Shown here: positions 1 through 64,000 of the stretch, piece by piece
Position numbering within the stretch: the stretch's first letter is position 1
Layout: each line of letters opens with the position of its first letter
Origin: Pseudomonadales bacterium
Lineage (GTDB): Bacteria > Pseudomonadota > Gammaproteobacteria > Pseudomonadales > Azotimanducaceae
Length of the DNA: 64,000 bases
Assembly (NCBI GenBank): GCA_964228885.1
Contig: CAXRCG010000048.1
Span: 11,768 to 75,767 of the forward strand
Direction of reading: 5' to 3'
Notes under the pieces: generated by a model
Databases searched by the model: none
The model's input: only the letters and a program-made list of their open reading frames with translations
What the model was told of the DNA's origin: nothing
Translations under genes and position numbers: made by a program

Positions 1-1017
1 AGGATTTGGAAACTTCTGATTAATCTCATTTAATGTCCGGCGCATTGCAGCTCGATCGTCATCTGTCATTTCGCTAGGTGGCTTCATGTTTGCGCGGGCC
101 GCAGCGATGGCTGCATTACGCTCGAGATTTTCTGGCGCGGTGCGCAAGTATGAAGCTAACATTGTGAGTTGAACCACACCGCCATGCTCAGCGATGGTCT
201 TTAGCATGTCATCGCTCATGTTCCGCTTGTGTTCAGTCACTGCCCGCGCATTCGAGTGGGTGGCAATGATCGGCGCTTTGGATATAGCAATGGTGTCGTA
301 GAAAACATCGTCGCTCGCGTGTGACACATCAATCATGATGCCAAGGCGGTTCATTTCTTTGACAACTTCCTCACCGAGCTTACTTAAACCCTCGTGCTCG
401 GCACCTTTTGAGTCTGTTGCTGAATCAGCAAGATCATTATTGGTGGAGTGAACCAGCGTAATATAGCGGACGCCTTTGTCGTAGAAAAGCTTGACATTGT
501 CTAGATCTGAGCCTAAGGGATAACCATTCTCGATGGCAATATAAACAGCACGTTTACCTTGCTTTTCCAGCTCAATGGCATCGTCGGGAGTCAATGCTAG
601 ACCCACTATATCGGAGTTTTCCAGCGTAGATTCAATAATCGCGTCGATCATTTGTAATGCGAGCGCCTTCGCACGACTGTCACCTTCATCGTCTCGAATG
701 TTCTGTGCAACAAATGCCGCGAAAAATATCGAATCCAGTCCTCCTTCAATCATTCGAGGATAGTCGACTTTTGAACCTGATTCGTTGGGGTCATGTCTCA
801 CCGACATATCAAATCCAGGTTCAATCATGCGTAACGGCGTATCTGCGTGAGTATCGAGTGTCAGAACACGATCATGGATTGCTAATGCACGAGCAACCAG
901 TTGCTCTTCAGTTTCGGCAGCACCAGCTTCTTGAGCGGTGACTTGCTTTTTAGGTGGTTCAGTACAGCTCGCGATAAGAAGTAAGAGGCAAGTTGAAAAT
1001 AGAGTTTGATAGCGCAT
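1..1017 (-). CDS. membrane dipeptidase (peptidase M19 / renal dipeptidase family), probable lipoprotein; C-terminus lies beyond position 1
   Basis: Absent from the ORF track because it is open at the window edge. My translation from ATG at 1017 gives MRYQTLFSTCLLLLIASC (lipobox), then LDTHADTP, YITLVHSTNNDL, MIDVSHASDD and IIATHSNARA. These are the metal-ligand blocks typical of M19 dipeptidases. Confidence 0.75.
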   Translation of the reverse strand, partial: MRYQTLFSTCLLLLIASCTEPPKKQVTAQEAGAAETEEQLVARALAIHDRVLTLDTHADTPLRMIEPGFDMSVRHDPNESGSKVDYPRMIEGGLDSIFFAAFVAQNIRDDEGDSRAKALALQMIDAIIESTLENSDIVGLALTPDDAIELEKQGKRAVYIAIENGYPLGSDLDNVKLFYDKGVRYITLVHSTNNDLADSATDSKGAEHEGLSKLGEEVVKEMNRLGIMIDVSHASDDVFYDTIAISKAPIIATHSNARAVTEHKRNMSDDMLKTIAEHGGVVQLTMLASYLRTAPENLERNAAIAAARANMKPPSEMTDDDRAAMRRTLNEINQKFPNP

Positions 1018-1229
1018 AATGATTACCAGACAACGAAGAGAAAATAATAGGGTCTTCGCCATTATCCCCTAACTCGGTTGGCATTTGTAGTCGTTAACGG
1101 TTGAGCCAGGACTTAGGCCACGACGGGCTAAATTCAAGTTAGATGGTATTAAAAACTACTAAATCGAACTAGCAATAGCCTCTTTTTTGTTTTTGGTATA
1201 CCTTAATATTCATTAAGCGGTTTAGTTGA

Positions 1230-1712
1230 GTGCAAACGATGAAAAAAGAGTTTATACAGCAATGGAACAGACGCCCTTGGTGGATGAACCTGCTATGGTA
1301 TTTCTGTTTATATATGACTTTTATCTACATGCCTTTCGACATGTTTACCAAGTCCTTTGAGCAATGGGAGGAAATCTGGTTTGGCATTGTCCTCACCGGC
1401 TGGCCTGCGAAGCTCACTGAACCGTTACATTGGCTAATCTATGGTGCTGGCGCTTATGGGTTTTGGAAAATGCGCAGCTGGATGTGGCCCTGGGCTGCGG
1501 CCTATAGTTTTCAGGTAGTGATCGCGATGGTGGTATTCAATCTGTTTCAGGGTCCTGGAATGAATGATGAACCCAAAGGTGGGGGCATCGTTGGCGCTTT
1601 GATCAGTGGCGCCATTTTTATGGTGCCCACTATTGCTCTTTATCGGGCTAGAGCGCTCTTTGGTGATGAAGCATCCAAATCGGCTGAAGAGGAGAACACG
1701 GCGGCGAGCTAG
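1230..1712 (+). CDS. hypothetical integral membrane protein (Trp-rich, about 4 TM segments)
   Basis: 160 aa ORF with several hydrophobic helices. The track start is GTG at 1230 and an in-frame ATG at 1239 (MKKEF) is equally possible. I recognise no family motif. Confidence 0.5.
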   Translation: MQTMKKEFIQQWNRRPWWMNLLWYFCLYMTFIYMPFDMFTKSFEQWEEIWFGIVLTGWPAKLTEPLHWLIYGAGAYGFWKMRSWMWPWAAAYSFQVVIAMVVFNLFQGPGMNDEPKGGGIVGALISGAIFMVPTIALYRARALFGDEASKSAEEENTAAS

Positions 1713-1742
1713 ATCAGTGAATTGTGCTGACCGTGACTCCAT

Positions 1743-2804
1743 TTAGTAAAGGTCACTCAATATCAGACCAAACCCAAACCGTTCCACTCTTTGGTTATAG
1801 TCGATCATGCTCTCACCATACCCGTTGAAGTACTGCGCGTGACCACTCAACCCACGCCAGATCGGGAAGGTCCAATCGAGCTGGACCGCGCCATGGTTTT
1901 CGCTCCGTAAATTGTTGCGTAGCATCAGGCTCAGTTCATGATTGTCTGTACGATAAGTGCTGCGAAATTCAAAGTGCCCCATATACTTCTCGATGTCTGG
2001 GTTGTCGTCGCCATCGGCGTCTAGTACGTTTTGCTTCTCGTCTTCACGAATTCGATACCAGGGCTTCAATCCGAATACCCACCTGCCGGACTCCCAAGTG
2101 AACTTCGCGTAAACCCGGTTCCAACTTCGGGATAAGGTCCCGGACTGACCATTAGACTGATGGCTAAAACCAACGGCAACTTCTGATGCGTCAATGCCAA
2201 GAATGCCGAGAGGCTGAAATTCGACTGGCGCCGTCCAGAATACTTCTGGCTCATAGTTGGTTTCCCTGAAGGGTGCAGAGGCGTCACTGTTGTAAGCCTG
2301 CCAAAAAGATAGAGATGTGAAAGCGAAATGAAAACGATCGTCCCGCATCAAGACACTCTTTGCGAACTGGTATTTCAGACTAAGTTGGAACTTCATTTCG
2401 ATATTGTCGATATCTTCGATCGGCGCGAAATCACTAAGCGCAGAGGGGATGGGTTTCTCGTTTGGATTGACGATATAGGTCGCAGGCATTAAGAAGTTGC
2501 GTTTGTGCGGTACCAATGCCCGCCGGCTGGTGATTGCCAGCTGCTCTTCCCGTCTGCGGCTGGCAAGAATATCGTCATCGATCAAGGGCTCTGTCTGCGC
2601 TGAACATTTCCCGCGAATCTCCGAGACAAGCACGGCGCCGTTAGCGCTACTAACCATCTGTAATATGCACGCCTGATATTCGCTGGTTTGCACGATGCTG
2701 CCCTCCGCTTCGCTTGTTCTAGCCTCATCCGCCAGGCTTGCACTTGTCAGCCCGAGCAATGCCGTTAGGCAAATGGTTAACAATTTGTTCATAGATAGTT
2801 TCAC
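1743..2804 (-). CDS. pldA: outer membrane phospholipase A (OMPLA)
   Basis: Signal peptide MKLSMNKLLTICLTALLGLTSASLA. OMPLA active-site block FSHQSNGQSG (His-x-Ser-Asn-Gly). C-terminal YFNGYGESMIDYN motif and a beta-barrel-like terminal LSDLY. Confidence 0.85.
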   Translation of the reverse strand: MKLSMNKLLTICLTALLGLTSASLADEARTSEAEGSIVQTSEYQACILQMVSSANGAVLVSEIRGKCSAQTEPLIDDDILASRRREEQLAITSRRALVPHKRNFLMPATYIVNPNEKPIPSALSDFAPIEDIDNIEMKFQLSLKYQFAKSVLMRDDRFHFAFTSLSFWQAYNSDASAPFRETNYEPEVFWTAPVEFQPLGILGIDASEVAVGFSHQSNGQSGTLSRSWNRVYAKFTWESGRWVFGLKPWYRIREDEKQNVLDADGDDNPDIEKYMGHFEFRSTYRTDNHELSLMLRNNLRSENHGAVQLDWTFPIWRGLSGHAQYFNGYGESMIDYNQRVERFGFGLILSDLY

Positions 2805-3257
2805 TTAACTTGTTTGTTGGGGTATTCAAGGGCACCTTATACGGCCCGATCAGTAAAATAAGAGTATGCAAATGCGATGCCACAAATAAATTAACTTTAA
2901 CTTACAGTGAGTTATAGATGTGCAGGCACTCTAATTTTTATGGGGGTGTAAATACTGTCGACAGAGACCATCCTCTACCGAAGAGCGGTCATTCAATCGA
3001 TAAAATAAAAAAACCAATCAGAGTACTTCTAAAATTAAGGGGGAATTGCGACTTGAATTACTTTCTCCCAACCAAAATCGAACAATCATTGTTCAGAAAT
3101 GAAAATTGCATAAGCTAAATCTACCGGCAACTGAGAAAAGGTTTTTTGCAGTGCATTCTGAGATCTGCCGAGTGAACAAGCCTCAACTGCAATGTCACAA
3201 ACTGGTTTCTTTAAGTTAACGACTGTCGGAACATTTAAACTTAGTTAGGAGTAAATA

Positions 3258-3899
3258 ATGGCAATAATGATAACGACTATTTGGACCCCCAATAACTCTG
3301 GTGCAACTCCACAGCTCTCGGTCAATTTAACGACCGCGAGAGACGCGATGCGAAAAGACGGATACAGCGCTGAGGTCATGGCACTGATCCCCGGAGGGGG
3401 TGGTGCGCCTGGCGAGATGGGATTGGCCATAGATTACGACACGCCCGATGCCTATGTGGCGGCTTTAAGCGCAGGCGTTTCTCCTTCATTAGCCGAAGCT
3501 CAAGCAAGTATGCAGTACTCTGATTCAAAACCAGAGCGAACCTCTACTTGGATTGAACTACCGGGCTTAGAGACTGCTTATGAGGATTTACCCAAGGGAG
3601 TCGTGCAAACGAGCTATATAAAGGTAAATGCCGGCCAAGCCGCTAAGGCTATGGAATTGGTCACCAAAAGCAGAAATATCATGACGAGTATGGGGGCGAA
3701 AGTTAGAGTGATGAATGCGTTTCTTTCGAGTCCAACGGGAATGATTTTATTTGGTGTGTATCACGAATCTCCGGATAAGTGGCGAGAGTTTAACGACGCG
3801 CTAATGGCATCAGCGGAGTGGAATGCGCATTGGAATGACAGTGGACGGGTAGGTGCTGTCGAAATGATGCGGCAATCCGCATTCGCAATGCTGCCTTGA
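3258..3899 (+). CDS. hypothetical protein
   Basis: 213 aa ORF preceded by a strong RBS (taggagtaaataATG). No motif recognised. Confidence 0.5.
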   Translation: MAIMITTIWTPNNSGATPQLSVNLTTARDAMRKDGYSAEVMALIPGGGGAPGEMGLAIDYDTPDAYVAALSAGVSPSLAEAQASMQYSDSKPERTSTWIELPGLETAYEDLPKGVVQTSYIKVNAGQAAKAMELVTKSRNIMTSMGAKVRVMNAFLSSPTGMILFGVYHESPDKWREFNDALMASAEWNAHWNDSGRVGAVEMMRQSAFAMLP

Positions 3900-4404
3900 T
3901 TACGGTGAGGACACTGCAAAAAGAAAGTTAATCGTAGAAGCTGCGTGGCTGGCGTTGTTCTGACTTACAGTCTAAAAACGCTCGCACAATTGCTCGAGCT
4001 CATTTTAGCGCTGGCCGCTAATATTGCTACTGAGAGGTCATTTTTTAGGTCAGGCAATACCGCGGGCGGGAAGATTAGAGCGCACGTATAACCGATATTT
4101 TTACGTATTTGAGCGCCTTATGCGTAAAAGTTGATCGTTTTGCGCAATTTTTATGAAATATTTTTCTATAATCGTGTTAATCTGCACGAATGTATCTCTT
4201 AAGAAATAGGTTGTGAGTTTTTTTACTCGTTTTTAAGAAATACAACGAGTGGTTTGCCAAGCGTAAAAAGTCTCTTCAGAGGCCGTTCTACTATGAGAGT
4301 TGGGGAAGGCAGTTTCCCTCCGTAGCAAGGGTCAATGTCAGACAGGCAAGTTGATACGCTAATTTTAATTGCAGTTCTGGAGGTTTTACAAAGGAGAGAG
4401 TCTG

Positions 4405-6684
4405 ATGAAAATGCGACACTTATTTATCATGTTGACGGCTGTTTGGTCGACCCTAGGCATGATTAGCCTTGCCAATGCGGAAGGCCCAATTGAGGAAGTC
4501 ATTGTGACTGCAGAGCGTCGAGCTGAAAGTCTGCAAAGCGTTGCCGTAGCTGTCACTGCCTTCACGGGCGAAGAAATGGATGCCCAAGGTATCGTCGATA
4601 TCAAAGGCATAACGGAAAGAACACCAGGCTTCACGATGGGTACTTTCAACCCTGGTCAGCCGCAGTTCTATATTCGAGGCATTGGTTCTAATGAAGATGG
4701 CGCCGGCGGTGACCAGTCCGTTATCGTGTTCGTCGATGAGGTCTATATCGGACGCTCTGCAGGATCCGACTTTGACCTATTTGATTTGGAACGCGTCGAG
4801 GTCCTTCGCGGACCACAGGGCACGCTCTTTGGCAAGAACGTCATCGGTGGCGCAGTCAGCCTTGTCACGAAGAAGCCTACCGAAGAAACCAGAATGAAGT
4901 TTGAGGGCACCGCGGGTAACCTCGGTGAAGTCGGCATTCGTGGTTTGGTCAGCGGCGAACTAGCCGAGAACGTCTATGGCAAAGTGTCAATTTCCAGTCG
5001 TCGCCGTGATGGCTATGTCGATTCACGGATCGATGAATTTCCATCGTTTTTCCCAGACACCAACGTTGATGATCAACACGACATCAATACCGACAGCTTA
5101 CGAGCAGCATTAAGGATGACCCCAAGCGATAGATTGGAAATCAATCTGTCTGCCAACTGGTCGCAAATGGATCGCGCGGGACCCACCTATATATCCATCG
5201 GCCCTGGCGGTATCCCCTATAGCGCGAATGCTTCGCTCGATCCGAACTATGGCGTCAACATCCATGAGAATTTCATTGAGGACCCAGGCTCGTCAGAAAC
5301 TGATATCTCCGGCTTCACGGCCAGATTCGATTATGAACTGACAGATTCAACGACCTTTACTTCACTTACTTCTTTTCGTAGCGTGGAATCTGAACAGATC
5401 TGGGCGCTCTCAACACCCAATCTCAGCTCTTTGTTTATATCAGGGGGCGCTATTCCACTGTATCTCGTCGGCAACAACAATTACACGGACGAGTCGGACA
5501 CCTTTACGCACGAGTTCCGATTGTCGGGTGGCAACGACAACTTGTTCTGGATTGCTGGCCTCTATTACATGACAGAGGAAACGGATCGGTTCGAAACATC
5601 ATCGGTCGGTCTACTGTTCCCTGGCGGTGGCGGTGTTCCGGGAAGTTTGCCTGGCATTGAGCCCGGGGATGATCAAGGTAACGAAACGACCAGTTATTCG
5701 GTCTTCGGTCAGTTCACCTACAACATCACAGATAATCTGGCGGTCACACTCGGTGGACGACAGTCCTTTGATGAAAAAGACATCACGCGAGTTGGCACGC
5801 CAAGTCCACTTTCCCCAAACAGAAATTTTAACTTCAGAACTGGCAATGATTGGGACGCGTTTACGGGGAAATTTACAGTTGAGTGGCAAGCGACAGAGAA
5901 TGCTTTCCTCTACGGGACAATTTCTGAAGGCTACAAAGCTGGCGGCTATCAGGGTTTAGCAGCAACCGAACTTATCGCAATCACGCCGTTTGATCCGGAA
6001 GAGGCAACGCTATACGAAATCGGCGCCAAGACTGAATGGTTTGATAATCGCCTACGGCTTAACCTAGCTGTCTTCCAAACAGACTACTCTGACTTGCAGA
6101 TCTTGCAGCTCTTGGTAGAAGAAGATGCACCATTTGGAACAGGCGGACAATTAATTACTCAGAACGCTGCGGATGCCGACATCGAGGGTTATGAACTGGA
6201 GTTCGTGATAGCGCCAACCGATAACCTAACAATTTCTGGCTCGTACACGCATCTCGATACGGCGTTTTCTAACTTCTTTACGCCCGCCGGTTTCAGACCG
6301 CCCGATGGTGGCGCCGGAACTGAGGGAGATCGAACAGGCAACCCGCTGCGAAATGCGCCTGACAAGGCCTACAACGTATTGGTTCGCTACTATATGGATT
6401 TGTCGAATGGTGGCTCTCTGACTTGGCAGGCCGACTTTCGTCATAAAGACATCGTCTATCAGGATCCAGACGTGTTTGAGTTTGCCGCCGTGCCTGAGTA
6501 CGACGTTGTCGACCTTCGTGTCAGCTATGTCTGGCCAAAAGGCAATCTTGAAACAACCCTGTGGTCACGTAATGCAAATGACGAGTCGTATTTCCTTCAT
6601 AACTGGCCGCTTCAGGGCAGTGGACAAGCAACACCCGCGCCACCCAGAACCTATGGTGTGACGTTCACTTGGACAAACGATTAA
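4405..6684 (+). CDS. TonB-dependent outer membrane receptor
   Basis: Signal peptide, then plug block EEVIVTAERRAESLQSVAVAVTAF, then ERVEVLRGPQGTLFGKNVIGGAVS. Long beta-barrel with an aromatic C-terminus (TFTWTND). I place the start at ATG 4405 (MKMRHLF), behind the RBS aaaggagagag, not at the track start 4369. Confidence 0.9.
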   Translation: MKMRHLFIMLTAVWSTLGMISLANAEGPIEEVIVTAERRAESLQSVAVAVTAFTGEEMDAQGIVDIKGITERTPGFTMGTFNPGQPQFYIRGIGSNEDGAGGDQSVIVFVDEVYIGRSAGSDFDLFDLERVEVLRGPQGTLFGKNVIGGAVSLVTKKPTEETRMKFEGTAGNLGEVGIRGLVSGELAENVYGKVSISSRRRDGYVDSRIDEFPSFFPDTNVDDQHDINTDSLRAALRMTPSDRLEINLSANWSQMDRAGPTYISIGPGGIPYSANASLDPNYGVNIHENFIEDPGSSETDISGFTARFDYELTDSTTFTSLTSFRSVESEQIWALSTPNLSSLFISGGAIPLYLVGNNNYTDESDTFTHEFRLSGGNDNLFWIAGLYYMTEETDRFETSSVGLLFPGGGGVPGSLPGIEPGDDQGNETTSYSVFGQFTYNITDNLAVTLGGRQSFDEKDITRVGTPSPLSPNRNFNFRTGNDWDAFTGKFTVEWQATENAFLYGTISEGYKAGGYQGLAATELIAITPFDPEEATLYEIGAKTEWFDNRLRLNLAVFQTDYSDLQILQLLVEEDAPFGTGGQLITQNAADADIEGYELEFVIAPTDNLTISGSYTHLDTAFSNFFTPAGFRPPDGGAGTEGDRTGNPLRNAPDKAYNVLVRYYMDLSNGGSLTWQADFRHKDIVYQDPDVFEFAAVPEYDVVDLRVSYVWPKGNLETTLWSRNANDESYFLHNWPLQGSGQATPAPPRTYGVTFTWTND

Positions 6685-6700
6685 TTATCTCAACTGAGAA

Positions 6701-6740
6701 AAGGAGCGGCACTAGTCGCTCCTTTTCCCCTCTTTTTTGA
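6701..6740 (+). terminator. Rho-independent terminator after the first TonB-dependent receptor
   Basis: 8 bp stem aaggagcg / cgctcctt with loop gcactagt, followed by the T-rich tract ttcccctctttttt. Confidence 0.6.
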
Positions 6741-7039
6741 GAGGCATCCGGCCAGTACCATCCCCTTATTGACCTATCAAGTGATCACCACATCACATTA
6801 CTCCGTATTTAGCGAGCAATCGGCGATTGTTCTAATGGGCCAACCCCGAGCGGATGAGGCCTATTTTCCCTATCCCTTCCAAGTTCTTTTTGCCCTCATA
6901 AGCTGTCTCAGCGTTATGCATAGTGATAAAAGCTAGCTCCGAATTCTTATTTTCTTAAGCCCAACTGCCTAATACCTTAGTTTGGCGCAATAATTAGTCC
7001 AGGTTTAGGGGACTAGTAGCTTGTTAATTGGCGTCATTG

Positions 7040-7075
7040 GGTGGGTCAAAATCGGGCCGGTGGGTCAAAATCAGG
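7040..7075 (+). repeat. two 17 bp direct repeats (ggtgggtcaaaatcNgg) with 19 bp periodicity upstream of the second TonB-dependent receptor
   Basis: ggtgggtcaaaatcggg at 7040-7056 and ggtgggtcaaaatcagg at 7059-7075, about 180 nt upstream of the ATG at 7254. Confidence 0.6.
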
Positions 7076-7253
7076 CGGTTTCGTCACTAACAAGTGTCGA
7101 CCAACCCCATAGAAAAACTGTCAACAAATTTATTTGCATATTTCCCTAGATTGTTTGACTATTGAAGAGCTGCAATGTAGTCCGACCCGAAAAATAAAAA
7201 GTTTGTATGCAGAAACTATCTGCGAGAAAACGAAATTTAAAAGGGGTAATCTG

Positions 7254-10025
7254 ATGTCTTCATTCCGTCTTGGCGTATCTGTATTCACCTGCGCCCTCAT
7301 AGCAAATCTTGTTCACGCCGAAGAACGTCGTCTCGAAGAGATAGTCGTCACGGCAGAAAAACGCGAATCGACCGTCTCTGATATTTCAATATCAATCACC
7401 GCGCTCGGTGAAGATATGATCGACGACTTCGGCATACAAGGTGCTGATGAATTGGTCAACTTTATACCAGCGACGACGCGCGATGCATTCGACATCCGAA
7501 TCCGAGGTGTTGGTCGCAATTTCCGGGCCCTAGGGGGTGATCCGGGCGTCGCGACATACTACAACGGTATTTACTCAGAAGATTTCGGCATCGCAGCCTC
7601 AGAAAGCGGGCTTTATGACGTCGCCCGTATTGAGGCTTTACGAGGTCCCCAGGGAACGCTTTACGGGCGCAACTCAATTGGCGGCGCGCTGAACTACATC
7701 ACTAACCAACCTACAGACGAATTTGAGGGCGAAATTCGTTCTCAAATTGGCGCGTTAAATGCGCGTGAATTCTACGGTATTCTTTCCGGACCTCTCATCA
7801 CCGATAAGCTCGGATATCGTCTCGTTGGTGTTTCCAGACAACGTGACGGAAGTCAGGACGGTATAGGTGGCGCAGAAGACATCAATTCCATCGATGATCA
7901 GAACATCGCCTTGTCTCTAAAATGGGACATTGCTGAAAACTGGGAAATGAATGTTCGCTGGAATGACCGTTCTTCCGACAGGATCATCGGTCAGAACTCT
8001 ATTGTGAATGAGGGGCCTGGCGGCGCACGCGGCGTCCGGGACACGACCAACTACGCACGCGGCCTAACGACTTCATATGGTGGCGTTCCAATATCCGCCG
8101 CAACACCTGGCGCACAAGCTTATATCCATCCGGTATCAGGAAATACAATCTTTGGTGCTCCTGTTCGCCCCGGTATTGACCGGTCTACCTCAAATATCCC
8201 TAATGCCGCTTTTGGTATTCAGAACGCTTTGCCGCTGGACACTGATATCAAAGACCTTAACGGGGACGTTGCGACAAACAACGCGAACAATGAGAAGTTC
8301 GTACAGAATGGCGTCCAATTCAGCCTTGCTTGGGATATTAACGAAACCACTCAATTGAAGTATCTCGGCGGTTGGAGCAAATTTGATTACACTTTCGACA
8401 TTGATTTGGATGCGACCAACGGAAGTTTCACGCAACCTCGTCAGACTGTATTGGAAGCAGTAGAGACTAGTTCACATGAACTACAACTATTATGGGAAAT
8501 CGGCGACAAATTGCAGATGACCAGTGGTCTCTATCTGTTTAACTCAGATCGTCTGCAAAATTATGCATTCCGCGATAACGAAAGATTTGTTGAGCCGTTC
8601 AACTATGGGAATTTGGCAGGATTTTCACTGATCGGTTCTCCCACGCATACCAGGCGAGGCGATGTAGCCGTAGGTACTTCAAGTTTTGGTCCTTGGCAGG
8701 GTGACCCAACCGGTCACTTCTACGAGTACTGGAACACGGTTGAAACTGAGGCCGTCGCTGTTTACACACAGGGCACCTATTCTTTCAGTGAAGAATGGGC
8801 GTTAACCGTCGGTTTGCGATGGGCTGAGGATGAAAAAACAGCGTTTGAAGATCGTACCGGCTACTTCGAAGCCGCTTTTCTTGATGGCGCGCTTGACGCA
8901 ACCTGCGATGGAACATTCGGCGCCGACTGCACGCTTTTTGGCATTACGCCACTGGCATTCGCGAACATACTAACCGGCGCCGCAGTCCCAACTTTTGGCG
9001 CTGACGTTATCGCACCAACATGCGCATTGGGGACCCCTAATTCGGCATGTGCAACCCCGCTATTGCTCGGTGGTGTCCCGTTCTCGTTTGCCGACAGAGC
9101 GCAAGGCGAAGAAACCTGGGGTGACACTTCCTTTCGTGTGAATCTGGATTGGTCACCGAGTGACGACACCTTGATCTACGCCTCAGTGACCAGTGGGTAT
9201 CGAGCAGGCGGATATTCATTGGGTATAGGCGATTCAAGGGGACCCGGGGAATTTGGTGGCATCGTGCCCTCAACCTACGATCAAGAAGAGTTAATAGCTT
9301 GGGAGCTTGGCTACAAAGGCACCCTGCTTGACGGCCAAATGCAATTCAACGCATCTACATATTTATACTCCTATGATAACTATCAGGATCGCATCGAAAT
9401 ATTTGATAGCAACACCAGTACTTCTACTGATGAAGTAAAGAATGCCGAGGAAGCCGAGAATATGGGCGTTGAGTTCGACTTCATGTGGCTCGCATCAGAT
9501 AACTTGACCTTGGGTGGCAATGGCAGTTACACACGTACAGAGTACAAATCTGACTTTATTGTACTGGAGGATGACAACCCTCTGTTTCCGTTTGAACTGT
9601 TTTCACCAGACCCAACTGGCACCGATCCAAACAGCAATGCGTTTCTCGTACAAAACCTAAAAGGCAACGACCTGAAACGAATACCCACTTGGAAAGCTAC
9701 TATTTGGGCAAACTATGACTGGGTGTTATCGACAGGTACTTTGTCTGCTGGCGCAACATACGCGTACACCGGAGACTATTGGAGCAGTGGTATTCTGCGG
9801 GACCTAGACAAGGTACCGCCACGTGGTCGGCTCGACCTATCTATGACATGGCGAGCTAGCAACGAACAATGGCTTGTTCGCGGCTTCATCGACAACGTCA
9901 TGGACAAGACCTACGCGCGAGGTTTTAGCACCAGTACAAGCAGCGGCAACTACTCGCTAGGGGCTGAGAATTTATACCCGCGTTACTATGGTATCGACGT
10001 CACATTCCGATTCGGTGCGATATAG
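7254..10025 (+). CDS. TonB-dependent outer membrane receptor (large, 923 aa)
   Basis: Signal peptide MSSFRLGVSVFTCALIANLVHA. Plug block LEEIVVTAEKRESTVSDISISITAL and IEALRGPQGTLYGRNSIGGALNY. C-terminal YGIDVTFRFGAI. Start placed at ATG 7254 behind aaaagggg; the track extension from 7134 lacks a signal peptide. Confidence 0.9.
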   Translation: MSSFRLGVSVFTCALIANLVHAEERRLEEIVVTAEKRESTVSDISISITALGEDMIDDFGIQGADELVNFIPATTRDAFDIRIRGVGRNFRALGGDPGVATYYNGIYSEDFGIAASESGLYDVARIEALRGPQGTLYGRNSIGGALNYITNQPTDEFEGEIRSQIGALNAREFYGILSGPLITDKLGYRLVGVSRQRDGSQDGIGGAEDINSIDDQNIALSLKWDIAENWEMNVRWNDRSSDRIIGQNSIVNEGPGGARGVRDTTNYARGLTTSYGGVPISAATPGAQAYIHPVSGNTIFGAPVRPGIDRSTSNIPNAAFGIQNALPLDTDIKDLNGDVATNNANNEKFVQNGVQFSLAWDINETTQLKYLGGWSKFDYTFDIDLDATNGSFTQPRQTVLEAVETSSHELQLLWEIGDKLQMTSGLYLFNSDRLQNYAFRDNERFVEPFNYGNLAGFSLIGSPTHTRRGDVAVGTSSFGPWQGDPTGHFYEYWNTVETEAVAVYTQGTYSFSEEWALTVGLRWAEDEKTAFEDRTGYFEAAFLDGALDATCDGTFGADCTLFGITPLAFANILTGAAVPTFGADVIAPTCALGTPNSACATPLLLGGVPFSFADRAQGEETWGDTSFRVNLDWSPSDDTLIYASVTSGYRAGGYSLGIGDSRGPGEFGGIVPSTYDQEELIAWELGYKGTLLDGQMQFNASTYLYSYDNYQDRIEIFDSNTSTSTDEVKNAEEAENMGVEFDFMWLASDNLTLGGNGSYTRTEYKSDFIVLEDDNPLFPFELFSPDPTGTDPNSNAFLVQNLKGNDLKRIPTWKATIWANYDWVLSTGTLSAGATYAYTGDYWSSGILRDLDKVPPRGRLDLSMTWRASNEQWLVRGFIDNVMDKTYARGFSTSTSSGNYSLGAENLYPRYYGIDVTFRFGAI

Positions 10026-10042
10026 CGCGAAGATCAATGCAC

Positions 10043-10121
10043 CTGACTAATCGAGTAGCTGACGGGCCATGGCACCTCACTTTTGTGATTGTCGTCGTCC
10101 CTCAGCTACTCGATTAGTCAG
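10043..10121 (+). other. long inverted repeat / stem-loop downstream of the receptor gene (possible terminator or structured RNA)
   Basis: ctgactaatcgagtagctga (10043-10062) is perfectly complementary to tcagctactcgattagtcag (10102-10121), with a 39 nt spacer. It is followed by tttccactactttttta. Confidence 0.5.
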
Positions 10122-10419
10122 TTTCCACTACTTTTTTATGCTGACAACATTCAATTAGCGCGCCGATCAAGAAACCCTTAGCAAGGCCTCACCAATCTGG
10201 GATTCTAACCCCTCGCAATCTCTGTTGTCTTGTTAGATCTGACAGCGAATATTGAACAAACTATCTCCTGACGCTATGGCTTGGCATCTATTGCGAAAAT
10301 ATGGGTCTTTCTGGTTGAATTACTATACATAACCGTTCTTCGGAAAATGTGTTTTATACTTTCCATCTACGGAATATATTCGGGCGTCCGAAATAACTCA
10401 ATCAATCAGGAGAGTTTCC

Positions 10420-11586
10420 ATGCCACTTGTTAACGAAATTGTTGCCATGCAAGAAGAACTAACCCGATGGCGTAGAGATATTCATGCGCACCCTGAACTG
10501 GGTTTCGAAGAGGCCCGAACTGCTGCATTTGTTGCGAACAAACTTCAGGAGTTTGGCTTGCAAGTACATCAGAAAATTGGCAAAACCGGCGTAGTTGGCG
10601 TGTTAAAAGTGGGAAATGAAACCAAATCACTTGGATTACGTGCAGACATGGATGCCTTGCCAATTCACGAACGAAACAGTTTTGAACATCGATCACAAAC
10701 CGATGGCGTAATGCACGCGTGCGGCCACGACGGCCACACAACCATGTTGTTGGCAGCCGCCAAATATCTGTCGGAAACCCAGAACTTTCGAGGCCAAGTT
10801 AACTTCATCTTTCAACCTGCAGAAGAAGGCATCGGTGGGGCGCGCGCCATGATTGAGGATGGTCTGTTCGATCTATTCCCGTGTGACATGCTACTGGCGA
10901 TGCACAATGCACCGCGAATGGAAGTCGGTACCTTTGCAGCCATACCCGGCATTCGTACCGCTGCCGGAGCTTTTTTCGACATTACGGTTACGGGCAAAGG
11001 TGCACATGGGGCATTCCCGGACCAAGGCGTTGACCCGGTTCTAGTCGCGAGCGAATTGGTCGTTGCTGCACAATCCATCATTTCACGCAATATGCGTCCG
11101 ACTCAAACAGCGGCGTTGTCTATTACGCAAATCCATGCGGGTGATGCCTACAACGTCATACCAGGTGCCGCGAAACTGTCTGGCACCGTGAGAACCCTTG
11201 ATCACAAATCAATGCAAAAAATTGAGCGCCGCCTCAACGAGCTCGTTAACGGTATCTGTATGGCGCATGGCGCGTCGGGAGAAGTCGACTTCCGGGTTAA
11301 CTTCCATCCCGTGAACAATGACCAGTACGTCACTGAGATCGCTGCCAACGTGTGTAGCGAATTGGTCGGCAGCGACAAGGTTGTTCGAGAAGGGCCAGCC
11401 AGCACCGGCTCTGAGGACTTCTCTTTCATGTCTGAAGTTGTGCCAAGTTGTTACATCAACGTGGGAAATGGCGCTGACAGTCACTCTTTGCATAATCACG
11501 ATTATGACTTCAACGATGAAGCAACAGTTTATGGTGCCAGCTTCTTCGCGCGTGTTGTGGAATCGCAACTGCCTATTGAGCGCTAA
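10420..11586 (+). CDS. M20D-family amidohydrolase (N-acyl-amino-acid / hippurate hydrolase-like)
   Basis: RRDIHAHPELGFEE, MHACGHDGHTTMLL and FQPAEEGIGGA are the characteristic metal-binding blocks of the ILR1/HipO-type peptidase M20D family. Confidence 0.85.
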   Translation: MPLVNEIVAMQEELTRWRRDIHAHPELGFEEARTAAFVANKLQEFGLQVHQKIGKTGVVGVLKVGNETKSLGLRADMDALPIHERNSFEHRSQTDGVMHACGHDGHTTMLLAAAKYLSETQNFRGQVNFIFQPAEEGIGGARAMIEDGLFDLFPCDMLLAMHNAPRMEVGTFAAIPGIRTAAGAFFDITVTGKGAHGAFPDQGVDPVLVASELVVAAQSIISRNMRPTQTAALSITQIHAGDAYNVIPGAAKLSGTVRTLDHKSMQKIERRLNELVNGICMAHGASGEVDFRVNFHPVNNDQYVTEIAANVCSELVGSDKVVREGPASTGSEDFSFMSEVVPSCYINVGNGADSHSLHNHDYDFNDEATVYGASFFARVVESQLPIER

Positions 11587-11874
11587 AGACTGCCAGGCTT
11601 TACAAGCTGCGTTAGGTGGTAAAGATTTACAGCAGTTTCTAACTTAGTCAGCATTATATGAGATGCTTGTTGGCGAAATGTTCGTTCATGACGTTCGATT
11701 TCGCAGTGATAATACGCGTGCTTGAACCTGCAACGATAGTGCAATTGAGAGTAGATACTCAAAAAAAACAGACAACCGGTAACGTGCCATCACGTGTTTT
11801 CCTTAACGCCATCATCAGCGTTATCAACACATTGCATCGAAAGACAAGCAGGTTGGCAGTCTTACCGTCCTGTT

Positions 11875-13329
11875 TTAGCTTTGATTTCTATCTACCATAT
11901 CCTTGTCCAGCCGGCGCCAGGTTAACAGGAAGAACAGTGAACTTGCTGCATATAAGATCGCCATAATGACCATCGCCGACTGTAAACTCTGGGCGTAGAC
12001 CGCGCCACAGACGTTCTGCAAACTTTCGCTCAACCCTTCGATAGAACGCGGATGGCACTGGTTTCTAGTCAATTCCTCTGCGGCAACACCGAGTTCAGCC
12101 ACGCCGCTGGCAAAGAAAATATCAGAAGTGAAACCAATGAACAGCGGACCGCAGCCGTAGCCGATCAAATTGGCGATGAACAGCAGCACCGCTGTTGCCA
12201 TCGCTCGCACACGCATACTGACAACACCCTGGCCGATGGTATATTGTGCGGCAATATAGCCATACTTCACGAATCCGCCGATGATCAAGCCGATGGCGGC
12301 AAACAGCAGATTCTGGGTTGTGAAGGCAAACACATAAAATGGAATCGACAAAGCTAAACCAAGGGCCGGCACCCAAGCGATGGCGCCCGGATGTTTTTTG
12401 TAAAGTCTGGTTGCAAGCCATCCTGTCGCAAACGTGCCGATCGCAGATGACAATGATACGGGTGCGTTGATCCAAATAGCCGCTTCACCGGTTGTGATTT
12501 CGTGCGTGCGCACAAGGAAGATAGACTGAAACGAGGAGATGCCGTAACCGCAAAACGCAGCGACGGTGGCTCCCCCTGTCATCAGCCAGAAGGCGGGCTT
12601 TGTCGTCAGTTCTCGGATCGCTTCACGTAACGTTACCGGTTCTTTTGATTGCGTTACCTTCGGGTCAGTAAAACCCCGTGGCGGCTCTTTTACTGTGAAT
12701 TTAAACACCAAGGCAATCAACAGACCCGGCAGTCCGACCACAAAAAATGCCGTTCGCCAGTCAAACACGTCTGTCACCCAACCACCTATCAGGTTGGCAA
12801 ACATCGTGCCAAGCGTTACACCCATGGCGTAGACGCCAAGCGCCTGCGATCTGTCTCGCGGCGCGTAATAGTCTGCGATCAAGGAGTTAGCCGGGGGAGT
12901 ACAGCCGGCCTCTCCAACACCTACACCGACGCGACACATCAACAAAACCCAGAACGCGCCAATGGTGATCGAGCCGATGGTGATCTCGGTTGCTAGCCCA
13001 CATAGCGCTGTCATAAGAGACCAGAGCGCAACGCAGACCGTCATAATCCACACACGGTGCGCCGCATCAGCATACCGCGCGAGAGGAATACCCACGATGG
13101 TGTAAAGAAGGGCAAAACCGAAACCGGTAAGAAGACCGAATTGGGTATCGGAAATACCGAGCTCGGGCACAAGATCTGGGCCAACGACGGCAAGCAGGCC
13201 ACGGTCGACAAAGTTCATAATATAGATAAGCGTTAGGGCTGAGAGCACATAGGTTCGGTAGCGTTTTGTACCAAATCCTGTTATTTGATCAGGCGCTTCA
13301 CGTTCTTCGGGCGCGGTTACTGCAGTCAT
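11875..13329 (-). CDS. MFS transporter
   Basis: 484 aa with about 12 hydrophobic segments. MFS loop motif region FVDRGLLAVVGPDL...GLLTGFGFALLYTIVGIPLARYADAAHR. Confidence 0.85.
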   Translation of the reverse strand: MTAVTAPEEREAPDQITGFGTKRYRTYVLSALTLIYIMNFVDRGLLAVVGPDLVPELGISDTQFGLLTGFGFALLYTIVGIPLARYADAAHRVWIMTVCVALWSLMTALCGLATEITIGSITIGAFWVLLMCRVGVGVGEAGCTPPANSLIADYYAPRDRSQALGVYAMGVTLGTMFANLIGGWVTDVFDWRTAFFVVGLPGLLIALVFKFTVKEPPRGFTDPKVTQSKEPVTLREAIRELTTKPAFWLMTGGATVAAFCGYGISSFQSIFLVRTHEITTGEAAIWINAPVSLSSAIGTFATGWLATRLYKKHPGAIAWVPALGLALSIPFYVFAFTTQNLLFAAIGLIIGGFVKYGYIAAQYTIGQGVVSMRVRAMATAVLLFIANLIGYGCGPLFIGFTSDIFFASGVAELGVAAEELTRNQCHPRSIEGLSESLQNVCGAVYAQSLQSAMVIMAILYAASSLFFLLTWRRLDKDMVDRNQS

Positions 13330-13546
13330 AGATGGATCTCTTTACAAGGTGTTAGCTACTATCGAACGCCTTTACTGTAAATGTTTCAGTTCGCGTTGTC
13401 CGGTATATACGTGATAAAAATGTACAAACATCTGCAAAAGCCAGAGCGGTTCTAATTAGTGGGAATAACAGGGGTAGGATAAGACACCTGATATCGTCAA
13501 TAAATTCACGACCAAGGTCCTTTTTGATTCCTTTGTGATCGTTTGA

Positions 13547-13734
13547 TTATTGCTGCAGCGCCAGTAGCCTAGCAGCAAGGTGATCGATCAAGGCATGCAA
13601 GCGAACAGCTAGGTGTTTGGTTGGCGGGTAGACCACATATATTTCCAAGCGTGGCTCTATATATAGTTCGAGCGACAATGTGATTTGTTCGCTATCGATA
13701 TAAGATTGTGCAATGCACCGCGCTGACGTCGCCG
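13547..13734 (-). pseudogene. possible relic of the 3' end of a LysR-type regulator gene
   Basis: My minus-strand translation gives TATSARCIAQSYIDSEQITLSLELYIEPRLEIYVVYPPTKHLAVRLHALIDHLAARLLALQQ*. It has no start codon and a TAA lies immediately upstream. It resembles the C-terminal 60 aa of LysR regulators (l-lvyP-r--l--kvRaFiDfl). Confidence 0.4.
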
Positions 13735-13874
13735 TTTATCCGCGCATATTTTACCTCAGGTTTTCGCTGGCACGTTTAATGGGTGGCATAGCGTAAAGTC
13801 AACCCGAGCGGGACCATCAAAAGCTCAGTGCCCTGCACTCGCTATCTTGCTCGCTGTGACGTGTTCCAGCCCGG

Positions 13875-14303
13875 CTATCTTATGATCCGATGTTTTTGTT
13901 CTTTTAAACCCGCCGTCACGACGCTTAAAATCTGGCGACACGTTACCTGACCAACTAACAGTCCATCAACAACAACAGGCCTTCGTCTGTGCTTGTGATC
14001 CAACATAGACGTTGCCACGTCAATGATATCATCCGAGGGGCTTTGCGTTTCTAAATTGGTAGACATGAGATCGCCCACCACTGCTGTGCTGAACGCTTCA
14101 TCGTTGTATGCGCTTGCCAGTAGTGCTCTGAGACAATCCAGCTCGGAGAGCATTCCCAGCAGCGCTCTTCTGTCATCAATCACAGCCAACCCAGAGACTT
14201 TATTGCTCAAGATTCTCTGCGCTGCTTCATACACCGTCAAGTCTGCTTTCGCCGTTAAAGGGTTTTTCAACATATAATCATTTAATTCAACTGAACCTAG
14301 CAT
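13875..14303 (-). CDS. CBS-domain pair protein
   Basis: 142 aa. Two CBS-like repeats (VSGLAVIDDRRALLGMLSELD and RRRPVVVDGLLVGQVTCRQIL). Same strand as nuoN and directly downstream of it. Confidence 0.8.
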   Translation of the reverse strand: MLGSVELNDYMLKNPLTAKADLTVYEAAQRILSNKVSGLAVIDDRRALLGMLSELDCLRALLASAYNDEAFSTAVVGDLMSTNLETQSPSDDIIDVATSMLDHKHRRRPVVVDGLLVGQVTCRQILSVVTAGLKEQKHRIIR

Positions 14304-14414
14304 AAGGCCTTCCTCCGTTTTAAGGTGGTGTTTCAGTTCTGACCGAACACACCCGTATGCGTTTCGTTAAAAAACGCAACCAACCGTGCTATCGACTGCT
14401 TGTAAAGCCGCACG

Positions 14415-15869
14415 TTAAATCATTGATTTAGCGACCGATGACACCCAATCCACCACTAGGGTTGGATACACACCAAGATAAACCAAGAGGAACGCTAGCG
14501 TTCCTAGCGCCCAGCCGCCAGTTGCGGGGATGGCTATTGGTTCACCTGAATCAGTATGGGTTGTCATCGTAAATATGATTCTGAGGTAGTAAAAAAGGCC
14601 TATGCCGCTGCCTATCACTACCGCAACAAGAAGCGCCCAGAGTTCAGATTCTACTCCCGCCGCGACAATATAGAATTTTCCAACGAAACCAAGTGTCAGT
14701 GGTATCCCGGCAAGCGAAAGCAGCATTGCGCTGAAAAAAGTAGCTAGCAGTGGTCTACGCCAAAACAGGCCTTGATAATGGGACATTTCGTCCTTGTCAC
14801 TTCCCTGTGATTCACAGGACATGATAGCCACAACTCCAAAAGCGCCAATTGTTGTAATGAAATAGGCAAAAAGGAAAAATATTGATGCTTCGATAGCAAG
14901 CTGTTTGCCGCCCAGAATACTCGCGCTGACAAAGGCGACCATAAGGTAGCCTAAGTGCGCAATTGAAGAGTAGGCCAACACCCGTTTTATTTTCGTTTGC
15001 ATCAGCGCGAGCACATTACCTATAACGATCGAAAGAATTGCTATCCAAAACAGGCTTTCCGTGATGAGGTTGTATTGATACCCATCGAAGGAAAGAAAAA
15101 ATCTCAGCAACGCAGCGAAAATTCCACCCTTAGATATTGTTGCCAGTAGTGCAGTGGCCGGCGCAGGCGCGCCTTCATAGACATCAGGCGTCCACATGTG
15201 AAAAGGAACCAATGACAATTTGAAACCTATTCCCGCCAGTATCATCGTTGTTCCAATCAGAATGAACCCATTCTCGAGCGTGCTTTGGGGTTGAGCAGAC
15301 GAAGCCATTTCACTAAATGAAAGCGTGCCCAGAACAGCAAACATCAGAGCAGCACCAAACAAGATGAATGCAGAGGAAACGCCGGAGAGAATGAGGTATT
15401 TCAACGCTGCTTCAAGACCGAATAGTCCTTTAGATGGATAAGAAATCATTGCGTAAAGTGATACGCCAACAAGTTCCAGTCCTAAAATGAAAGAGACAAA
15501 GTGGGCGCTATGGGCAAGTGTCATTGCACCAAGGGTTGACAGCATCAAAAGCAGAATGAATTCATCTTGGTTTTCTCCGCGGTTCTTCAGATAACTGTAG
15601 GATATAAGACTGATAAATATACCAGCGGCGACAATGAGGCCACTGAACAGCGTCGCATAAGCATCAACCAGGATGAGCGGTGTCACATATCCGGAATCTG
15701 TACTTGACCCCCCCCAAGCGATTGAAAGTAAGGTGCTCGCGAGCCCAAGGCAGCACAACAGGCAGGTCAGTGCGAGATTGCGGGCAAAGGCAATGACGAG
15801 CATCACGAGAATTATTGATGTCGTTAATATCATCAAGGGAAGTAGAGCAAAGAGATCTAGCGTATTCAT
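14415..15869 (-). CDS. nuoN: NADH-quinone oxidoreductase subunit N
   Basis: Polytopic antiporter-like subunit and last gene of the nuo operon. I prefer the ATG at 15869 (MNTLDLF), which overlaps the nuoM stop as ATGA. Confidence 0.9.
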   Translation of the reverse strand: MNTLDLFALLPLMILTTSIILVMLVIAFARNLALTCLLCCLGLASTLLSIAWGGSSTDSGYVTPLILVDAYATLFSGLIVAAGIFISLISYSYLKNRGENQDEFILLLMLSTLGAMTLAHSAHFVSFILGLELVGVSLYAMISYPSKGLFGLEAALKYLILSGVSSAFILFGAALMFAVLGTLSFSEMASSAQPQSTLENGFILIGTTMILAGIGFKLSLVPFHMWTPDVYEGAPAPATALLATISKGGIFAALLRFFLSFDGYQYNLITESLFWIAILSIVIGNVLALMQTKIKRVLAYSSIAHLGYLMVAFVSASILGGKQLAIEASIFFLFAYFITTIGAFGVVAIMSCESQGSDKDEMSHYQGLFWRRPLLATFFSAMLLSLAGIPLTLGFVGKFYIVAAGVESELWALLVAVVIGSGIGLFYYLRIIFTMTTHTDSGEPIAIPATGGWALGTLAFLLVYLGVYPTLVVDWVSSVAKSMI

Positions 15870-17398
15870 CGGCTTGCTCCTATCCACGCAGACGAACTAC
15901 CAAGGGTTAATTCAGACAAGCTGGCTAACACCGGGTCAACAAGATCGAACACAGGCTGAGGATAAACGCCAATCCATGTGAGCGCGAAGATCATGGGAAT
16001 CATTGCCACCATTTCCCGGCCGCCAAAGTCGTCAAATTTTATGCCCGAGATTTCCGGATCGCTGGACTTTTGACCCTGGAAAACACGTTGCATAGCAATT
16101 AGCCCATAAATCGCACCGGTGATTAGCCCCATTGTGGCTAAGACAGTGATGGTTTTATTGATACTAAACGCGCCTAAAAGTATGAGGAATTCGCCAACAA
16201 AATTGCCTAAGCCGGGCATGCCAAGCGAGGCGATAATGAAGAACATTGCGACTGCACCCATCCTTGGTGCTGAATGCCAGATTCCCCCCATCCGAGTCAT
16301 ATCTCGCGTGTGTAATCTATGTTGAAGCGCGCCTGCGATCATGAACAAAGCGGCGGTTGATAGTCCGTGCGCGACCATCTGCATCACCGAACCTTGAATC
16401 GTGAGCTCTGTCCAGGCAAACACCCCAACCAGAACAAAACCCATATGACTCACACTACTGTAGGCAACAAGACGTTTAAAATCAGTTTGGGCAAAAGCAA
16501 GTAGCGCACCGTAGACAATACTTATCGCACCAAGCGTCATCGCAACGCCGGCGATGTCCGCTGCAGCCTCTGGAAAGAGCGGTACGGTGAAGCGAATGAG
16601 ACCATAGGCGCCGGTTTTCAATAATATGCCTGCAAGCAACACGCTGGCAGCCGTTGGTGCCTGCGTGTGCGCGTCCGGCAGCCAGGTGTGGAATGGAAAT
16701 CCGGGTAGCTTGACAACAAATGCCACAAAGAAGCCGCACATTAACCAGAACGAGAGCGTCTCTCCAAGTTGGTGTCCCATTAGGTCGAAATAGTTGAACG
16801 TGAGTGGCGCCCCGGTACCAGCGACACCGAGGACTAGCGCCAAGATTGCCACTAACATCATCAGTCCGCTGACCTGAGTGAAGAGGAAAAACTTCATTGC
16901 GGCATAGGCTTTGTTCTCGTGTCCCCATATGGCAATGAGAAGGTACATGGGTATCAGCATGACCTCCCAGAAGAAGAAAAACAGAAACAGGTCAAGCGCA
17001 ACAAACACGCCCACGACGCCAGCCAGCGTCCACATGAGGTTAAACTGAAAAAAGCCGGGGCGACGATCGATTTCATCCCAGGATGACAGTATTGCAATAA
17101 AGCCAAGAAAGAGTGTGAGTGAGACCATCAAAAGACTCAGCCCATCAATAGCCATGACGAAACCGATACCAAAACGCGGAATCCACGGAACGCTTAACAC
17201 TTCATACCAAGTTGATGAGACACCGGCTAACATCAATTCTTGCTGGGTCGGTTGAAAATAAAGCGTTGCAATCAGTATTGAAGCGATAAAACAGGTGCCA
17301 ACAGATATCCATCGTGGCAGATCTTTATTCCATGCTTCAATCGACCAAGCAACAAGGCCGCCAATGAATAATGTCAGTATCGTTAGCAGCATGATCAT
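15866..17398 (-). CDS. nuoM: NADH-quinone oxidoreductase subunit M
   Basis: 510 aa antiporter-like subunit with an ATGA overlap with nuoL. Size and position match the E. coli/Pseudomonas operon. Confidence 0.9.
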   Translation of the reverse strand: MIMLLTILTLFIGGLVAWSIEAWNKDLPRWISVGTCFIASILIATLYFQPTQQELMLAGVSSTWYEVLSVPWIPRFGIGFVMAIDGLSLLMVSLTLFLGFIAILSSWDEIDRRPGFFQFNLMWTLAGVVGVFVALDLFLFFFFWEVMLIPMYLLIAIWGHENKAYAAMKFFLFTQVSGLMMLVAILALVLGVAGTGAPLTFNYFDLMGHQLGETLSFWLMCGFFVAFVVKLPGFPFHTWLPDAHTQAPTAASVLLAGILLKTGAYGLIRFTVPLFPEAAADIAGVAMTLGAISIVYGALLAFAQTDFKRLVAYSSVSHMGFVLVGVFAWTELTIQGSVMQMVAHGLSTAALFMIAGALQHRLHTRDMTRMGGIWHSAPRMGAVAMFFIIASLGMPGLGNFVGEFLILLGAFSINKTITVLATMGLITGAIYGLIAMQRVFQGQKSSDPEISGIKFDDFGGREMVAMIPMIFALTWIGVYPQPVFDLVDPVLASLSELTLGSSSAWIGASR

Positions 17399-19236
17399 GA
17401 TGCTTGAACTCCCAGCATGAGAGCGATGATCAGAACTAGGCCGAGAACCATCGTACCTGCGTAGGTTCTGAGTTGACCGGTCTGTGTTTGCACACTCACT
17501 TTATTCGCCCAGAGCATGAGGACGGCAATCCAGCCATAGATGTGGTCGATGAAGTCTGCCCGATTAATTTTTGCGAGCCAGGTATAGGGGATGACAAATA
17601 TCTTTTCATAGAGCCAATCCATGGCCCAGTGACTGTGAAAAAATCGAATCAATGATTTTCCCGGAGACGATTGGGTCATCGCCGTGATATCGACACTGCG
17701 CCTTAGGAAAAGCAGATAGGCGATAAATACGCCCAATGCGGGTATGGCAGCGGTGACAATTGGAATCAGTCCAGTGTGGTCGAGTGTGCTCGCGGCAGGA
17801 AAAACAGCTTCGACCGGGATTGAGATAAGTCCTCCTGCAAGCGCAAGAATGCATAAAATCACGAGTGGACCTGCCATACCCCAATTGGCCGGCGCTTCCG
17901 GTTCCGTTTTGATTTCACCAAAGAAAACAAGAAATACCAGTCTGAAGCTGTAAATTGAAGTAAGCAAAGCACCGAGCAACCCCGCACCCCATAATAGGGG
18001 GCCGTTCCAACTAGCGTGATATGCGGACAACAGTATGGCGTCTTTCGAGTAAAATCCTGAGGTAAGTGGCAGCGCTGCAAGCGCGGCACTGCCAATCATG
18101 AAGCTCCAGAAAGCAACCGGTAGTCGGGTTCTGAGCCCCCCCATCTTCAGTATATTATGCTCGTGATGCAGGCTGAAAATGACTGCACCCGCGGCAAGGA
18201 ATAACAGCGCTTTGAAAAAAGCGTGAGTCATGAGATGAAACACACTAGATGCCCATGCGCCAACACCGAGCGCAAGGAACATATAGCCGATTTGACTTAT
18301 TGTCGAATAAGCAAGAATTCGCTTGATGTCGTTTTGTGTCATCGCAGTAAATGCTGCCACGATGAGTGTCATTCCCCCAACAACTGCAACCGTATGCAGC
18401 GCCGTCGGTGATAGCAAAAACAAATCGTGCGTGCGAGCTATCAGATATACACCCGCAGTCACCATCGTCGCGGCGTGAATCAACGCACTGACCGGCGTAG
18501 GTCCAGCCATGGCATCTGGCAACCAAGTCTGCAGCGGAAGTTGAGCAGATTTTCCCACTGCTCCACCCAATAACAAGAGACACGCAATTGTCAGCATCGT
18601 GCTTCCGTTTGGCCACACCTCCTGCGCGGCGATTGCAAGCGGTATAAAGTCTAGAGTACCCAGTTGGTGGAACAGAATAAAAAGCCCAAGTGCCATCGCA
18701 GCGTCACCGATCCGCGTAACAATGAACGCTTTTCTTGCCGCTGCGCCATTAGCTGGATCTTCGTGCCAGAACCCGACCAGCAGATAGCTACATAGCCCCA
18801 CACCCTCCCAACCTACAAATAGCAATAACAGATTGTCGGCAAGAACAAGAACCAGCATGGCCGAGACAAAAAGGTTCATGTATGAGAAGAACCGACTGTA
18901 GTCCTTGTCATCCCACATAAATGCCGAAGAATAGATGTGGATGAGTAAACCCACGCCTGTAATGACCGACATCATCGTCAGTGTGAGCCCATCAACATAA
19001 AAGCTGACCGCTGGCGCGAACCCACCGACGTTGATCCAGGTGTAGATCTCGGCACTCAGTGGCATGTTAGTTTCCAGTAGCGACTTGCCGACAAAAACAG
19101 TCATCAACGCGGAAATGGCGATACTGCCAATGCCAACCACGGCCACCGTTTTTCTTGGCAGCTTGCCGAGGGTGCAAAACAGTATAAGGAACCCAACTAG
19201 AGGAGACAGAGGGATCAGAAAAAGAAGATCAGCCAT
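17395..19236 (-). CDS. nuoL: NADH-quinone oxidoreductase subunit L
   Basis: 613 aa, the largest antiporter-like subunit, with a C-terminal extension. Confidence 0.9.
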   Translation of the reverse strand: MADLLFLIPLSPLVGFLILFCTLGKLPRKTVAVVGIGSIAISALMTVFVGKSLLETNMPLSAEIYTWINVGGFAPAVSFYVDGLTLTMMSVITGVGLLIHIYSSAFMWDDKDYSRFFSYMNLFVSAMLVLVLADNLLLLFVGWEGVGLCSYLLVGFWHEDPANGAAARKAFIVTRIGDAAMALGLFILFHQLGTLDFIPLAIAAQEVWPNGSTMLTIACLLLLGGAVGKSAQLPLQTWLPDAMAGPTPVSALIHAATMVTAGVYLIARTHDLFLLSPTALHTVAVVGGMTLIVAAFTAMTQNDIKRILAYSTISQIGYMFLALGVGAWASSVFHLMTHAFFKALLFLAAGAVIFSLHHEHNILKMGGLRTRLPVAFWSFMIGSAALAALPLTSGFYSKDAILLSAYHASWNGPLLWGAGLLGALLTSIYSFRLVFLVFFGEIKTEPEAPANWGMAGPLVILCILALAGGLISIPVEAVFPAASTLDHTGLIPIVTAAIPALGVFIAYLLFLRRSVDITAMTQSSPGKSLIRFFHSHWAMDWLYEKIFVIPYTWLAKINRADFIDHIYGWIAVLMLWANKVSVQTQTGQLRTYAGTMVLGLVLIIALMLGVQAS

Positions 19237-19239
19237 AAC

Positions 19240-19557
19240 TTAGCCCCTCATCCCGCTAGCCTGGTCAATGTCCAAGGAGGGGAACCGACGATGCACCTGA
19301 AGTAATAATCCGAGCGCGATGGAGACTTCAGCAGCGGCGATACTGAGGATAAACATAAACATTATCTGTCCATCAGCAATACCCCAGTGTGCGCCTGCGA
19401 CAATAAACGCCAGACCGCAGGCATTCAGCATGATCTCTAGCGACATGAGAATCAGAATGATATTTCTTCTGACCAACACACCAAGTAAGCCTATGGTGAA
19501 AAGCATCGCGGCTAACAGTAACCCGTGGGTCATGGGAATTACGACAGCCTCACCCAT
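19240..19557 (-). CDS. nuoK: NADH-quinone oxidoreductase subunit K
   Basis: About 105 aa. [23 protein letters not shown]...LEIMLNA...AAAEVSIGL pattern of NuoK. Start moved to the ATG at 19557. Confidence 0.85.
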
Positions 19558-20071
19558 TGTCTTGCTCCCGAACATCGATAAAGTATCGTCGCCCTAGGTG
19601 ATAGGCACCAACCAGCGCCGCTAGCAACAACATTGAGGCAAGCTCCACCGCCAACACATAAGGACCAAATAGTTCGAGACCAACAGCCTTGGGACCAATC
19701 ACCTGCCCGGCTAAGTTTTGTTGGGTACCGCTCAATATGTAAACAATTTCAAAAAACAGGACCGCACAAAGGATTGAAGGTCCGATCCACATGGATGGGT
19801 TCAGCAGGGCATGCTCCTCGGTATCACCGGAGGCGCCGAGATTCAGCATCATGATCACAAAGACAAACAGGACCATTATGGCGCCTGCATAAATCACCAC
19901 CTCAAGCACCGCGGCAAATGGCGCACCGACAAGATAAAAAATAATCGCAGAAGCAAGGAGAGAGATGATCAGATAGATCAGAGCATGGGCAGCGTTATAT
20001 CTCGTGACCGCCATAATGGTGGAAACGAGTGATACGGTTGCCGCTATGTAGAACAGTCCAAGTTCCAGCAT
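19550..20071 (-). CDS. nuoJ: NADH-quinone oxidoreductase subunit J
   Basis: 173 aa membrane subunit between nuoI and nuoK. Confidence 0.85.
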
Positions 20072-20095
20072 AAAAAACCTGTCTTATAAATTAAA

Positions 20096-20632
20096 CTATG
20101 GCAATAAGCTTCTCACGTCTATGGGTGTCGCCTCGTTTAAGGATTCACCTTTGTCTTTATCTTTAATCGCTTTACCAGCTACGTGGTAGAAGCTGTAGCC
20201 AGGATATTTCCCCTGGCCACTAATGAGTAAATGTTCTTTCTCATAGACCATGTTTTGTCGGTCGTATTCACACATCTCAAAGTCGGGTGTGAGTTGAATA
20301 GCGTAGGTGGGACAAGCTTCCTCGCACAGCCCACACATAATGCAGCGGGAGAAGTTGATGCGAAAAAAGTCTGCGTACCAACGACCATGCTCGTCTTCGG
20401 TTTTTTGTAACGCAATACAATCAACCGGACATGCCACTGCACACAAATTGCAAGCAACACATCGCTCTTCACCTCCTGGATCGCGCGTCAACACTATTCG
20501 ACCTCGATACCTTGGCGCGAGATATGGCATTTCCTCTGGGTACTCGATCGTGTCGGTTGGTGTAAAGGTGTGTAGCAATACCCGGTACAGGGTGACCAAC
20601 TGGCTCCAGATCGCTTTCAGAATCATGCCCAT
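20096..20632 (-). CDS. nuoI: NADH-quinone oxidoreductase subunit I (2x[4Fe-4S] ferredoxin)
   Basis: [28 protein letters not shown] and [12 protein letters not shown] cluster motifs. Confidence 0.95.
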
Positions 20633-21576
20633 AACAGAATTGCTCCCGTTGCAAGAAGGTTAATGAGCGTCAGCGGCAGCAGGTATTTCCACCCAAATGA
20701 CATCAGTTGATCGTAACGAGGTCTGGGGATAGCTGCCCGCAATAAGATAAAAAAGCAGATAAATGCAAAGGATTTCAGGAAGAACCAGAATATAGGTGGT
20801 AAGAAGTCAGGCCCTAACCAACCACCAAAGAAGATTGTCGCGATCATCGAGGAGATAAGAATCACACCCAAATATTCACCGACCATAAACATGCCGAACT
20901 TCATACCTGAATATTCAGTATGAAAACCCGCGACCAACTCGTGTTCAGCCTCAGGCAGATCGAAAGGTAACCTGTGGCTTTCAGCTATACCCGCGATCAG
21001 GAAGATCAAAAAACCAATAAACTGTGGTATGAAAAACCAGCTGTTATCAGCCTGCCATAAGACAATGTCAACTAAACTAAAAGTTCCGGCCTGCATCACG
21101 ACACCCATCAGTGACAACCCCATGAAGACCTCATAGCTGACCATCTGTGCAGCAGACCGCAAGCCGCCGAGCAATGCGTATTTGTTGTTTGATGCAAGAC
21201 CGCCGAGTAACACGCTATAAACGGCAAGTGAGGTCATGCCTAGAAAAAATAACAAGCCAATATTCAGATCCGCAACATAAAGGTCTGGCGCATAGGGAAC
21301 TACGGCAAATCCGAGCAGCATCGCCATGACAATCGCGGTAGGTGCGAAAACGAACACAAAACGGTCCGCAAATGGCGGTACCCAGTCCTCCTTGGCGAAT
21401 AGCTTAATGATGTCAGCAACTGCCAAGCCCGCGCCCAATAACCCAACCCGGTTTGGTCCCAACCTGTCTTGCCATATCCCCAAAAGTCTTCGCTCAAACC
21501 ACACCAGCAGAGCCGCGCCCGCGAATGAACCAAACAAGGTGCCAAAGATCACTAGATATATGACGAGTTCTGCCAT
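20623..21576 (-). CDS. nuoH: NADH-quinone oxidoreductase subunit H
   Basis: 317 aa from ATG 21576 (MAELVIY), which overlaps the nuoG stop as TAATG. The 46-codon track extension overlaps nuoG and is rejected. Confidence 0.9.
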
Positions 21577-24242
21577 TAGCGCGCTCCATCCGTCGTGATA
21601 AGACTCGCTTTCACGACTTCGCTTGGCGCCGTCCAATCTTCTATCGCCGTAAAATCGGAAGATGCTACACCGGCTAGTCCTATGGTAGCGGGAATCGCCG
21701 GATATATCAGACACCCCTCGGCGATATCGTCATCCACCAGCACCATCATTACTACATCTCGACATTTCGCGCCGCCCCTATGAGTCAGCGCCAGAGATGA
21801 AGCGGTGGTGCTATTCACCCGCACGTAGGGTTCGGGTATCAAACTGGCTATTTCCTCTGCCTCATTACTACTTGGGTCAGAGCCGAAAATGTGCTGTTGG
21901 AGAATGACAATTTGTCCCGGGTTAAATTCGCTTTCTGCTGATATGTCATAGGGTGTTAAACGACGTGTTTGCTCAAACAATGGACGCTTGTCGACAGCGG
22001 ACCTGTCTGGACCACCCACCTCATCTTGAAATTTGTGGATTGACTGGTTTGAATTCCATCCTGGAGACCATGAGTAGGTCCGCAGCGCTGCAGGCGCCTG
22101 CTGCTGATTTCCCTCCAGGGTGAATGCGAGCGCCGATTCCTGATCTTCGGGTTGTCTTTTCTCTCGAACAGAAATGTCGGCGGACATGGCTGTCCGCCCA
22201 CTGGACCTGTGTGTCATCCTAGCGACCTTACTCCCAGCGATACGAAATTGCTCGTTAGGCGCGGCTGACGTAATAGATTGTAATGCTTCATGTCTTGCTG
22301 CCAACTCTGACCGGAGTGTTGACGCTTGTTTTGCTTGACCAGCAAGCCGTGTCAAAAGTTGGTAGCTGGGTGCGATATCTCCCTTTGGTTTAAAAACGAC
22401 CATGGAACGTTGGGACCGCCCCTCACTATTGATGAAGGTACCTTCAGCTTCCGCAAAAGATCCCGCTGGCAAGACAACATCAGCCTGTGAGGCCGTACTG
22501 TCGTCAAGGGGTGTAAGCACCACCAGATGATCGATCGATTCAAGCGCTGCATCCGCAAAGCGGCTGTAGATGTCGTTCTCAAGTACAATTGCCGTATTGG
22601 GTTTGGCAGCGAGCAGCGTTTCACAACTGCGATCACCCCCCAGTAAACTCGCTCCCAGACTGTTGCTCTCGTGGGCGCACAGAAAAATGCCTGTTTCCGG
22701 ATTATGTTGAGCAACGGCGATAGCAAGGTTGGTGGCTGCTTTCAAGATATTTGGACTGTTGAGGCTCGTCCCGGAAACTATCAACGGCTTTTTGGCTTCG
22801 ATCAGGGTTTGGGCTATCTCACGAGCAGAAGATGGTGTTGCATCGTCCACTGCGTTGGTGATTTCGATAACTTTGTTGATGATTTCATGAGGCGCGAGTC
22901 GAATCGAGTGTGTCGCAACGTCATCTAACCGGTCAGCCATCGGCGTTAAGAGGGTCAGTGGGCTTTTTTCTGCCTGGGCGAGCTCCCTAACGGCCGCATC
23001 ATGCCACAGTGCAATGCCCGAGCTTTCAGCCAGTTCACCTGCCCGCTGACGTATCGACTGACGAATGGAAAGTGCGAGCCGTGGCGCGTGGTTTGTAATG
23101 TCTTCGCCGACAATGATGATCGCATCGTAATCTTCCACCTCAGCCATCGCCGGTGTGGCTATGTCGCTGGCGAGCACATCAAGGATAACTTGATGCATCT
23201 CGCACTCATTATCTGTCATGCCGTTACAGTAGTTTTCTTCTCCGACTAACTGAATCAAGGCTTCGTTCGCCTCAAGGCTAGCGCGGGGAGAGCCTATCCC
23301 TATCAATCCGTCGCTGCTGCTGATCAAATCACTGACCGCTGCCAGTGCTGTTTCAAGGTCAACAGGATCATAGCGTCCATCGGTATTACGAATCCCAGCC
23401 TGGGGTATGCGATTTGCAGAATTCACATGCCCTGCACCAAAACGTCCGCGATCGCAGAGGAAATAGCCATTGACCTCATGGTTATACCTGTTGTGAACCC
23501 GGCGGACTTCGCCATAACGTTCGGAGGTATAAGTGTTGCATCCAAGCGAACAGCTCTGGCAAACAGTGGGTGCTGTTTGCAGGTCCCATTTTCGCGTGTA
23601 GTGCTTTGAAAATGTCTTATCGGTAAATACGCCAGTCGGGCAGACCTCAATGAGATTGCCCGCAAATTCGTTTTCCAGCACACCGGATTCGGCACGACCG
23701 AAAAACACACGGTCACGTGAACCGAAAGCACTTAGGTCATCACCACCAGCGTAATCCTTGTAGTAACGCACACAACGATAGCAGGTGATGCAACGATTCA
23801 TTTCATGGCCAATAAAAGGGCCGAGATACTGGTTGCGATAAGTTGTTTTCAAACCCTGGTACTGTCGGTCACGGTGACCAACCATCACCGTCATATCTTG
23901 CAAGTGACACTCGCCGCCTTCTTCACAAACGGGACAATCATGAGGGTGGTTTAGCATCAGGTTTTCAACCACCGATTCGCGAAAACTTTCTGCGTTATCT
24001 GCGCTGACTGAAAATCTTGCACCTTCCGATACGGGCGTCATACACGACATCACTATTCTGCCACGCGTATCATCCTCGTTAGCGTAACCCAAGACGGCAC
24101 ACTGTCGGCATGCACCAATACTGCCCATAGCCGGATGCCAACAGAAATAGGGCACATTGATACCTTCGTTCAACAAGACTTCTAAAAGGTTTGCGCCATC
24201 TTTCGCTTCGATAGTTTTCCCGTCGACAATGATAGTAGGCAT
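21576..24242 (-). CDS. nuoG: NADH-quinone oxidoreductase subunit G
   Basis: 888 aa. N-terminal 2Fe-2S block and [28 protein letters not shown] Fe-S motifs. Confidence 0.95.
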
Positions 24243-25549
24243 CAGCTCACCTCGCGCTTGGCAGACTGGGTCGTGGAATAGGGGCAGGATTTGCTATTGA
24301 TATGATTGATAAAATCTTCGCGAAAGTATTTCAAACCGCTCGCCAGTGGCTCCATCGCGCCAGGCGCGTGGGCACAGTGGGTATTGCCGATCGCGCCAAT
24401 GAAAACTGCCTGCTTCTCAAGAATGTCTAGGTCCGAGCCTGAACCATTGCCAGCCTCTATCTTATCCAGCACCTGCTGAACCCAGGGTAAACCTTCACGA
24501 CAAGGTGTGCAGAAACCGCAGGATTCCCTAGCGAAGAATTTTTCGAGATTAGCAATCATGCCAACAGGGCAAGCTCGATCATCGAGGATAATCATGGTGC
24601 CGGTTCCCATTCGACTGCCCGCCTGCATGATCGTCTCGTATTCCATCGGAAGGTCTAGATGCTCAGCTACCAGGAAATCAGTTGAAGCGCCGCCGGGCAA
24701 GAAGCCCTTTAGTGCGTAGCCGTCTGCCATGCCTCCGGCACAGCCTTCCAGGATCTCGCGAATGGGTGTCCCCATTGGAAGTTCCCAACAGCCAGGATGC
24801 TTAACTCGGCCGCTGGCGCCGAACAATTTGGTGCCGCCATCGCTACCCCTACCCAGCTGACGGAACCACTCTGCACCATAAGTGATGATATGCGTGATAT
24901 TACACAGGGTTTCGACGTTGTTAACGATCGTCGGTCTGCCCCAAAGACCACTGACCTGAGGAAAAGGTGGTTTAGCTCTCGGCGTTGCCCGCTTACCTTC
25001 CAAAGAATTCAACAGCGCGGTTTCTTCACCGCAGATATATCTGCCTGCACTCACATGAACATGTAACTTGAACGAAAATTTGGACCCGGAAACTCGATCG
25101 CCAAGGTATCCAGCCTTTTCGGCTTGCGCTATCGCCTCATTGAGCCTAGAAATCGCGACGTGATATTCGCCCCTGATGAATATGTAACCAACATCTGCAG
25201 AAAGTGTGTATGCAGACAAGATCATGCCTTCGATCAGTTGATGAGGATCCAACTCCATGAGCAATCGATCCTTAAACGTACCGGGCTCCATCTCATCAGC
25301 GTTAGCGACAAGGTAGCGATGACCTTTGCCATCGGGCTTAGGTACAAAACTCCACTTCATGCCGGTCGGGAAACCTGCCCCTCCCCTACCACGAAGGTTT
25401 GAGTCTTTTATGATGTCCAGCACGGCATTCGGGTCGAGCTTGCCAATCGTATCCCGGACAGCCAAGTAGCCACCACGTGCTTCGTACCGCTCTATACCGG
25501 TTGGACCCTCATGATCCAGAATATTTTTTGTTAATGGCCGCTCGCTCAT
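24242..25549 (-). CDS. nuoF: NADH-quinone oxidoreductase subunit F
   Basis: RGRGGAGFPTGMKW (FMN/NADH site) and ESCGFCTPCREG (4Fe-4S). Confidence 0.95.
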   Translation of the reverse strand: MSERPLTKNILDHEGPTGIERYEARGGYLAVRDTIGKLDPNAVLDIIKDSNLRGRGGAGFPTGMKWSFVPKPDGKGHRYLVANADEMEPGTFKDRLLMELDPHQLIEGMILSAYTLSADVGYIFIRGEYHVAISRLNEAIAQAEKAGYLGDRVSGSKFSFKLHVHVSAGRYICGEETALLNSLEGKRATPRAKPPFPQVSGLWGRPTIVNNVETLCNITHIITYGAEWFRQLGRGSDGGTKLFGASGRVKHPGCWELPMGTPIREILEGCAGGMADGYALKGFLPGGASTDFLVAEHLDLPMEYETIMQAGSRMGTGTMIILDDRACPVGMIANLEKFFARESCGFCTPCREGLPWVQQVLDKIEAGNGSGSDLDILEKQAVFIGAIGNTHCAHAPGAMEPLASGLKYFREDFINHINSKSCPYSTTQSAKREVS

Positions 25550-26037
25550 TTCAGATGTTCATCCAGATTATCCACGGTTAAGTCGTGGTGAAGTTCATCG
25601 CCAACCATCATGGCCGGCGCATGGTCACAGTCGCCAAGACATGTCACCGGTAATAACGTGTATTTGTTATCAGCGCTGGTTTGACCAAATTCAATTTTCA
25701 GTTTTTCACGTAGTTTTTTGCAGACCTTTTCGCCATCCATCAACCAGCAGCTGACGCTGTCGCAAAAAAGAATGACTTCCTCGCCCACTGGTTGTCGGTA
25801 AATGAGATTGTAAAAAGTCGCGATACCATCTAGCTCGTCAACTGACATGCCAAGCAGTTGAGCAATAGCCGCCAGACTGTTATCTGATATCCAGCCTCGA
25901 TGCACTTGAACAATCTTTAGCGCGTCAATAGCGGCTGATTGTCGATCCGGTAAATGCTGGATTTCACGTTCAATTTCTCCGATCTCAATCTCGGTCAGTG
26001 AATCCATCGGTGCGTCTGTAGCAAGATTTTGTGTCAT
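25546..26037 (-). CDS. nuoE: NADH-quinone oxidoreductase subunit E
   Basis: 163 aa, thioredoxin-like 2Fe-2S subunit with CDSVSC...CLGDCDHAP. Confidence 0.9.
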
Positions 26038-27788
26038 CGGTCTACATCCGCCATGACAAAATCAATGCTTGCGATAATCGCTATTAAATCGGGAATGAGT
26101 AGCCCCCTGCTGATGAGCGGTATTTGTTGTAGATGGGGGAATGAGGGCGTTCGAATGCGAGTGCGATAGGAATTAGTGCTTCCGTCACTCGTCAGGTAAT
26201 ACATATTGTTACCTTTTGTTGCTTCAATCGTAACGCTGCACTCTCCGACTGGAATCACCGGTCCCCAGCTGACGTTCAGAAAGTGATGAATGAGCGTTTC
26301 TATATCCATCATTGTTCGCTCTTTTGGCGGAGGCGTTGTTAACGGATGTTCAGCCTTGTAAGGGCCCGCGGGCATGTTGTCTAAGCACTGTTCGATGATT
26401 TTCAAACTTTCCCTGATTTCATCGACACGCACTCTGGCGCGATCAAAACAATCGCCTCCATGGTAGACCGGCACTTCAAAATCGAACTGATCATAACCCC
26501 CATAGGGTTTGTCACGACGCCAGTCGAAATCGACGCCGGTCGCTCTGAGGCCAGGGCCAGTAATACCCCAGTCCATCGCCTCCTGTTGCGTGTAAATACC
26601 AATTCCCCGCGTGCGCTGCTGGAGAATGCTGTTGCTCATCGCCATTTTTTCATAATGATCAAGACGTTTAGGCATCCAGTCGATAAAATCGCGGACCATG
26701 GCGTCCCAGCCTTCGGGCAAGTCCTGAGCAACGCCACCGATTCGGAACCAGGCCGGGTGCATCCTGCCACCGGTAACTGCCTCGACTATTCGCAGCAGTT
26801 TTTCTCTGTCAGAGAACATGTAGAACACAGGTGAAAGCTGTCCGACGTCCTGAGCGAAAGTGCCATAGAAAACAAGATGGCTAGAAATTCTAAAGAATTC
26901 CGCCATCATGATTCTGATTACTTTTGCACGATCAGGCACTTCGATACCGGCTAACTGTTCTACCGCCATCACATAAGGGAGGTTGTTCATTACACCGCCG
27001 AGGTAATCAATTCGATCGGTATAAGGGATGTATGTATGCCACGATTGGCGCTCGGCCATTTTTTCTGCGCCGCGATGGTGGTAACCAATCTCGGGTACCG
27101 CATCAACAATAATCTCACCGTCAAGTTGCAGCACTATGCGAAAAACGCCGTGGACCGAAGGATGGTTTGGGCCCAGATTTAAAAACATAAACTCTGTGTC
27201 TTTGTCCCTGCGTTTCAGCCCCCAGGCTTCCGGTTTAAACCGCAGTGCTTCCTGTTCCTTGTCTTGGCGCTCAGCGCTCATCGCAAAGGGCGCCATATCG
27301 GTTGCGCGAGCCGGATGATCTTTTCTAAGCGCGTGACCTTCCCAAGTTGGCGGCAGGAGAATACGAAAGAGCGCAGGGTGGCCGGTGAAGGTTATGCCAA
27401 ACATGTCCCACGCTTCGCGTTCGTACCAGTTAGCGTTGGGAAAGATTGTATGAATGCTCGGTAGTGTTAAATCGGATTCCGAGAGCGCGACTTTAACGCG
27501 AAGTTCCTTGAGATGTTTGATTGACAGAAAGTGATAGACAACCGTGTAGTCAGCTTCTGGTAGTCCGGAACGATAGACTCTAAGTCTCTCATCAACCCCG
27601 CACAGATCGAACAACATGTCGAAGTCCTGCTTCAGGTGTTCGATAATTTCCAGCAGATGATTACGTGAGATCCAGAGTGTTTCAATCTTGTCAACGGTGT
27701 GTTGACTTACAATCGAAGCACGGGGGAATTGTTCTCCGATTTTTTTTTCGAAGTTTCTAGGTACCACTTGTTCAGCAACTGCCGACAA
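26034..27788 (-). CDS. nuoC: NADH-quinone oxidoreductase fused subunit C/D
   Basis: 584 aa. The N-terminal NuoC block [15 protein letters not shown] is joined to the NuoD blocks [13 protein letters not shown] and [10 protein letters not shown]. The start codon is TTG. Confidence 0.9.
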
Positions 27789-27823
27789 CAGCTTTCCCCT
27801 TTAACGATTACGACTACTACAAA

Positions 27824-28462
27824 TTAAACGCGGTTAGGCTCCTTCAAGTCAGTCGCCTTTCGACGAGACTCGGTCCTGAGGTCACGCTGGCTTATCTTCT
27901 CCGCTTTGATGACGCGTTGATCATCAACAACCCAGCTCAAAGGACGTCTTTCTTTTCCTACCGCGTCTTGTAGCAACATCAACCCCTGTAGAAATGCATC
28001 GGGTCTGGGTGGACACCCAGGTACGTAAACATCTACCGGTAAAAACGAGTCGACACCTTGCACCACAGAATAGATGTCGTACATACCGCCTGAATTGGCA
28101 CAAGAACCCATAGAAATCACCCACTTGGGTTCCAATAATTGTTCATAGAGCCGCTGAACCACTGGGGCCATCTTTAGAAAGCAAGTGCCCGAGATCACAA
28201 TCATGTCGGCTTGTCTCGGCGTAGCGCGAATAACTTCGGAACCGAAACGTGCAACATCAAACCTGCTGGTGAGTGACGTCGCCATTTCGACATAACAGCA
28301 GGAAAGTCCAAAATTGAATGGCCAAATAGAATTCTTTCTACCCCAGGCAAGCATATCCTCGAGTGTCGTCATGACCAGGTTTTGTTTAAGGTGTTCATCC
28401 AAGGCACTGTCCACGTCTACCAGTGGAATACTTTCCTCAGCTTTCGTCAGACTCCATTCCAT
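27824..28462 (-). CDS. nuoB: NADH-quinone oxidoreductase subunit B
   Basis: [17 protein letters not shown] and VPGCPP (N2 cluster ligands). Confidence 0.95.
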
Positions 28463-28465
28463 AAC

Positions 28466-28882
28466 CTATTCCTTTAGCCTCTGCAGTGAAGCGCCCGAGG
28501 GCAAACCTTTTCTGGATTTGACGCCCCAATCGAGCGCGCCTGATCGCCATTCATAGATCAATGCAGCTACCAAAATGATGATGAAGACTGAAATTGCGAG
28601 GAACCCAAAAACACCGAGTTCATGGAATGCAATTGCCCAGGCAAAAATGAAGACAGTTTCCAGATCAAAAATCACGAAAAAGATCGCGATCAAATAGAAT
28701 TCTACAGAGACGGGGATTTGTGCCGAACCGATATGAACAACGCCAGATTCGAATGGCTCGCCGGTCGCACCTTTCATGTCTGATCGCTGCCCTATAAGTG
28801 AGGACAGCACCAAAATCCCTGCGACAAGCGCCAGCACAGAAGAAAAATATAACACAAGGGGCCAGAGAGATGACTCTGTCAT
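28466..28882 (-). CDS. nuoA: NADH-quinone oxidoreductase subunit A
   Basis: 138 aa, 3 TM, first gene of the operon. A 640 bp non-coding region lies upstream. Confidence 0.9.
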   Translation of the reverse strand: MTESSLWPLVLYFSSVLALVAGILVLSSLIGQRSDMKGATGEPFESGVVHIGSAQIPVSVEFYLIAIFFVIFDLETVFIFAWAIAFHELGVFGFLAISVFIIILVAALIYEWRSGALDWGVKSRKGLPSGASLQRLKE

Positions 28883-29520
28883 AGGTCACCTCTTGCTTCG
28901 AAATCGCATAGCAGGACAGCTAACGAGCTACGACGATTGATTACATCCGCTAGTTTGGCCATCTTCCTTTTCCTGATGAAGCACGGCCGACTACAGCTGA
29001 GAAATTCTCAATGTCGGTGTAAATAATCTACTCCACTAAATTGCGCTGTGCAAGTCCAGCGAGCATTTCGTCTCATCCGATGAATTTTATCGGGCTTATT
29101 TCGGGTTCAAGACTCAAGCGCGACATTTTGTCGATAGTGCGCTACACCCCGCATGTGGACTGACTATGCGGACTATCGCAGCCATCACAAACCCAGACAT
29201 CGTTCGATAAAAAACCGTTCCCAGCGCAGCGGGATTACCAACTATCAAAACCGGTACAGTTATTCAATCCTAAAACCGGTTTGAATGAACAAGGTAAAAT
29301 TGTCTTGCTCGACCGCTTGGTTTCATTAGTATTCATTCAGGTCATCTGTAAGACATCAAACTTACACTACAACATTTGTTAGCGATCAAAGAAAACACCC
29401 GATGACGGTGTCTTAAACTTGAATAAGCACGCCGGCTCAGCAAACCTGACCCTGCTTCGGCATATCTGGTTTAGAATAATTATTTTCCGGGCTGTGTTTC
29501 CAATAGATTGAAATCGAGCA

Positions 29521-30477
29521 TTATGATAATTCCAAAATTCGCGCCGGTTCTGGGTACACCCATGGATCGCTGGGGCTTTCTAGACGACCATAAGCATTCC
29601 AAGGTTTAAACCCCAGACGCTCTTTCAATTTATCCGACAGTGAAGGCCATAAGTTCCTGTCCAAGCCAAGCACCTGGTTCTCTTGTTGGCGAAATTGCGG
29701 CGCACAAAATGTTGTTAGCACACCAAGGCGATCCTCGCCAGCAGTGTGGGCCCCAGTACCATGCCAAAGACGACCTTCAAATATCGCCAGGGAACCCGCC
29801 GGCGCAACCAATTGCTCAATGCCATCACTTTCCTCGTTAGGGTTTGGTTGGGCGCCTGATAAATGTGTTCCTGGAACCACTTCCGTCGCACCGTTCTCCG
29901 CTGTGAAATCACTGAGCATCCACATGGCATTAGCAACCACAGCGGGTGCGATACCTAGCTGCGGATTTGGCATCAAAGCATCACTACACGGAATACGACT
30001 AATGTCGGCAGGCCGGATATAATCGCTGCCGGGCAACACTGGCTGCGGCATCCACCACTGATCAGTGTGCAAACCCATTCGCTGGCCACCGCACTTGGCG
30101 ATGTTCGCTGAATGCGTTGAAAGAATGAAACGATCGCCTAATACATGACCGATCAACTCATCAATCAAAGGATGCTCTACCATATCGCGGAAACACTGAC
30201 CTTTGTTGACTAACATCCATAGTCGCTGATTAATGCCGCCATTGGTTTTCGAGAATGCGTCACTTTTAATCTGACCAAAATCATCTAACAGTTTTTGATC
30301 GCTGCCCGCGTCTCGAAAATCTAAACACTGGCGCTCTTCTTCCTCGGCTTGTTCAACCAATCGCCGACGCGCGGTCATTAACGCTTTCCCGGTTAGAACA
30401 CCAGGGATGACGCAAACACCAAACTGATCGAGATCGCGCTTGGCCTGGATAAGATCTGCTGTGGCTACTGGTAACAT
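29521..30477 (-). CDS. Fe(II)/2-oxoglutarate dioxygenase, phytanoyl-CoA dioxygenase (PhyH) family
   Basis: 318 aa from ATG 30477 (MLPVATADL). Has an HTDQ (His-x-Asp) facial-triad block and a distal LWHGTGAH histidine. Confidence 0.7.
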   Translation of the reverse strand: MLPVATADLIQAKRDLDQFGVCVIPGVLTGKALMTARRRLVEQAEEEERQCLDFRDAGSDQKLLDDFGQIKSDAFSKTNGGINQRLWMLVNKGQCFRDMVEHPLIDELIGHVLGDRFILSTHSANIAKCGGQRMGLHTDQWWMPQPVLPGSDYIRPADISRIPCSDALMPNPQLGIAPAVVANAMWMLSDFTAENGATEVVPGTHLSGAQPNPNEESDGIEQLVAPAGSLAIFEGRLWHGTGAHTAGEDRLGVLTTFCAPQFRQQENQVLGLDRNLWPSLSDKLKERLGFKPWNAYGRLESPSDPWVYPEPARILELS

Positions 30478-30787
30478 AATACTTTTCCTCTCAGTTATCG
30501 CACCGAAAGTCCCACACCCGCTTAATTGTGTCAACCATCGCTTGCAGAACATTCTTAACTAAACAACGCAACATGGCTACCGATCGTGCTACTAATCTCT
30601 TAGGTCCTCACCCAAACCGTTAGCAAGCAAGCACCGCCACGGACCTTCATTACCAGGAGAACCATCACAGCTCGAGGTCTTAAGTTTCGATGATCATCAG
30701 CGATCGTCACCCTTGACGGTCGTTTAGTAGATGTGGTTTATACTGTCTAACCTTCAACTGTTTGGCTAAATTAAGGGGCCTAACCAA

Positions 30788-32239
30788 ATGAGTCACTATG
30801 CGTACCAATCCGCCGTGGCGCTAGCCCGCGCCATTGCCTCTAAAGAAGTGAGTTCGCTGGAACTGACAGATATGTACATTGATCGAGTAGAATCAATCGA
30901 CCCTGATATCAACGCAGTCGTTGTGAAGGATTTTGAGCGAGGCCGTGAGGCAGCGCGCGCTGCAGATTCAGCGATTGCCGCAGGTAAGGCGCATGGCCCA
31001 TTTCATGGTGTCCCTATGACAATCAAAGAGGCCTACGACATCGAGGGCTTACCCACGACGTGGGGTTTCCCCGAATTCGAGCACAATATCGCAACAGCAG
31101 ATTCCGAAATGGTTATTAAAATGAAGCGCGCAGGTGCACATTTTTTCGGCAAAACCAACGTACCTCGCAGTCTTGCAGATTTTCAAAGTTTCAACGACAT
31201 TTATGGGACAACTAACAATCCTTGGCATCTTGAAAGCACACCTGGCGGTTCTTCAGGGGGTTCCGCCGCAGCCTTAGCGGCAGGACTAACGGGCCTTGAG
31301 GCGGGTTCTGACATTGGCGGTTCCATTCGAAATCCCGCACACTTTTGTGGCATCTATGGACACAAACCCACGTGGGGCATTGTTTCAGATGCCGGGCATG
31401 CACTTCCAGGACAAGCCGCACCTGCTGATATAGCGGTGGTCGGGCCAATGGCGCGCAGCGCTGAAGATCTGAAAGTCAGCATGGAGGTTTCCGCGGGGCC
31501 CGCGAGTCATGACGTGCTTGGCTGGCAGCTCAAACTACCAATGCCCAGTAAAACCCACCTGAGGGATTTTCGAGTCGCTATCTGGACCAACGACGATATG
31601 GCCCCGGTCTCGCAGGAGATATCCGATAGGGTCCAGTCGATCGGTGATATGTTAAGCAGGCTTGGCGCCACTGTATCAGACAGCGCGCGACCAGAGATTG
31701 ACATCGAACAAAGTCATGACACCTACAGTAGCCTACTCTGGGGCGTAATGGGGGCAGAGCTTAGCGCTGAAGAAAAAAGAGACTACCATGCACGTCTTAG
31801 TCAATTAGACCCCAACGACCACTCAATAGCGGCTAACATGATTCGTTACTCTATCCAAAGCCACGGAAACTGGGCAGAGCACAACAACAAAAGGTTTCTT
31901 ATTCGACAACGGTGGCAACGTTTCTTTAATGACTGGGACATCGTCATATGCCCACAAACCGCAACGACTGCTTTTCCACAAGATGAAACGGGATATCTCG
32001 GGCGAAAAATAATCGTCGATAACGTCAAGCAAGACTATTTCCAACAAGTATTTTGGTCAGGACTGGTCACCGTCGCACACCTACCAAGCACCGTCTTTCC
32101 AACAGGACTTTCACAAGCAGGGCTACCCATCGGCTTGCAGGCTGTCGGGGCTGAATTTAACGACTATATCACCATAGACTTCACCAGATTGATGGCGCAA
32201 GAAATCGGAGGGTTCATACCACCACCTGCTTACGCATAG
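30788..32239 (+). CDS. amidase (amidase-signature family)
   Basis: Amidase-signature stretch GGSSGGSAAALAAGLTGLEAGSDIGGSIRNPA with an upstream catalytic Lys block (PMTIKEAYD). Confidence 0.9.
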   Translation: MSHYAYQSAVALARAIASKEVSSLELTDMYIDRVESIDPDINAVVVKDFERGREAARAADSAIAAGKAHGPFHGVPMTIKEAYDIEGLPTTWGFPEFEHNIATADSEMVIKMKRAGAHFFGKTNVPRSLADFQSFNDIYGTTNNPWHLESTPGGSSGGSAAALAAGLTGLEAGSDIGGSIRNPAHFCGIYGHKPTWGIVSDAGHALPGQAAPADIAVVGPMARSAEDLKVSMEVSAGPASHDVLGWQLKLPMPSKTHLRDFRVAIWTNDDMAPVSQEISDRVQSIGDMLSRLGATVSDSARPEIDIEQSHDTYSSLLWGVMGAELSAEEKRDYHARLSQLDPNDHSIAANMIRYSIQSHGNWAEHNNKRFLIRQRWQRFFNDWDIVICPQTATTAFPQDETGYLGRKIIVDNVKQDYFQQVFWSGLVTVAHLPSTVFPTGLSQAGLPIGLQAVGAEFNDYITIDFTRLMAQEIGGFIPPPAYA

Positions 32240-32359
32240 ACTGTCAATCACGTCGGAGCGCTCAATCACAACACCCCTGTGCTACATTGTTTGCTTTGAA
32301 GTCTTTGTTAATAAAGAACCCTGTCGGAATTTCCCGCGGCAATCGCCGTTGTGATACTG

Positions 32360-33532
32360 TTAGGACCTTGACGTATCTGACAAGTAAGCAGCATACAAAA
32401 ACAGACTCTGAGCAATCATCAGTACCGCTGCGACAAAAACAAGAAAAAGATCATTGCCGCCAAACTCCAGCAGTCGTCCACCGACTGCCGGCGCTAGCAT
32501 CGCCGCCACACTGATCGCAGCCGGCAGTATCGGCAGTAAAAAACCACTGCCATCTGATTCGGCAACACCCGCCGAGCCATAGGCTATGGTGAAGTTCCAG
32601 CCGGAATTAAGCAACACAAGCGCGAAAGTAACACCCAACGCTGTCATCGGGCGCATCAACAAGACCACGCTGATAGCGATAATGATCGAACCGCCAAGCA
32701 ACATGACAAAACGGCTCGGCCATTGGCCCATGAATGCCGGAATAAGCCCGGTCAACCCACCCAGCAAAAGCGCCACAGATATTGCTCCCCCGGCAGCTTC
32801 AGCGGTCAAACCACCTGACTGGACGATTCTGTCGATAAAAGCCCAAAGTCCAGTGATACCCAGGTAAAAAATAAACATCGCTAGGACTCCAAGTTTTGGC
32901 GCTAGAACGGCGCCCTTGATAGCCACAAGACAGTCGCGCAAACCTACCTGCTTAAGCAAGAACCTGCCGCTCTCTGGCACAAACCTTGACAAAAAAAGCG
33001 AGAGCAAACAAATCAATGACAGGAAATACATGCTGCCCTGAAAACCAAAATAAGGGGCGATTAATACAGGTATCGCGAACGCGACAATCGCAGCCAGACC
33101 TACCTGGGACACGATACATATCCCGATCGCTCTATCAGGTTCATCTGTATCTCCCAAGTAAGTAAAAACCGGGGTATAGATAAAAGCCATGACTACGCCG
33201 AGCGCAAACAAAAAGAGCGCAATGACCTCAAAACTTTCAAGATGCGGAATCGTTGCAAAAATTAAAATAGAGCAAAATAGACTGACGTTCACGGCTCTTT
33301 GCCAGTTAACCCGGCGCACCCAGAACATGGCAACAATTGTGATTATCGTAAAACCAGCAAAGTAGGATGAGCCTAGGTCGCCTACTTGAGAATCACTGAA
33401 ATTCCTTGTCTAGCCAATTAGCGATAGAAGAATCGGCATAACGTTAAAAACCAGTGCACTGATCGCCACCAGAAAAGACAATGTAATGAGTTTCGGTAGC
33501 GTTGCATTGATAGGCTTTTGAGTAGGTCGCAA
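32360..33532 (-). pseudogene. MFS-type transporter interrupted by a single in-frame TAG
   Basis: The 322 aa track ORF lacks TM1. Reading upstream in the same frame gives (TTG 33532) RPTQKPINATLPKLITLSFLVAISALVFNVMPILLSLIG-TAG(33410-33412)-TRNFSDSQVGDLGSSYFAGFTIITIVA-MFWVRR. The reconstructed length of about 390 codons is normal for an MFS. Confidence 0.55.
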
Positions 33533-33868
33533 AGGTATACTTCTGAGGCTAATCTATGACACACCAACAGACTAAACTGTTTACAATTGATCCACAATAT
33601 CTGCCCGATACCCATAAAGGCGTCGAAGGAACTTAGTGGGTCGAAGAAAAGTACCAGCGTAATGATTTTCTAGCGAGAAGACACAGATAGATACTGGATT
33701 TATGGCTACGAAAGATGTTGCGAATCTATTGCGCAGGCGAGTACCCTTTGACTTCTCGTTGGGGCAACGAGCGCGGACAAACCGGTATGTTCTGCGCAGC
33801 GACATAAGTGCTAACACAGAAAATTGAGCGCAAAACGACCGTTATGAATTTGGGCCTTTCGTTTGATG

Positions 33869-34423
33869 CTAGGTAATGTTGTCTAAAACGGTTTGACCCA
33901 TACTGGGCTTTTCCGTGTCTAACCCGATGACCTTCAGCATCTCTAACACTTCGTCCTTGAGGGCTTCAGAGGCGACTTCCCTTTCCTCTTCAGAGGAAAG
34001 ATTTTGCCCAACGTTATATAGCCTTTTTACATACTTAGCTGGTATCCATGACAAAACCTCACCCTTAGTGCCGCCAATGGAGGCCTCTGGTTCCGGCTCT
34101 TCTCGAATCCCTTTTTTAGCGTCATAAATACCCTGCTCGACTATTTCTTCGATATGTCGCTGCAGGATATAGGCATACCTCTTCCTCACTTCCGTAATTC
34201 TCTCACTAGCATCGGATTGGTCTGACAGGGCATCCCATATTTCCTTGCCGAGCAACCCTAAAAGTGGCCCACCCTTTTTAGGCAAGGGTGCAGCTTTCCT
34301 TTGCTTTGTCCTTTTTTCAAGCTCAGACGTTTTCTTCAAAAGGTAAAAGAGTAAAGCGAACACAATGAAAAAGAGCACTAACAACATGATCATCAAAAGC
34401 ACTTCAACACTCGATTGCGCCAT
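33869..34423 (-). CDS. hypothetical single-pass membrane protein (ORF184), last gene of the fliP-flhB transcription unit
   Basis: N-terminal TM (LLMIMLLVLFFIVFALLFYLL) followed by a basic stretch. The start is 22 nt after the stop of the preceding ORF, on the same strand. Confidence 0.55.
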   Translation of the reverse strand: MAQSSVEVLLMIMLLVLFFIVFALLFYLLKKTSELEKRTKQRKAAPLPKKGGPLLGLLGKEIWDALSDQSDASERITEVRKRYAYILQRHIEEIVEQGIYDAKKGIREEPEPEASIGGTKGEVLSWIPAKYVKRLYNVGQNLSSEEEREVASEALKDEVLEMLKVIGLDTEKPSMGQTVLDNIT

Positions 34424-34445
34424 CTCTATAACCCCGTCTTTGCGA

Positions 34446-35507
34446 TCATTTATCGTCGTTCCCGGTCAATTTATAGTTCTCAGTCAATTTGTAACTCTCT
34501 GCCAATTCGGCTTTCCTTATGATGTAGAGATCACTGACTTTTTGCTGGATATCGGCAGCAATCGTTTTATCTTCAGTCATGCTGTTCTTGATCGCTCTCT
34601 GATTATTTTCAACCTGCTTCAATACTGCTAATTGGTTTTTCATTTTACCAAGAGTCTTCAGCTCGCCAAGAACACTTTGTTTCTGGGCCTCAGACAATTT
34701 CAATATATCATCCCCCTTCGCCTGAATTTCACGCCCGATGGCTGCGCCCAATCCCGAGATATCTCTGGTATGCGTTTGGGTGCTCGACTTCAAAACCTCG
34801 AGATCACTGATAATGAGCGACTGCTGACCCTCGATCGACAATAGTTGATCTTGCACATCAACCAGTTTTTCGATGCCGTCTCCTAATTGTATGCCTCTTT
34901 TAGCCACGGCGATAATCACTCGATCAAGTTCATCCGTTTTTTGCGAAAGTTGCATTGATAGCACAATATAAAACAGAATCGAAACTACTAACACAAAACC
35001 GGTTATTCCAGAGGTAACATAGATGAGCTTTCTAGCATTATCAATTTGCTGAGTGGTTGACTCTAGAATCTGTTTGATATGCGTCAACGGACCGACATTG
35101 ACACCATTAATTTTTAAGCTGACAGTTCCATCGCTAATCGAACCGCCTCCTTCAATTTCAACTCGATCACTATTTTGTGGTTGATGCTCCGTACTTGTAT
35201 CTGAAGCTGTCGCTAAATTTACTGCCTCTGAAGCTTCCTCGTCTCCTGATACATCGCTCGCGAGACTATCCCCGGCATCGTCTTCAGCTTCAGGTGCTGA
35301 TGACGTATCGCCAGACTCTGCTGGCTCCTCAACAGAAGCGTCCTCTTCTGCCGTTGAATCACTGTCGCTCACCGAATCTGTTGCCTCTATTTCGTTGGAA
35401 TCATCAACTACGCCATCTTCATCTGAAACTGATTGTTGCGTTTCTTCCTCAGACACTGATTCTTCAGCGACGCCATTGTCGGTCTGATCTTCTTTGTCAT
35501 TGGCCAT
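34446..35507 (-). CDS. hypothetical membrane protein (ORF353): acidic disordered N-terminus, one TM, coiled-coil C-terminus
   Basis: The first ~110 aa are D/E/S-rich (DSVSDSDSTAEEDASVEEPAESGD...). TM is LIYVTSGITGFVLVVSILFYIVLSM. The C-terminal half has heptad-like Q/L/K-rich sequence. Confidence 0.6.
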   Translation of the reverse strand: MANDKEDQTDNGVAEESVSEEETQQSVSDEDGVVDDSNEIEATDSVSDSDSTAEEDASVEEPAESGDTSSAPEAEDDAGDSLASDVSGDEEASEAVNLATASDTSTEHQPQNSDRVEIEGGGSISDGTVSLKINGVNVGPLTHIKQILESTTQQIDNARKLIYVTSGITGFVLVVSILFYIVLSMQLSQKTDELDRVIIAVAKRGIQLGDGIEKLVDVQDQLLSIEGQQSLIISDLEVLKSSTQTHTRDISGLGAAIGREIQAKGDDILKLSEAQKQSVLGELKTLGKMKNQLAVLKQVENNQRAIKNSMTEDKTIAADIQQKVSDLYIIRKAELAESYKLTENYKLTGNDDK

Positions 35508-35532
35508 TGATATAACCTCTTTTCTAGAATTA

Positions 35533-36957
35533 TTAGTTCATCAAATCACTTGCGGAAATGATGTAGGAATTTTCAAAACCACCGGCAGACCTTATCCTAC
35601 CCAACTCCGCTTCTCCGTAGGGGCCTTTAACCACTGCCCAATAGTTATTCTTCTTTAGTTCAACGCGAAACTGTTCTAGGGCATCGCTCTTCGCAATCCA
35701 GGCGACAGCAGCATTCTTATTTCGAAAAGCCGCTTCCTGAACAAAATACTTCGCCTCAAAAATTTCTTCTTCAGCCTTAACACCTGGAACCGATACTTCT
35801 TCGGCCTTAACATCTGGAACCGATACTTCTTCAGCCTTAACATCTGGAACCGATAATTGCGGCAAGACTTCCGCAGCTGCCACTAGTTCGGGGGCTGGCT
35901 GCTCAGGGGTGATAGATTCTACGGGCGCAATCACTTCAATAGAACCCAATATGGTTTCATCCAAGATAACCTCCTCTTGCGGCATTATAATCATCGCGGT
36001 TTCTTCATTAACCGCTTTGATTTCAATGTTATCCGGAAGACGCTCCGCTGAAGCACTCATCGGCTGATCATTTAAAAATTCTTTAACGTTAATTCTCGCA
36101 GACTCAATACCCCCGGGTATAAAGTCATCAAATAAAATAGCAGCCGGAAAAGTTATGACTAAACACATTAAAGCAGCATAACCCAAAAACCTGCCCTTCT
36201 TTATTCTGGCCAATCGAGGATCAGCTGTGTCTATGCCATCCTTGCTTTCATTTTCATCTTTCACCTGGCCGGCACTCTTATCTGCTTGAATTTTGTCAGC
36301 TAGCGCCAAAGGGTCAAATGTCACGATTTGAGCTATATCGTCTTGTGTGTCCTCTTGCACTGCTAATTTACTAACTAGCTCTCTGGCCGTTTGCAAAGAC
36401 CCGTCTGTCTCTGCTCTGAGAACGAAATCTGCGCATTGATCCGCATCCGGCAAGTCAAAGCTCCATAGTGGCGTTCTGGTTACACGCAGCCACTTTTTCA
36501 TTTCCTCGCTTCTCCAAGCTATACCAGTCGTGAGTATAAGCACAGAGATGCCTGCCTGCTTAAATTGGCTCAAGATACGATGCACAAGGGACAGCGGCGA
36601 CACTAACTCTGAGTTAGTGAGCTCGAATATCCATAATTCTTGAGTGCGCCCCTGAACTTGAGCTTGCAGATCAAATTGCTCTATTTCTCTTAATCGAACA
36701 TTGACTTTTTTAATAATCGAGTCTCGATTAAGCGGTGCTCTCTTGACCTCTCCAGTTTCTTTTTCTGTAAAAATATTAGAAACAATTTCTCGCACATAGT
36801 GCTCTTGTAGCGCGTAATTTTCACTGGTGACGACCGCCGCTGAAGCCGGATTTCTCAGATGGCTTATCACGCTTGTGACCAGCTCAGTATGCTTTTCGCT
36901 AAAACTTGAGAACGACCCAATGTATGGCTCTTTTCTTATTCCCGTATGTTTTTTCAT
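35533..36957 (-). CDS. hypothetical bitopic protein (ORF474) with a C-terminal SPOR-like peptidoglycan-binding domain
   Basis: The C-terminal ~75 aa (KYFVQEAAFRNKNAAVAWIAKSDALEQFRVELKKNNYWAVVKGPYGEAELGRIRSAGGFENSYIISASD) has the SPOR beta-alpha-beta pattern. Central TM is FLGYAALMCLVITFPAAILF, preceded by RIKKGR. The start is 23 nt after the flhB stop. Confidence 0.6.
   Translation of the reverse strand: MKKHTGIRKEPYIGSFSSFSEKHTELVTSVISHLRNPASAAVVTSENYALQEHYVREIVSNIFTEKETGEVKRAPLNRDSIIKKVNVRLREIEQFDLQAQVQGRTQELWIFELTNSELVSPLSLVHRILSQFKQAGISVLILTTGIAWRSEEMKKWLRVTRTPLWSFDLPDADQCADFVLRAETDGSLQTARELVSKLAVQEDTQDDIAQIVTFDPLALADKIQADKSAGQVKDENESKDGIDTADPRLARIKKGRFLGYAALMCLVITFPAAILFDDFIPGGIESARINVKEFLNDQPMSASAERLPDNIEIKAVNEETAMIIMPQEEVILDETILGSIEVIAPVESITPEQPAPELVAAAEVLPQLSVPDVKAEEVSVPDVKAEEVSVPGVKAEEEIFEAKYFVQEAAFRNKNAAVAWIAKSDALEQFRVELKKNNYWAVVKGPYGEAELGRIRSAGGFENSYIISASDLMN
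35766..35855 (-). repeat. 3 x 30 bp perfect-phase tandem repeat inside ORF474 (encodes VPDVKAEEVS x3)
   Basis: Units at 35766-35795, 35796-35825 and 35826-35855 differ at 1-2 nt each. Confidence 0.9.
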
Positions 36958-36980
36958 AATGTGTACTTCCCGCCAATCAA

Positions 36981-38129
36981 TTAGTTAGGCCTACGACCAT
37001 GCTCATCAAACCATAACTCTTTTGGCACCTTTGGTTTGGGCTTCTTAAGACTTGTTCCCTCTTCTTTTGCCATTCCCAATCCAAAGACATAAGCAATGAC
37101 TTGAGCAACGGCCAAAAATAAAGCCTGAGGAATATAGTGACCGAGTTCAGTTGTAAAATAGATTGCTCTTGCAAGCTGGGGTGACTCAAACACTAGCACT
37201 TGGTTTTCATTTGCGATCTCTTTAATTTTTTGAGCAATAAGACCTTTGCCTTTTGCCAACACTTTTGGCGCAGCCTCAGAGTCCTTGTCATAGCTCAGAG
37301 CAACAGCGAAATGTTCGGGGTTAGTAATGACAACATCAGCGGCAGGGACATCCTGTAACATCCTTTGCTCGGCCATTTCCCGCTGTTTTTGTTTAATCTT
37401 CTGACGGACCTCGGGCTGACCCTCCATTTCTTTAAATTCGTCTTTTATTTCTTGCTTTGTCATCTTCAACTTTCTGATGAATTCATATCTTTGATATGGC
37501 ACATCAATTGCTGCTATCACCGCCAGCGCGACGGAAACAATCAGCGCGCCGAACAAAACAAATGAAGCAGCGTCATAAATACTCGTAGCAATATCACCTC
37601 TGGAAAATAGGAGAACTTGCTCATAATTGCTGTATAGATATATCCCTGCAGTCAAAGCAACCAACGAAAACTTTAGGACAGATTTCACGAGCTCAACGAC
37701 CGCTTTAAGACCAAAAATTCTTGCAAGGCCAGAGATTGGATTAATCTTACTTGCTTTCGGTGCAATGGCTTTCCAAGAAAACACAAAACCATCCAATGCT
37801 GTTGCACCAAAAATGGCTAACAACATCGAGATTGCAAGCACGGGACTGAGCACCAGGTAACTCTCCCCGAAAATGCTCGCTAACCGAACAACCAACGCCG
37901 ATTCATCTTTAACAGAATCGACGGAAAAGATCAGGCTATCCTTGAACAACTCAATAAACCGAGGTGCCAGAAAGAAGCTGAGTGAGTATAAAGACGCAAT
38001 AAAACCGATCGTGACAACCGCGATTGTCATATCTTGGGACCGCAAAACTTGTCCATCTTCTCGTGCTTTTTCGATTCTACGAGAGGTCGGTTCTTCGGTT
38101 TTTTCTTCTTGAGGCGTATCTTCAGCCAT
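36981..38129 (-). CDS. flhB: flagellar type III export gate / substrate-specificity switch protein FlhB
   Basis: N-terminus EEKTEEPTSRRIEKAREDGQV, four TM segments, and a C-terminal autocleavage region VVITNPEHFAVAL. Confidence 0.92.
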   Translation of the reverse strand: MAEDTPQEEKTEEPTSRRIEKAREDGQVLRSQDMTIAVVTIGFIASLYSLSFFLAPRFIELFKDSLIFSVDSVKDESALVVRLASIFGESYLVLSPVLAISMLLAIFGATALDGFVFSWKAIAPKASKINPISGLARIFGLKAVVELVKSVLKFSLVALTAGIYLYSNYEQVLLFSRGDIATSIYDAASFVLFGALIVSVALAVIAAIDVPYQRYEFIRKLKMTKQEIKDEFKEMEGQPEVRQKIKQKQREMAEQRMLQDVPAADVVITNPEHFAVALSYDKDSEAAPKVLAKGKGLIAQKIKEIANENQVLVFESPQLARAIYFTTELGHYIPQALFLAVAQVIAYVFGLGMAKEEGTSLKKPKPKVPKELWFDEHGRRPN

Positions 38130-38133
38130 CTAT

Positions 38134-38901
38134 TTATCCGCCTAGTATCAGATTAAGTCGACGAAAGGCCAAAAACCAAAGGTTCTCAACCTGTGCGAAC
38201 CAGAGAGGCATCGTTAGCAGCAGCATACCTAGCCCTGCAGGAATCAAAGCAGGAAAACCGACAGCAAACACATTGAGGCTCGGCGCAGCTCTCGAGATAA
38301 TGCCAAGAGATGAATTAATTAGCAGCAAGCCAAAAATTATTGGAAAAGCGATGGACACTGCGCCTAGGAAAATTTGCGAGGTCCAAACAACAAAATTTTG
38401 GATCATTAAATCACCGAACACACCAGAGGCTATCGGGACAAGTTCAAAGCTCTGTTGGAGCACAGAAATTAAAATAAGATGCCCGCCAAAGCTCATAAAC
38501 AGCAGAAAGCCGACAACGATAAAGAACTGAGACAAGGTAGGCACATTACCCACATTCGGGTCGATCATATTGGCCATACTTAACCCCATCCCACCCGCAA
38601 TAATTTGGCCACTCACTATTAATCCGGCAAGGACAATTTGTAGCGTAATACCCATTAAACCGCCGACAAGGATCTCGTGGGTGATGCCTAATACTGCTCC
38701 AAAGCTAAACGGGTCAATTTCCGGGATTTCGATTAACGGGTAGATCATCCACGTCAATACTAGGCTTAACAGCAACGTGACCCTGAGGTTTATCGCTGCC
38801 TGTGAAAAGAACGGCACTGTCATTATAAAAGCGGACACTCTAATCATTGGCCACAGAAACGTTTCCAGTAAATTTATGACATGAGGTGCTAGGATTTCCA
38901 T
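38134..38901 (-). CDS. fliR: flagellar export gate protein FliR
   Basis: 255 aa polytopic protein between fliQ and flhB. Confidence 0.9.
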   Translation of the reverse strand: MEILAPHVINLLETFLWPMIRVSAFIMTVPFFSQAAINLRVTLLLSLVLTWMIYPLIEIPEIDPFSFGAVLGITHEILVGGLMGITLQIVLAGLIVSGQIIAGGMGLSMANMIDPNVGNVPTLSQFFIVVGFLLFMSFGGHLILISVLQQSFELVPIASGVFGDLMIQNFVVWTSQIFLGAVSIAFPIIFGLLLINSSLGIISRAAPSLNVFAVGFPALIPAGLGMLLLTMPLWFAQVENLWFLAFRRLNLILGG

Positions 38902-38906
38902 GGCCG

Positions 38907-39176
38907 CTAGTATTCCATGGTTCTTATACGTTCAAAGACTGTGTCGAAATAGTCCATCATCACAGCCAACTGCCACTCACCAAAAATTATGAGCGCCAAC
39001 AACATCACCCCCAGCTTGGGAATAAAACTCAAAGTCATCTCTTGAATCGAGGTCGCGGCTTGCAAAATACCAACAATTAAACCCGTACCCAGCGCAGCGC
39101 CAAGGATTGGTGCTGCCACCATCACCGTCACAAACAATGCTTCTACGGCAAGATCCATGACTATTCCAGGTTCCAT
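38907..39176 (-). CDS. fliQ: flagellar export gate protein FliQ
   Basis: 89 aa from ATG 39176 (MEPGIVMDLAVEALFVTVMVAAPILG), two TM. The track extension overlaps fliP. Confidence 0.9.
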   Translation of the reverse strand: MEPGIVMDLAVEALFVTVMVAAPILGAALGTGLIVGILQAATSIQEMTLSFIPKLGVMLLALIIFGEWQLAVMMDYFDTVFERIRTMEY

Positions 39177-39181
39177 ATCAT

Positions 39182-39973
39182 CTATCCCACTGCAAAAGTT
39201 GAAATCAAAGAACCCGTAATAAGACCCCACCCATCAACTAAAACGAAAAGTAATAGCTTAAAGGGTAGTGAAATCATCATCGGAGAGAGCATCATCATAC
39301 CCATAGACATCAAGACACTGGCGACCACAAGGTCAATGATGATGAAGGGAATGTAGATTAAAAAACCAATGGTAAACGCGGTTTTTAATTCAGATGTTAG
39401 AAAGGCTGGCATGAGCGTGGATAGGGGAATTTGGCTAACGTCTTCCACGGGTTCGTCATCTGCCATTTCCATAAACATGAGTAAGTCTTTCTCCCTTACC
39501 TGCGCCAGCATGAAACCCCGCATGGGTGGTAATGCTAGCTCTAAGCCTTCTTGAAATGTCACTTCGTTAGCTTGCACCGGGAGATAAGCACCTTCGTAAA
39601 CCTGATCAAAGACCGGCTTCATGATAAATATTGATAAGAAAACAGCGATACCAATAAGCACTTGGTTGGGTGGCGTTTGACCGGTGCCTAATGCCTGCCT
39701 GACCAACGACAAAACAATGATGATTCTCGTAAACGATGTCATCAAAACAACAATCGAAGGCAGTATGGTAAGAATCGACATCAGCACAAGGATCTGGAGC
39801 GACAACCCATACTCAGATCCAGCGTCATTTGCCGTAATTAACGTCAGAGCAGGCCCAAGCTCCGAGGCACTCGCAGATTCTCCAAGGGCACATAACATCA
39901 AAGTAAAAAATACTTTGACCAGCTTCGTGACAGCAGGTTGGACCTCTCTGATTTTTGAAAACAACAAACTCAT
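39182..39973 (-). CDS. fliP: flagellar export gate protein FliP
   Basis: 263 aa with a signal-like N-terminus and the conserved blocks LMTSFTRIIIVLSLVRQALG and GQTPPNQVLIG. Confidence 0.92.
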   Translation of the reverse strand: MSLLFSKIREVQPAVTKLVKVFFTLMLCALGESASASELGPALTLITANDAGSEYGLSLQILVLMSILTILPSIVVLMTSFTRIIIVLSLVRQALGTGQTPPNQVLIGIAVFLSIFIMKPVFDQVYEGAYLPVQANEVTFQEGLELALPPMRGFMLAQVREKDLLMFMEMADDEPVEDVSQIPLSTLMPAFLTSELKTAFTIGFLIYIPFIIIDLVVASVLMSMGMMMLSPMMISLPFKLLLFVLVDGWGLITGSLISTFAVG

Positions 39974-40022
39974 GCGCGATTAATCCAAAAATTAATATCA
40001 TCACCTTGAACATGGACTACCA

Positions 40023-40038
40023 TGCAATTAAGGGGCCA
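40023..40038 (-). promoter_or_regulatory. sigma54 (-24/-12) promoter for fliPQR-flhB-ORF474-ORF353-ORF184
   Basis: The minus strand reads TGGCCC-cttaa-TTGCA, with GG and GC spaced exactly as in the consensus TGGCAC-N5-TTGCA. It lies about 50 nt upstream of the fliP ATG. Confidence 0.6.
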
Positions 40039-40193
40039 ACATTAATTTGTATATTAATCAATGGGTTACAGTCTTAGATTTATTTAACCAAACAATATGT
40101 CAAAAACCTGACACTTTTCGATGCAAGCTTCCATCTGGCCGCTAGAATTTGTTAGGGTGAGCCTGAACAGAAAACGAGAGCTCAAACGCAAGT

Positions 40194-40904
40194 ATGCAAA
40201 TGCGAATCGGATTTCTTCTTCTCGTTTGCCTTTGTGCCAACGCCGAGGAGCAACAAGAAATAGCGTACCCCTATAAGACTTGCTTCGAGAGTGCAGGGAA
40301 GCAGTACAAAATCAGTCCTGGTTTCTTGGCATCTGTCGCTAGCGTAGAGAGCAGCTTGAACCCTAGCGCCGTCTCAAGCTCAAATGCGATAGGTTTAATG
40401 CAAATCAAGTGGCCTTTAACGGCGGCGGAATTAGGCATTAGTAGCCGAGATCAACTGTTTGATCCCTGCTTGAACATCCATGCTGGGGCAAAATACCTCA
40501 ACCAGCTGGAGGCTCGCTTCGAAAGTCGCATGCTCGCACTCGCGGCATACCACATTGGGCCCACCAGAGTGTCAGCTATTGAGGCCATTCCAAAGCCAAC
40601 GCTTAGCTACATTGAAAAAATCTATCGGGAAGAAGCGCTGCTGGCCCATTCATCCTCACTGGCAGATCTTGGGTCCTGCCAAATAGCCGGGCTTATCAAT
40701 CTGACGGTAAAAACCCATCACCCAAAACAGCGCCAGATCGAAGTAATTGAGTGGCTGACTAACACGCATCAGTTCTGCTCAATTGCGAAACTCACAGGTT
40801 TTAAAAACCGGTTACCCGAGCTTATGGGTACCGCAGATGCCGACGGGAAAGTCGATCGACTCCTCGATCGTATATTGGCGTTGAAAGTGAACCTTCAGAG
40901 ATAA
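40194..40904 (+). CDS. Sec-exported soluble lytic transglycosylase (SLT domain), candidate flagellum-specific SltF-like enzyme
   Basis: Signal peptide MQMRIGFLLLVCLCANA. Catalytic block SVASVESSLNPSAVSSSNAIGLMQI (E-S ... GLMQ) and AYHIGP. Embedded in the flagellar cluster. Confidence 0.8.
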   Translation: MQMRIGFLLLVCLCANAEEQQEIAYPYKTCFESAGKQYKISPGFLASVASVESSLNPSAVSSSNAIGLMQIKWPLTAAELGISSRDQLFDPCLNIHAGAKYLNQLEARFESRMLALAAYHIGPTRVSAIEAIPKPTLSYIEKIYREEALLAHSSSLADLGSCQIAGLINLTVKTHHPKQRQIEVIEWLTNTHQFCSIAKLTGFKNRLPELMGTADADGKVDRLLDRILALKVNLQR

Positions 40905-40953
40905 GTTAGCCTTCACAAAAAATAAAGCCGGAGGATCAATAGCGTAAATCTAT

Positions 40954-42807
40954 TTACTGAAGGAGTTGAATGACCAACTGTGCACGAGCATTGGCCTGCG
41001 ATAACATCGCTGTGCCTGCTTGTTGTAATACCTGCGCTTTCGCTAGGTTAGCCGACTCTACCGAGTAGTCTGCGTCGTTAATTCTAGACCGAGCGTCAGC
41101 GGTATTTTCAGCAACGTTCATCAGGTTTGATACCGTGTAAGACAATCGATTCTCTATCGCACCGAGATCCGCACGCATTGAGGAGATTTTCTCAATTGCA
41201 CCATCCAATACGAAGATGGCGTTGGAAGCACTTGCCTGGTTTCTCAAGTCCACATTTGAAACCGTTGCTAGCGTCGCTGCGCCGGTCGTAAAGTAGTTAT
41301 CGTTTGCCGCTGCTTCAGCACCTGACTGCGTCACCGAAAACAACTTATTGGAAGACAAACTAATGGTGCCCTGGACTGTCGCTGAATCGCCAGTCGTCGT
41401 ATCGCCTTCAAACGACGTTGTCCCTGCCGGCAACAATCTTACATCGTGCGTCCCCAACAGACCCAGGGTGTCGCTGGTGCTCTCCAGTACGCTCGTAGTA
41501 AGGCTTGAATTTCCAAAAATCTGAAAGTCTCCTAATGCAGCTGTACCAGTAAACGTAATCTTATTAATATTACTCACCGCAGCGGTTAGGTGATAATCTC
41601 CGCCATCCCCCCATTTTCCGCTCAAATTGTCGAGCGCGGTGTTCAGCCTACTAACTTGAGTCGCCGGAGTTGAACTCGTTAACCAAGAAAATGACTTCGT
41701 CTCACCGGTGTGTTGATTTCGGATATAACCTGTCCACGTAGCACCATTTCCAATCGCATCAGGATACTGTGTTTCCTTTGCACCCGCGACCGCGCCCGAA
41801 AGGGCTGCAACACTTGTACCGTCATGGCTGACTGCCGCCACACGCTGACCAAGAATAGCTGTCTCATTCTCAACCAAAATATCGCGTCCATCATTTGCGT
41901 ATAAGCGTACTCTATTATCACTGGTCGCCGTCGCCGTGACGCCTGTGCTGCCAGAGATCGCGTTGATCTTATCAACAGCATCGAGCACGTTACTTGAACT
42001 AACTACAAACTCACCCGTCGTCTTATTGTTAATCTTCAGACTGGCGGTTTGATCCGCATGCCAAGTACTGTAGTAGTGGGCATAGGTCTTTGCTATAGCA
42101 CTGACGCCGGTCTCACCGGAGACAGCATTGATGTTTGCTGCGACATTAGCTGCAGAATCCTTCGCGGAGACAGCTATCGTCCTGGATAAGCGATTACCGT
42201 TGATAAGAATATCGTCCGCATCGTCTGTCTGGTTGGCATAAACGCCATTGCCATCACCCTCAAATGCCGCGATTCGATCGCCGGTTACTTTATAAGCACC
42301 GAGTTTGTCAGCTGATACCGAGTCGACAGAGAACTGAATCGTTTCGCCACCTTCGGTACCTGACTGCAGCACTTTATTAGAGAAACTACCGTCTAATAAG
42401 GTGGTCTGGTTAAATCGCGTGTTGGCTGATACGCGAGTAATCTCTGCAATTAACAGGTTGACCTCTTCCTGCAGGAATGCGCGATCAGTATTTGTGTTGG
42501 TATCGTTAGCTGATTGTACCGCGAGCTCCCTGACACGCTGAAGCATATCCACCACTTCAACCAAAGCGCCTTCAATCGACTGTGTTAACGAAATACCATC
42601 GTTAGCATTTTTTACGGCCATATTCAGGCCATTGATTTGAGCACGCATTCGTTGGACGATCGCCAGGCCGGCTGCATCATCAGCAGCGCGATTAATACGA
42701 CTACCGGAAGACAATCGCGCCATCGCTTTATCAAGCATATCACCTGACTCAGCCAACCCGCTTTGCGCTGCTAATGAACTTAGGCTTGTGTTTACGATTA
42801 AGGACAT
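40954..42807 (-). CDS. flagellin, large class (617 aa), downstream copy
   Basis: N-terminus SLIVNTSLSSLAAQ...LSSGSRINRAADDAAGLAI. C-terminus RLSYTVSNLMNVAENTADARSRINDADYSVESANLAKAQVLQQAGTAMLSQAN. The ~350 aa central insert has two ING..L..TIAV...DSAANVA..INAVSGETGVSA-type (flagellin IN-motif-like) repeats. Confidence 0.92.
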   Translation of the reverse strand: MSLIVNTSLSSLAAQSGLAESGDMLDKAMARLSSGSRINRAADDAAGLAIVQRMRAQINGLNMAVKNANDGISLTQSIEGALVEVVDMLQRVRELAVQSANDTNTNTDRAFLQEEVNLLIAEITRVSANTRFNQTTLLDGSFSNKVLQSGTEGGETIQFSVDSVSADKLGAYKVTGDRIAAFEGDGNGVYANQTDDADDILINGNRLSRTIAVSAKDSAANVAANINAVSGETGVSAIAKTYAHYYSTWHADQTASLKINNKTTGEFVVSSSNVLDAVDKINAISGSTGVTATATSDNRVRLYANDGRDILVENETAILGQRVAAVSHDGTSVAALSGAVAGAKETQYPDAIGNGATWTGYIRNQHTGETKSFSWLTSSTPATQVSRLNTALDNLSGKWGDGGDYHLTAAVSNINKITFTGTAALGDFQIFGNSSLTTSVLESTSDTLGLLGTHDVRLLPAGTTSFEGDTTTGDSATVQGTISLSSNKLFSVTQSGAEAAANDNYFTTGAATLATVSNVDLRNQASASNAIFVLDGAIEKISSMRADLGAIENRLSYTVSNLMNVAENTADARSRINDADYSVESANLAKAQVLQQAGTAMLSQANARAQLVIQLLQ

Positions 42808-42852
42808 GATGTGTCCTCCACCTATCTAAGTTATTGCCTCAAGACAATGTAG

Positions 42853-42950
42853 TATAAAAACTTTTCACCTACCCTGACCGATACACCAGATACAGATGGG
42901 AAAGTAGACCAAATGCTAGATCGCATCCTTGCTTTGAAAATAAGCCATTC
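42853..42950 (+). pseudogene. relic of the 3' end of the lytic transglycosylase gene (duplication scar)
   Basis: The frame reading KNFSPTLTDTPDTDGKVDQMLDRILALKI aligns with the end of the intact gene at 40806-40904 (KNRLPELMGTADADGKVDRLLDRILALKV). The flanking nucleotides are also homologous. Confidence 0.7.
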
Positions 42951-42954
42951 CTCT

Positions 42955-42992
42955 TTAAAAAAGAAAAAGCCGGAGGAGTCACCTCCCCCGGC
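42955..42992 (-). terminator. Rho-independent terminator after the upstream large flagellin gene
   Basis: The minus strand has the hairpin gccggggga-ggtgac-tcctccggc followed by tttttcttttttaaa. Confidence 0.65.
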
Positions 42993-43031
42993 CTTTTTCC
43001 AAACCTTCATTATCAATAGAGTGAATCTATT

Positions 43032-44885
43032 TTACTGAAGGAGCTGGAGGACCAACTGTGCACGAGCATTAGCTTGCGATAACATCGCGGTGCCCGCTTG
43101 TTGTAGTACCTGTGCTTTTGCTAGGTTAGCCGATTCAACTGAATAGTCTGCATCGTTAATCCTAGACCGAGCGTCGGCGGTATTTTCAGCAACATTCATC
43201 AGGTTTGATACGGTATAAGACAATCGATTCTCAATCGCACCTAAATCAGCTCGCATTGAGGAGATTTTCTCAATCGCACCGTCCAATACCGAGATGGCGT
43301 TGGAAGCACCTGCCTGATTTCTCAGATCTACATTAGAGACCGTTGAAAGCGTCGCTGCACCGGTCGTAAAGTAGTTATCGTTTGTTGCTGCTTCGGTGCC
43401 TGATTGCGTCACCGAAAATAACTTGCTGGAAGACAAACTAATGGTGCCCTGGATTGTTGCCGAGTCGCCAGTACTTGTATCGCCCTCAAACGAGGTTGTG
43501 CCTGCGGCCAACAATCTTACATCGTGCGTGCCCAACTTACCCAGCGTGTCACTTGTGGTTTCTAGTGCAGAAGTGCTCATAGCAGAGTCTTCAAACACTT
43601 GGAAATCTCCTAGTGCCGTGGTACCAGTGAGCGTAATCTTATTAGTATTACTCACCGCGGCAGTTAAGTGATAATCTCCACCAGCTGCCCATTTTCCGCT
43701 CAAATTGCCGAGAGCGGTATTCAAGTTACTAACCGTGGTGGCCTGCGTTGCATTATCAACAAAAGAGACTGACGTTGACTCACCAGTATGTTGATTTCGG
43801 ATATACCACGTTATCGTAGACCCGTCTCCAGCAGCGTCATTATCAGCCGTTTCCTTAACACCTGCGACAGCGCCTGAAAGGGCCGCAACGCTAGTGCCGT
43901 CATGGCTGACTGCAGCCACACGCTGACCAAGAATAGACGTCTCATTCTCAACCAGAATGTCGCGTCCGTCACTTGCATACAAGAGTACTTTGTTATCGCT
44001 GGTAGCAGATGCCGTCACGCCAGTGCTGCCAGAGATCGAGTTGATCTTATCTATCGCATCAAGCACGTTAGTAGAACTGACAACAAACTGGCCCGTCGTC
44101 TTATTGTTTATCTTCAGACTGGCTGTTTGGTCCGCATTCCAAGTGCTGTAGTAGTGAGCATAACTCTTTGCTACCGCACTCACGCCCGTTTCGCCAGAGA
44201 CCGCGTTGATATTTGTTGCGACATTAGCTGCAGAATCCTTCGCGGCAACAGCGATCGTCTTGGATAAGCTATTACCGTTGATTATGATATCGTCCGCATC
44301 ATCGGTCTGGTTGAGAAAAACGCCATTACCGTCACCTTCAGTGGCCGCAATTCGATCTCCAGTAATTTTATATGCACCAAGCTTATCGCTTGATACCGAA
44401 TCCACAGAGAACTGAATCGTTTCGCCACCTTCAGTACCTACCTGCAGTGTCTTATTGCTGAAAGAACCGTCTAACACTGTGGTCTGGTTAAATCGCGTGT
44501 TGGCTGATACGCGAGTGATCTCTGCAATCAGGAGGTTAACCTCTTCCTGCAGGAAGGCGCGGTCAGTATTTGTGTTGGTATCGTTAGCTGATTGTACCGC
44601 TAGCTCTCTCACACGTTGAAGCATATCGACCACTTCAACCAAAGCGCCTTCAATCGACTGTGTTAACGAAATACCATCGTTAGCATTTTTTACGGCCATG
44701 TTCAGGCCATTGATTTGAGCACTCATTCGCTGAACGATGGCCAAACCGGCCGCATCGTCAGAAGCGCTATTAATACGACTGCCGGAAGACAATCGCGCCA
44801 TGGCTTTATCAAGCATATCACCTGACTCAGCTAACCCTCTTTGAGCTGTTAATGAACTCACGTTTGTGTTTACTACTAGAGACAT
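43032..44885 (-). CDS. flagellin, large class (617 aa), upstream copy
   Basis: Same architecture as 40954-42807 and near-identical termini. Differences cluster in the central domain. Confidence 0.92.
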   Translation of the reverse strand: MSLVVNTNVSSLTAQRGLAESGDMLDKAMARLSSGSRINSASDDAAGLAIVQRMSAQINGLNMAVKNANDGISLTQSIEGALVEVVDMLQRVRELAVQSANDTNTNTDRAFLQEEVNLLIAEITRVSANTRFNQTTVLDGSFSNKTLQVGTEGGETIQFSVDSVSSDKLGAYKITGDRIAATEGDGNGVFLNQTDDADDIIINGNSLSKTIAVAAKDSAANVATNINAVSGETGVSAVAKSYAHYYSTWNADQTASLKINNKTTGQFVVSSTNVLDAIDKINSISGSTGVTASATSDNKVLLYASDGRDILVENETSILGQRVAAVSHDGTSVAALSGAVAGVKETADNDAAGDGSTITWYIRNQHTGESTSVSFVDNATQATTVSNLNTALGNLSGKWAAGGDYHLTAAVSNTNKITLTGTTALGDFQVFEDSAMSTSALETTSDTLGKLGTHDVRLLAAGTTSFEGDTSTGDSATIQGTISLSSSKLFSVTQSGTEAATNDNYFTTGAATLSTVSNVDLRNQAGASNAISVLDGAIEKISSMRADLGAIENRLSYTVSNLMNVAENTADARSRINDADYSVESANLAKAQVLQQAGTAMLSQANARAQLVLQLLQ

Positions 44886-44911
44886 GATGTGTCCTCCACC
44901 TATCTAAGTTT

Positions 44912-44927
44912 TTGCATTAAGGCGACC
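44912..44927 (-). promoter_or_regulatory. sigma54-like promoter candidate for the upstream large flagellin
   Basis: The minus strand reads TGGtcg-cctta-aTGCA with correctly spaced GG/GC, 27 nt upstream of the ATG. It is weaker than the other sigma54 sites. Confidence 0.4.
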
Positions 44928-45198
44928 AAGCAGGTCCTCCCCTTGGTTCGCTTGGCCGCCCTATAGCGACATAGATACAGTCGGGGTGGCCACAACCTTC
45001 TTTAGAAAACTTTGGATAAAAGAGGATTTTTTTGTGAACCCGGCTATTGAAGACCGGTTTAGGAAAAAAGCACAGACATTAGGGAAACTGCTTGCCGACA
45101 CTTCCCATGATATTGCCGGTTTGTTCCCTGTGATCTTGCCTAGCCTTCAATTAGAAAATCGCCCGTCGCAAAACAAGGGCAGCCAACGTCCGAATTAC

Positions 45199-45224
45199 TT
45201 GCCGCTTTTTTCAAAAAGCGGCAA
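45199..45224. repeat. perfect 12+12 bp palindrome (ttgccgcttttt tc aaaaagcggcaa)
   Basis: Read directly from the sequence. It lies in the 477 bp spacer between ORF242 and the large flagellin. There is no trailing U-tract on either strand. Confidence 0.7.
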
Positions 45225-45362
45225 TGTGGCGCCAACTGCTCAGGAGAAAAAACAGGTGTATGCGTAATAAATATTAGAAAGGCAGGAGAAAAATATTTTA
45301 TTGCACGTTCGAGTCGAGAAAACTTACGGCAGATAAAGGTATTACTAGGAGATGTACTTGAG

Positions 45363-46091
45363 CTAATCGGTTTCCTGGATCAAATCAAAGCAAAATTCTT
45401 GCTGCGCCTCAACGTGGTCCCACATCTGCGTGATCGTTTCTTTCTGCGACTCTACACGCTCACGTAAACCCAACAAGGCTTCTTTATTACGAGTAGCTGA
45501 GTCATAAACTTCTTCCAGACGCTCTAGGTTTTCTTGCGCTTTTTCGAAAACCGCTTCGTGCTTGGCGAGGTTTACTGCCGCTAATTCGCCGACGTTTTCT
45601 ATTTGATTAAGCGTCTCTACATAGTCTTGTTGTGCGCAATGATCACCTTCAGCAAGTGAATCATGATTGTATTCGAGCAGTTTATCATTGGTTTCCAAGA
45701 TTTCACCAATCATGCCAACCAACTGCGAGTTAATGTTGGAGAGTTTCTTGTTAATATCTAGCACAGCCTTATTCAAGCTTGATCTTTTATCGAGATAATC
45801 TAATTCTGCCTGATCTACGACGCCTCTGGCCAACTCCTCTGAACAACCTGCCTGAGTACTTTGGTGCTGTAGAATCACCTTCTTATTTCGCACAATCGCT
45901 TGGCAGGCATCGTTTAATAATTGCCTGCTTTCATTGAAAGCCGCGTTAGCCAACTCCATGCCAACATGGGTATTTTCAGCAATTCTAATTCTGTTGGTAT
46001 AGGCGCGTAGTTTGTTGGCATCAACTAGGGCTTCTAGTTCGTAATAAATATAGGCAACCTGTTTGGTGATCTTTGCGGGGGGCTTATTCAT
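45363..46091 (-). CDS. hypothetical coiled-coil protein (ORF242) immediately downstream of fliO
   Basis: 242 aa, no TM, long helical/heptad-like stretches. Only 39 nt separate it from the fliO stop. Confidence 0.55.
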   Translation of the reverse strand: MNKPPAKITKQVAYIYYELEALVDANKLRAYTNRIRIAENTHVGMELANAAFNESRQLLNDACQAIVRNKKVILQHQSTQAGCSEELARGVVDQAELDYLDKRSSLNKAVLDINKKLSNINSQLVGMIGEILETNDKLLEYNHDSLAEGDHCAQQDYVETLNQIENVGELAAVNLAKHEAVFEKAQENLERLEEVYDSATRNKEALLGLRERVESQKETITQMWDHVEAQQEFCFDLIQETD

Positions 46092-46130
46092 ATCCGATCC
46101 TGGATGACTATTTTGATTCCTCCTAGAACG

Positions 46131-46484
46131 TTAGCATAGTTTATTTGACTCTACATTAAGAATGTCGTCGAATTGATCGCCTGAGGACAACTCGTGATCG
46201 AGATCATCTGCATTGTTACCCTGAGCGCTGGCATATAGCGCCGTTAAGCCCGCTGGAGAAACCCCGACAAGAATTTCTCGTTTCCCGTATTCAACCAGCA
46301 ATATGGAATGCTTTGAATCAACAGCTAATTTTTGACGAACTCTAAGGGAATCGCCTGTACCATGATCCATTTTGGTCATCCGGAACCTCATCGCCCACAC
46401 GGCCGCAACGATCATGCCTGCGACGAATATCAAAGCAATGACTACTCGAACAATATAACTCGAATCGATTCCTTCTGGCATCAC
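46131..46484 (-). CDS. fliO: flagellar biosynthesis protein FliO
   Basis: 117 aa. Single TM VVIALIFVAGMIVAAVWAM, then LRVRQKLAVDSKHSILLVEYGKREILVGVSPAGLTAL, the typical FliO pattern. Positioned after fliN. Confidence 0.8.
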   Translation of the reverse strand: MMPEGIDSSYIVRVVIALIFVAGMIVAAVWAMRFRMTKMDHGTGDSLRVRQKLAVDSKHSILLVEYGKREILVGVSPAGLTALYASAQGNNADDLDHELSSGDQFDDILNVESNKLC

Positions 46485-46487
46485 AAT

Positions 46488-46826
46488 CTAAGCTGAACGA
46501 ATTCTTTCAAGCGGACTCACGATTTCAAGCACGCGGATGCCGAGTTTGCTTCCAGCCAGCGTGACCACCTCACCCTTTGCTATCACACTGTCATTAACCT
46601 TAATATCCATCAAATCACCCTCTGATCGATCTAGCTCTAGCACAGTACCCTGAGCCACCGCCATCAGCTCTCTTAACTTCAGCGTGGCCTTCCCAACCTC
46701 AACATTCAACACGATGGGTATGGAGAGAACAACGGAAGAATCTATGACGCTACCAGTCTCAGCAGTTTCAGCAGTCTCAGCGTCAACGCCTTCTTGTCCA
46801 TCTTGGCCTTCAGTTGTCTCGCTCAT
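46488..46826 (-). CDS. fliN: flagellar motor switch protein FliN
   Basis: SpoA-type C-terminus IPIVLNVEVGKATLKLRELMAVAQGTVLELDRSEGDLMDIKVNDSVIAKGEVV. Confidence 0.92.
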   Translation of the reverse strand: MSETTEGQDGQEGVDAETAETAETGSVIDSSVVLSIPIVLNVEVGKATLKLRELMAVAQGTVLELDRSEGDLMDIKVNDSVIAKGEVVTLAGSKLGIRVLEIVSPLERIRSA

Positions 46827-47810
46827 CTATCCTTCCCTTTCCATTATGTTATCTTCTATTTTGATCGCTACTTTCGATCCCTTGATACCAACATTCGCTT
46901 CATAAAGCGGAAACCCATTCACTTTAACTTGAGCCGTTTCAGGCGGATTAAAAGAAAGTATGTCGCCTTCAGATAATTTAGAGAGTTGCTCAACGGTAGT
47001 TTCTAGGTGACCGCCTGAGACCAACAAATCAAAATCAACGTCACCGACGCTGCTATGTAGGCGCGTCAGCCAATTCTCGTCTGCCTCTTGTGATTGAATA
47101 CGACTCCTCAACACATCTCTTTGTAAATTCAGGCTTTGATAGGTGTACACAACGTCAATGTAAGGATCAACAGACTCATCCTGAAGTTTGAGCGCAAAGC
47201 GATTTACCACTACCGACTCATCGTCTGCAGCAATGTTAGCAAATAATGGGTTGATCTCCCTGTTGATGGGTCGAATATCGACTTCTACGTATGGCGCCCA
47301 TGCTTCTCGCATTGACTGAAAAATGAGTTCACACAAAGAATCAATGATCGCATTCTCATTTGATGTGAACGGTCGTTCTTCTGTGATGGTCAACGGCCGA
47401 GCCTGCCCCCCGTACCAGTTATCCAGACAACTGAATATCACCTGCGGGTGTATGATAAATAGGATTTCTCCCTTTAGCGGACTCATTTCAGTGATGTTAA
47501 TAGAGGCCGGAGAGTGCACACTATGAATGTACTCGTCGTACTTCATCAAACTCGGTTCTGCTACCGCCATACGAGGATTGTAATCGAGTTCGGTTAAAAG
47601 CCTATTGCGAAAAAAACGGTGGAAACGTTCGTTAATTTGAAATATTGCTGTTGAGCTTCCTCCCAGACTTTCCTCATTTCGAGCGATTGCAAAGGTCTCA
47701 GCATCAACATTTGCATTAAAAATATCTGAATCAAGACGACCACTCGCGACCATTTCCTCAATGGCAGCGAGTTCATCGTCAGATAGCAGAGATGCGTCTT
47801 TTTCCGACAT
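46827..47810 (-). CDS. fliM: flagellar motor switch protein FliM
   Basis: N-terminal CheY-P binding-type motif LLSDDELAAIEEM. 327 aa with a C-terminal SpoA-like domain. Confidence 0.92.
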   Translation of the reverse strand: MSEKDASLLSDDELAAIEEMVASGRLDSDIFNANVDAETFAIARNEESLGGSSTAIFQINERFHRFFRNRLLTELDYNPRMAVAEPSLMKYDEYIHSVHSPASINITEMSPLKGEILFIIHPQVIFSCLDNWYGGQARPLTITEERPFTSNENAIIDSLCELIFQSMREAWAPYVEVDIRPINREINPLFANIAADDESVVVNRFALKLQDESVDPYIDVVYTYQSLNLQRDVLRSRIQSQEADENWLTRLHSSVGDVDFDLLVSGGHLETTVEQLSKLSEGDILSFNPPETAQVKVNGFPLYEANVGIKGSKVAIKIEDNIMEREG

Positions 47811-47818
47811 CGAATTAC

Positions 47819-48421
47819 CTATTGAACAATAAACTCAGAAAAGTAGGCTTCTTCAATAGGAGAAGCCGTTGTTTTTTCGTACTTCTCTAAAGTCTCATTA
47901 ATAACGAGCTTTATTTCTTCTAATAAATTGTCTTGCCCATCTAGCGCTTGAAGCTTCTCTAAAGGCACGCTTCTTAACACTTTTAATATTTGCGCCCTGA
48001 TGCCAATTAGATGTCTAGGAACCCAACCTTCTGCGCCTTCTTCATCGTTAAATAGCGTGTCTTTATCGTGATAAGTACTAATACCTATCTTTACTTGAAG
48101 GACTTTTTTTGATCCGTTCACATTGACCGTGAAAGGGTCTATAAAATTATAGTAGCTAATCAGAAACTTCTGTTCAATATCAGCAGACATAGGCCCAGGT
48201 GATAACGCCAAGGCAGCATCAGTGTCTTCCATCTCTGCTTCCATTTCTTGCAGTGTCACTTCCGGGTCTTCGTCAGCTGGTTTTTCGTCAAAAAAACCTG
48301 TGAAAAATAGAGTGCCCAGAATACTCCCGGCGACCAACACCAATACCAATACAACAATCAAGAGGATTTTCAGTATCCCTCCTTTTCCTCCTTCGGCATC
48401 TTCCGTCTCAACTTCCGACAT
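47819..48421 (-). CDS. fliL: flagellar basal-body-associated protein FliL
   Basis: 200 aa, N-terminal TM. Has the FliL-like block VLQVKIGISTY...IRAQILKVL. Positioned before fliM. Confidence 0.85.
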   Translation of the reverse strand: MSEVETEDAEGGKGGILKILLIVVLVLVLVAGSILGTLFFTGFFDEKPADEDPEVTLQEMEAEMEDTDAALALSPGPMSADIEQKFLISYYNFIDPFTVNVNGSKKVLQVKIGISTYHDKDTLFNDEEGAEGWVPRHLIGIRAQILKVLRSVPLEKLQALDGQDNLLEEIKLVINETLEKYEKTTASPIEEAYFSEFIVQ

Positions 48422-48460
48422 TACAAACCCTCCTAATTACGGGTGCTCACCTTGTTTATA

Positions 48461-50476
48461 TTATACGTAGATATTGAGGTTCCCGATACCTAAACCCCTA
48501 CCTTCAACTTTTTCAGCCGCTTCATCGAGAAGATCCATCACCAGTTCAACAGTAGCATCATTTTCGTCATCAGGTTTTTCCTTTGTATCTTGTTTTAAAT
48601 CAGCATGGCTGTCGACATTGACATTCACCATCTGATCATTTTCTAGCATTTCTTTGAGAATCAAACGTAATTTGGGCAGGCTGTCCTGTAATAGTTGTCG
48701 AGTCGTCTCTTCCGCTGCAACAATTTTGCCTTCCAAACCTCCTTCATCATAAGCGATCGTAACGCCAACCTCCCCTAACGATGCTGGGCGCAACTTTATA
48801 TTCAAATTCCAATTATTTTGTTGGACCCCGGCAATGATCCTGTTTGCCACTAATTCACCAAACCTCTGAGTAAGGCCTTCATATTGCAAAGACTTATCTG
48901 AGGAGCCTTGCAGCTGCGGTTGGAACTGCAGATCGCGAAGCACGGACCTGAACTCAACCCTACTTTCTATATTTTGTACATTAACCTTGTCACTTGATTC
49001 TAATGTTGAGCCGTTCGGTTGCTTCGGGATGGAATGAGTTTCAGGAAGCACAACTTTCTGGCCCTGATAGGCCGTCGAATTTAAGTTTTGGCGGGCTGAC
49101 GGGCTCACCATTCTCAAGTTTCGAGCCAGCGCCTCGGCGACCATGTCGTGTTTTGGACTAATGCCATCAGAAGGTTCTTTCCCTCTAACCCCTTGCTCAC
49201 GAGCTTCTGATGGGAGAACCTCTGCAGACCACCGTGGTTTGACCATCTGTCGTTCCTCCAGAGGTCTTTCCGCTCCCGAACTAATCAGGTCGGGCTTGGC
49301 TGGTTCACCATTGCTCGCCATGAGTTGAGGCCCGTTAGCCTTTCTTTCGGTGTAATGGTCTTTGCCAAGCAACTGTTCCCTTTTGAGCCCCATCGCTTCA
49401 GGGCTTGCTTTTAATTCCCTTGCCACCGTGGAAGACCCCTCCACTGGCGATGGCATCGACGAGCCTGTAGGATTTTCTCTCGACAAAGTATTAAATTGAG
49501 ACAACCAAGAGGCCGTTTGTCCTAAAACCGGCACTGGCTTATCCAATACCGCGGACTGCCCTGTATTCGGCAATGACTTATCCAATACGGCGGTCTGTCC
49601 TGCTGCAGGCGCTGACTTGTCCACTAGGGCGGTTTGTCCTCGATCCAACACAAGCTCGTTTACAGACCCGGACTTCGCTGCAGAAGTGAGCTGTGTATCA
49701 ACAACCTGATGCCGATAGTCCTTGCCAACGCCTGTTAAGACAGCCTCCGACTTCGCCGGTGATTGGATTTGTCCAGCTGATAAAGATTCCGTCTTGCCTA
49801 TTGCGCTAGGACCCCGAGCAATCAACATTTCAGCAGATGGTTGCTGTTGCTGATTGAGCGCCAGCTCACTGGAGAATGGTGCCCTTGAAGCGGTTAACGC
49901 ATGCGGATCAACGGTTTGTTTTTGCTCTAGGTGCTGTTTGTAAGTACCGTAATCAACTTCAGCGCGAGGATGCTTGGTTGGCGACGGGAGATCCATCTCT
50001 TCCGCCCGACCTCCGAGCTGCTTCGATTCACTTTTTTCTGTGTCTGTCGTCCTGCCACGATCAATGACCTCGTCAACCGCACTTTGACGCATGATAAACT
50101 GTTTCAAACTATTTTCTGAAACAGCACTGACAGGTGCCGTGAGAATCACTTTTCCCAGTGACAATCCACGCTGGTGAGCAACCAGAGTCGGCAAGATATT
50201 GCCAAAAGACTGCTGAACTTCAGATATTGGTTGCCTAAGCTCTCCGCTATCTGATTCTTTAGGGTCCGCGAGGGTTCCCAAGTCTTTTTGGAAATCCTCT
50301 TTCGGGTTTTGATTGTCCGATGGCGACGTTCGACTAGCCCCTTTAGCAAGACCAGCATATATGTCTTTAAAATCAATACCTTGCTGAGTTTCTTTCGGGC
50401 TTGATAAGTCAGCGGTCGTTTCATTTTTACCATCTGCTAGGTTCAGCAAGCTGGAGGAATGAATAATATTACTCAT
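48461..50476 (-). CDS. fliK: flagellar hook-length control protein FliK
   Basis: 671 aa, low-complexity P/Q/S-rich. Conserved C-terminal switch domain LNIKLRPASLGEVGVTIAYDEGGLEGKIVAAEETTRQLLQDSLPKLRLIL. Confidence 0.8.
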   Translation of the reverse strand: MSNIIHSSSLLNLADGKNETTADLSSPKETQQGIDFKDIYAGLAKGASRTSPSDNQNPKEDFQKDLGTLADPKESDSGELRQPISEVQQSFGNILPTLVAHQRGLSLGKVILTAPVSAVSENSLKQFIMRQSAVDEVIDRGRTTDTEKSESKQLGGRAEEMDLPSPTKHPRAEVDYGTYKQHLEQKQTVDPHALTASRAPFSSELALNQQQQPSAEMLIARGPSAIGKTESLSAGQIQSPAKSEAVLTGVGKDYRHQVVDTQLTSAAKSGSVNELVLDRGQTALVDKSAPAAGQTAVLDKSLPNTGQSAVLDKPVPVLGQTASWLSQFNTLSRENPTGSSMPSPVEGSSTVARELKASPEAMGLKREQLLGKDHYTERKANGPQLMASNGEPAKPDLISSGAERPLEERQMVKPRWSAEVLPSEAREQGVRGKEPSDGISPKHDMVAEALARNLRMVSPSARQNLNSTAYQGQKVVLPETHSIPKQPNGSTLESSDKVNVQNIESRVEFRSVLRDLQFQPQLQGSSDKSLQYEGLTQRFGELVANRIIAGVQQNNWNLNIKLRPASLGEVGVTIAYDEGGLEGKIVAAEETTRQLLQDSLPKLRLILKEMLENDQMVNVNVDSHADLKQDTKEKPDDENDATVELVMDLLDEAAEKVEGRGLGIGNLNIYV

Positions 50477-50511
50477 CTATTTGGCCTGTGCTCAATTTAC
50501 CTACAATTGGA

Positions 50512-50527
50512 TGCAACAACTATGCCA
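50512..50527 (-). promoter_or_regulatory. sigma54 promoter for fliK-fliLMNO(-ORF242)
   Basis: The minus strand reads TGGCAT-agttg-TTGCA, between the fliJ stop (50538) and the fliK ATG (50476). Confidence 0.6.
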
Positions 50528-50537
50528 AATGAAGAGG

Positions 50538-51002
50538 TTAGGAATGAGATTCACGTTGAAGCCAGCTGATAGTCGCGTGCTGATCGGCCTGTTTTTGCTC
50601 TTCTTGCCGATCCTTCAACGCTCTGGCTTTAAGGTCTTTTTCACCGAGGATTGCATATTTTTTCACTTCAACCTGACGATCGGCGCAGCGTTGTTTGGCT
50701 TGTCTTAAATGTTTATTAAGCTCCAATCTTCTTGCTGCAGAGTGTCTAAGCGCCTCTTCAATCCTGCCAATAAAATTAATGGCCGTGGTCAATTCTACAA
50801 TCGCTATTTCCTGGCCTGACTCTGCATGATTCAGCTTTGTCAGGTACTCGTTCTTCATCTCCTGCATCTTGACCACACTGGCTTCAAGATTCGTCAGCTC
50901 CTGCTCGGTATCAGCCAGGGACCGCAGCGCCTGACCCAGCTTATCTTTCTCTAGGTTACCGAGATATTCCCAGATTGTTGATGTTGAACGACTAGCCATC
51001 AA
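50538..51002 (-). CDS. fliJ: flagellar export chaperone/stalk protein FliJ
   Basis: 154 aa, all coiled-coil, and it overlaps the fliI stop. The call is mainly positional. Confidence 0.75.
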   Translation of the reverse strand: MMASRSTSTIWEYLGNLEKDKLGQALRSLADTEQELTNLEASVVKMQEMKNEYLTKLNHAESGQEIAIVELTTAINFIGRIEEALRHSAARRLELNKHLRQAKQRCADRQVEVKKYAILGEKDLKARALKDRQEEQKQADQHATISWLQRESHS

Positions 51003-52317
51003 TCGCCTCTTTCATTTCTGTTAACGATTGGTGAAATTCAGCAGGTTCGTGCATCGACTGTCTCAAAAACTTCAAATTCTCTTCTCTGCACGATATTGCT
51101 TCATCCAAATCGAGATTGGAGCCTCTTTGATAGGCGCCGACCTGAATAAGATCTCTATTCTGTTGATATATCGCCCAATAGCGCCTAAAACTTGAGGCCA
51201 ATTTTAAATGTTCCTCACTGGCCAGCACGGGTAGTAGCCTCGAAACAGACCCTGAAAGGTCAATCGCCGGAAAATGCCCCTCATCCGCGAGCTCCCGAGT
51301 TAACACGATCTGGCCATCCAAAGAAGCTCTGGAAATATCAACAATGGGGTCATTTAAGTCGTCACCTTCCGCCAACACTGTGTAAATCGCCGTAATAGAC
51401 CCTTGATTTTTCGCACCCGTGCCAGTTCTTTCAATCATTTTTGGGATCAAGCTAAATACTGAAGATGGATACCCTTTGGTCGTTGGTGGCTCTCCCACCG
51501 CCAGTCCTATTTCTCTCTGGGCATGTGCTACTCGAGTTAAGCTATCAACTAAGAGCAATACGTTTTGACCCTTTTCTTTAAAGTGCTCCGCATAACAATG
51601 CGCCAAATTAGCCGCTCTAATTCGCAATAAAGGCGAATTATCTGCTGGCGCCGCAATAACGACTGCACGCCGGAGCCCTGCATAGCCGAGCGTTTGTTCT
51701 ATAAATTCTTTTACCTCTCGACCTCGCTCGCCAATTAAGCCTATTACGATCACATCCGCCTGGGTAAATTTAGTCATCATTCCCAGCAATACAGATTTAC
51801 CGACCCCACTACCCGCGATTAAGCCTATTCGCTGACCACAACCGATGGTTAGCAGTGCGTTGATCGCTCGAATACCGACGTCAAGTACTTGATCAATGGG
51901 TTCCCTTGACATCGGGTTAATGGGTTCACTAATCAACGGTCTTTGGGTCAATTCGCGGGGCGGCGAGAGTCCGTCTAGCGGGTTACCGTAAGCATCCAAT
52001 ACTCGTCCCAATGCTCCGTCACCGACGAAGGCCGAGTCAGAAGACGCGCGCAACGTCACTCGCGCGCCAGGTTTTAATCCAATGGTTCCTTGAAAAGGCA
52101 TCATATAGACCAAGTCGTTACTAAAGCCGACCACTTGTGCCTCGACCCGGCTTCCATCACTTTTCTCCACGCTGCATTGAGAGCCCATTGGCGCATCTAA
52201 GCCACTTGCTTCAATCGTCATACCCACGATACGGTTCAAGTGACCGAATCGAACCACCTGCGGCTCGATTAAACGATCTTGAATATCAAGAAACCGCTGA
52301 ACCGCTAATTCACTCAT
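50992..52317 (-). CDS. fliI: flagellum-specific ATPase FliI
   Basis: Walker A GSGVGKS, Walker B LLLVDSLTR, and F1/T3SS-ATPase blocks. Confidence 0.95.
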   Translation of the reverse strand: MSELAVQRFLDIQDRLIEPQVVRFGHLNRIVGMTIEASGLDAPMGSQCSVEKSDGSRVEAQVVGFSNDLVYMMPFQGTIGLKPGARVTLRASSDSAFVGDGALGRVLDAYGNPLDGLSPPRELTQRPLISEPINPMSREPIDQVLDVGIRAINALLTIGCGQRIGLIAGSGVGKSVLLGMMTKFTQADVIVIGLIGERGREVKEFIEQTLGYAGLRRAVVIAAPADNSPLLRIRAANLAHCYAEHFKEKGQNVLLLVDSLTRVAHAQREIGLAVGEPPTTKGYPSSVFSLIPKMIERTGTGAKNQGSITAIYTVLAEGDDLNDPIVDISRASLDGQIVLTRELADEGHFPAIDLSGSVSRLLPVLASEEHLKLASSFRRYWAIYQQNRDLIQVGAYQRGSNLDLDEAISCREENLKFLRQSMHEPAEFHQSLTEMKEAIDG

Positions 52318-53320
52318 GAGGATCTATCTCGTTATCACTCATATCAGGCGGATCAACAGCATCATCATTTTGAACCTCTTCTTTATCTGAAAAACGCGTG
52401 TCAATAGCATCGAAGTCCTGACGCGTTTGTGTCACCGATAGCATCGAATCGTTAGGAGAGGCTGTTTCCATATCATAGCCAGAGGAAGAATGATGGTTGC
52501 TTGGACTCGACAGGTCCAAAAGATGATTATTTGACGGCGCATAGTTCAAGAGTTGTTGCGCCAGTTCAGCGATTCTTTGATCGATATTGTCTTCGAATCC
52601 GCCATTCCCAAACATCACCGACACGGACCCCGGTTTCAGCGTCCGATCAAATTCAAATCTGTAGTTTGGATAACGACTCTCCATGTCTAATGTCTTAATC
52701 AGATCTTTCCACTCATCAGCGATGAAGAAAGTAGCAGAAACTTGGCCCTCCTCGGCGACTTGATTGATAACGGTACTCAAAAAGCGATCAATCACTTCAC
52801 GATTGCTCGATAATTCAGATCGCGCGATCATTTCACCTAAGGCAAGCGCTAACTGACTCAATTGCGAGGTATACTCACTCGAAAAATTCAGGTTATTCTC
52901 GAGCGCTTCAAAAAAAGCCTTCTGACCATCCTTCGATGCTTGAATTTTTGACTCGTACAAATCTTCCAGTCTCTCTTTGGCGGCATTTTCACCTTCAAGC
53001 CGAGCCCTGTTAATAGTTGCTTCCAATTCCTCTTCCGATATCGAAATCAGGCTAGGCGCGGGTTCCTCTATAGGGACCACCAAAACGTCATTTTCAGGAT
53101 TAGCCGGCAGTACATCCGTGCTAACTGGTTCTGAGACAGGCTCAGGCGCGGGCGCTCGGCTCTCGGTCACAGCATGCCAATTAGTGCCGGTAAACGTGCC
53201 TTCAACCTTGTTTTTCAGGCGTTTTTCTACAAAATCACCAACGTCTTTGACCTTTTTAGCCCACAGCTCACCTGTCGAAAATTCTTGATTAGACAAAATC
53301 ACCACCTTCTGGTGAAGCAA
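52310..53320 (-). CDS. fliH: flagellar assembly protein FliH (long N-terminal extension; start uncertain)
   Basis: Position between fliG and fliI. Central E/A-rich helix (EEELEATINRARLEGENAAKERLE) as in FliH. The track start is TTG and overlaps fliG by 32 nt. Confidence 0.7.
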   Translation of the reverse strand: MLHQKVVILSNQEFSTGELWAKKVKDVGDFVEKRLKNKVEGTFTGTNWHAVTESRAPAPEPVSEPVSTDVLPANPENDVLVVPIEEPAPSLISISEEELEATINRARLEGENAAKERLEDLYESKIQASKDGQKAFFEALENNLNFSSEYTSQLSQLALALGEMIARSELSSNREVIDRFLSTVINQVAEEGQVSATFFIADEWKDLIKTLDMESRYPNYRFEFDRTLKPGSVSVMFGNGGFEDNIDQRIAELAQQLLNYAPSNNHLLDLSSPSNHHSSSGYDMETASPNDSMLSVTQTRQDFDAIDTRFSDKEEVQNDDAVDPPDMSDNEIDPHE

Positions 53321-54350
53321 GAATCAACTCGCCTTTATCCTGAAGCTTCCTAGCCTGCCTGATAATTGATTTACGTGCTGTATCAACCACGGATATTGCG
53401 AGCGGCGGCATCATATCCATCTCGTCTTGGAACATCTCCGCTTTATTTTTAGACATGTTTCCTTTGAATTTCTCTACCAATAATTCGTCAGCCCCTTTAA
53501 GCGCTGTCCGTATTTCTTCCTCATCAAAATTGTTAATCATGGTCTGGATATCTCGGTCAGCAAGGTCAACGAGATTCTCAAAGTCAAACATATTGTCTTC
53601 AATCGCCATCACCAGTTCTTCATCCATTGAGCGCATTAACTCAAAAATTTCACTCGCGTCTTCCGATTTTGTTTTATCCATGATTTTTGCTGCAACTCTC
53701 AGTCCACCTAATTGTGCAGATGAGATTGAGGTCGATTCAGAGAATTTCGACTGCATGACTTTTTCTAACTGCGCCAAAGCCGATTCAGAAATGGTATCTA
53801 ACGTGGCGAGACGACTGATCACAGTGGTTTTAAGGTCTGAGGCAAGATAGCTCAGAACATCTGTCGCTGTGCGCTCGTCGAGCATCGCGAGAATGATAGC
53901 AATGACTTGCGGATGCTCACCACCGACCATATCAGCGATAGCCCTGGGCGCCATCCAATCCAGCATTTCAAGACCTGAGGACCTTGCCGCGGGATCAACT
54001 TTCGCGAGCACAGTTGCAGCCTTTGATTCTCCTACCGCTTGCAGAAGAACCTTTTTAACGTAACCAGGACCTTCCAAGCCGAGATCTGTTAGGCCCTGTA
54101 AATTATTAAGAAATTCATCGACGACGGCGACCACTATCGGTTGAGGCACGTCACTGACTTTAATCATTGCCCTTGAAACTGAAGTGACTTGCGTCGGTGA
54201 CAAGGTTTGCATCACCGCTGCGGCCCCTGCTTCCTCAAGCAGAAACATGACGATTGCCGCTTTCTCTGTCGCAGTTAGCTGTTGGAACGCAAATTCAAAT
54301 TCCACGGGTAAACTGTCACTTTCTACTTCATCTATTGCTAGTTCTGCCAT
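53289..54350 (-). CDS. fliG: flagellar motor switch protein FliG
   Basis: 353 aa with ARM-like repeats, the motif MFDFENL, and a charged C-terminal helix. Confidence 0.92.
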   Translation of the reverse strand: MAELAIDEVESDSLPVEFEFAFQQLTATEKAAIVMFLLEEAGAAAVMQTLSPTQVTSVSRAMIKVSDVPQPIVVAVVDEFLNNLQGLTDLGLEGPGYVKKVLLQAVGESKAATVLAKVDPAARSSGLEMLDWMAPRAIADMVGGEHPQVIAIILAMLDERTATDVLSYLASDLKTTVISRLATLDTISESALAQLEKVMQSKFSESTSISSAQLGGLRVAAKIMDKTKSEDASEIFELMRSMDEELVMAIEDNMFDFENLVDLADRDIQTMINNFDEEEIRTALKGADELLVEKFKGNMSKNKAEMFQDEMDMMPPLAISVVDTARKSIIRQARKLQDKGELILASPEGGDFV

Positions 54351-54374
54351 TTCTTCCTCCTAGCGACAACCAAG

Positions 54375-56162
54375 CTACTCTTCAATCCAGCGCTTCAATA
54401 AATTGGATACTCGACCTACATCATCTTTCACAAGGAATCTCATCAATGCAACTTTCTGGTCATAAGGCTGAGAGGTATCAAGATACTCAGCCGGTATGCC
54501 AACCGCCTTGGGTTTAAGCCGTGCGGTCACATCTTTGATGGTTTCCATATCACCCATTTCTACCAGTTGGCGCTCTTCCTCTGTAATATTGTCGGGGTCT
54601 TCAAGCTCCATCGGTATTTCGAACTCTTTAGCTTCTTTCATGGATTTCAGGAATGGTCTTGCCATTGTGAAATAAACAAAGAACAAGAGTAAAAATACGG
54701 CACCCATCCGAACAAAACCGTTTAATTTATCAGCTTCTAGGTACCACGGCAGTTTTTCCAAATCTTCCACAGGTTTTGCGAATTCTGCAGCCACAACCGT
54801 CACGAGGTCACCGCGACTTTCTACATACCCAATCGCCCCTCGAACAACTTTTTCAATCTTATCAATCTTTAGCGCTAATTCCTGCTCGTCGACGACACCT
54901 TCTCCGTCGCCATAAATCGACTTATTCACGACAACAGCGACCGAAATTTTCTCTATCGACCCTACCTGTTGTTTCACGTAACGAATTTCTCGGTCGAGTT
55001 CATAGTTCCGCGTAGAGGAGCTACTGCTCACATCTTCAGCATTCTCTGTTCTAGCACCCTCGGTTGACGTTGTTTCGGTAAATGCCGGGCTAGCAGGCGG
55101 TTCGTTGCTAAAACTGCCAGGTACACCACTGGCCGTTAATGCATTATCCCGTTCAATTTGTAAAGATTCAGAACGAGTCCTTGGCCCAAGGCCACCGCGA
55201 TCAAATTCCTCCGTTGTCGATTCTATTTCTGCAAAATTAAGCTCTACGTCAACTTCTGTACGCACGTTGCCTAGGCCGACAACCGCAGACATCAATTGTT
55301 GAATACGCGTTTGGTAAGACGATTCTACTGACCGCTTATGTTCAGATTGAGCCGCAGTTAGCGCCATCGCCGCGTCCGAATCAGAGTCTGTCAACAGCTG
55401 CCCGGTATCATCAACGACTGTCACATTTTCTCTGACTAGGTACGGAATACTCGAAGAAACCAGGTGTACAATCGCTTGAATTTGCGATCGAGAAACAACT
55501 CTTCCTGGATAGGGTCTGACAACAACCGATGCCTTTGAAGGCGCTTGATTTCTAACAAAAACACTCTGCTGAGATTCAGCAATATGAACTCTCGCCGAGT
55601 TAATTGAACCGATTTGAGAAATAGTCTTGGCTAACTCATTTTCCATTGCAGCTCTATAACTGACCTGCTCCATAAATCTGCTAGTCGTTATTGAACCTTG
55701 TTCGACAAGCGCCCCCAGACTACCAAGGGCAGCGCTTCTTGGAATATTCTGCGAAGCGAGCAATATCCTTGCTTCATGATATCGATCGGTTGGAACCTGA
55801 AGTTCTCCCGAGGAAGTGTCAATAAACACCTCGAAGCTACTCGTCGATAATAAATCGTAGGCAGCCTGCCGATCACTCTCCAGCATGCCCGGATAAACCG
55901 ACCGATAACCTGGGGCTGAAATCCAGACATAGAAAAGCGCACAAACGATGATCAGCATCAAGCCTAAAACAGCTGGCAAAGATTGTTTTACAGCTGGCTG
56001 TTCAAAAAATTTAACAATCGCTGACTGTTGAGCTTCAGCCGGTAATTGGGACATCGAAGATCCATCAGCTTGACTTTCTGTTAGCGCTGTTTCGATGTTC
56101 GTAGTTTCATTCTCTGCAGGCTGCATACCTGCTAGGGGAGAATTCAAAGCTAATTCGGACAT
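54375..56162 (-). CDS. fliF: flagellar MS-ring protein FliF
   Basis: 595 aa, TM near both ends, with YscJ/FliF-type periplasmic blocks. Confidence 0.92.
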   Translation of the reverse strand: MSELALNSPLAGMQPAENETTNIETALTESQADGSSMSQLPAEAQQSAIVKFFEQPAVKQSLPAVLGLMLIIVCALFYVWISAPGYRSVYPGMLESDRQAAYDLLSTSSFEVFIDTSSGELQVPTDRYHEARILLASQNIPRSAALGSLGALVEQGSITTSRFMEQVSYRAAMENELAKTISQIGSINSARVHIAESQQSVFVRNQAPSKASVVVRPYPGRVVSRSQIQAIVHLVSSSIPYLVRENVTVVDDTGQLLTDSDSDAAMALTAAQSEHKRSVESSYQTRIQQLMSAVVGLGNVRTEVDVELNFAEIESTTEEFDRGGLGPRTRSESLQIERDNALTASGVPGSFSNEPPASPAFTETTSTEGARTENAEDVSSSSSTRNYELDREIRYVKQQVGSIEKISVAVVVNKSIYGDGEGVVDEQELALKIDKIEKVVRGAIGYVESRGDLVTVVAAEFAKPVEDLEKLPWYLEADKLNGFVRMGAVFLLLFFVYFTMARPFLKSMKEAKEFEIPMELEDPDNITEEERQLVEMGDMETIKDVTARLKPKAVGIPAEYLDTSQPYDQKVALMRFLVKDDVGRVSNLLKRWIEE

Positions 56163-56193
56163 GTCAACTCTTCCTAAAAATTAGATAACTCAC

Positions 56194-56547
56194 TTAAACA
56201 GGCATATTAAGAATGTCTTGATACGCCTTAAGGACCTTGTTTCTCACCTGCAATGTTGCTTCAAACGCCAGAGACGATTTTTGCATAGCGAGCACGACAT
56301 TGGTCAACGGGACATCTTCACCACGTTCGTATGCGCTCTTGAGTGCAGTACTCGCCTTTTGTGATTCATCCACTGCATCTAGGGCCTCTTTCGCGACCGA
56401 AGCATAATCAACTTTCTGTGGAGCATTTGTGCCCTGAATATTCGTGGCTTTAGGCGCGGAGTCATCTACCAACGCGACTTGTTGCCTCTGACTTTGTATC
56501 TGACTCATCAAAGCGGCGACAGAGGAATCATAGGTTGCCTTAATCAT
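56194..56547 (-). CDS. fliE: flagellar hook-basal body complex protein FliE
   Basis: 117 aa. C-terminus LQVRNKVLKAYQDILNMPV matches the FliE signature. Confidence 0.88.
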   Translation of the reverse strand: MIKATYDSSVAALMSQIQSQRQQVALVDDSAPKATNIQGTNAPQKVDYASVAKEALDAVDESQKASTALKSAYERGEDVPLTNVVLAMQKSSLAFEATLQVRNKVLKAYQDILNMPV

Positions 56548-56562
56548 CTCCTACTCCCTGAC

Positions 56563-58026
56563 CTACGCCCACTTACGTCTTGGTATATCAATGCCTCGGT
56601 CCTTCATTCTAGAGACTTTATAACGAAGTGTGCGCTCACTTATACCCAACCGCGCGGCTGCCTCTTTCCGAGTTCTGGAATTTCTTAACGTTTCCGCAAT
56701 CACTCTAAACTCATTTGCATCCATCGCACTTTGAAGCCCTGATCTGGATTGATCAGCCTCAACCGAACCATAACTTGGCTGCCCACCATCATTAGCGCCA
56801 AAGAAAGTATTCGATGAAGGAGCACGCGTTTCACTCGGGACATCATAAGCTGGCGTGGTAAATCCGGCAGGCACTTCTTTACCGGTCGTTGGCACATCGT
56901 AGACAGGATCATCAAAGAAAAGGTGATCAGCGGTAATGTCTTTACCGTCTGATAAAACGACCGCACGCTGAATGACATTTTCCAGTTCTCTGACATTCCC
57001 AGGCCACTCATATCCCAGTAATTTGGTTAAAGCATCCGGTGAAAGATTAGGCACCTGCTGTCCGTTGCCATATTTGACTAGAAAGAAATTTGACAATGGC
57101 AAGATATCGTCAGACCGCTCTCGAAGTCCGGGCACGTTGATTCTAAAAGTACTGATTCGGAAATAGAGGTCCTCTCTAAACTGTCCAACACGGATTGCAT
57201 GTCGGAGATCCCTATTCGTCGCAGTGATGATTCTTGCATTGACCGGCCTAGATTCTGCGCTGCCAATCAGCGTAATTTCCTTTTCTTGCAGCGCTCTTAA
57301 TAGTTTGGCCTGAATCTGCAGAGGCAGCTCACCCACCTCATCCAAAAACAAAGTTCCCCCCTCCGCTTGCTCGAAAAAGCCAATTGTGGTTTTGGTGGCG
57401 CCAGTAAAAGCGCCTTTAGCATGACCAAACAGCAAGCTCTCAGCTAAAGCTTCGGGCAGTGCCGCACAATTAACCGGTACAAATGGTCCATTTCGTCTTG
57501 GCGAAAAATCATGCGTTAATCGCGCCAGCACCTCTTTACCGGAGCCTGTTGGACCGTTCATTAAAGCGGTGACTTCCGACGCACCCACACGCTCAATCAG
57601 CGCTAATAGATGCTGAGATAACTCATCGACGAATACATAAGAATCACCCTTGAGCAGTCCAACTCGTGCATGAGCGGCAATCTCCTCCCATTTTTTCTCG
57701 GTATCTTGACCCTCACAAATAACTTCATCAATCCCTTTCTTAAGGGCGTCCAATCCGAGTTCGAATTGATGCGGATGCACACGGAGCACCGTAAAGATCT
57801 TAAAAGGAAAACTTTTAACGAGATTCATCATCGCCTCCACTGATGCAAAGCTATCAGCACAAATCGAAAGAATCACGGGCCCAGAAAGATCAGCGATCGA
57901 ACTTGAAAGGGAGTGAATGTTAATAGGTCTTGGGGCCAGACCCATCTTGGTCAGAATCGTTAACAATGACTGATCAATTGAAGAAACGTCATCCCAAATA
58001 ATGTCTAAAGGCTGCTCGCTGTACAT
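56563..58026 (-). CDS. sigma54-dependent activator with REC/FleQ-like N-terminal domain (FleQ/FleR/FlrC family)
   Basis: 487 aa from ATG 58026. N-terminal REC-like fold (LDIIWDD ... ILSICAD). AAA+ blocks GPTGSGKE, GAFTGA, LFLDEVGE. C-terminal Fis-type HTH (AARLGISERTLRYKV). The sigma54 promoter just upstream supports this start. Confidence 0.85.
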   Translation of the reverse strand: MYSEQPLDIIWDDVSSIDQSLLTILTKMGLAPRPINIHSLSSSIADLSGPVILSICADSFASVEAMMNLVKSFPFKIFTVLRVHPHQFELGLDALKKGIDEVICEGQDTEKKWEEIAAHARVGLLKGDSYVFVDELSQHLLALIERVGASEVTALMNGPTGSGKEVLARLTHDFSPRRNGPFVPVNCAALPEALAESLLFGHAKGAFTGATKTTIGFFEQAEGGTLFLDEVGELPLQIQAKLLRALQEKEITLIGSAESRPVNARIITATNRDLRHAIRVGQFREDLYFRISTFRINVPGLRERSDDILPLSNFFLVKYGNGQQVPNLSPDALTKLLGYEWPGNVRELENVIQRAVVLSDGKDITADHLFFDDPVYDVPTTGKEVPAGFTTPAYDVPSETRAPSSNTFFGANDGGQPSYGSVEADQSRSGLQSAMDANEFRVIAETLRNSRTRKEAAARLGISERTLRYKVSRMKDRGIDIPRRKWA

Positions 58027-58061
58027 TTTCTCGCTCTCATTTAAGTCAGTGAGAATATTAA

Positions 58062-58077
58062 AGCAACTGCCGTGCCA
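58062..58077 (-). promoter_or_regulatory. sigma54 promoter for the 487 aa activator (and probably fliE-J)
   Basis: The minus strand reads TGGCAC-ggcag-TTGCT, a near-perfect consensus, 36 nt upstream of ATG 58026. Confidence 0.7.
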
Positions 58078-58172
58078 ACATTTTATTTTCTTATAAAACA
58101 ACAACTTAAAAGAGAAACGGCAAAGTTCCGGCCAGACCATACCGGTTTTGTCAACTTTTCGACACCTTCTTC

Positions 58173-59204
58173 CTAACCCAAACCGTACTTCTTAATTCTC
58201 TCTATCAGCGTTGTTCTTTGGATTTTTAGAATACGTGCACACATCGAGACATTCCCGTTCACTTCTTCCAGCGCGCGGGAAATCATTCTCTGTTCAACCT
58301 GATTGACAACTTCTTTCAGAGAGAGGCTTTCTTCTTCCGCCTTGTGGATGCCACGAGCCATCAAAATAATATCCTCAAATTCATGACTGTCCTCATCGGC
58401 TTCGCTTGGGGCGTCATTTACCGTGCTTACCGCCTCGGCCGCTTCCTGCAATCCCGGCGGGAGCATGGCTGGATTCACCCTTTCCAAGGAAATCACTTCA
58501 CCCGGATGCAATACTGATAGCCGATGAATCATATTCGACAACTCTCTTATATTGCCTGGCCACTGGTATTTCATCATTTCGGCGAGAAAATCTGCTGAAA
58601 ACTTGAGCGGTTTTTGGTCCTGCTTGTAAAGATCGCAGAAGTGACTCACAAATAGCGGGATTTCTTCTGCTCGCTCTCTCAGTGGGGCCAGCGTCAGAGG
58701 CACAACATTGAGCCTGTAGTATAAATCTGCCCTGAAACTACCGCCTTCGATCTCCTTCTCGATATGTCGATGCGTTGCTGAAATGATGCGCACGTCCACC
58801 GCAATAGACACATTTGAGCCGACCGGGTCGACGACACGCTCCTGCAGCACCCGTAAAAGTTTTATTTGCATATCCATCGGCATATCACCGATCTCATCCA
58901 GAAAAAGCGTGCCACCATCAGCTGCAATCACCTTGCCAATTCTATTAGCGATCGCGCCCGTAAAAGCGCCCTTTTTATGCCCATAGAGCTCACTTTCCAG
59001 CAAATCCCTCGGGATAGCACCGCAATTCACAGCAACAAAGGCTTTATCTGATCGATCAGACAGATCGTGAATTTTTCTCGCGAGCACCTCCTTGCCCGAG
59101 CCACTCTCGCCCGCAATGAGCACGCTCACGTCAGAGGGAGCAATCTTCTCGATTAACCCCAAAAGTTCTTTGGTGACCTCACTCTTCCCAAATACTGGCT
59201 GCAT
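58173..59204 (-). CDS. sigma54-dependent activator lacking any N-terminal regulatory domain (AAA+ plus HTH only)
   Basis: 343 aa. Walker A GESGSGKE begins at residue 32. GAFTGA, LFLDEIGD and WPGNIRELSN are present, with a C-terminal HTH (CARILKIQRTTLIERIKKYG). An in-frame stop 11 codons upstream of the ATG excludes a longer N-terminus. Confidence 0.85.
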   Translation of the reverse strand: MQPVFGKSEVTKELLGLIEKIAPSDVSVLIAGESGSGKEVLARKIHDLSDRSDKAFVAVNCGAIPRDLLESELYGHKKGAFTGAIANRIGKVIAADGGTLFLDEIGDMPMDMQIKLLRVLQERVVDPVGSNVSIAVDVRIISATHRHIEKEIEGGSFRADLYYRLNVVPLTLAPLRERAEEIPLFVSHFCDLYKQDQKPLKFSADFLAEMMKYQWPGNIRELSNMIHRLSVLHPGEVISLERVNPAMLPPGLQEAAEAVSTVNDAPSEADEDSHEFEDIILMARGIHKAEEESLSLKEVVNQVEQRMISRALEEVNGNVSMCARILKIQRTTLIERIKKYGLG

Positions 59205-59400
59205 GCTGCTTCGGCTGTGAATCTGACGTGGGATATCATGGCAACCAGAAAAGACGATAGCAACAACATCTGATTGCCTAACTTAGCAAAACGGCGATTT
59301 AAATCCGCTTTCTCAATCAATTACTTGCCAAATTTGCCGCATAAACCAGCAAAAATAGATTGAGCACCGCAATAATCAGCCTTTAAAGGCACATAATTCA

Positions 59401-59416
59401 TGGCATGATTACTGCA
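59401..59416 (+). promoter_or_regulatory. sigma54 promoter upstream of fliD
   Basis: TGGCAT-gatta-CTGCA on the plus strand, 96 nt before ATG 59512. Confidence 0.55.
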
Positions 59417-59449
59417 AATGAAATAGTAAGAGAAATCACTGAAATAAGT

Positions 59450-59476
59450 TAAAGATATCGTAAGCTTGACCGATAA
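59450..59476 (+). promoter_or_regulatory. sigma28 (FliA) promoter upstream of fliD
   Basis: TAAAGATA-N11-ACCGATAA against the consensus TAAAGTTT-N11-GCCGATAA. It ends 36 nt before ATG 59512. Confidence 0.6.
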
Positions 59477-59511
59477 CAACAGTGGAAGACCAAACTTTCA
59501 CACCTCACATT

Positions 59512-60882
59512 ATGGCTGGAATAGACTACATCAACGCCCTAGGCGCCGGCGCTTCGTTTGACACAAAGAAGATCGTTGAATCTTTAGTCGAAGCAGAAAG
59601 AGCGGGAGCGCAGGCTCAAATAGAGAGAAAAATCGCTGACGCAGAGTCAAAAATAAGCGGTTTAGGCTCCGCTGCGTCTATTCTGGACATCTTAAAAGAA
59701 GGGGCCGAACTCCTTAACGACGCCAAAGATTTTAACACCCTTTCCATACAAAACAGCCAATCTTCCGCGCTTGGAGCAACCGTCACCAATAATGCAAGGG
59801 CCGGCACAAACAGCGTCACTGTAACTAGCATCGCCCGAGAACAGCGCAGCATATCCGATGGGTTTGATTCCGTCTCTGCGACGATAAATGGCGAAAACAC
59901 GACCACCATCAGCATTACGATCGGCGGGACGACAGAGGATATTTCCGTTAATGCCGCTTCCCTTGATTCTGTGAAATCAGCGATCAATGACGCAAACCTC
60001 GGCGTCAGAGCCGAGATTGTCAACACAGGCACCGGGTCAGGCAATTTTCGGCTACAACTTGTGGGCGAAAACGGTTCCGATAACGCTTTTTCTGTTTCAT
60101 CTAACTTTTCTGGACTGAACATCCAGTCGATCCAATCAGCATCCAATGCCAACTTGAATGTGAACGGCGTAGACTTCACTCGCTCCACCAACCAAATCTC
60201 AGACATCATTGAGGGTGTAAACCTCAATTTAACATCGGTAACCAATGGCACAGCCACCATATCGGTGGATCGAGATGTCTCGGAAGCAAAAGGCAATATT
60301 ATTGCTTTTGTTTCCATGTATAACGAAGCTAGCCTTGAGTTTAAAAAACTAACCAGCTCCGAATTAGATGGCCCGCTCCGTGGCGATACCATTTTCAGGT
60401 CGATAACTCGCAGCCTCCGCTCGATTATTGTAGGCACCTCTTCATCGCCTGGAGACTCAATCAGTTCACTGTCGAGTATGGGTATCAGCATTGATCGCAA
60501 TGGCCAATTAAATTTTGACGAGGCCGCAATCGATAAAGCGCTCAGTAATAATTATGACGATGTGATCAAGGTTTTTTCAGCCAACACCAACAATCAATCC
60601 AGATTTAATTCAGGCAGCGGCGGCATAGCCGGTGATATCAAGAACTTAATCGAACGCGTCACGGCCTCAGATGGCTATCTCGTGACAGCGGATGCAGCGC
60701 TGCAAGCACGAAAGGTGGAGTACGATAAAGATGCAGAGGATCTCGCCACCAGAATGGAAAAGGTTGAAGAGCGTTACAATCGACAATTCCTTGTCATGCA
60801 GAGCATTATTGAAGAGATGAATAGCACGAAAGATAGTATGAAAAGCTCTTTCGAAAATCTACCATTTAGCAATCGCGACTAA
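59512..60882 (+). CDS. fliD: flagellar filament cap protein FliD
   Basis: 456 aa from ATG 59512 (MAGIDYINALGAG). Typical FliD N- and C-terminal coiled-coil segments (RYNRQFLVMQSIIEEMN). The track GTG at 59482 would fall at or inside the predicted promoter. Confidence 0.85.
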   Translation: MAGIDYINALGAGASFDTKKIVESLVEAERAGAQAQIERKIADAESKISGLGSAASILDILKEGAELLNDAKDFNTLSIQNSQSSALGATVTNNARAGTNSVTVTSIAREQRSISDGFDSVSATINGENTTTISITIGGTTEDISVNAASLDSVKSAINDANLGVRAEIVNTGTGSGNFRLQLVGENGSDNAFSVSSNFSGLNIQSIQSASNANLNVNGVDFTRSTNQISDIIEGVNLNLTSVTNGTATISVDRDVSEAKGNIIAFVSMYNEASLEFKKLTSSELDGPLRGDTIFRSITRSLRSIIVGTSSSPGDSISSLSSMGISIDRNGQLNFDEAAIDKALSNNYDDVIKVFSANTNNQSRFNSGSGGIAGDIKNLIERVTASDGYLVTADAALQARKVEYDKDAEDLATRMEKVEERYNRQFLVMQSIIEEMNSTKDSMKSSFENLPFSNRD

Positions 60883-60923
60883 TCAAGCTATAATCTCCGA
60901 TTGCCCTCACCAAAGGCTCGGTA

Positions 60924-61142
60924 ATGAAACCCAACACTGAACCAACCTGCAAGGTCTGCAAACAAATCCGAATGTTTCTGCTGTTTGCTGTCCCCATCCT
61001 GATGGTGATTGGCACCCGGCCTGACATTGCCGTCCCCTCGATTCCCATTGAATTTATTTTCACTAACTTCATTTTTATCGGCTTTATCACGGTAGTGGCT
61101 TGGCGAATTTATGTCGATTACTGGAAAGACCGCAAAAAATAG
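60924..61142 (+). CDS. possible small membrane protein (72 aa, CxxC, 2 TM)
   Basis: The ORF sits where flaG/fliS usually lie. It has two hydrophobic helices and a weak RBS. No recognisable family. Confidence 0.3.
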   Translation: MKPNTEPTCKVCKQIRMFLLFAVPILMVIGTRPDIAVPSIPIEFIFTNFIFIGFITVVAWRIYVDYWKDRKK

Positions 61143-61219
61143 CCCTCGCCCTCGTTTGCCGAACAAAAAGCATACAAATCTAGTTTTTTGAAAACATCCT
61201 TTTTTTATTAACAATTTCC

Positions 61220-61246
61220 TAAAGTTTCTTCCAGCCCTGCCGATAA
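61220..61246 (+). promoter_or_regulatory. sigma28 (FliA) promoter for the first small flagellin gene
   Basis: TAAAGTTT-cttccagccct-GCCGATAA is a perfect match to the consensus with an 11 nt spacer. It implies a 5' UTR of about 170 nt. Confidence 0.75.
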
Positions 61247-61310
61247 GAATATTGAAAGCGGCAATTTGCTGCCGGTTTCGTTACCCAAGCGTGTGACAAG
61301 CGCTCGGGTA

Positions 61311-61424
61311 GCAACTTAACGGTTGCGTCGTATGGCAAGTGTGAGGGGTCGCACTGTCCATGCAGGGTCGTCATGGTTAAAACCATTCACGTGGCTTTCT
61401 AAATATATTTTAGGGGCTTAACTT
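61311..61424 (+). ncRNA. conserved structured leader, copy 1 (three predicted hairpins) upstream of a small flagellin
   Basis: 114 nt block repeated at 62421-62534 and 63532-63645. Hairpins: gcaac-ttaacg-gttgc, 61332-61361, and cgtcatggtt-aa-aaccattcacg (61369-61391). Confidence 0.5.
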
Positions 61425-62306
61425 ATGGCTTTATTCATTAATACAAATGTCGCATCTTTAGGTGCGCAGCGATCTCTGGCCACTTCGGGAGCAGAGCTCA
61501 AAACCGCGATGGAACGTTTATCTTCGGGTAAAAAGATCAACAGCGCTGCAGATGATGCGGCTGGCTTTGCGATTGCCGAAAGAATGACCGCCCAGATCCG
61601 CGGACTTAACATGGCCACTAAGAACGCCAATGACGGGCTTTCTATGCTGGGCGTGATTGAAAACGCAACCAATGATGTCACTGATATGCTGCATCGCATG
61701 CGAGAACTTGCGATTCAAGCAACGAACGACACTAACAGTGACGAAGATCGCGCATTTCTTCAGTTAGAAGTTGCACAGCTGATAAAAGAGATTGATCGGG
61801 TTGCAGATGATACCCAATATAACGGTCAGACGGTACTTGACGGTACTTTTACTTCTAAGTCAATTCAGGTGGGCACAGAGTCCGGCCAGAAGATCACTTT
61901 TAGTGTCAATGGCATCGGAACCGACAAAATCGGTACTGCTGCAGTGAGCGATGATGCTGCTACTACCAACGTCGATGAAACAGTCGCTGAAGCTGATGTG
62001 GCAGATATTGATATCAGCACTGCTGCAGGCGCCCAGAGCGGTCTTCAAGTGATCACGGACGCGATCGAACAGGTCGCTGGCGATCGCGCCACCTACGGTG
62101 CATTACAAAACCGACTGGAATATACCGTGTCTAATTTGATGAACGTTGCGGAGTTTACAACCGCTGCCCGTTCACGCATTGAAGACGCTGATTTCGCTGC
62201 TGAAAGCGCACGCTTGGCAAAGGCACAGGTCCTGCAACAAACAGGTACCGCAATGCTGGCACAAGCAAACGCTTCTTCGCAGCTCGCTTTATCCCTGATT
62301 AGATAG
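61425..62306 (+). CDS. flagellin, small class (293 aa), copy 1
   Basis: [18 protein letters not shown]...[19 protein letters not shown]... and C-terminal [54 protein letters not shown]. Confidence 0.95.
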   Translation: [293 protein letters not shown]

Positions 62307-62311
62307 AATCC

Positions 62312-62328
62312 GCGGGCTCAGTGCCCGC
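62312..62328 (+). terminator. hairpin after flagellin copy 1 (weak terminator candidate)
   Basis: gcgggc-tcagt-gcccgc followed by ctcctatttcg. The U-tract is poor. Confidence 0.4.
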
Positions 62329-62420
62329 CTCCTATTTCGCCAGGATAAAATGCGAAAACTGGACTGTTGGTTTTAGCTGTCGCTTAAGACACATAAATGA
62401 TGATCAGCCCAGGCTTCGTA

Positions 62421-62534
62421 GCAACTTAAAGGTTGCGTTGTATGGCAGGTGTGCGAGATCACGCCGTCCATGCAGGGTCGTCATGGTTAAAACCATTCAC
62501 GTGGCCTTCTAAATACACTTTAGGGGCTTAAGTT
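62421..62534 (+). ncRNA. conserved structured leader, copy 2
   Basis: Same length and register as copy 1. Stem substitutions preserve pairing. Confidence 0.5.
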
Positions 62535-63416
62535 ATGGCTTTATTCATAAACACAAACGTCGCATCTTTGGGTGCGCAGCGGTCTCTGGCCACCTCTGGG
62601 GCAGAGCTCAAAACCGCGATGGAACGTCTATCTTCTGGCAAGAAGATCAACAGTGCTGCAGATGATGCGGCCGGCTTTGCGATTGCCGAAAGAATGACCG
62701 CCCAGATCCGCGGACTCAACATGGCCACCAAGAATGCCAATGACGGGCTTTCGATGCTGGGCGTGATTGAAAACGCAACCAATGATGTCACTGACATGCT
62801 GCATCGCATGCGAGAACTTGCGATTCAAGCAACCAACGACACCAATGGTGACAAAGATCGCGAATTTCTCCAGCTAGAAGTTGCACAGCTGATACTCGAA
62901 ATTGACCGGGTTGCAGAGGATACCCAGTACAACGGCCAAACTGTGCTTGATGGCAGCTTTGCTACAAAGTCCATTCAGGTAGGCACAGAGTCGGGTCAGA
63001 AAGTCACTTTTGACATTAATGGTATCGAAACAGACGCGATCGGTACTAGAGATGCAAACGGTGACATCACAAGCACTACCGTCAACAGCGTCACCACGGC
63101 TAATGATGTTAAATCGATTGACATCAGCGACGCGGCAGGCGCTCAAGCAGGTCTGCAGGTGATCACTGATGCGATCGAACAGGTCGCGGGCGATCGCGCC
63201 ACCTATGGTGCATTACAAAACCGACTGGAATATACCGTGTCTAATTTGATGAACGTCGCAGAGTTTACTACCGCTGCCCGTTCACGCATTGAAGACGCTG
63301 ATTTCGCTGCTGAAAGCGCACGCTTGGCAAAGGCACAGGTCCTGCAACAAACGGGTACCGCAATGCTGGCACAAGCTAACGCTTCTTCGCAGCTCGCTTT
63401 ATCCCTGATTAGATAA
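62535..63416 (+). CDS. flagellin, small class (293 aa), copy 2
   Basis: Termini are nearly identical to copy 1. The central ~90 aa are divergent. Confidence 0.95.
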   Translation: [293 protein letters not shown]

Positions 63417-63421
63417 GATTC

Positions 63422-63438
63422 GCGGGCTATATGCCCGT
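63422..63438 (+). terminator. hairpin after flagellin copy 2 (weak terminator candidate)
   Basis: gcgggc-tatat-gcccgt, homologous to 62312-62328. Confidence 0.4.
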
Positions 63439-63531
63439 CTCCTATCTCGTCAGGATAAAAACACGAAAGCGGGATTGTTGATCCAGGTTGTCTGTCTCGG
63501 CAGATGACTCAGCACCAAGACTGGTTTCGTG

Positions 63532-63645
63532 GCAACTTAACGGTTGCGTTGTATGGCAGGTGTGAGCAATCACACTATCCATGCAGGGTCGTCATGGTTA
63601 AAACCATTGACGTGGCCTTCTAAATCAACTCTTAGAGGCTTACTT
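63532..63645 (+). ncRNA. conserved structured leader, copy 3
   Basis: Same 114 nt register. The middle hairpin has a gcaa tetraloop in this copy. Confidence 0.5.
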
Positions 63646-64000
63646 ATGAGTTTAACCGTTTATACCAATGTCGCATCTTTGAATGCGCAACGGTCTCTGG
63701 CCACCTCGGGGGCAGAGCTTAAAACCGCGATGGAACGTTTATCTTCTGGCAAGAAGATCAACAGTGCTGCAGATGACGCTGCAGGCTTTGCGATTGCCGA
63801 AAGAATGACCGCCCAGATCCGAGGCCTCAATATGGCCACAAAGAATGCCAATGACGGGCTTTCTATGTTGGCTGTTATTGAAAACGCGACCAATGATGTC
63901 ACTGATATGTTGCACCGCATGCGAGAGCTCGCAGTGCAGGCGTCGAATGACACCAACAGTAGCGAAGACCTTGGTTATCTCAATGCAGAGGTGACTCAGC
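63646..64000 (+). CDS. flagellin, small-class N-terminus, copy 3 (partial, runs off the window)
   Basis: My translation from ATG 63646: [71 protein letters not shown]... Confidence 0.9.
   Translation, partial: [118 protein letters not shown]

What the first reader, a model, noticed from the sequence alone, without database searches (positions are those of the whole stretch)
33869..36957. Three uncharacterised membrane proteins fused to the fliPQR-flhB operon where flhA/flhF/flhG are expected
Downstream of flhB, on the same strand, lie ORF474, ORF353 and ORF184, separated by gaps of only 23, 25 and 22 nt. The only readable promoter for the whole unit is the sigma54 site upstream of fliP, so these genes are most simply part of the export-gate operon.

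In Pseudomonas- and Vibrio-type clusters this position is occupied by flhA-flhF-flhG(fleN)-fliA. None of those genes is in the window.

Together the three proteins combine a cytoplasmic domain, a periplasmic SPOR-like peptidoglycan-binding domain, acidic repeat or disordered regions, and coiled coils. HubP/FimV-type polar landmark proteins and ExeA/DamX-type PG-anchoring factors have a similar ingredient list, but the arrangement here is split and topologically different.

Hypothesis: this is a flagellum-associated PG-anchoring, positioning or assembly module that has not been described.
Basis: partly seen in the sequence, partly recalled or inferred. Interest (0 to 1): 0.72.

Follow-up and report, generated by a model that had tools for sequence, protein, structure and literature searches.

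The report
Undescribed flagellar module downstream of flhB
Three small-gap genes after flhB are real, conserved, so far unnamed flagellar-cluster genes of marine Gammaproteobacteria, encoding membrane proteins that probably tie the flagellar assembly site to the cell wall.

Summary
On the minus strand, fliP-fliQ-fliR-flhB is followed by ORF474, ORF353 and ORF184 with gaps of 23, 25 and 22 nt. A sigma54-type site lies upstream of fliP, and no promoter- or terminator-like signal lies in between.

All three genes are under purifying selection (dN/dS 0.10-0.17).

ORF474 has a cytoplasmic AAA+-like domain with no Walker A, one transmembrane helix, a disordered repeat linker and a periplasmic SPOR domain. 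ORF353 has an acidic tail, one transmembrane helix and a coiled coil. ORF184 has an N-terminal membrane anchor and a helical cytoplasmic domain.

The ORF474 family is tiny: 38 clusters among 1.84 billion representatives. In every locus where upstream sequence exists (23, at least 13 clusters, FlhB down to 40% identity) it directly follows flhB, and wherever downstream sequence is readable an ORF353 homologue follows, in two lineages after an extra small ORF. In SAR92 relatives the ORF184 homologue instead ends the flhA-flhF-flhG-fliA operon, which is the position FipA holds in Vibrio.

The module therefore co-exists with FlhF/FlhG rather than replacing them. Apart from SPOR, no Pfam or NCBIfam family and no paper describes it.

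Most likely role: a flagellum-specific, peptidoglycan-reading positioning or assembly complex. This is inferred, not shown.

The parts
40024..40038 (-). sigma54-type promoter element (TGGCCCCTTAATTGC) upstream of fliP; the only candidate promoter for fliPQR-flhB-ORF474-ORF353-ORF184
   Evidence: Pattern TGGC-N7-TTGC gives 13 hits in the window against 3.4 expected. This one lies about 50 nt upstream of the fliP ATG.
39182..39973 (-). fliP
   Evidence: ORF of 263 aa. Its homologue in L001 hits PF00813 FliP.
38907..39176 (-). fliQ (89-aa form; the 107-aa GTG ORF listed by the tool overlaps fliP)
   Evidence: PF01313 for the homologue in L001, which is 89 aa.
38134..38901 (-). fliR
   Evidence: PF01311 for the homologue in L001.
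36981..38129 (-). flhB
   Evidence: Pfam Bac_export_2, E=9e-119.
35533..36957 (-). ORF474: bitopic inner-membrane protein, N-terminus in the cytoplasm, with four regions (pseudo-AAA+ domain / TM / disordered linker / SPOR)
   Evidence: The family has 38 clusters and lies downstream of flhB in every locus with upstream sequence.
36358..36915 (-). ORF474 aa 15-200: cytoplasmic AAA+-like alpha/beta domain plus helical lid; it lacks a Walker A motif (pseudo-ATPase)
   Evidence: AF2 pLDDT is 57-91 per 10-residue block (mostly 63-91), with a (beta-alpha)x5 + 2 helices topology. Foldseek gives 27 PDB hits at E<=1e-3, essentially all P-loop ATPases and mostly AAA+ (clamp loaders, DnaA domain III, ORC/Cdc6, ATAD2, NSF, ClpC). 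No GxxxxGK[ST] occurs in 27 members. dN/dS is 0.05-0.09.
36121..36189 (-). ORF474 transmembrane helix (about aa 257-279)
   Evidence: Hydropathy maximum 2.19. K/R count in the flanks is 3.70 on the N side against 1.15 on the C side across the family, which indicates N-in topology.
35766..35855 (-). 30-nt x 3 tandem repeat encoding VSVPDVKAEE x3 within the disordered periplasmic linker; copy number varies between close homologues
   Evidence: TRF score 166, 95% matches. The alignment shows copy-number variation. Linker dN/dS is 0.28-0.38.
35536..35757 (-). ORF474 aa 401-474: periplasmic SPOR domain
   Evidence: PF05036 is hit in 19 of 27 family members, best E=8.6e-09. AF2 predicts beta-alpha-beta-beta-alpha-beta at pLDDT 69-87 per block for aa 401-470. 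Alignment to FtsN SPOR keeps Q251 (=Q407) and has A at the S254 position, as in RlpA. hhalign to the DamX SPOR gives E=7.7e-05.
34446..35507 (-). ORF353: bitopic protein with a variable acidic N-terminal region (aa 1-150, 43 D+E against 4 K+R), a TM helix (about aa 163-187; nt 34947-35021), a conserved juxtamembrane motif ELDRVxxAVAKRGIQLGDGIE, a coiled-coil-like C-terminal half, and a C-terminal DLYxIxKAE motif
   Evidence: Homologues lie after every ORF474-family gene that has downstream sequence. dN/dS of the TM + coiled-coil part is 0.06-0.11.
33869..34423 (-). ORF184: N-terminal membrane anchor (aa 7-29; nt 34337-34405) and an all-helical cytoplasmic domain with invariant motifs YxxxLxRHxE...EQGxxD and GGTxGxxxSWxP
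   Evidence: AF2 pLDDT 75, helices only. K/R flanks are 0.05 on the N side against 3.45 on the C side, so the C-terminus is cytoplasmic. 87 homologues were found, all unnamed. See alignments. Homologues occur in L020/L031 (third gene) and in L021 (end of the flhA-flhF-flhG-fliA operon).
40194..40904 (+). SLT-family lytic transglycosylase, divergent from fliP; a conserved neighbour of the operon in many related loci
   Evidence: Pfam SLT, E=2e-27. It is found upstream of fliP in L001-L004, L006-L009, L014, L015 and L031. It is absent from that position in L021 and L032.

Best explanation
The three genes encode a flagellum-dedicated inner-membrane accessory module. It is made together with the export-gate proteins FliP/Q/R and FlhB from the sigma54 promoter upstream of fliP.

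**ORF474** spans the membrane once.
- Its periplasmic SPOR domain, on a roughly 120-residue flexible linker, binds peptidoglycan. The most likely target is the peptide-free ('denuded') glycan that amidases leave at the septum and therefore at the new pole.
- Its cytoplasmic AAA+-like domain has lost the nucleotide-binding P-loop. It would act as a docking or oligomerisation platform rather than as a motor.

**ORF353** has an acidic cytoplasmic tail, one TM helix and a periplasmic coiled coil. It is the obligate partner of ORF474.

**ORF184** is membrane-anchored with a cytoplasmic helical domain. It is a FipA-like adaptor on the cytoplasmic face.

**Proposed role.** Together they mark or hold the envelope site where the export gate and MS ring are nucleated. 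They couple that site to the cell wall and act alongside the FlhF/FlhG system, not instead of it.

**Shown here:** gene reality, operon-like arrangement, domain architecture, topology bias, strict linkage to flhB, and co-occurrence with flhF/flhG in two lineages.

**Inferred:** peptidoglycan binding, complex formation, and the positioning or assembly role.
For: **Linkage to flhB.**
- The ORF474-family gene lies immediately downstream of flhB in 23 of 23 loci that have upstream sequence. These cover at least 13 of the 50%-identity clusters.
- ORF474 identity falls to about 21% and FlhB identity to 40% across them.
- Gaps are 11-40 nt in most loci (about 135 nt between flhB and the ORF474 homologue in the SAR92-type loci L021/L022), or the ORFs overlap.

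**Partners.**
- An ORF353 homologue follows wherever sequence allows. HMM E-values are 2.9e-27, 1e-11 and 1.5e-11 in the most distant lineages.
- The ORF184 homologue is the third gene in the window lineage, in group 2 and in the P0141 lineage (E=3.7e-45).
- In SAR92-type genomes it is the last gene of the convergent flhA-flhF-flhG-fliA operon (E=2.3e-16). FipA holds that position in Vibrio, Pseudomonas and Shewanella (PMC11620751).

**Flagellar neighbourhood.** In another lineage the module lies between flhB and motAB, with flhA-flhF upstream.

**Restricted family.** There are 38 clusters among 1.84e9 representatives.

**Domains.**
- SPOR.
- AAA+-like fold without Walker A.
- Topology.

**Selection.** Purifying selection is concentrated on the folded domains.

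**Transcription.** A sigma54 site lies upstream of fliP and there is no internal promoter- or terminator-like signal.

**Established knowledge.** SPOR domains target proteins to septal denuded glycans (PMC6895207).
Against: - There are no functional data of any kind. Co-transcription is inferred from spacing only.
- The window protein's own SPOR score is sub-threshold (E=0.43).
- FtsN R285, one of the residues that matter for septal localisation, is not conserved here: A441 occupies the aligned position.
- The AF2 model of ORF474 rests on a shallow alignment of 15 sequences, and the N-domain pLDDT is only 57-91 per block.
- Foldseek E-values are modest, about 3e-4.
- ORF184 shows no DUF2802 signal in 20 members plus 2 distant homologues, so the FipA analogy rests on architecture and gene position only.
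- The topology of ORF353 is only weakly supported (K/R 2.29 against 1.57).
- I could not establish whether the window genome itself has flhF/flhG, HubP or FipA.
- ORF184 is missing next to the module in the P0152, P0155 and P0157 lineages.
Confidence: 0.45

Rival explanations
1. Cell-wall penetration helper. ORF474 and ORF353 would work like ExeA/ExeB (GspA/GspB) do for the type II secretin. In this reading a cytoplasmic AAA+-type domain coupled through the membrane to a peptidoglycan-binding domain organises local wall remodelling, together with the neighbouring SLT lytic transglycosylase. That would let the rod and the periplasmic rings pass the sacculus.
For: - The architecture matches E. 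coli GspA: AAA_22 / TM / periplasmic PG_binding_1, followed by a small bitopic partner, GspB.
- An SLT gene sits divergently upstream of fliP in most related loci.
- The AAA+-like fold is supported.
Against: - There is no detectable sequence homology to GspA (hhalign probability 0.2).
- Walker A is absent in all 27 members, so no ATP-driven step is possible in the canonical way.
- The peptidoglycan-binding domain is of a different kind (SPOR rather than PG_binding_1).
- SLT is absent from that position in the SAR92-type and P0157 lineages, which still keep the module.
- SPOR domains recognise amidase products, not lytic-transglycosylase products (PMC6895207).
Confidence: 0.2
2. Structural motor accessory. 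The proteins would form a peptidoglycan-anchored scaffold around the basal body, comparable in role to MotY/FlgT/PflAB-type periplasmic structures or to FliL. Such a scaffold would stabilise stators or the high-torque motor of marine bacteria.
For: - There is a peptidoglycan-binding domain plus a long periplasmic coiled coil.
- In one lineage the module abuts motAB.
- The SAR92-type locus carries LPP20/FlgP-like and weakly FlgT_C-like genes nearby, so these motors probably have periplasmic disks.
Against: - The best-conserved part of ORF474 is cytoplasmic (dN/dS 0.05-0.09), and ORF184 is wholly cytoplasmic apart from its anchor.
- From general knowledge, known disk and scaffold proteins are secreted or are lipoproteins.
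- The genes are co-expressed with the earliest assembly components rather than with stator or late genes. This is inferred from operon position.
Confidence: 0.15
3. Export-gate modulators. The module would bind FlhB or FlhA and tune gate opening or substrate switching, as FlhE does at the end of the enterobacterial flhBAE operon. In this reading SPOR serves only as a tether.
For: The module always sits directly after flhB, often with translational-coupling-like overlaps. Examples are a 4-nt overlap between flhB and the ORF474 homologue in L019 and L032, and overlaps between the ORF474 and ORF353 homologues in L006 and L016.
Against: - Nothing in the sequences points to FlhB binding.
- ORF184 can move to the flhF/flhG operon, which fits positioning better than gate control.
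- There is no similarity to any known gate regulator.
Confidence: 0.1
4. Not flagellar at all. ORF474 would be a DamX/FtsN-like cell-division SPOR protein, with two unrelated membrane proteins that merely neighbour flhB.
For: The SPOR domain aligns to DamX and FtsN. The bitopic N-in topology with a C-terminal SPOR domain is shared with DamX.
Against: - The gene follows flhB in 23 of 23 loci, across FlhB identities of 40-95%, with operon-like spacing.
- In two lineages flagellar genes lie on both sides.
- The family is tiny and restricted.
- Only the SPOR domain aligns to DamX.
Confidence: 0.05

Closest known systems
HubP / FimV polar landmark proteins (Vibrio, Shewanella, Pseudomonas)
   Same: Both combine a periplasmic peptidoglycan-binding domain, a single TM helix and a long acidic cytoplasmic region, and both are linked to polar flagellum placement with FlhF (PMC12918733 abstract; PMC11620751).
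   Different: - The peptidoglycan binder here is SPOR, not LysM.
- The acidic region is on a separate protein (ORF353).
- ORF474 carries an AAA+-like pseudo-ATPase domain.
- No FimV/TPR C-terminal domain was detected.
- The genes sit inside the flagellar export-gate operon.
FipA (DUF2802, FlhF-interaction partner A)
   Same: - ORF184 has the same size class and layout. FipA is 163 aa, with aa 1-5 periplasmic, a TM at 6-28, then a cytoplasmic coiled region and domain. ORF184 is 184 aa, with a TM at about 7-29 and a cytoplasmic helical domain.
- In the SAR92-type locus the ORF184 homologue is the last gene of the flhA-flhF-flhG-fliA operon. That is FipA's position.
   Different: - No DUF2802 match at E<=1 was found in 20 family members or in 2 distant homologues.
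- In the window lineage the gene sits after flhB-ORF474-ORF353, not after the flhF operon.
- FlhF binding is untested.
ExeA/GspA-ExeB/GspB (type II secretion assembly factors)
   Same: Both have a cytoplasmic AAA+-type domain, one TM helix and a periplasmic peptidoglycan-binding domain, encoded next to a small bitopic partner. Both are accessory to an envelope-spanning machine.
   Different: - hhalign probability is 0.2, so there is no detectable homology.
- GspA has AAA_22 with a P-loop, a C39-like domain and PG_binding_1.
- ORF474 has no Walker A, no C39-like domain, and SPOR instead.
- The context is flagellar rather than T2SS.
DamX / FtsN / DedD / RlpA (SPOR-domain division proteins)
   Same: Both have a C-terminal SPOR domain on a flexible periplasmic linker in an N-in bitopic protein. 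The key Gln of beta1 is conserved.
   Different: - The cytoplasmic domain is unrelated.
- The gene context is flagellar, not division-related.
- FtsN R285 is not conserved.
AAA+ pseudo-ATPases such as clamp-loader delta/delta-prime
   Same: Both have an AAA+ alpha/beta core plus helical lid without a functional P-loop. E. coli gamma-complex chain 1jr3_D is among the Foldseek hits.
   Different: The similarity is at the level of fold only (9-13% identity). ORF474 is membrane-tethered and flagellar.

Membership tests
SPOR domain (PF05036) | Significant match to the SPOR profile | tested here: met
   The window protein alone scores E=0.43. However, 19 of 27 family members match, best E=8.6e-09. 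The P0124 group carries a precomputed PF05036 annotation. hhalign to the DamX SPOR gives E=7.7e-05.
SPOR domain (PF05036) | beta-alpha-beta-beta-alpha-beta fold | tested here: met
   AF2 predicts E404-411, H414-423, E430-434, E440-447, H449-457 and E465-468, with pLDDT 69-87 per block for aa 401-470.
SPOR domain (PF05036) | Glycan-contact residues of the beta-sheet (FtsN Q251, S254/Ala, W283/Leu, R285) | tested here: inconclusive
   - Q407 corresponds to Q251 and is conserved in 26 of 27 members.
- A410 sits at the S254 position. Ala occurs there in RlpA, and S254A is tolerated.
- Y439/W440 lie near the W283 position.
- R285 aligns to A441, so it is not conserved.
SPOR domain (PF05036) | Binding to denuded peptidoglycan and septal localisation | not testable with these tools
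   This needs sacculus pull-down or ITC assays and microscopy.
AAA+ ATPases | AAA+ alpha/beta core plus helical lid fold | tested here: met
   The topology is (beta-alpha)x5 + 2 helices. The top 27 Foldseek PDB hits at E<=1e-3 are essentially all P-loop ATPases, mostly AAA+.
AAA+ ATPases | Walker A P-loop GxxxxGK[ST] | tested here: not met
   It is absent at the beta1-alpha1 junction in all 27 members. That junction instead carries a conserved (D/E/x)HY motif.
AAA+ ATPases | Walker B hhhhDE | tested here: inconclusive
   A single acidic residue is kept at the end of beta3 in most members (LWIFE, VWIVD), but there is no DE pair.
ExeA/GspA | Sequence homology to GspA (AAA_22 + C39-like + PG_binding_1) | tested here: not met
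   hhalign of the family profile against E. coli GspA gives probability 0.2. No family member hits AAA_22, GspA_C39-like or PG_binding_1, whereas GspA itself does.
ExeA/GspA | Encoded with type II secretion genes and acting on a secretin | tested here: not met
   All contexts are flagellar.
FipA (DUF2802) | Short periplasmic N-terminus, one TM helix, cytoplasmic C-terminal domain, about 160-200 aa | tested here: met
   For ORF184. The FipA layout is taken from PMC11620751.
FipA (DUF2802) | DUF2802 domain | tested here: not met
   No PF10975 hit at E<=1 was found in 20 family members or in the L021 and L020 homologues. A profile-profile test against DUF2802 could not be run.
FipA (DUF2802) | Gene immediately downstream of the flhA-flhF-flhG-fliA(-che) operon; present only with FlhF/FlhG | tested here: inconclusive
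   This is met in the SAR92-type loci L021/L022, where the order is flhA-flhF-flhG-fliA-180-212 and the 212-aa protein is the ORF184 homologue. It is not met in the window, L006, L007 or L020/L031, where the gene follows ORF353. Whether the window genome has FlhF/FlhG is unknown.
FipA (DUF2802) | Direct interaction with FlhF | not testable with these tools
   This needs two-hybrid or pull-down experiments.
HubP/FimV | Periplasmic LysM domain, cytoplasmic acidic repeats and a C-terminal FimV/TPR domain in one polypeptide | tested here: not met
   No LysM or FimV hits were found in any of the three families. The acidic region and the peptidoglycan binder are on different proteins.
DamX | Homology over the cytoplasmic domain and the dam-operon context | tested here: not met
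   hhalign aligns only 65 columns, all in the SPOR domain. The context is flagellar.

The most novel reading that the evidence does not exclude
The module would be a previously unrecognised 'birth-scar reader' for flagellar placement.
- The SPOR domain of ORF474 would read septal denuded glycan and so mark the new pole.
- Its pseudo-AAA+ domain would oligomerise into a template on which FliPQR/FlhB and the MS ring nucleate.
- ORF184 would be a structurally convergent, or extremely diverged, FipA that hands the site to FlhF/FlhG.

This would give abundant marine Gammaproteobacteria (SAR92/Porticoccaceae and relatives) a HubP-independent route to polar flagellation. It would also link cell-wall amidase activity directly to organelle positioning.
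Probability: 0.25. Interest if true: 0.8.

Novelty: new variant of a known kind. Interest (0 to 1): 0.62.

Why it matters
**An open question.** How polar flagellates choose and hold the assembly site is still unsettled. HubP and FipA explain only part of FlhF recruitment (PMC11620751).

**What this module offers.** It is a compact, operon-encoded set of three new protein families.
- It combines a septal-peptidoglycan reader (SPOR), a nucleotide-blind AAA+-like platform and a FipA-like anchor.
- It is physically tied to the export-gate genes.
- In one lineage a component sits in the flhF/flhG operon.

That makes a concrete and testable hypothesis: division-site cell-wall chemistry could be used as the landmark for a flagellum.

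**Annotation value.** The finding also adds three families to flagellar gene annotation for abundant but poorly studied marine bacterioplankton (SAR92/Porticoccaceae-type MAGs). These genes are currently labelled 'hypothetical', or are mislabelled 'archaellum component FlaC'.

Tried and rejected
**Single-sequence searches.**
- Pfam, NCBIfam and PHROGs scans of the three window proteins gave nothing significant.
- phmmer against PDB sequences gave 0 hits. The profile search against PDB gave only chance hits, plus DedD at E=6.2.

**Homologue searches.**
- The first homologous-protein run returned only relatives at 77-99% identity.
- The profile run with distant members returned just 11 hits. The candidate filter was probably saturated by low-complexity words.
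- As a result the structure job for ORF474 had a shallow alignment.

**Locus searches.**
Smaller subsets had to be used.

**Structure and profile comparisons.**
- Foldseek of the ORF184 model against PDB gave nothing (best E=1.9).
- hhalign against E. coli GspA was negative. Against DamX, only the SPOR domain aligned.

**Ideas considered and rejected.**
- That ORF184 is a sequence-level FipA: no DUF2802 signal.
- That the triad replaces FlhF/FlhG: rejected after finding flhF/flhG or flhF beside the module in L021/L022 and L032.

**Attempts that led nowhere.**
- Extending the window to find flhA, using exact look-ups of the right-hand flagellins, gave no record or only short contigs.
- No intrinsic terminator was found after ORF184 (z=-0.58).
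- Literature searches for 'SPOR + flagellar/flhB' and for 'Porticoccaceae flagellar' gave no relevant paper.

Full report
**1. Observation**

The minus strand carries the following genes:
- fliP, 39182-39973
- fliQ, 38907-39176
- fliR, 38134-38901
- flhB, 36981-38129 (Pfam Bac_export_2, 9e-119)
- ORF474, 35533-36957
- ORF353, 34446-35507
- ORF184, 33869-34423

The last three are separated by gaps of 23, 25 and 22 nt. Each start codon has a purine-rich ribosome-binding-like stretch.

- A sigma54-type element, TGGCCCCTTAATTGC, lies at 40024-40038 (-), about 50 nt upstream of fliP.
- A second such element (50513-50527) precedes fliK.
- None lies on the minus strand between flhB and ORF184.
- No sigma28-like site lies there.
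- Sigma70-like and terminator-like hits in the region are at or below the shuffle expectation.

Upstream, still on the minus strand, lie:
- two sigma54 activators;
- fliE, F, G, H, I, J, K, L, M, N, O;
- an unknown 242-aa ORF;
- two 617-aa flagellins.

A divergent SLT lytic transglycosylase also lies in this region.

Downstream lie a truncated MFS gene, an amidase gene and the nuo operon.

No flhA, flhF or flhG is in the window.

**2. The genes are real**

Against relatives at about 80% and about 61% ORF474 identity, dN/dS values are:

| Gene or region | dN/dS |
|---|---|
| ORF474, whole | 0.16 |
| ORF474 N-domain | 0.05-0.09 |
| ORF474 SPOR | 0.08-0.12 |
| ORF474 linker | 0.28-0.38 |
| ORF353, whole | 0.10-0.17 |
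| ORF353 TM + coiled coil | 0.06-0.11 |
| ORF184 | 0.11 |
| flhB | 0.03-0.06 |

**3. Anatomy of ORF474**

- *Family alignment.* The 27-sequence alignment (A2) shows a conserved N-terminal domain (about aa 15-200), a variable linker, one TM helix, a variable acidic and proline-rich linker, and a conserved C-terminal domain of about 70 residues.
- *Topology.* K/R counts around the TM helix are 3.70 on the N side against 1.15 on the C side. This places the N-domain in the cytoplasm.
- *Structure prediction.* AlphaFold2, run on a shallow 15-sequence alignment, gives three regions:
  - a (beta-alpha)x5 + 2-helix N-domain, at pLDDT 57-91 per block;
  - disorder over aa 202-400;
  - a beta-alpha-beta-beta-alpha-beta C-domain, at pLDDT 69-87 per block.
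- *Fold search.* Foldseek against PDB returns 27 hits at E<=1e-3, essentially all P-loop ATPases and mostly AAA+. They include T4 and RFC clamp loaders, DnaA domain III, ORC/Cdc6, ATAD2, NSF and ClpC.
- *Nucleotide-binding motifs.* No member has a Walker A motif. A (D/E)HY motif occupies that junction, and only a single acidic residue remains at the Walker B position. The N-domain is therefore an AAA+-like pseudo-ATPase.
- *SPOR domain.*
  - PF05036 is hit in 19 of 27 members, best 8.6e-09.
  - hhalign to the DamX SPOR gives E=7.7e-05.
  - The beta1 Gln (FtsN Q251) is conserved as Q407.
  - Ala sits at the S254 position, as in RlpA.
  - FtsN R285 is not conserved.
- *Linker repeat.* The linker contains a 30-nt x 3 tandem repeat (VSVPDVKAEE). 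Its copy number differs among close homologues.

**4. Anatomy of ORF353 and ORF184**

ORF353:
- The first 150 residues hold 43 D+E against 4 K+R. This region is highly variable in length and sequence between lineages.
- It is followed by a TM helix, a strongly conserved juxtamembrane stretch (ELDRVxxAVAKRGIQLGDGIE), a heptad-like helical half and a conserved C-terminal DLYxIxKAE motif.
- Its only Pfam signals are weak coiled-coil families.
- Flank charges (2.29 against 1.57), the basic N-terminus in group 3 and the lack of a signal peptide all favour an N-in topology with a periplasmic coiled coil. This is the least certain topology of the three.

ORF184:
- It has an N-terminal anchor (K/R 0.05 against 3.45, so the C-terminus is cytoplasmic).
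- Its cytoplasmic domain is all-helical (AF2 pLDDT 75), with invariant motifs.
- It has no PDB fold match and no Pfam match.

**5. Distribution and synteny**

An exhaustive HMMER pass over 1.84 billion representative proteins found only 38 clusters for ORF474, about 27 of them full length with the same architecture. Every source name is 'hypothetical protein'. The taxa named are marine Porticoccaceae/SAR92, Pseudomonadales, Ca. Azotimanducaceae and unclassified Gammaproteobacteria MAGs.

Contexts were recovered from GTDB genomes (L002-L010), from metagenomes (L011-L016) and by exact look-ups (L001, L019-L024, L031, L032).

In all 23 loci that have upstream sequence, the family member directly follows flhB. 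ORF474 identity falls to about 21% and FlhB identity to 40-44% across these loci.

An ORF353 homologue follows in every locus with enough sequence. In the SAR92-type and P0157 lineages an extra 126-137-aa ORF sits in between.

An ORF184 homologue is the third gene in:
- the window lineage;
- group 2 (L006, L007);
- the P0141 lineage (L020/L031, HMM E=3.7e-45).

**6. Relation to flhA/flhF/flhG**

- In SAR92-type contigs (L021/L022) the order is fliI...fliR-flhB-534-126-332. A convergent operon flhA-flhF-flhG-fliA-180-212 follows. Its last gene (212 aa) is the ORF184 homologue (HMM E=2.3e-16).
- In the P0157 lineage (L032), flhF and flhA lie divergently upstream of fliK...flhB-528-137-329, and motB and motA converge on the module.

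The module is therefore embedded in flagellar clusters and co-exists with FlhF (and with FlhG in the SAR92-type loci). It does not replace them.

In the window lineage, in L006/L007 and in L031 the module ends the cluster, and unrelated genes follow.

**7. Comparison with known systems**

- *FipA.* FipA is 163 aa, with aa 1-5 periplasmic, a TM at 6-28 and a cytoplasmic coiled region plus DUF2802. It is encoded right after the flhA-flhF-flhG-fliA-che operon and is needed with HubP to recruit FlhF (PMC11620751). ORF184 matches this architecture, and in SAR92 it also matches the gene position. No DUF2802 signal was found.
- *HubP/FimV.* These share the ingredient list of a peptidoglycan binder, a TM helix and an acidic cytoplasmic region. 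They use LysM and a FimV domain, all in one chain.
- *ExeA/GspA.* It shares the layout of AAA+ domain, TM helix and peptidoglycan binder, plus a bitopic partner. It is not detectably homologous (hhalign probability 0.2), and it has a P-loop.
- *DamX.* It shares only the SPOR domain.

**8. Interpretation**

Firmly supported (about 0.85): this is a flagellum-associated, operon-encoded accessory module made of three undescribed protein families.

Best mechanistic reading (about 0.45) is a cell-wall-coupled site-marking or anchoring complex for early flagellar assembly, working with FlhF/FlhG. It rests on four points:
- SPOR domains target septal denuded glycan.
- The genes are co-expressed with the first-assembling gate proteins.
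- There is a FipA-like third component.
- One component migrates to the flhF/flhG operon.

Rivals:

| Rival | Confidence |
|---|---|
| ExeAB-like wall-penetration helper acting with the neighbouring SLT | 0.2 |
| Periplasmic motor scaffold | 0.15 |
| Export-gate modulator | 0.1 |
| Non-flagellar SPOR division protein | 0.05 |

**9. Limits**

- There are no expression or functional data.
- The alignment behind the ORF474 model is shallow.
- The topology of ORF353 is weakly supported.
- The flhF/flhG, hubP and fipA content of the window genome is unknown.
- The FipA relationship was tested only with the Pfam HMM.

Noticed in passing
window 45363-46091 (-): An unannotated 242-aa helical, coiled-coil-like ORF lies between fliO and the large flagellin genes. 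It has no Pfam or NCBIfam family and is 91% conserved in the 80%-identity relative L001 (947-1675). It may be another lineage-specific flagellar gene.
   Followed up: partly
window 40954-44885 (-) and 40194-40904 (+): Two 617-aa flagellin paralogues and a divergent SLT lytic transglycosylase are inserted between fliO and fliP, splitting the usual fliLMNOPQR-flhB run. Two further 293-aa flagellins lie at 61425-63416 (+). In SAR92-type and P0157-lineage loci fliO abuts fliP directly (L021, L032). In L001 one large flagellin is broken into four ORFs.
   Followed up: partly
window 32360-33532 (-): The MFS transporter gene downstream of ORF184 looks disrupted. The window has a 322-aa ORF plus a 40-aa TM1-like fragment in another frame, whereas near-identical strains have an intact 390-aa gene (L028, L030). 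The gene is absent altogether from the 80%-identity relative L001.
   Followed up: partly
window 50513-50527 (-): A second sigma54-type element (TGGCATAGTTGTTGC) lies just upstream of the fliK start. This suggests a separate sigma54 promoter for fliK-fliO.
   Followed up: no
window 34465-34507 (-strand gene ORF353, 3' end): An 18-nt x 2.4 tandem repeat encodes SYKLTENYKLTGN at the extreme C-terminus of ORF353. Relatives L002 and L003 have one copy fewer.
   Followed up: no
L021 11652-12032 (+), L019 2658-3071 (+), L032 11587-12000 (+): In the SAR92-type and P0157 lineages an extra small ORF (126-137 aa, no TM helix, no Pfam hit) sits between the ORF474-like and ORF353-like genes. The two versions are not obviously alike.
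   Followed up: partly
L021 13724-14266 (-): A 180-aa soluble protein lies between fliA and the ORF184 homologue. It shares a short motif with the C-terminal half of ORF184 (YxPxExAKxxFxLG against SWIPxKYVKRLYNxG; BLASTP E=0.004). It may be an anchorless paralogue.
   Followed up: no
L021 19766-21569 (+): Next to flhA in the SAR92-type contig lie an LPP20/FlgP-like lipoprotein (E=6.7e-06) and a 433-aa protein with a weak FlgT_C match (E=0.0022). These hint at Vibrio-type periplasmic motor disks in this clade.
   Followed up: no
cluster of L021:12029-13027: JGI/IMG labels the SAR92 ORF353-like protein 'archaellum component FlaC'. This is almost certainly a coiled-coil artefact in a bacterial flagellar cluster.
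   Followed up: no
L002 (PBXZ01000238.1) and L010 (CAJQGN010000188.1): Contigs carrying this gammaproteobacterial fliPQR-flhB module are binned as 'Candidatus Poribacteria' and 'Acidimicrobiales' MAGs. FlhB is 85% and 63% identical to the window's, so these are probably mis-binned contigs.
   Followed up: no
window 58173-59204 (-) and 56563-58140 (-): Two adjacent sigma54-dependent activators lie upstream of fliE. The 343-aa one consists of only the AAA+ and DNA-binding parts, with no receiver or other N-terminal sensory domain.
   Followed up: no

Follow-up and report, generated by a model that had tools for sequence, protein, structure and literature searches.

A segment of about 2.08 kb carrying an entire flagellin gene has been duplicated in tandem in the stretch of DNA analyzed here (64,000 nucleotides; hereafter the window), and the resulting downstream flagellin is an intact gene without a recognizable promoter of its own. 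We propose that the upstream copy is transcribed from a sigma-28-type promoter, that the downstream copy is expressed by read-through of the terminator separating the two genes, and that selection, gene conversion, and occasional collapse into a single gene have shaped the pair since. We estimate the probability of this proposal as a whole at about 0.6. The features of the duplicated region are as follows.

40194 to 40904, plus strand: lytic transglycosylase (SLT domain) gene, convergent with the flagellins (Pfam PF01464, E 2e-27).
40905 to 40953, no strand: spacer between the SLT gene and the downstream flagellin, with a decayed bidirectional terminator (alignment gap; fold -5.9 kcal/mol, z -0.1).
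40954 to 42807, minus strand: downstream (dn) flagellin, 617 aa, intact, with Flagellin_N, Flagellin_C, and Flagellin_IN domains.
42808 to 42846, minus strand: retained 39 nt of flagellin 5′ UTR with the Shine-Dalgarno (SD) sequence GGAGGA; the last 26 nt match the upstream copy exactly.
42845 to 42852, no strand: duplication junction, best estimate 42846/42847 (window, sister-population junction, and parental sequences compared).
42847 to 42950, plus strand: noncoding relic of the SLT 3′ end, lying between the two flagellins (BLASTP; shuffle test).
42951 to 42997, minus strand: intrinsic terminator of the upstream flagellin, with its hairpin at 42964-42997 and U-tract at 42951-42963 (terminator scan, fold).
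43032 to 44885, minus strand: upstream (up) flagellin, 617 aa, the highly transcribed copy (domain search; RNA contig depths up to 386).

When 40780-42860 was aligned locally with 42830-44960, 40834-42843 matched 42887-44921 with 82% identity across 2060 columns; the two collinear, same-orientation copies of the ~2.08-kb unit are thus similar along their full length. This agrees with a previous sequence-only reading of the locus, which had proposed a tandem duplication comprising the SLT 3′ end, the spacer, the flagellin gene, and about 40 nt of its leader (39 nt by the present analysis). The last ~105 nt of the SLT gene (about 40794-40904), a gene that adjoins the flagellin in all relatives, belonged to the unit. 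The junction had been placed at about 42845-42853; comparison with the sister population refined it to about 42846/42847, and the relic therefore spans about 42847-42950. At this point, the flagellin leader is joined to internal SLT sequence, probably through ~2 nt of microhomology (GT). Four independent metagenome studies yielded DNA contigs that cross this junction, and the same junction occurs on seven public metagenome contigs of the sister population, so the tandem arrangement is not an assembly artefact.

The SLT relic between the flagellins, also anticipated by the earlier reading, was confirmed as significant similarity. The relic peptide in frame 42781 (YKNFSPTLTDTPDTDGKVDQMLDRILALKI) matches the true SLT C terminus at 19/31 positions (BLASTP E 2e-11), and at the nucleotide level the relic scores 36 against the SLT tail, versus a mean of 13.7 (sd, 2.1) and a maximum of 27 for shuffled sequences. 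Between the window and the sister population, the relic retains 51/85 identities (60%) and carries a 24-nt indel, making it the least conserved part of the spacer, with a rate of change at or beyond neutral; the spacer and terminator between the copies are identical at 74/76 positions between the lineages. The inter-copy terminator is indeed strong, as had been suspected: 15 pairs are followed by a minus-strand T-run, the hairpin folds at -33 kcal/mol (z -4.4), and several RNA contigs from several runs stop at 42958, within the U-tract. An Rfam scan of 40000-46200 returned only a subthreshold L20-leader match on this terminator, which derives by duplication from the ancestral bidirectional flagellin/SLT terminator. 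Beside the real SLT gene, the equivalent hairpin has lost one arm to a 35-nt deletion, in line with the earlier description. Both the window and the sister population share this deletion, whereas more distant single-copy relatives have the full hairpin, which is therefore the ancestral form.

The window upstream gene pairs with copy 1 of the orthologous locus L051 (92%) and the downstream gene with L051 copy 2 (90%), and both are equidistant from the single-copy gene of G010, a genome of the same genus (dS, 1.46 and 1.44; dN, 0.251 and 0.254; N-terminal 407 aa). The duplication thus appears to be one old event, with a dS of 0.63 between the two copies of the window. In G010, a contig break falls inside the variable domain and leaves the locus on two contigs; since the two ends nearly meet (407 + 175 aa) and no additional fragment scored, it is most likely single copy. 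At least seven species show the ancestral single-copy order fliMNO-(p242)-flagellin-SLT-fliPQ. We propose that illegitimate recombination in an ancestor of the marine Candidatus Azotimanducaceae (OM182-type) lineage duplicated the segment that starts ~105 nt before the SLT stop codon, crosses the shared terminator and the entire flagellin, and ends 39 nt upstream of the flagellin ATG.

Sequence exchange between the copies left traces both in the window and in related strains. At 21/27 sites of a 27-SNP cluster (42481-42749), the downstream copy of the window equals the upstream copy. One candidate origin of this cluster, conversion by the upstream copy in other populations, was rejected because it is the window sites that match the upstream gene; the tract is therefore conversion-like in the lineage of the window itself. 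The related loci L054 and L056 carry hybrid single-copy genes that differ from each other in crossover point and are flanked on the 3′ side by the dn-type hairpin with its deletion. The two copies, both held by purifying selection, exchange sequence by gene conversion, and in related strains homologous recombination between them has repeatedly reduced the pair to a single hybrid gene.

The signals upstream of the highly transcribed copy are the following.

44886 to 44970, minus strand: 5′ UTR of the upstream flagellin (RNA ends at 44947-44961; start predicted near 44970 at an invariant TGTCGCT).
44921 to 44960, minus strand: conserved 5′-UTR hairpin, GGCGGCCAAGC-loop-GCUUGGUCGCC (fold; pairing in orthologues).
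44978 to 45005, minus strand: sigma-28 (FliA)-type promoter, with CTAAAG (45005-45000), N15, and CCGA within CCCGACTG (44985-44978) (motif, conservation).

The pattern CTAAAG-N15-CCGA occurs twice in the window versus 0.14 matches expected, each time before a flagellin gene. The sigma-28-type motif is kept in every orthologous locus examined, the same motif class precedes five other flagellin paralogues of the genome, and FliA is encoded in the genome with a match above the cut-off. Gammaproteobacterial sigma-28 (FliA) promoters of class III/IV flagellin genes follow TAAAGTTT-N11-GCCGATAA. The element identified here resembles them in the TAAAG -35 element, the spacing, the CCGA core of the -10 element, and the position before a flagellin gene, but departs from the consensus in its -10 sequence (CCCGACTG rather than GCCGATAA) and in the tail of the -35 element (AAG instead of TTT). 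The large flagellin promoter is thus probably of the sigma-28 type, with a predicted dependence on FliA. RNA contigs, mostly from the sister population (about 90-97% identical) rather than the window's own strain, bound the transcript on this side. Their upstream ends lie at 44961 (X25, with adapter), 44960 (X32), 44957 (X28), 44955 (X34), 44953 (X31), and 44947 (X38, with adapter), with zero coverage beyond in all six runs; runs X27, X49, X50, and X51, with DNA-like or upstream coverage, were left out of this boundary. These ends lie 17-31 nt downstream of the -10 8-mer and stop 9-23 nt before reaching the predicted start at ~44970, a shortfall compatible with RNA-seq 5′-end loss; the transcription start is therefore bounded rather than mapped. 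The upstream copy would accordingly retain its native signals, namely, the promoter at 45005-44978 and a 5′ UTR of ~76-85 nt.

The sequence-only reading had instead assigned the upstream flagellin to a sigma-54 promoter, TGG-N9-TGCA at 44912-44927, of which the junction would have removed only the -24 GG in the downstream copy. The site in the window, TGGTCGCCTTAATGCA, does have GG (-24) and GC (-12) in the exact 12-nt register, the junction is 1-2 nt away from the GG, the genome encodes RpoN, and sigma-54-like sites precede other flagellar operons in the window (e.g., 40023-40038 before fliP). However, TGGTCGCCTTAATGCA has more than 3 mismatches at the 12 specified positions of TGGCACG-N4-TTGCW and was absent from a scan allowing ≤3. 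The register is also altered in L017 and L019-L025, where the GC is missing (L019, L021, and L023) or stands 2-3 nt closer to the GG (L017, L020, and L022), and the TGG belongs to the 3′ arm of the conserved 5′-UTR hairpin. A sigma-54 transcript would begin about 12 nt downstream of the GC, but RNA contigs from six metatranscriptomes include the whole proposed site and end 20-35 nt upstream of it (44947-44961). This assignment is thus largely refuted, and we consider it highly improbable. The sigma-28-type promoter lies 50-80 nt upstream of the proposed sigma-54 site and entirely outside the duplicated unit. The downstream copy was therefore left without this promoter and without most of the hairpin; the loss comprises the whole promoter and the 5′ part of the UTR rather than a -24 element. 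That this copy lacks a promoter of its own, one of the possibilities raised by the earlier reading, is thus supported. Nor does AT lie opposite the -24 GG, as had been stated; at the gap-free offset of 2078, the gene strand reads CA.

The hairpin in the upstream leader folds at -36 kcal/mol (z -3.8), and 88% of cells are paired in 19 distinct orthologous leaders versus 25-48% for slid controls, with a few compensatory changes. In most relatives, the loop carries GGAGGAC, the same as the SD, so that the window and most relatives have one GGA in the loop and another at the SD; the loop GGA is absent in L020, L084, L088, and L091, and the stem is kept even in several orthologous leaders without a GGAGGA loop. 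The hairpin had no Rfam match in the scan of 40000-46200 and no second copy in a genome-wide search. Its probable role is to stabilize the mRNA, perhaps by contacting CsrA or the ribosome. The hag leader of Bacillus subtilis is controlled by CsrA. Similar control operates on the flaA leader of Campylobacter jejuni (PMC4894983). As in these leaders, a 5′-UTR stem-loop presents a GGA, a second GGA overlaps the SD, and CsrA is encoded in the genome; unlike in them, FliW, sought as support for a CsrA-FliW circuit, was not found in the genome, the loop GGAGGA is not present in all orthologues, and CsrA binding is putative. A plain 5′-terminal stabilizer hairpin fits the data equally well as a CsrA-controlled leader. 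More speculatively, the invariant 5′ end (GUCGCU) and the hairpin with its SD-identical GGAGGAC loop may form an undescribed cis-regulatory leader, specific to the large flagellin of Ca. Azotimanducaceae (OM182), to which CsrA or the 30S subunit would dock and which would stabilize the mRNA. The downstream copy would then be a natural "leaderless control" that escapes this leader, is dosed only by terminator leakage, and serves also as a recombination donor for filament variation. We regard this idea as tentative and rather unlikely.

Of the leader, the downstream copy keeps only the SD part, preceded by the decaying SLT relic and the strong, conserved terminator. The gene is nonetheless under purifying selection (dN/dS, 0.16 at a dS of 0.31, compared with its orthologue, L051 copy 2). 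In the sister population, an X28 RNA contig runs continuously through the terminator and relic to 140 nt inside copy 2, and an X34 contig reaches the copy-2 ATG. Shorter extensions were found in X26, X27, X31, X49, and X51. DNA carry-over is an unlikely source because the read-through runs show zero coverage of the p242-flagellin spacer. In X28, the copy-2-specific depth is 3.6 versus 46 for the matching part of copy 1, i.e., roughly tenfold lower, these values being Logan contig means over whole contigs that are neither read-level nor strand-specific and give no read-through fraction. The window's own strain is represented by a single low-depth downstream-copy contig (X48, 42088-42310, 0 differences), and X32 yielded no downstream-copy contig of the exact strain. 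Since RNA contigs cross the terminator, copy-2 depth is about tenfold lower, and the copy is under selection, we infer that terminator read-through is its likeliest route of expression. The downstream gene would most likely be transcribed at a few percent of the upstream level and contribute a minor flagellin; given how strong the terminator looks, read-through may be very low.

Two other explanations for the expression or maintenance of the downstream copy were weighed against this one. A weak promoter born in the relic or the retained leader could add to read-through or replace it. Purifying selection implies that some reliable expression exists, and weak sigma-70-like hexamers can be picked out by eye (cGGTCA-N18-TATACT at ~42885-42856 in the window; TTGAAA-N17-AAAAAT in the sister population), but the candidates of one lineage have no homologous counterpart in the other, and the relic changes at or above the neutral rate. 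A sigma-70 promoter scan returned no match on the gene (minus) strand of the inter-copy spacer. Inspection by eye found no sigma-28 or sigma-54 motif in the relic/leader region, the TAAAG in the relic being only the terminator A-run, with no CCGA at the right distance, and RNA coverage falls rather than rises downstream of the terminator. We therefore regard such a promoter as unlikely, and the suggestion that one arose inside the relic, the least conserved part of the spacer, is unsupported. Alternatively, the downstream gene may be an essentially silent cassette, preserved as a donor whose variable domain reaches the expressed position through recombination or gene conversion. In favor of this explanation, the hybrids in L054 and L056 place a dn-type variable domain behind the up promoter, with two different breakpoints; the N-terminal region carries gene-conversion tracts, the variable domain is highly polymorphic among strains, and the copy-2 body yields little RNA. 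Yet the full open reading frame, start codon, and SD have been maintained over a dS of about 0.6 with a dN/dS of 0.16 and symmetric rates, the downstream SD in the window is identical to that of the expressed copy, and some copy-2-specific RNA is present (X28 and X48). A silent cassette is thus distinctly improbable, and low expression by terminator read-through is the explanation that we prefer.

The locus provides a clean and datable case in which a tandem duplication that clips expression signals still yields a retained paralogue. The second copy would ride on leakage of a conserved terminator, and the pair would evolve via gene conversion and occasional hybrid collapse. The promoter map of the flagellar cluster is also corrected, with the large flagellin predicted to be a sigma-28 rather than a sigma-54 gene, and an uncatalogued, conserved 5′-UTR hairpin is added for an abundant uncultured marine clade. 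General understanding is unchanged, since tandem major/minor flagellins and duplication scars are already well known, and the locus is ordinary biology of a major/minor flagellin pair. In C. jejuni, flaA and flaB are adjacent, highly similar flagellin genes in the same orientation that encode one major product and one that is sparse in the filament; flaA has a sigma-28 promoter and flaB a sigma-54 promoter, and recombination between the two within a genome has been documented and suggested as a source of variation (PMC5126078). The pair described here is reminiscent of flaA/flaB in the adjacency, shared orientation, and high similarity of the two genes and in the recombination between copies. 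However, each C. jejuni gene has its own promoter, whereas the second copy here has no recognizable one and follows a conserved terminator. Nucleotide identity between the copies is 84%, compared with 95% for flaA/flaB, and, unlike the C. jejuni pair, this locus bears the scar of the SLT gene.

The locus is a real, well-preserved duplication scar. In contig C48, one of the 313 contigs of the metagenome-assembled genome (MAG), the flagellin/SLT module is placed between fliO and fliP and consists of the following genes:

40954-42807, minus strand: downstream flagellin (dn), 617 aa, intact
43032-44885, minus strand: upstream flagellin (up), 617 aa, intact
40194-40904, convergent with the flagellins: SLT-domain gene (lytic transglycosylase)

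Local alignment of 40834-42843 with 42887-44921 yielded 82% identity. The inter-flagellin frame 42781 encodes YKNFSPTLTDTPDTDGKVDQMLDRILALKI, which shares 19 of 31 residues with the true SLT C-terminus (pairwise BLASTP, E 2e-11), and the nucleotide similarity of this relic to SLT exceeded that of all 2000 shuffles. The tandem duplication with an SLT relic proposed by the sequence-only reading is thus borne out with minor coordinate changes; its junction moves to about 42846/42847, and the two bases opposite the supposed GG are CA, not AT. The unit ends 39 nt 5′ of the flagellin ATG, within the 3′ arm of a leader hairpin. DNA contigs of four independent metagenome studies cross the inter-copy junction, and the tandem pair is no artefact. 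A terminator scan and folding recovered the hairpin described between the copies (42964-42997), and its homologue beside the true SLT gene has indeed lost one arm, with 35 nt deleted. This deletion is common to the window and the sister population but missing from more distant single-copy relatives, and therefore post-dates the duplication. After it, no terminator is left between convergent dn and SLT (40905-40953); an RNA contig from metatranscriptome X49 (40851-41026) covers the ends of both genes.

Among named relatives, the nearest are MAGs that carry the labels Candidatus Azotimanducaceae, SAR92 clade and OM182 clade. The order fliM-fliN-fliO-(242-aa ORF)-flagellin-SLT(convergent)-fliP-fliQ with one flagellin recurs in seven or more other species of the family, so a single copy is the ancestral state. 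The 242-aa ORF (p242; 45363-46091, minus strand), which separates fliO from the flagellin, shows 53-91% conservation in many, not all, relatives, being absent from loci L020, L021 and L023, and has no Pfam match. The sister population (SLT 95% and FliP 96% identical to the window at the protein level) carries the same pair and junction, with a further 24 nt missing from its relic. At the nucleotide level, up pairs with sister copy 1 (92%) and dn with sister copy 2 (90%), which places a single duplication before the window/sister split; dS between up and dn is 0.63. The single-copy gene of a same-genus genome, G010, is equidistant from both over its N-terminal 407 aa (dS 1.46 and 1.44; dN 0.251 and 0.254). 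Over its C-terminal 175 aa (L016:1-529), dS is 0.57 to up (43032-43560) and 1.20 to dn (40954-41480), an asymmetry that, against the symmetric N-terminal part, suggests that the C-terminal region has recombined. Two sister-population contigs, L054 and L056, hold only one flagellin yet bear the 35-nt arm deletion; their genes are up-type over the first 300-450 nt and dn-type thereafter, with different crossover points, and are secondary collapses of the pair through homologous recombination. Gene conversion is also active in the N-terminal region. Within dn, 27 clustered differences separate the window from metagenomes X3, X4 and X5 at 42481-42749, and at 21 of them dn equals up, which would fit either recent gene conversion along this tract in the window's own lineage or a MAG that is a mosaic of strains. 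In up, the central (surface) domain (43500-44000) is hypervariable among otherwise near-identical strains (L051, L055, L059, L067, L073): nucleotide identity falls locally to 57-73%, and one allele measures 2136 nt. Such variability suggests diversifying selection or an exchange of alleles.

Where the earlier interpretation invoked sigma-54, with a TGG-N9-TGCA promoter before up (44912-44927), it is wrong: the site fails four tests. A motif search did not place the site within 3 mismatches of TGGCACG-N4-TTGCW; orthologous leaders lack the GC or have a GG-GC distance 2-3 nt shorter; the TGG falls in the 3′ arm of the leader hairpin; and the site lies wholly within RNA contigs of six metatranscriptomes from different studies. 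These contigs end upstream at 44961 (X25, then adapter), 44960 (X32), 44957 (X28), 44955 (X34), 44953 (X31) and 44947 (X38, then adapter), with zero RNA coverage 5′ of those ends. A good TGGCACG-N4-TTGCW-type site, TGGCCCCTTAATTGCA, does precede fliP (40023-40038, minus strand). The p242-flagellin-SLT module (39974-46130) separates fliLMNO from fliPQR. Because this split is kept throughout the family, fliPQR-flhB is probably transcribed from a sigma-54 promoter of its own.

On the 5′ side of the RNA boundary lies CTAAAG-N15-CCGA (45005-44981), which has two matches in the 64-kb window, both preceding flagellin genes, versus 0.14 expected. All orthologous loci keep it, and always 9 nt after it comes an invariant TGTCGCT, which lies near 44970 in the window and is taken as the putative transcription start region. 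The genome, which encodes both FliA and RpoN, has the same motif class in front of five further flagellin paralogues. We infer sigma-28 dependence, and the best reading of the large flagellin is a sigma-28 gene whose leader measures 76-85 nt. CGGCAA-N4-6-TTGCCG-type inverted repeats occur shortly 3′ of sigma-28 promoters (in paralogue leaders on C86, C256, C286 and the C48 end) and in the p242-flagellin spacer (45199-45224), and may represent a common operator or a small hairpin. Three or four small flagellin genes lie in tandem at 61219-64000 (plus strand) and beyond (C48 73192-76780), with a common, highly conserved and apparently structured leader of ∼150 nt. Of these genes, the first (61425) and the last (C48 end) alone have a consensus sigma-28 promoter in front of them, and terminator-like hairpins precede the middle ones; the array is possibly a second case of promoter-poor tandem copies.

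The leader hairpin of up, GGCGGCCAAGC-loop-GCUUGGUCGCC (44921-44960), is unique in the genome and has no Rfam match; the leader containing it has a folding energy of -36 kcal/mol (z -3.8). Across 19 distinct orthologous leaders the hairpin is retained, with 88% of cells paired versus 25-48% in slid controls, and stem changes include G-U to A-U or G-C, C-G to U-G and two C-G to U-A. In most relatives the loop carries the SD heptamer GGAGGAC, which, with CsrA encoded in the genome, recalls CsrA-controlled flagellin leaders (PMC4894983). However, FliW is absent from the genome, and the stem persists in several orthologues that have no GGA loop. A 5′-terminal stabiliser is the safer reading; a part in regulation is no more than possible.

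Of these signals dn retains the SD, whereas the promoter, start region, and hairpin 5′ arm and loop are missing, so that a promoter-less downstream copy stands on stronger grounds than the -24 loss first invoked. No sigma-28, sigma-54 or sigma-70 consensus was found in the 225 nt 5′ of dn. Between lineages, the terminator in this stretch is identical at 74 of 76 positions, the relic at 51 of 85 with an additional 24-nt indel (which matches or exceeds the neutral rate), and the retained leader at 30 of 40; transcription of dn from a weak private promoter here is rather unlikely. RNA contigs from X34 on the sister locus L051 run unbroken from the copy 1 end, across both terminator and relic, as far as the ATG of copy 2, and those from X28 reach 140 nt inside copy 2. 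DNA carry-over is unlikely, since the p242-flagellin spacer has zero coverage in both RNA sets. Shorter extensions beyond the terminator were found in X26, X27, X31, X49 and X51. Copy-2-specific depth in X28 is 3.6, versus 46 in the matching region of copy 1, and the window's own strain gave one exact dn RNA contig at low depth (X48). The recombination between copies would suit an essentially silent cassette, the least probable of the alternatives; besides these transcripts, orthologous dn copies show a dN/dS of 0.16 at dS 0.31, similar to the 0.11-0.26 of up copies, and the gene is not decaying. Read-through of the terminator is the most economical expression route for dn (probability about 0.6): low-level passage of a leaky but conserved terminator would transcribe it as a minor flagellin.

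The closest known system to the up/dn pair is Campylobacter flaA/flaB, a tandem of major and minor flagellin genes with recombination between copies (PMC5126078). Unlike up and dn, flaA and flaB each have their own promoter.
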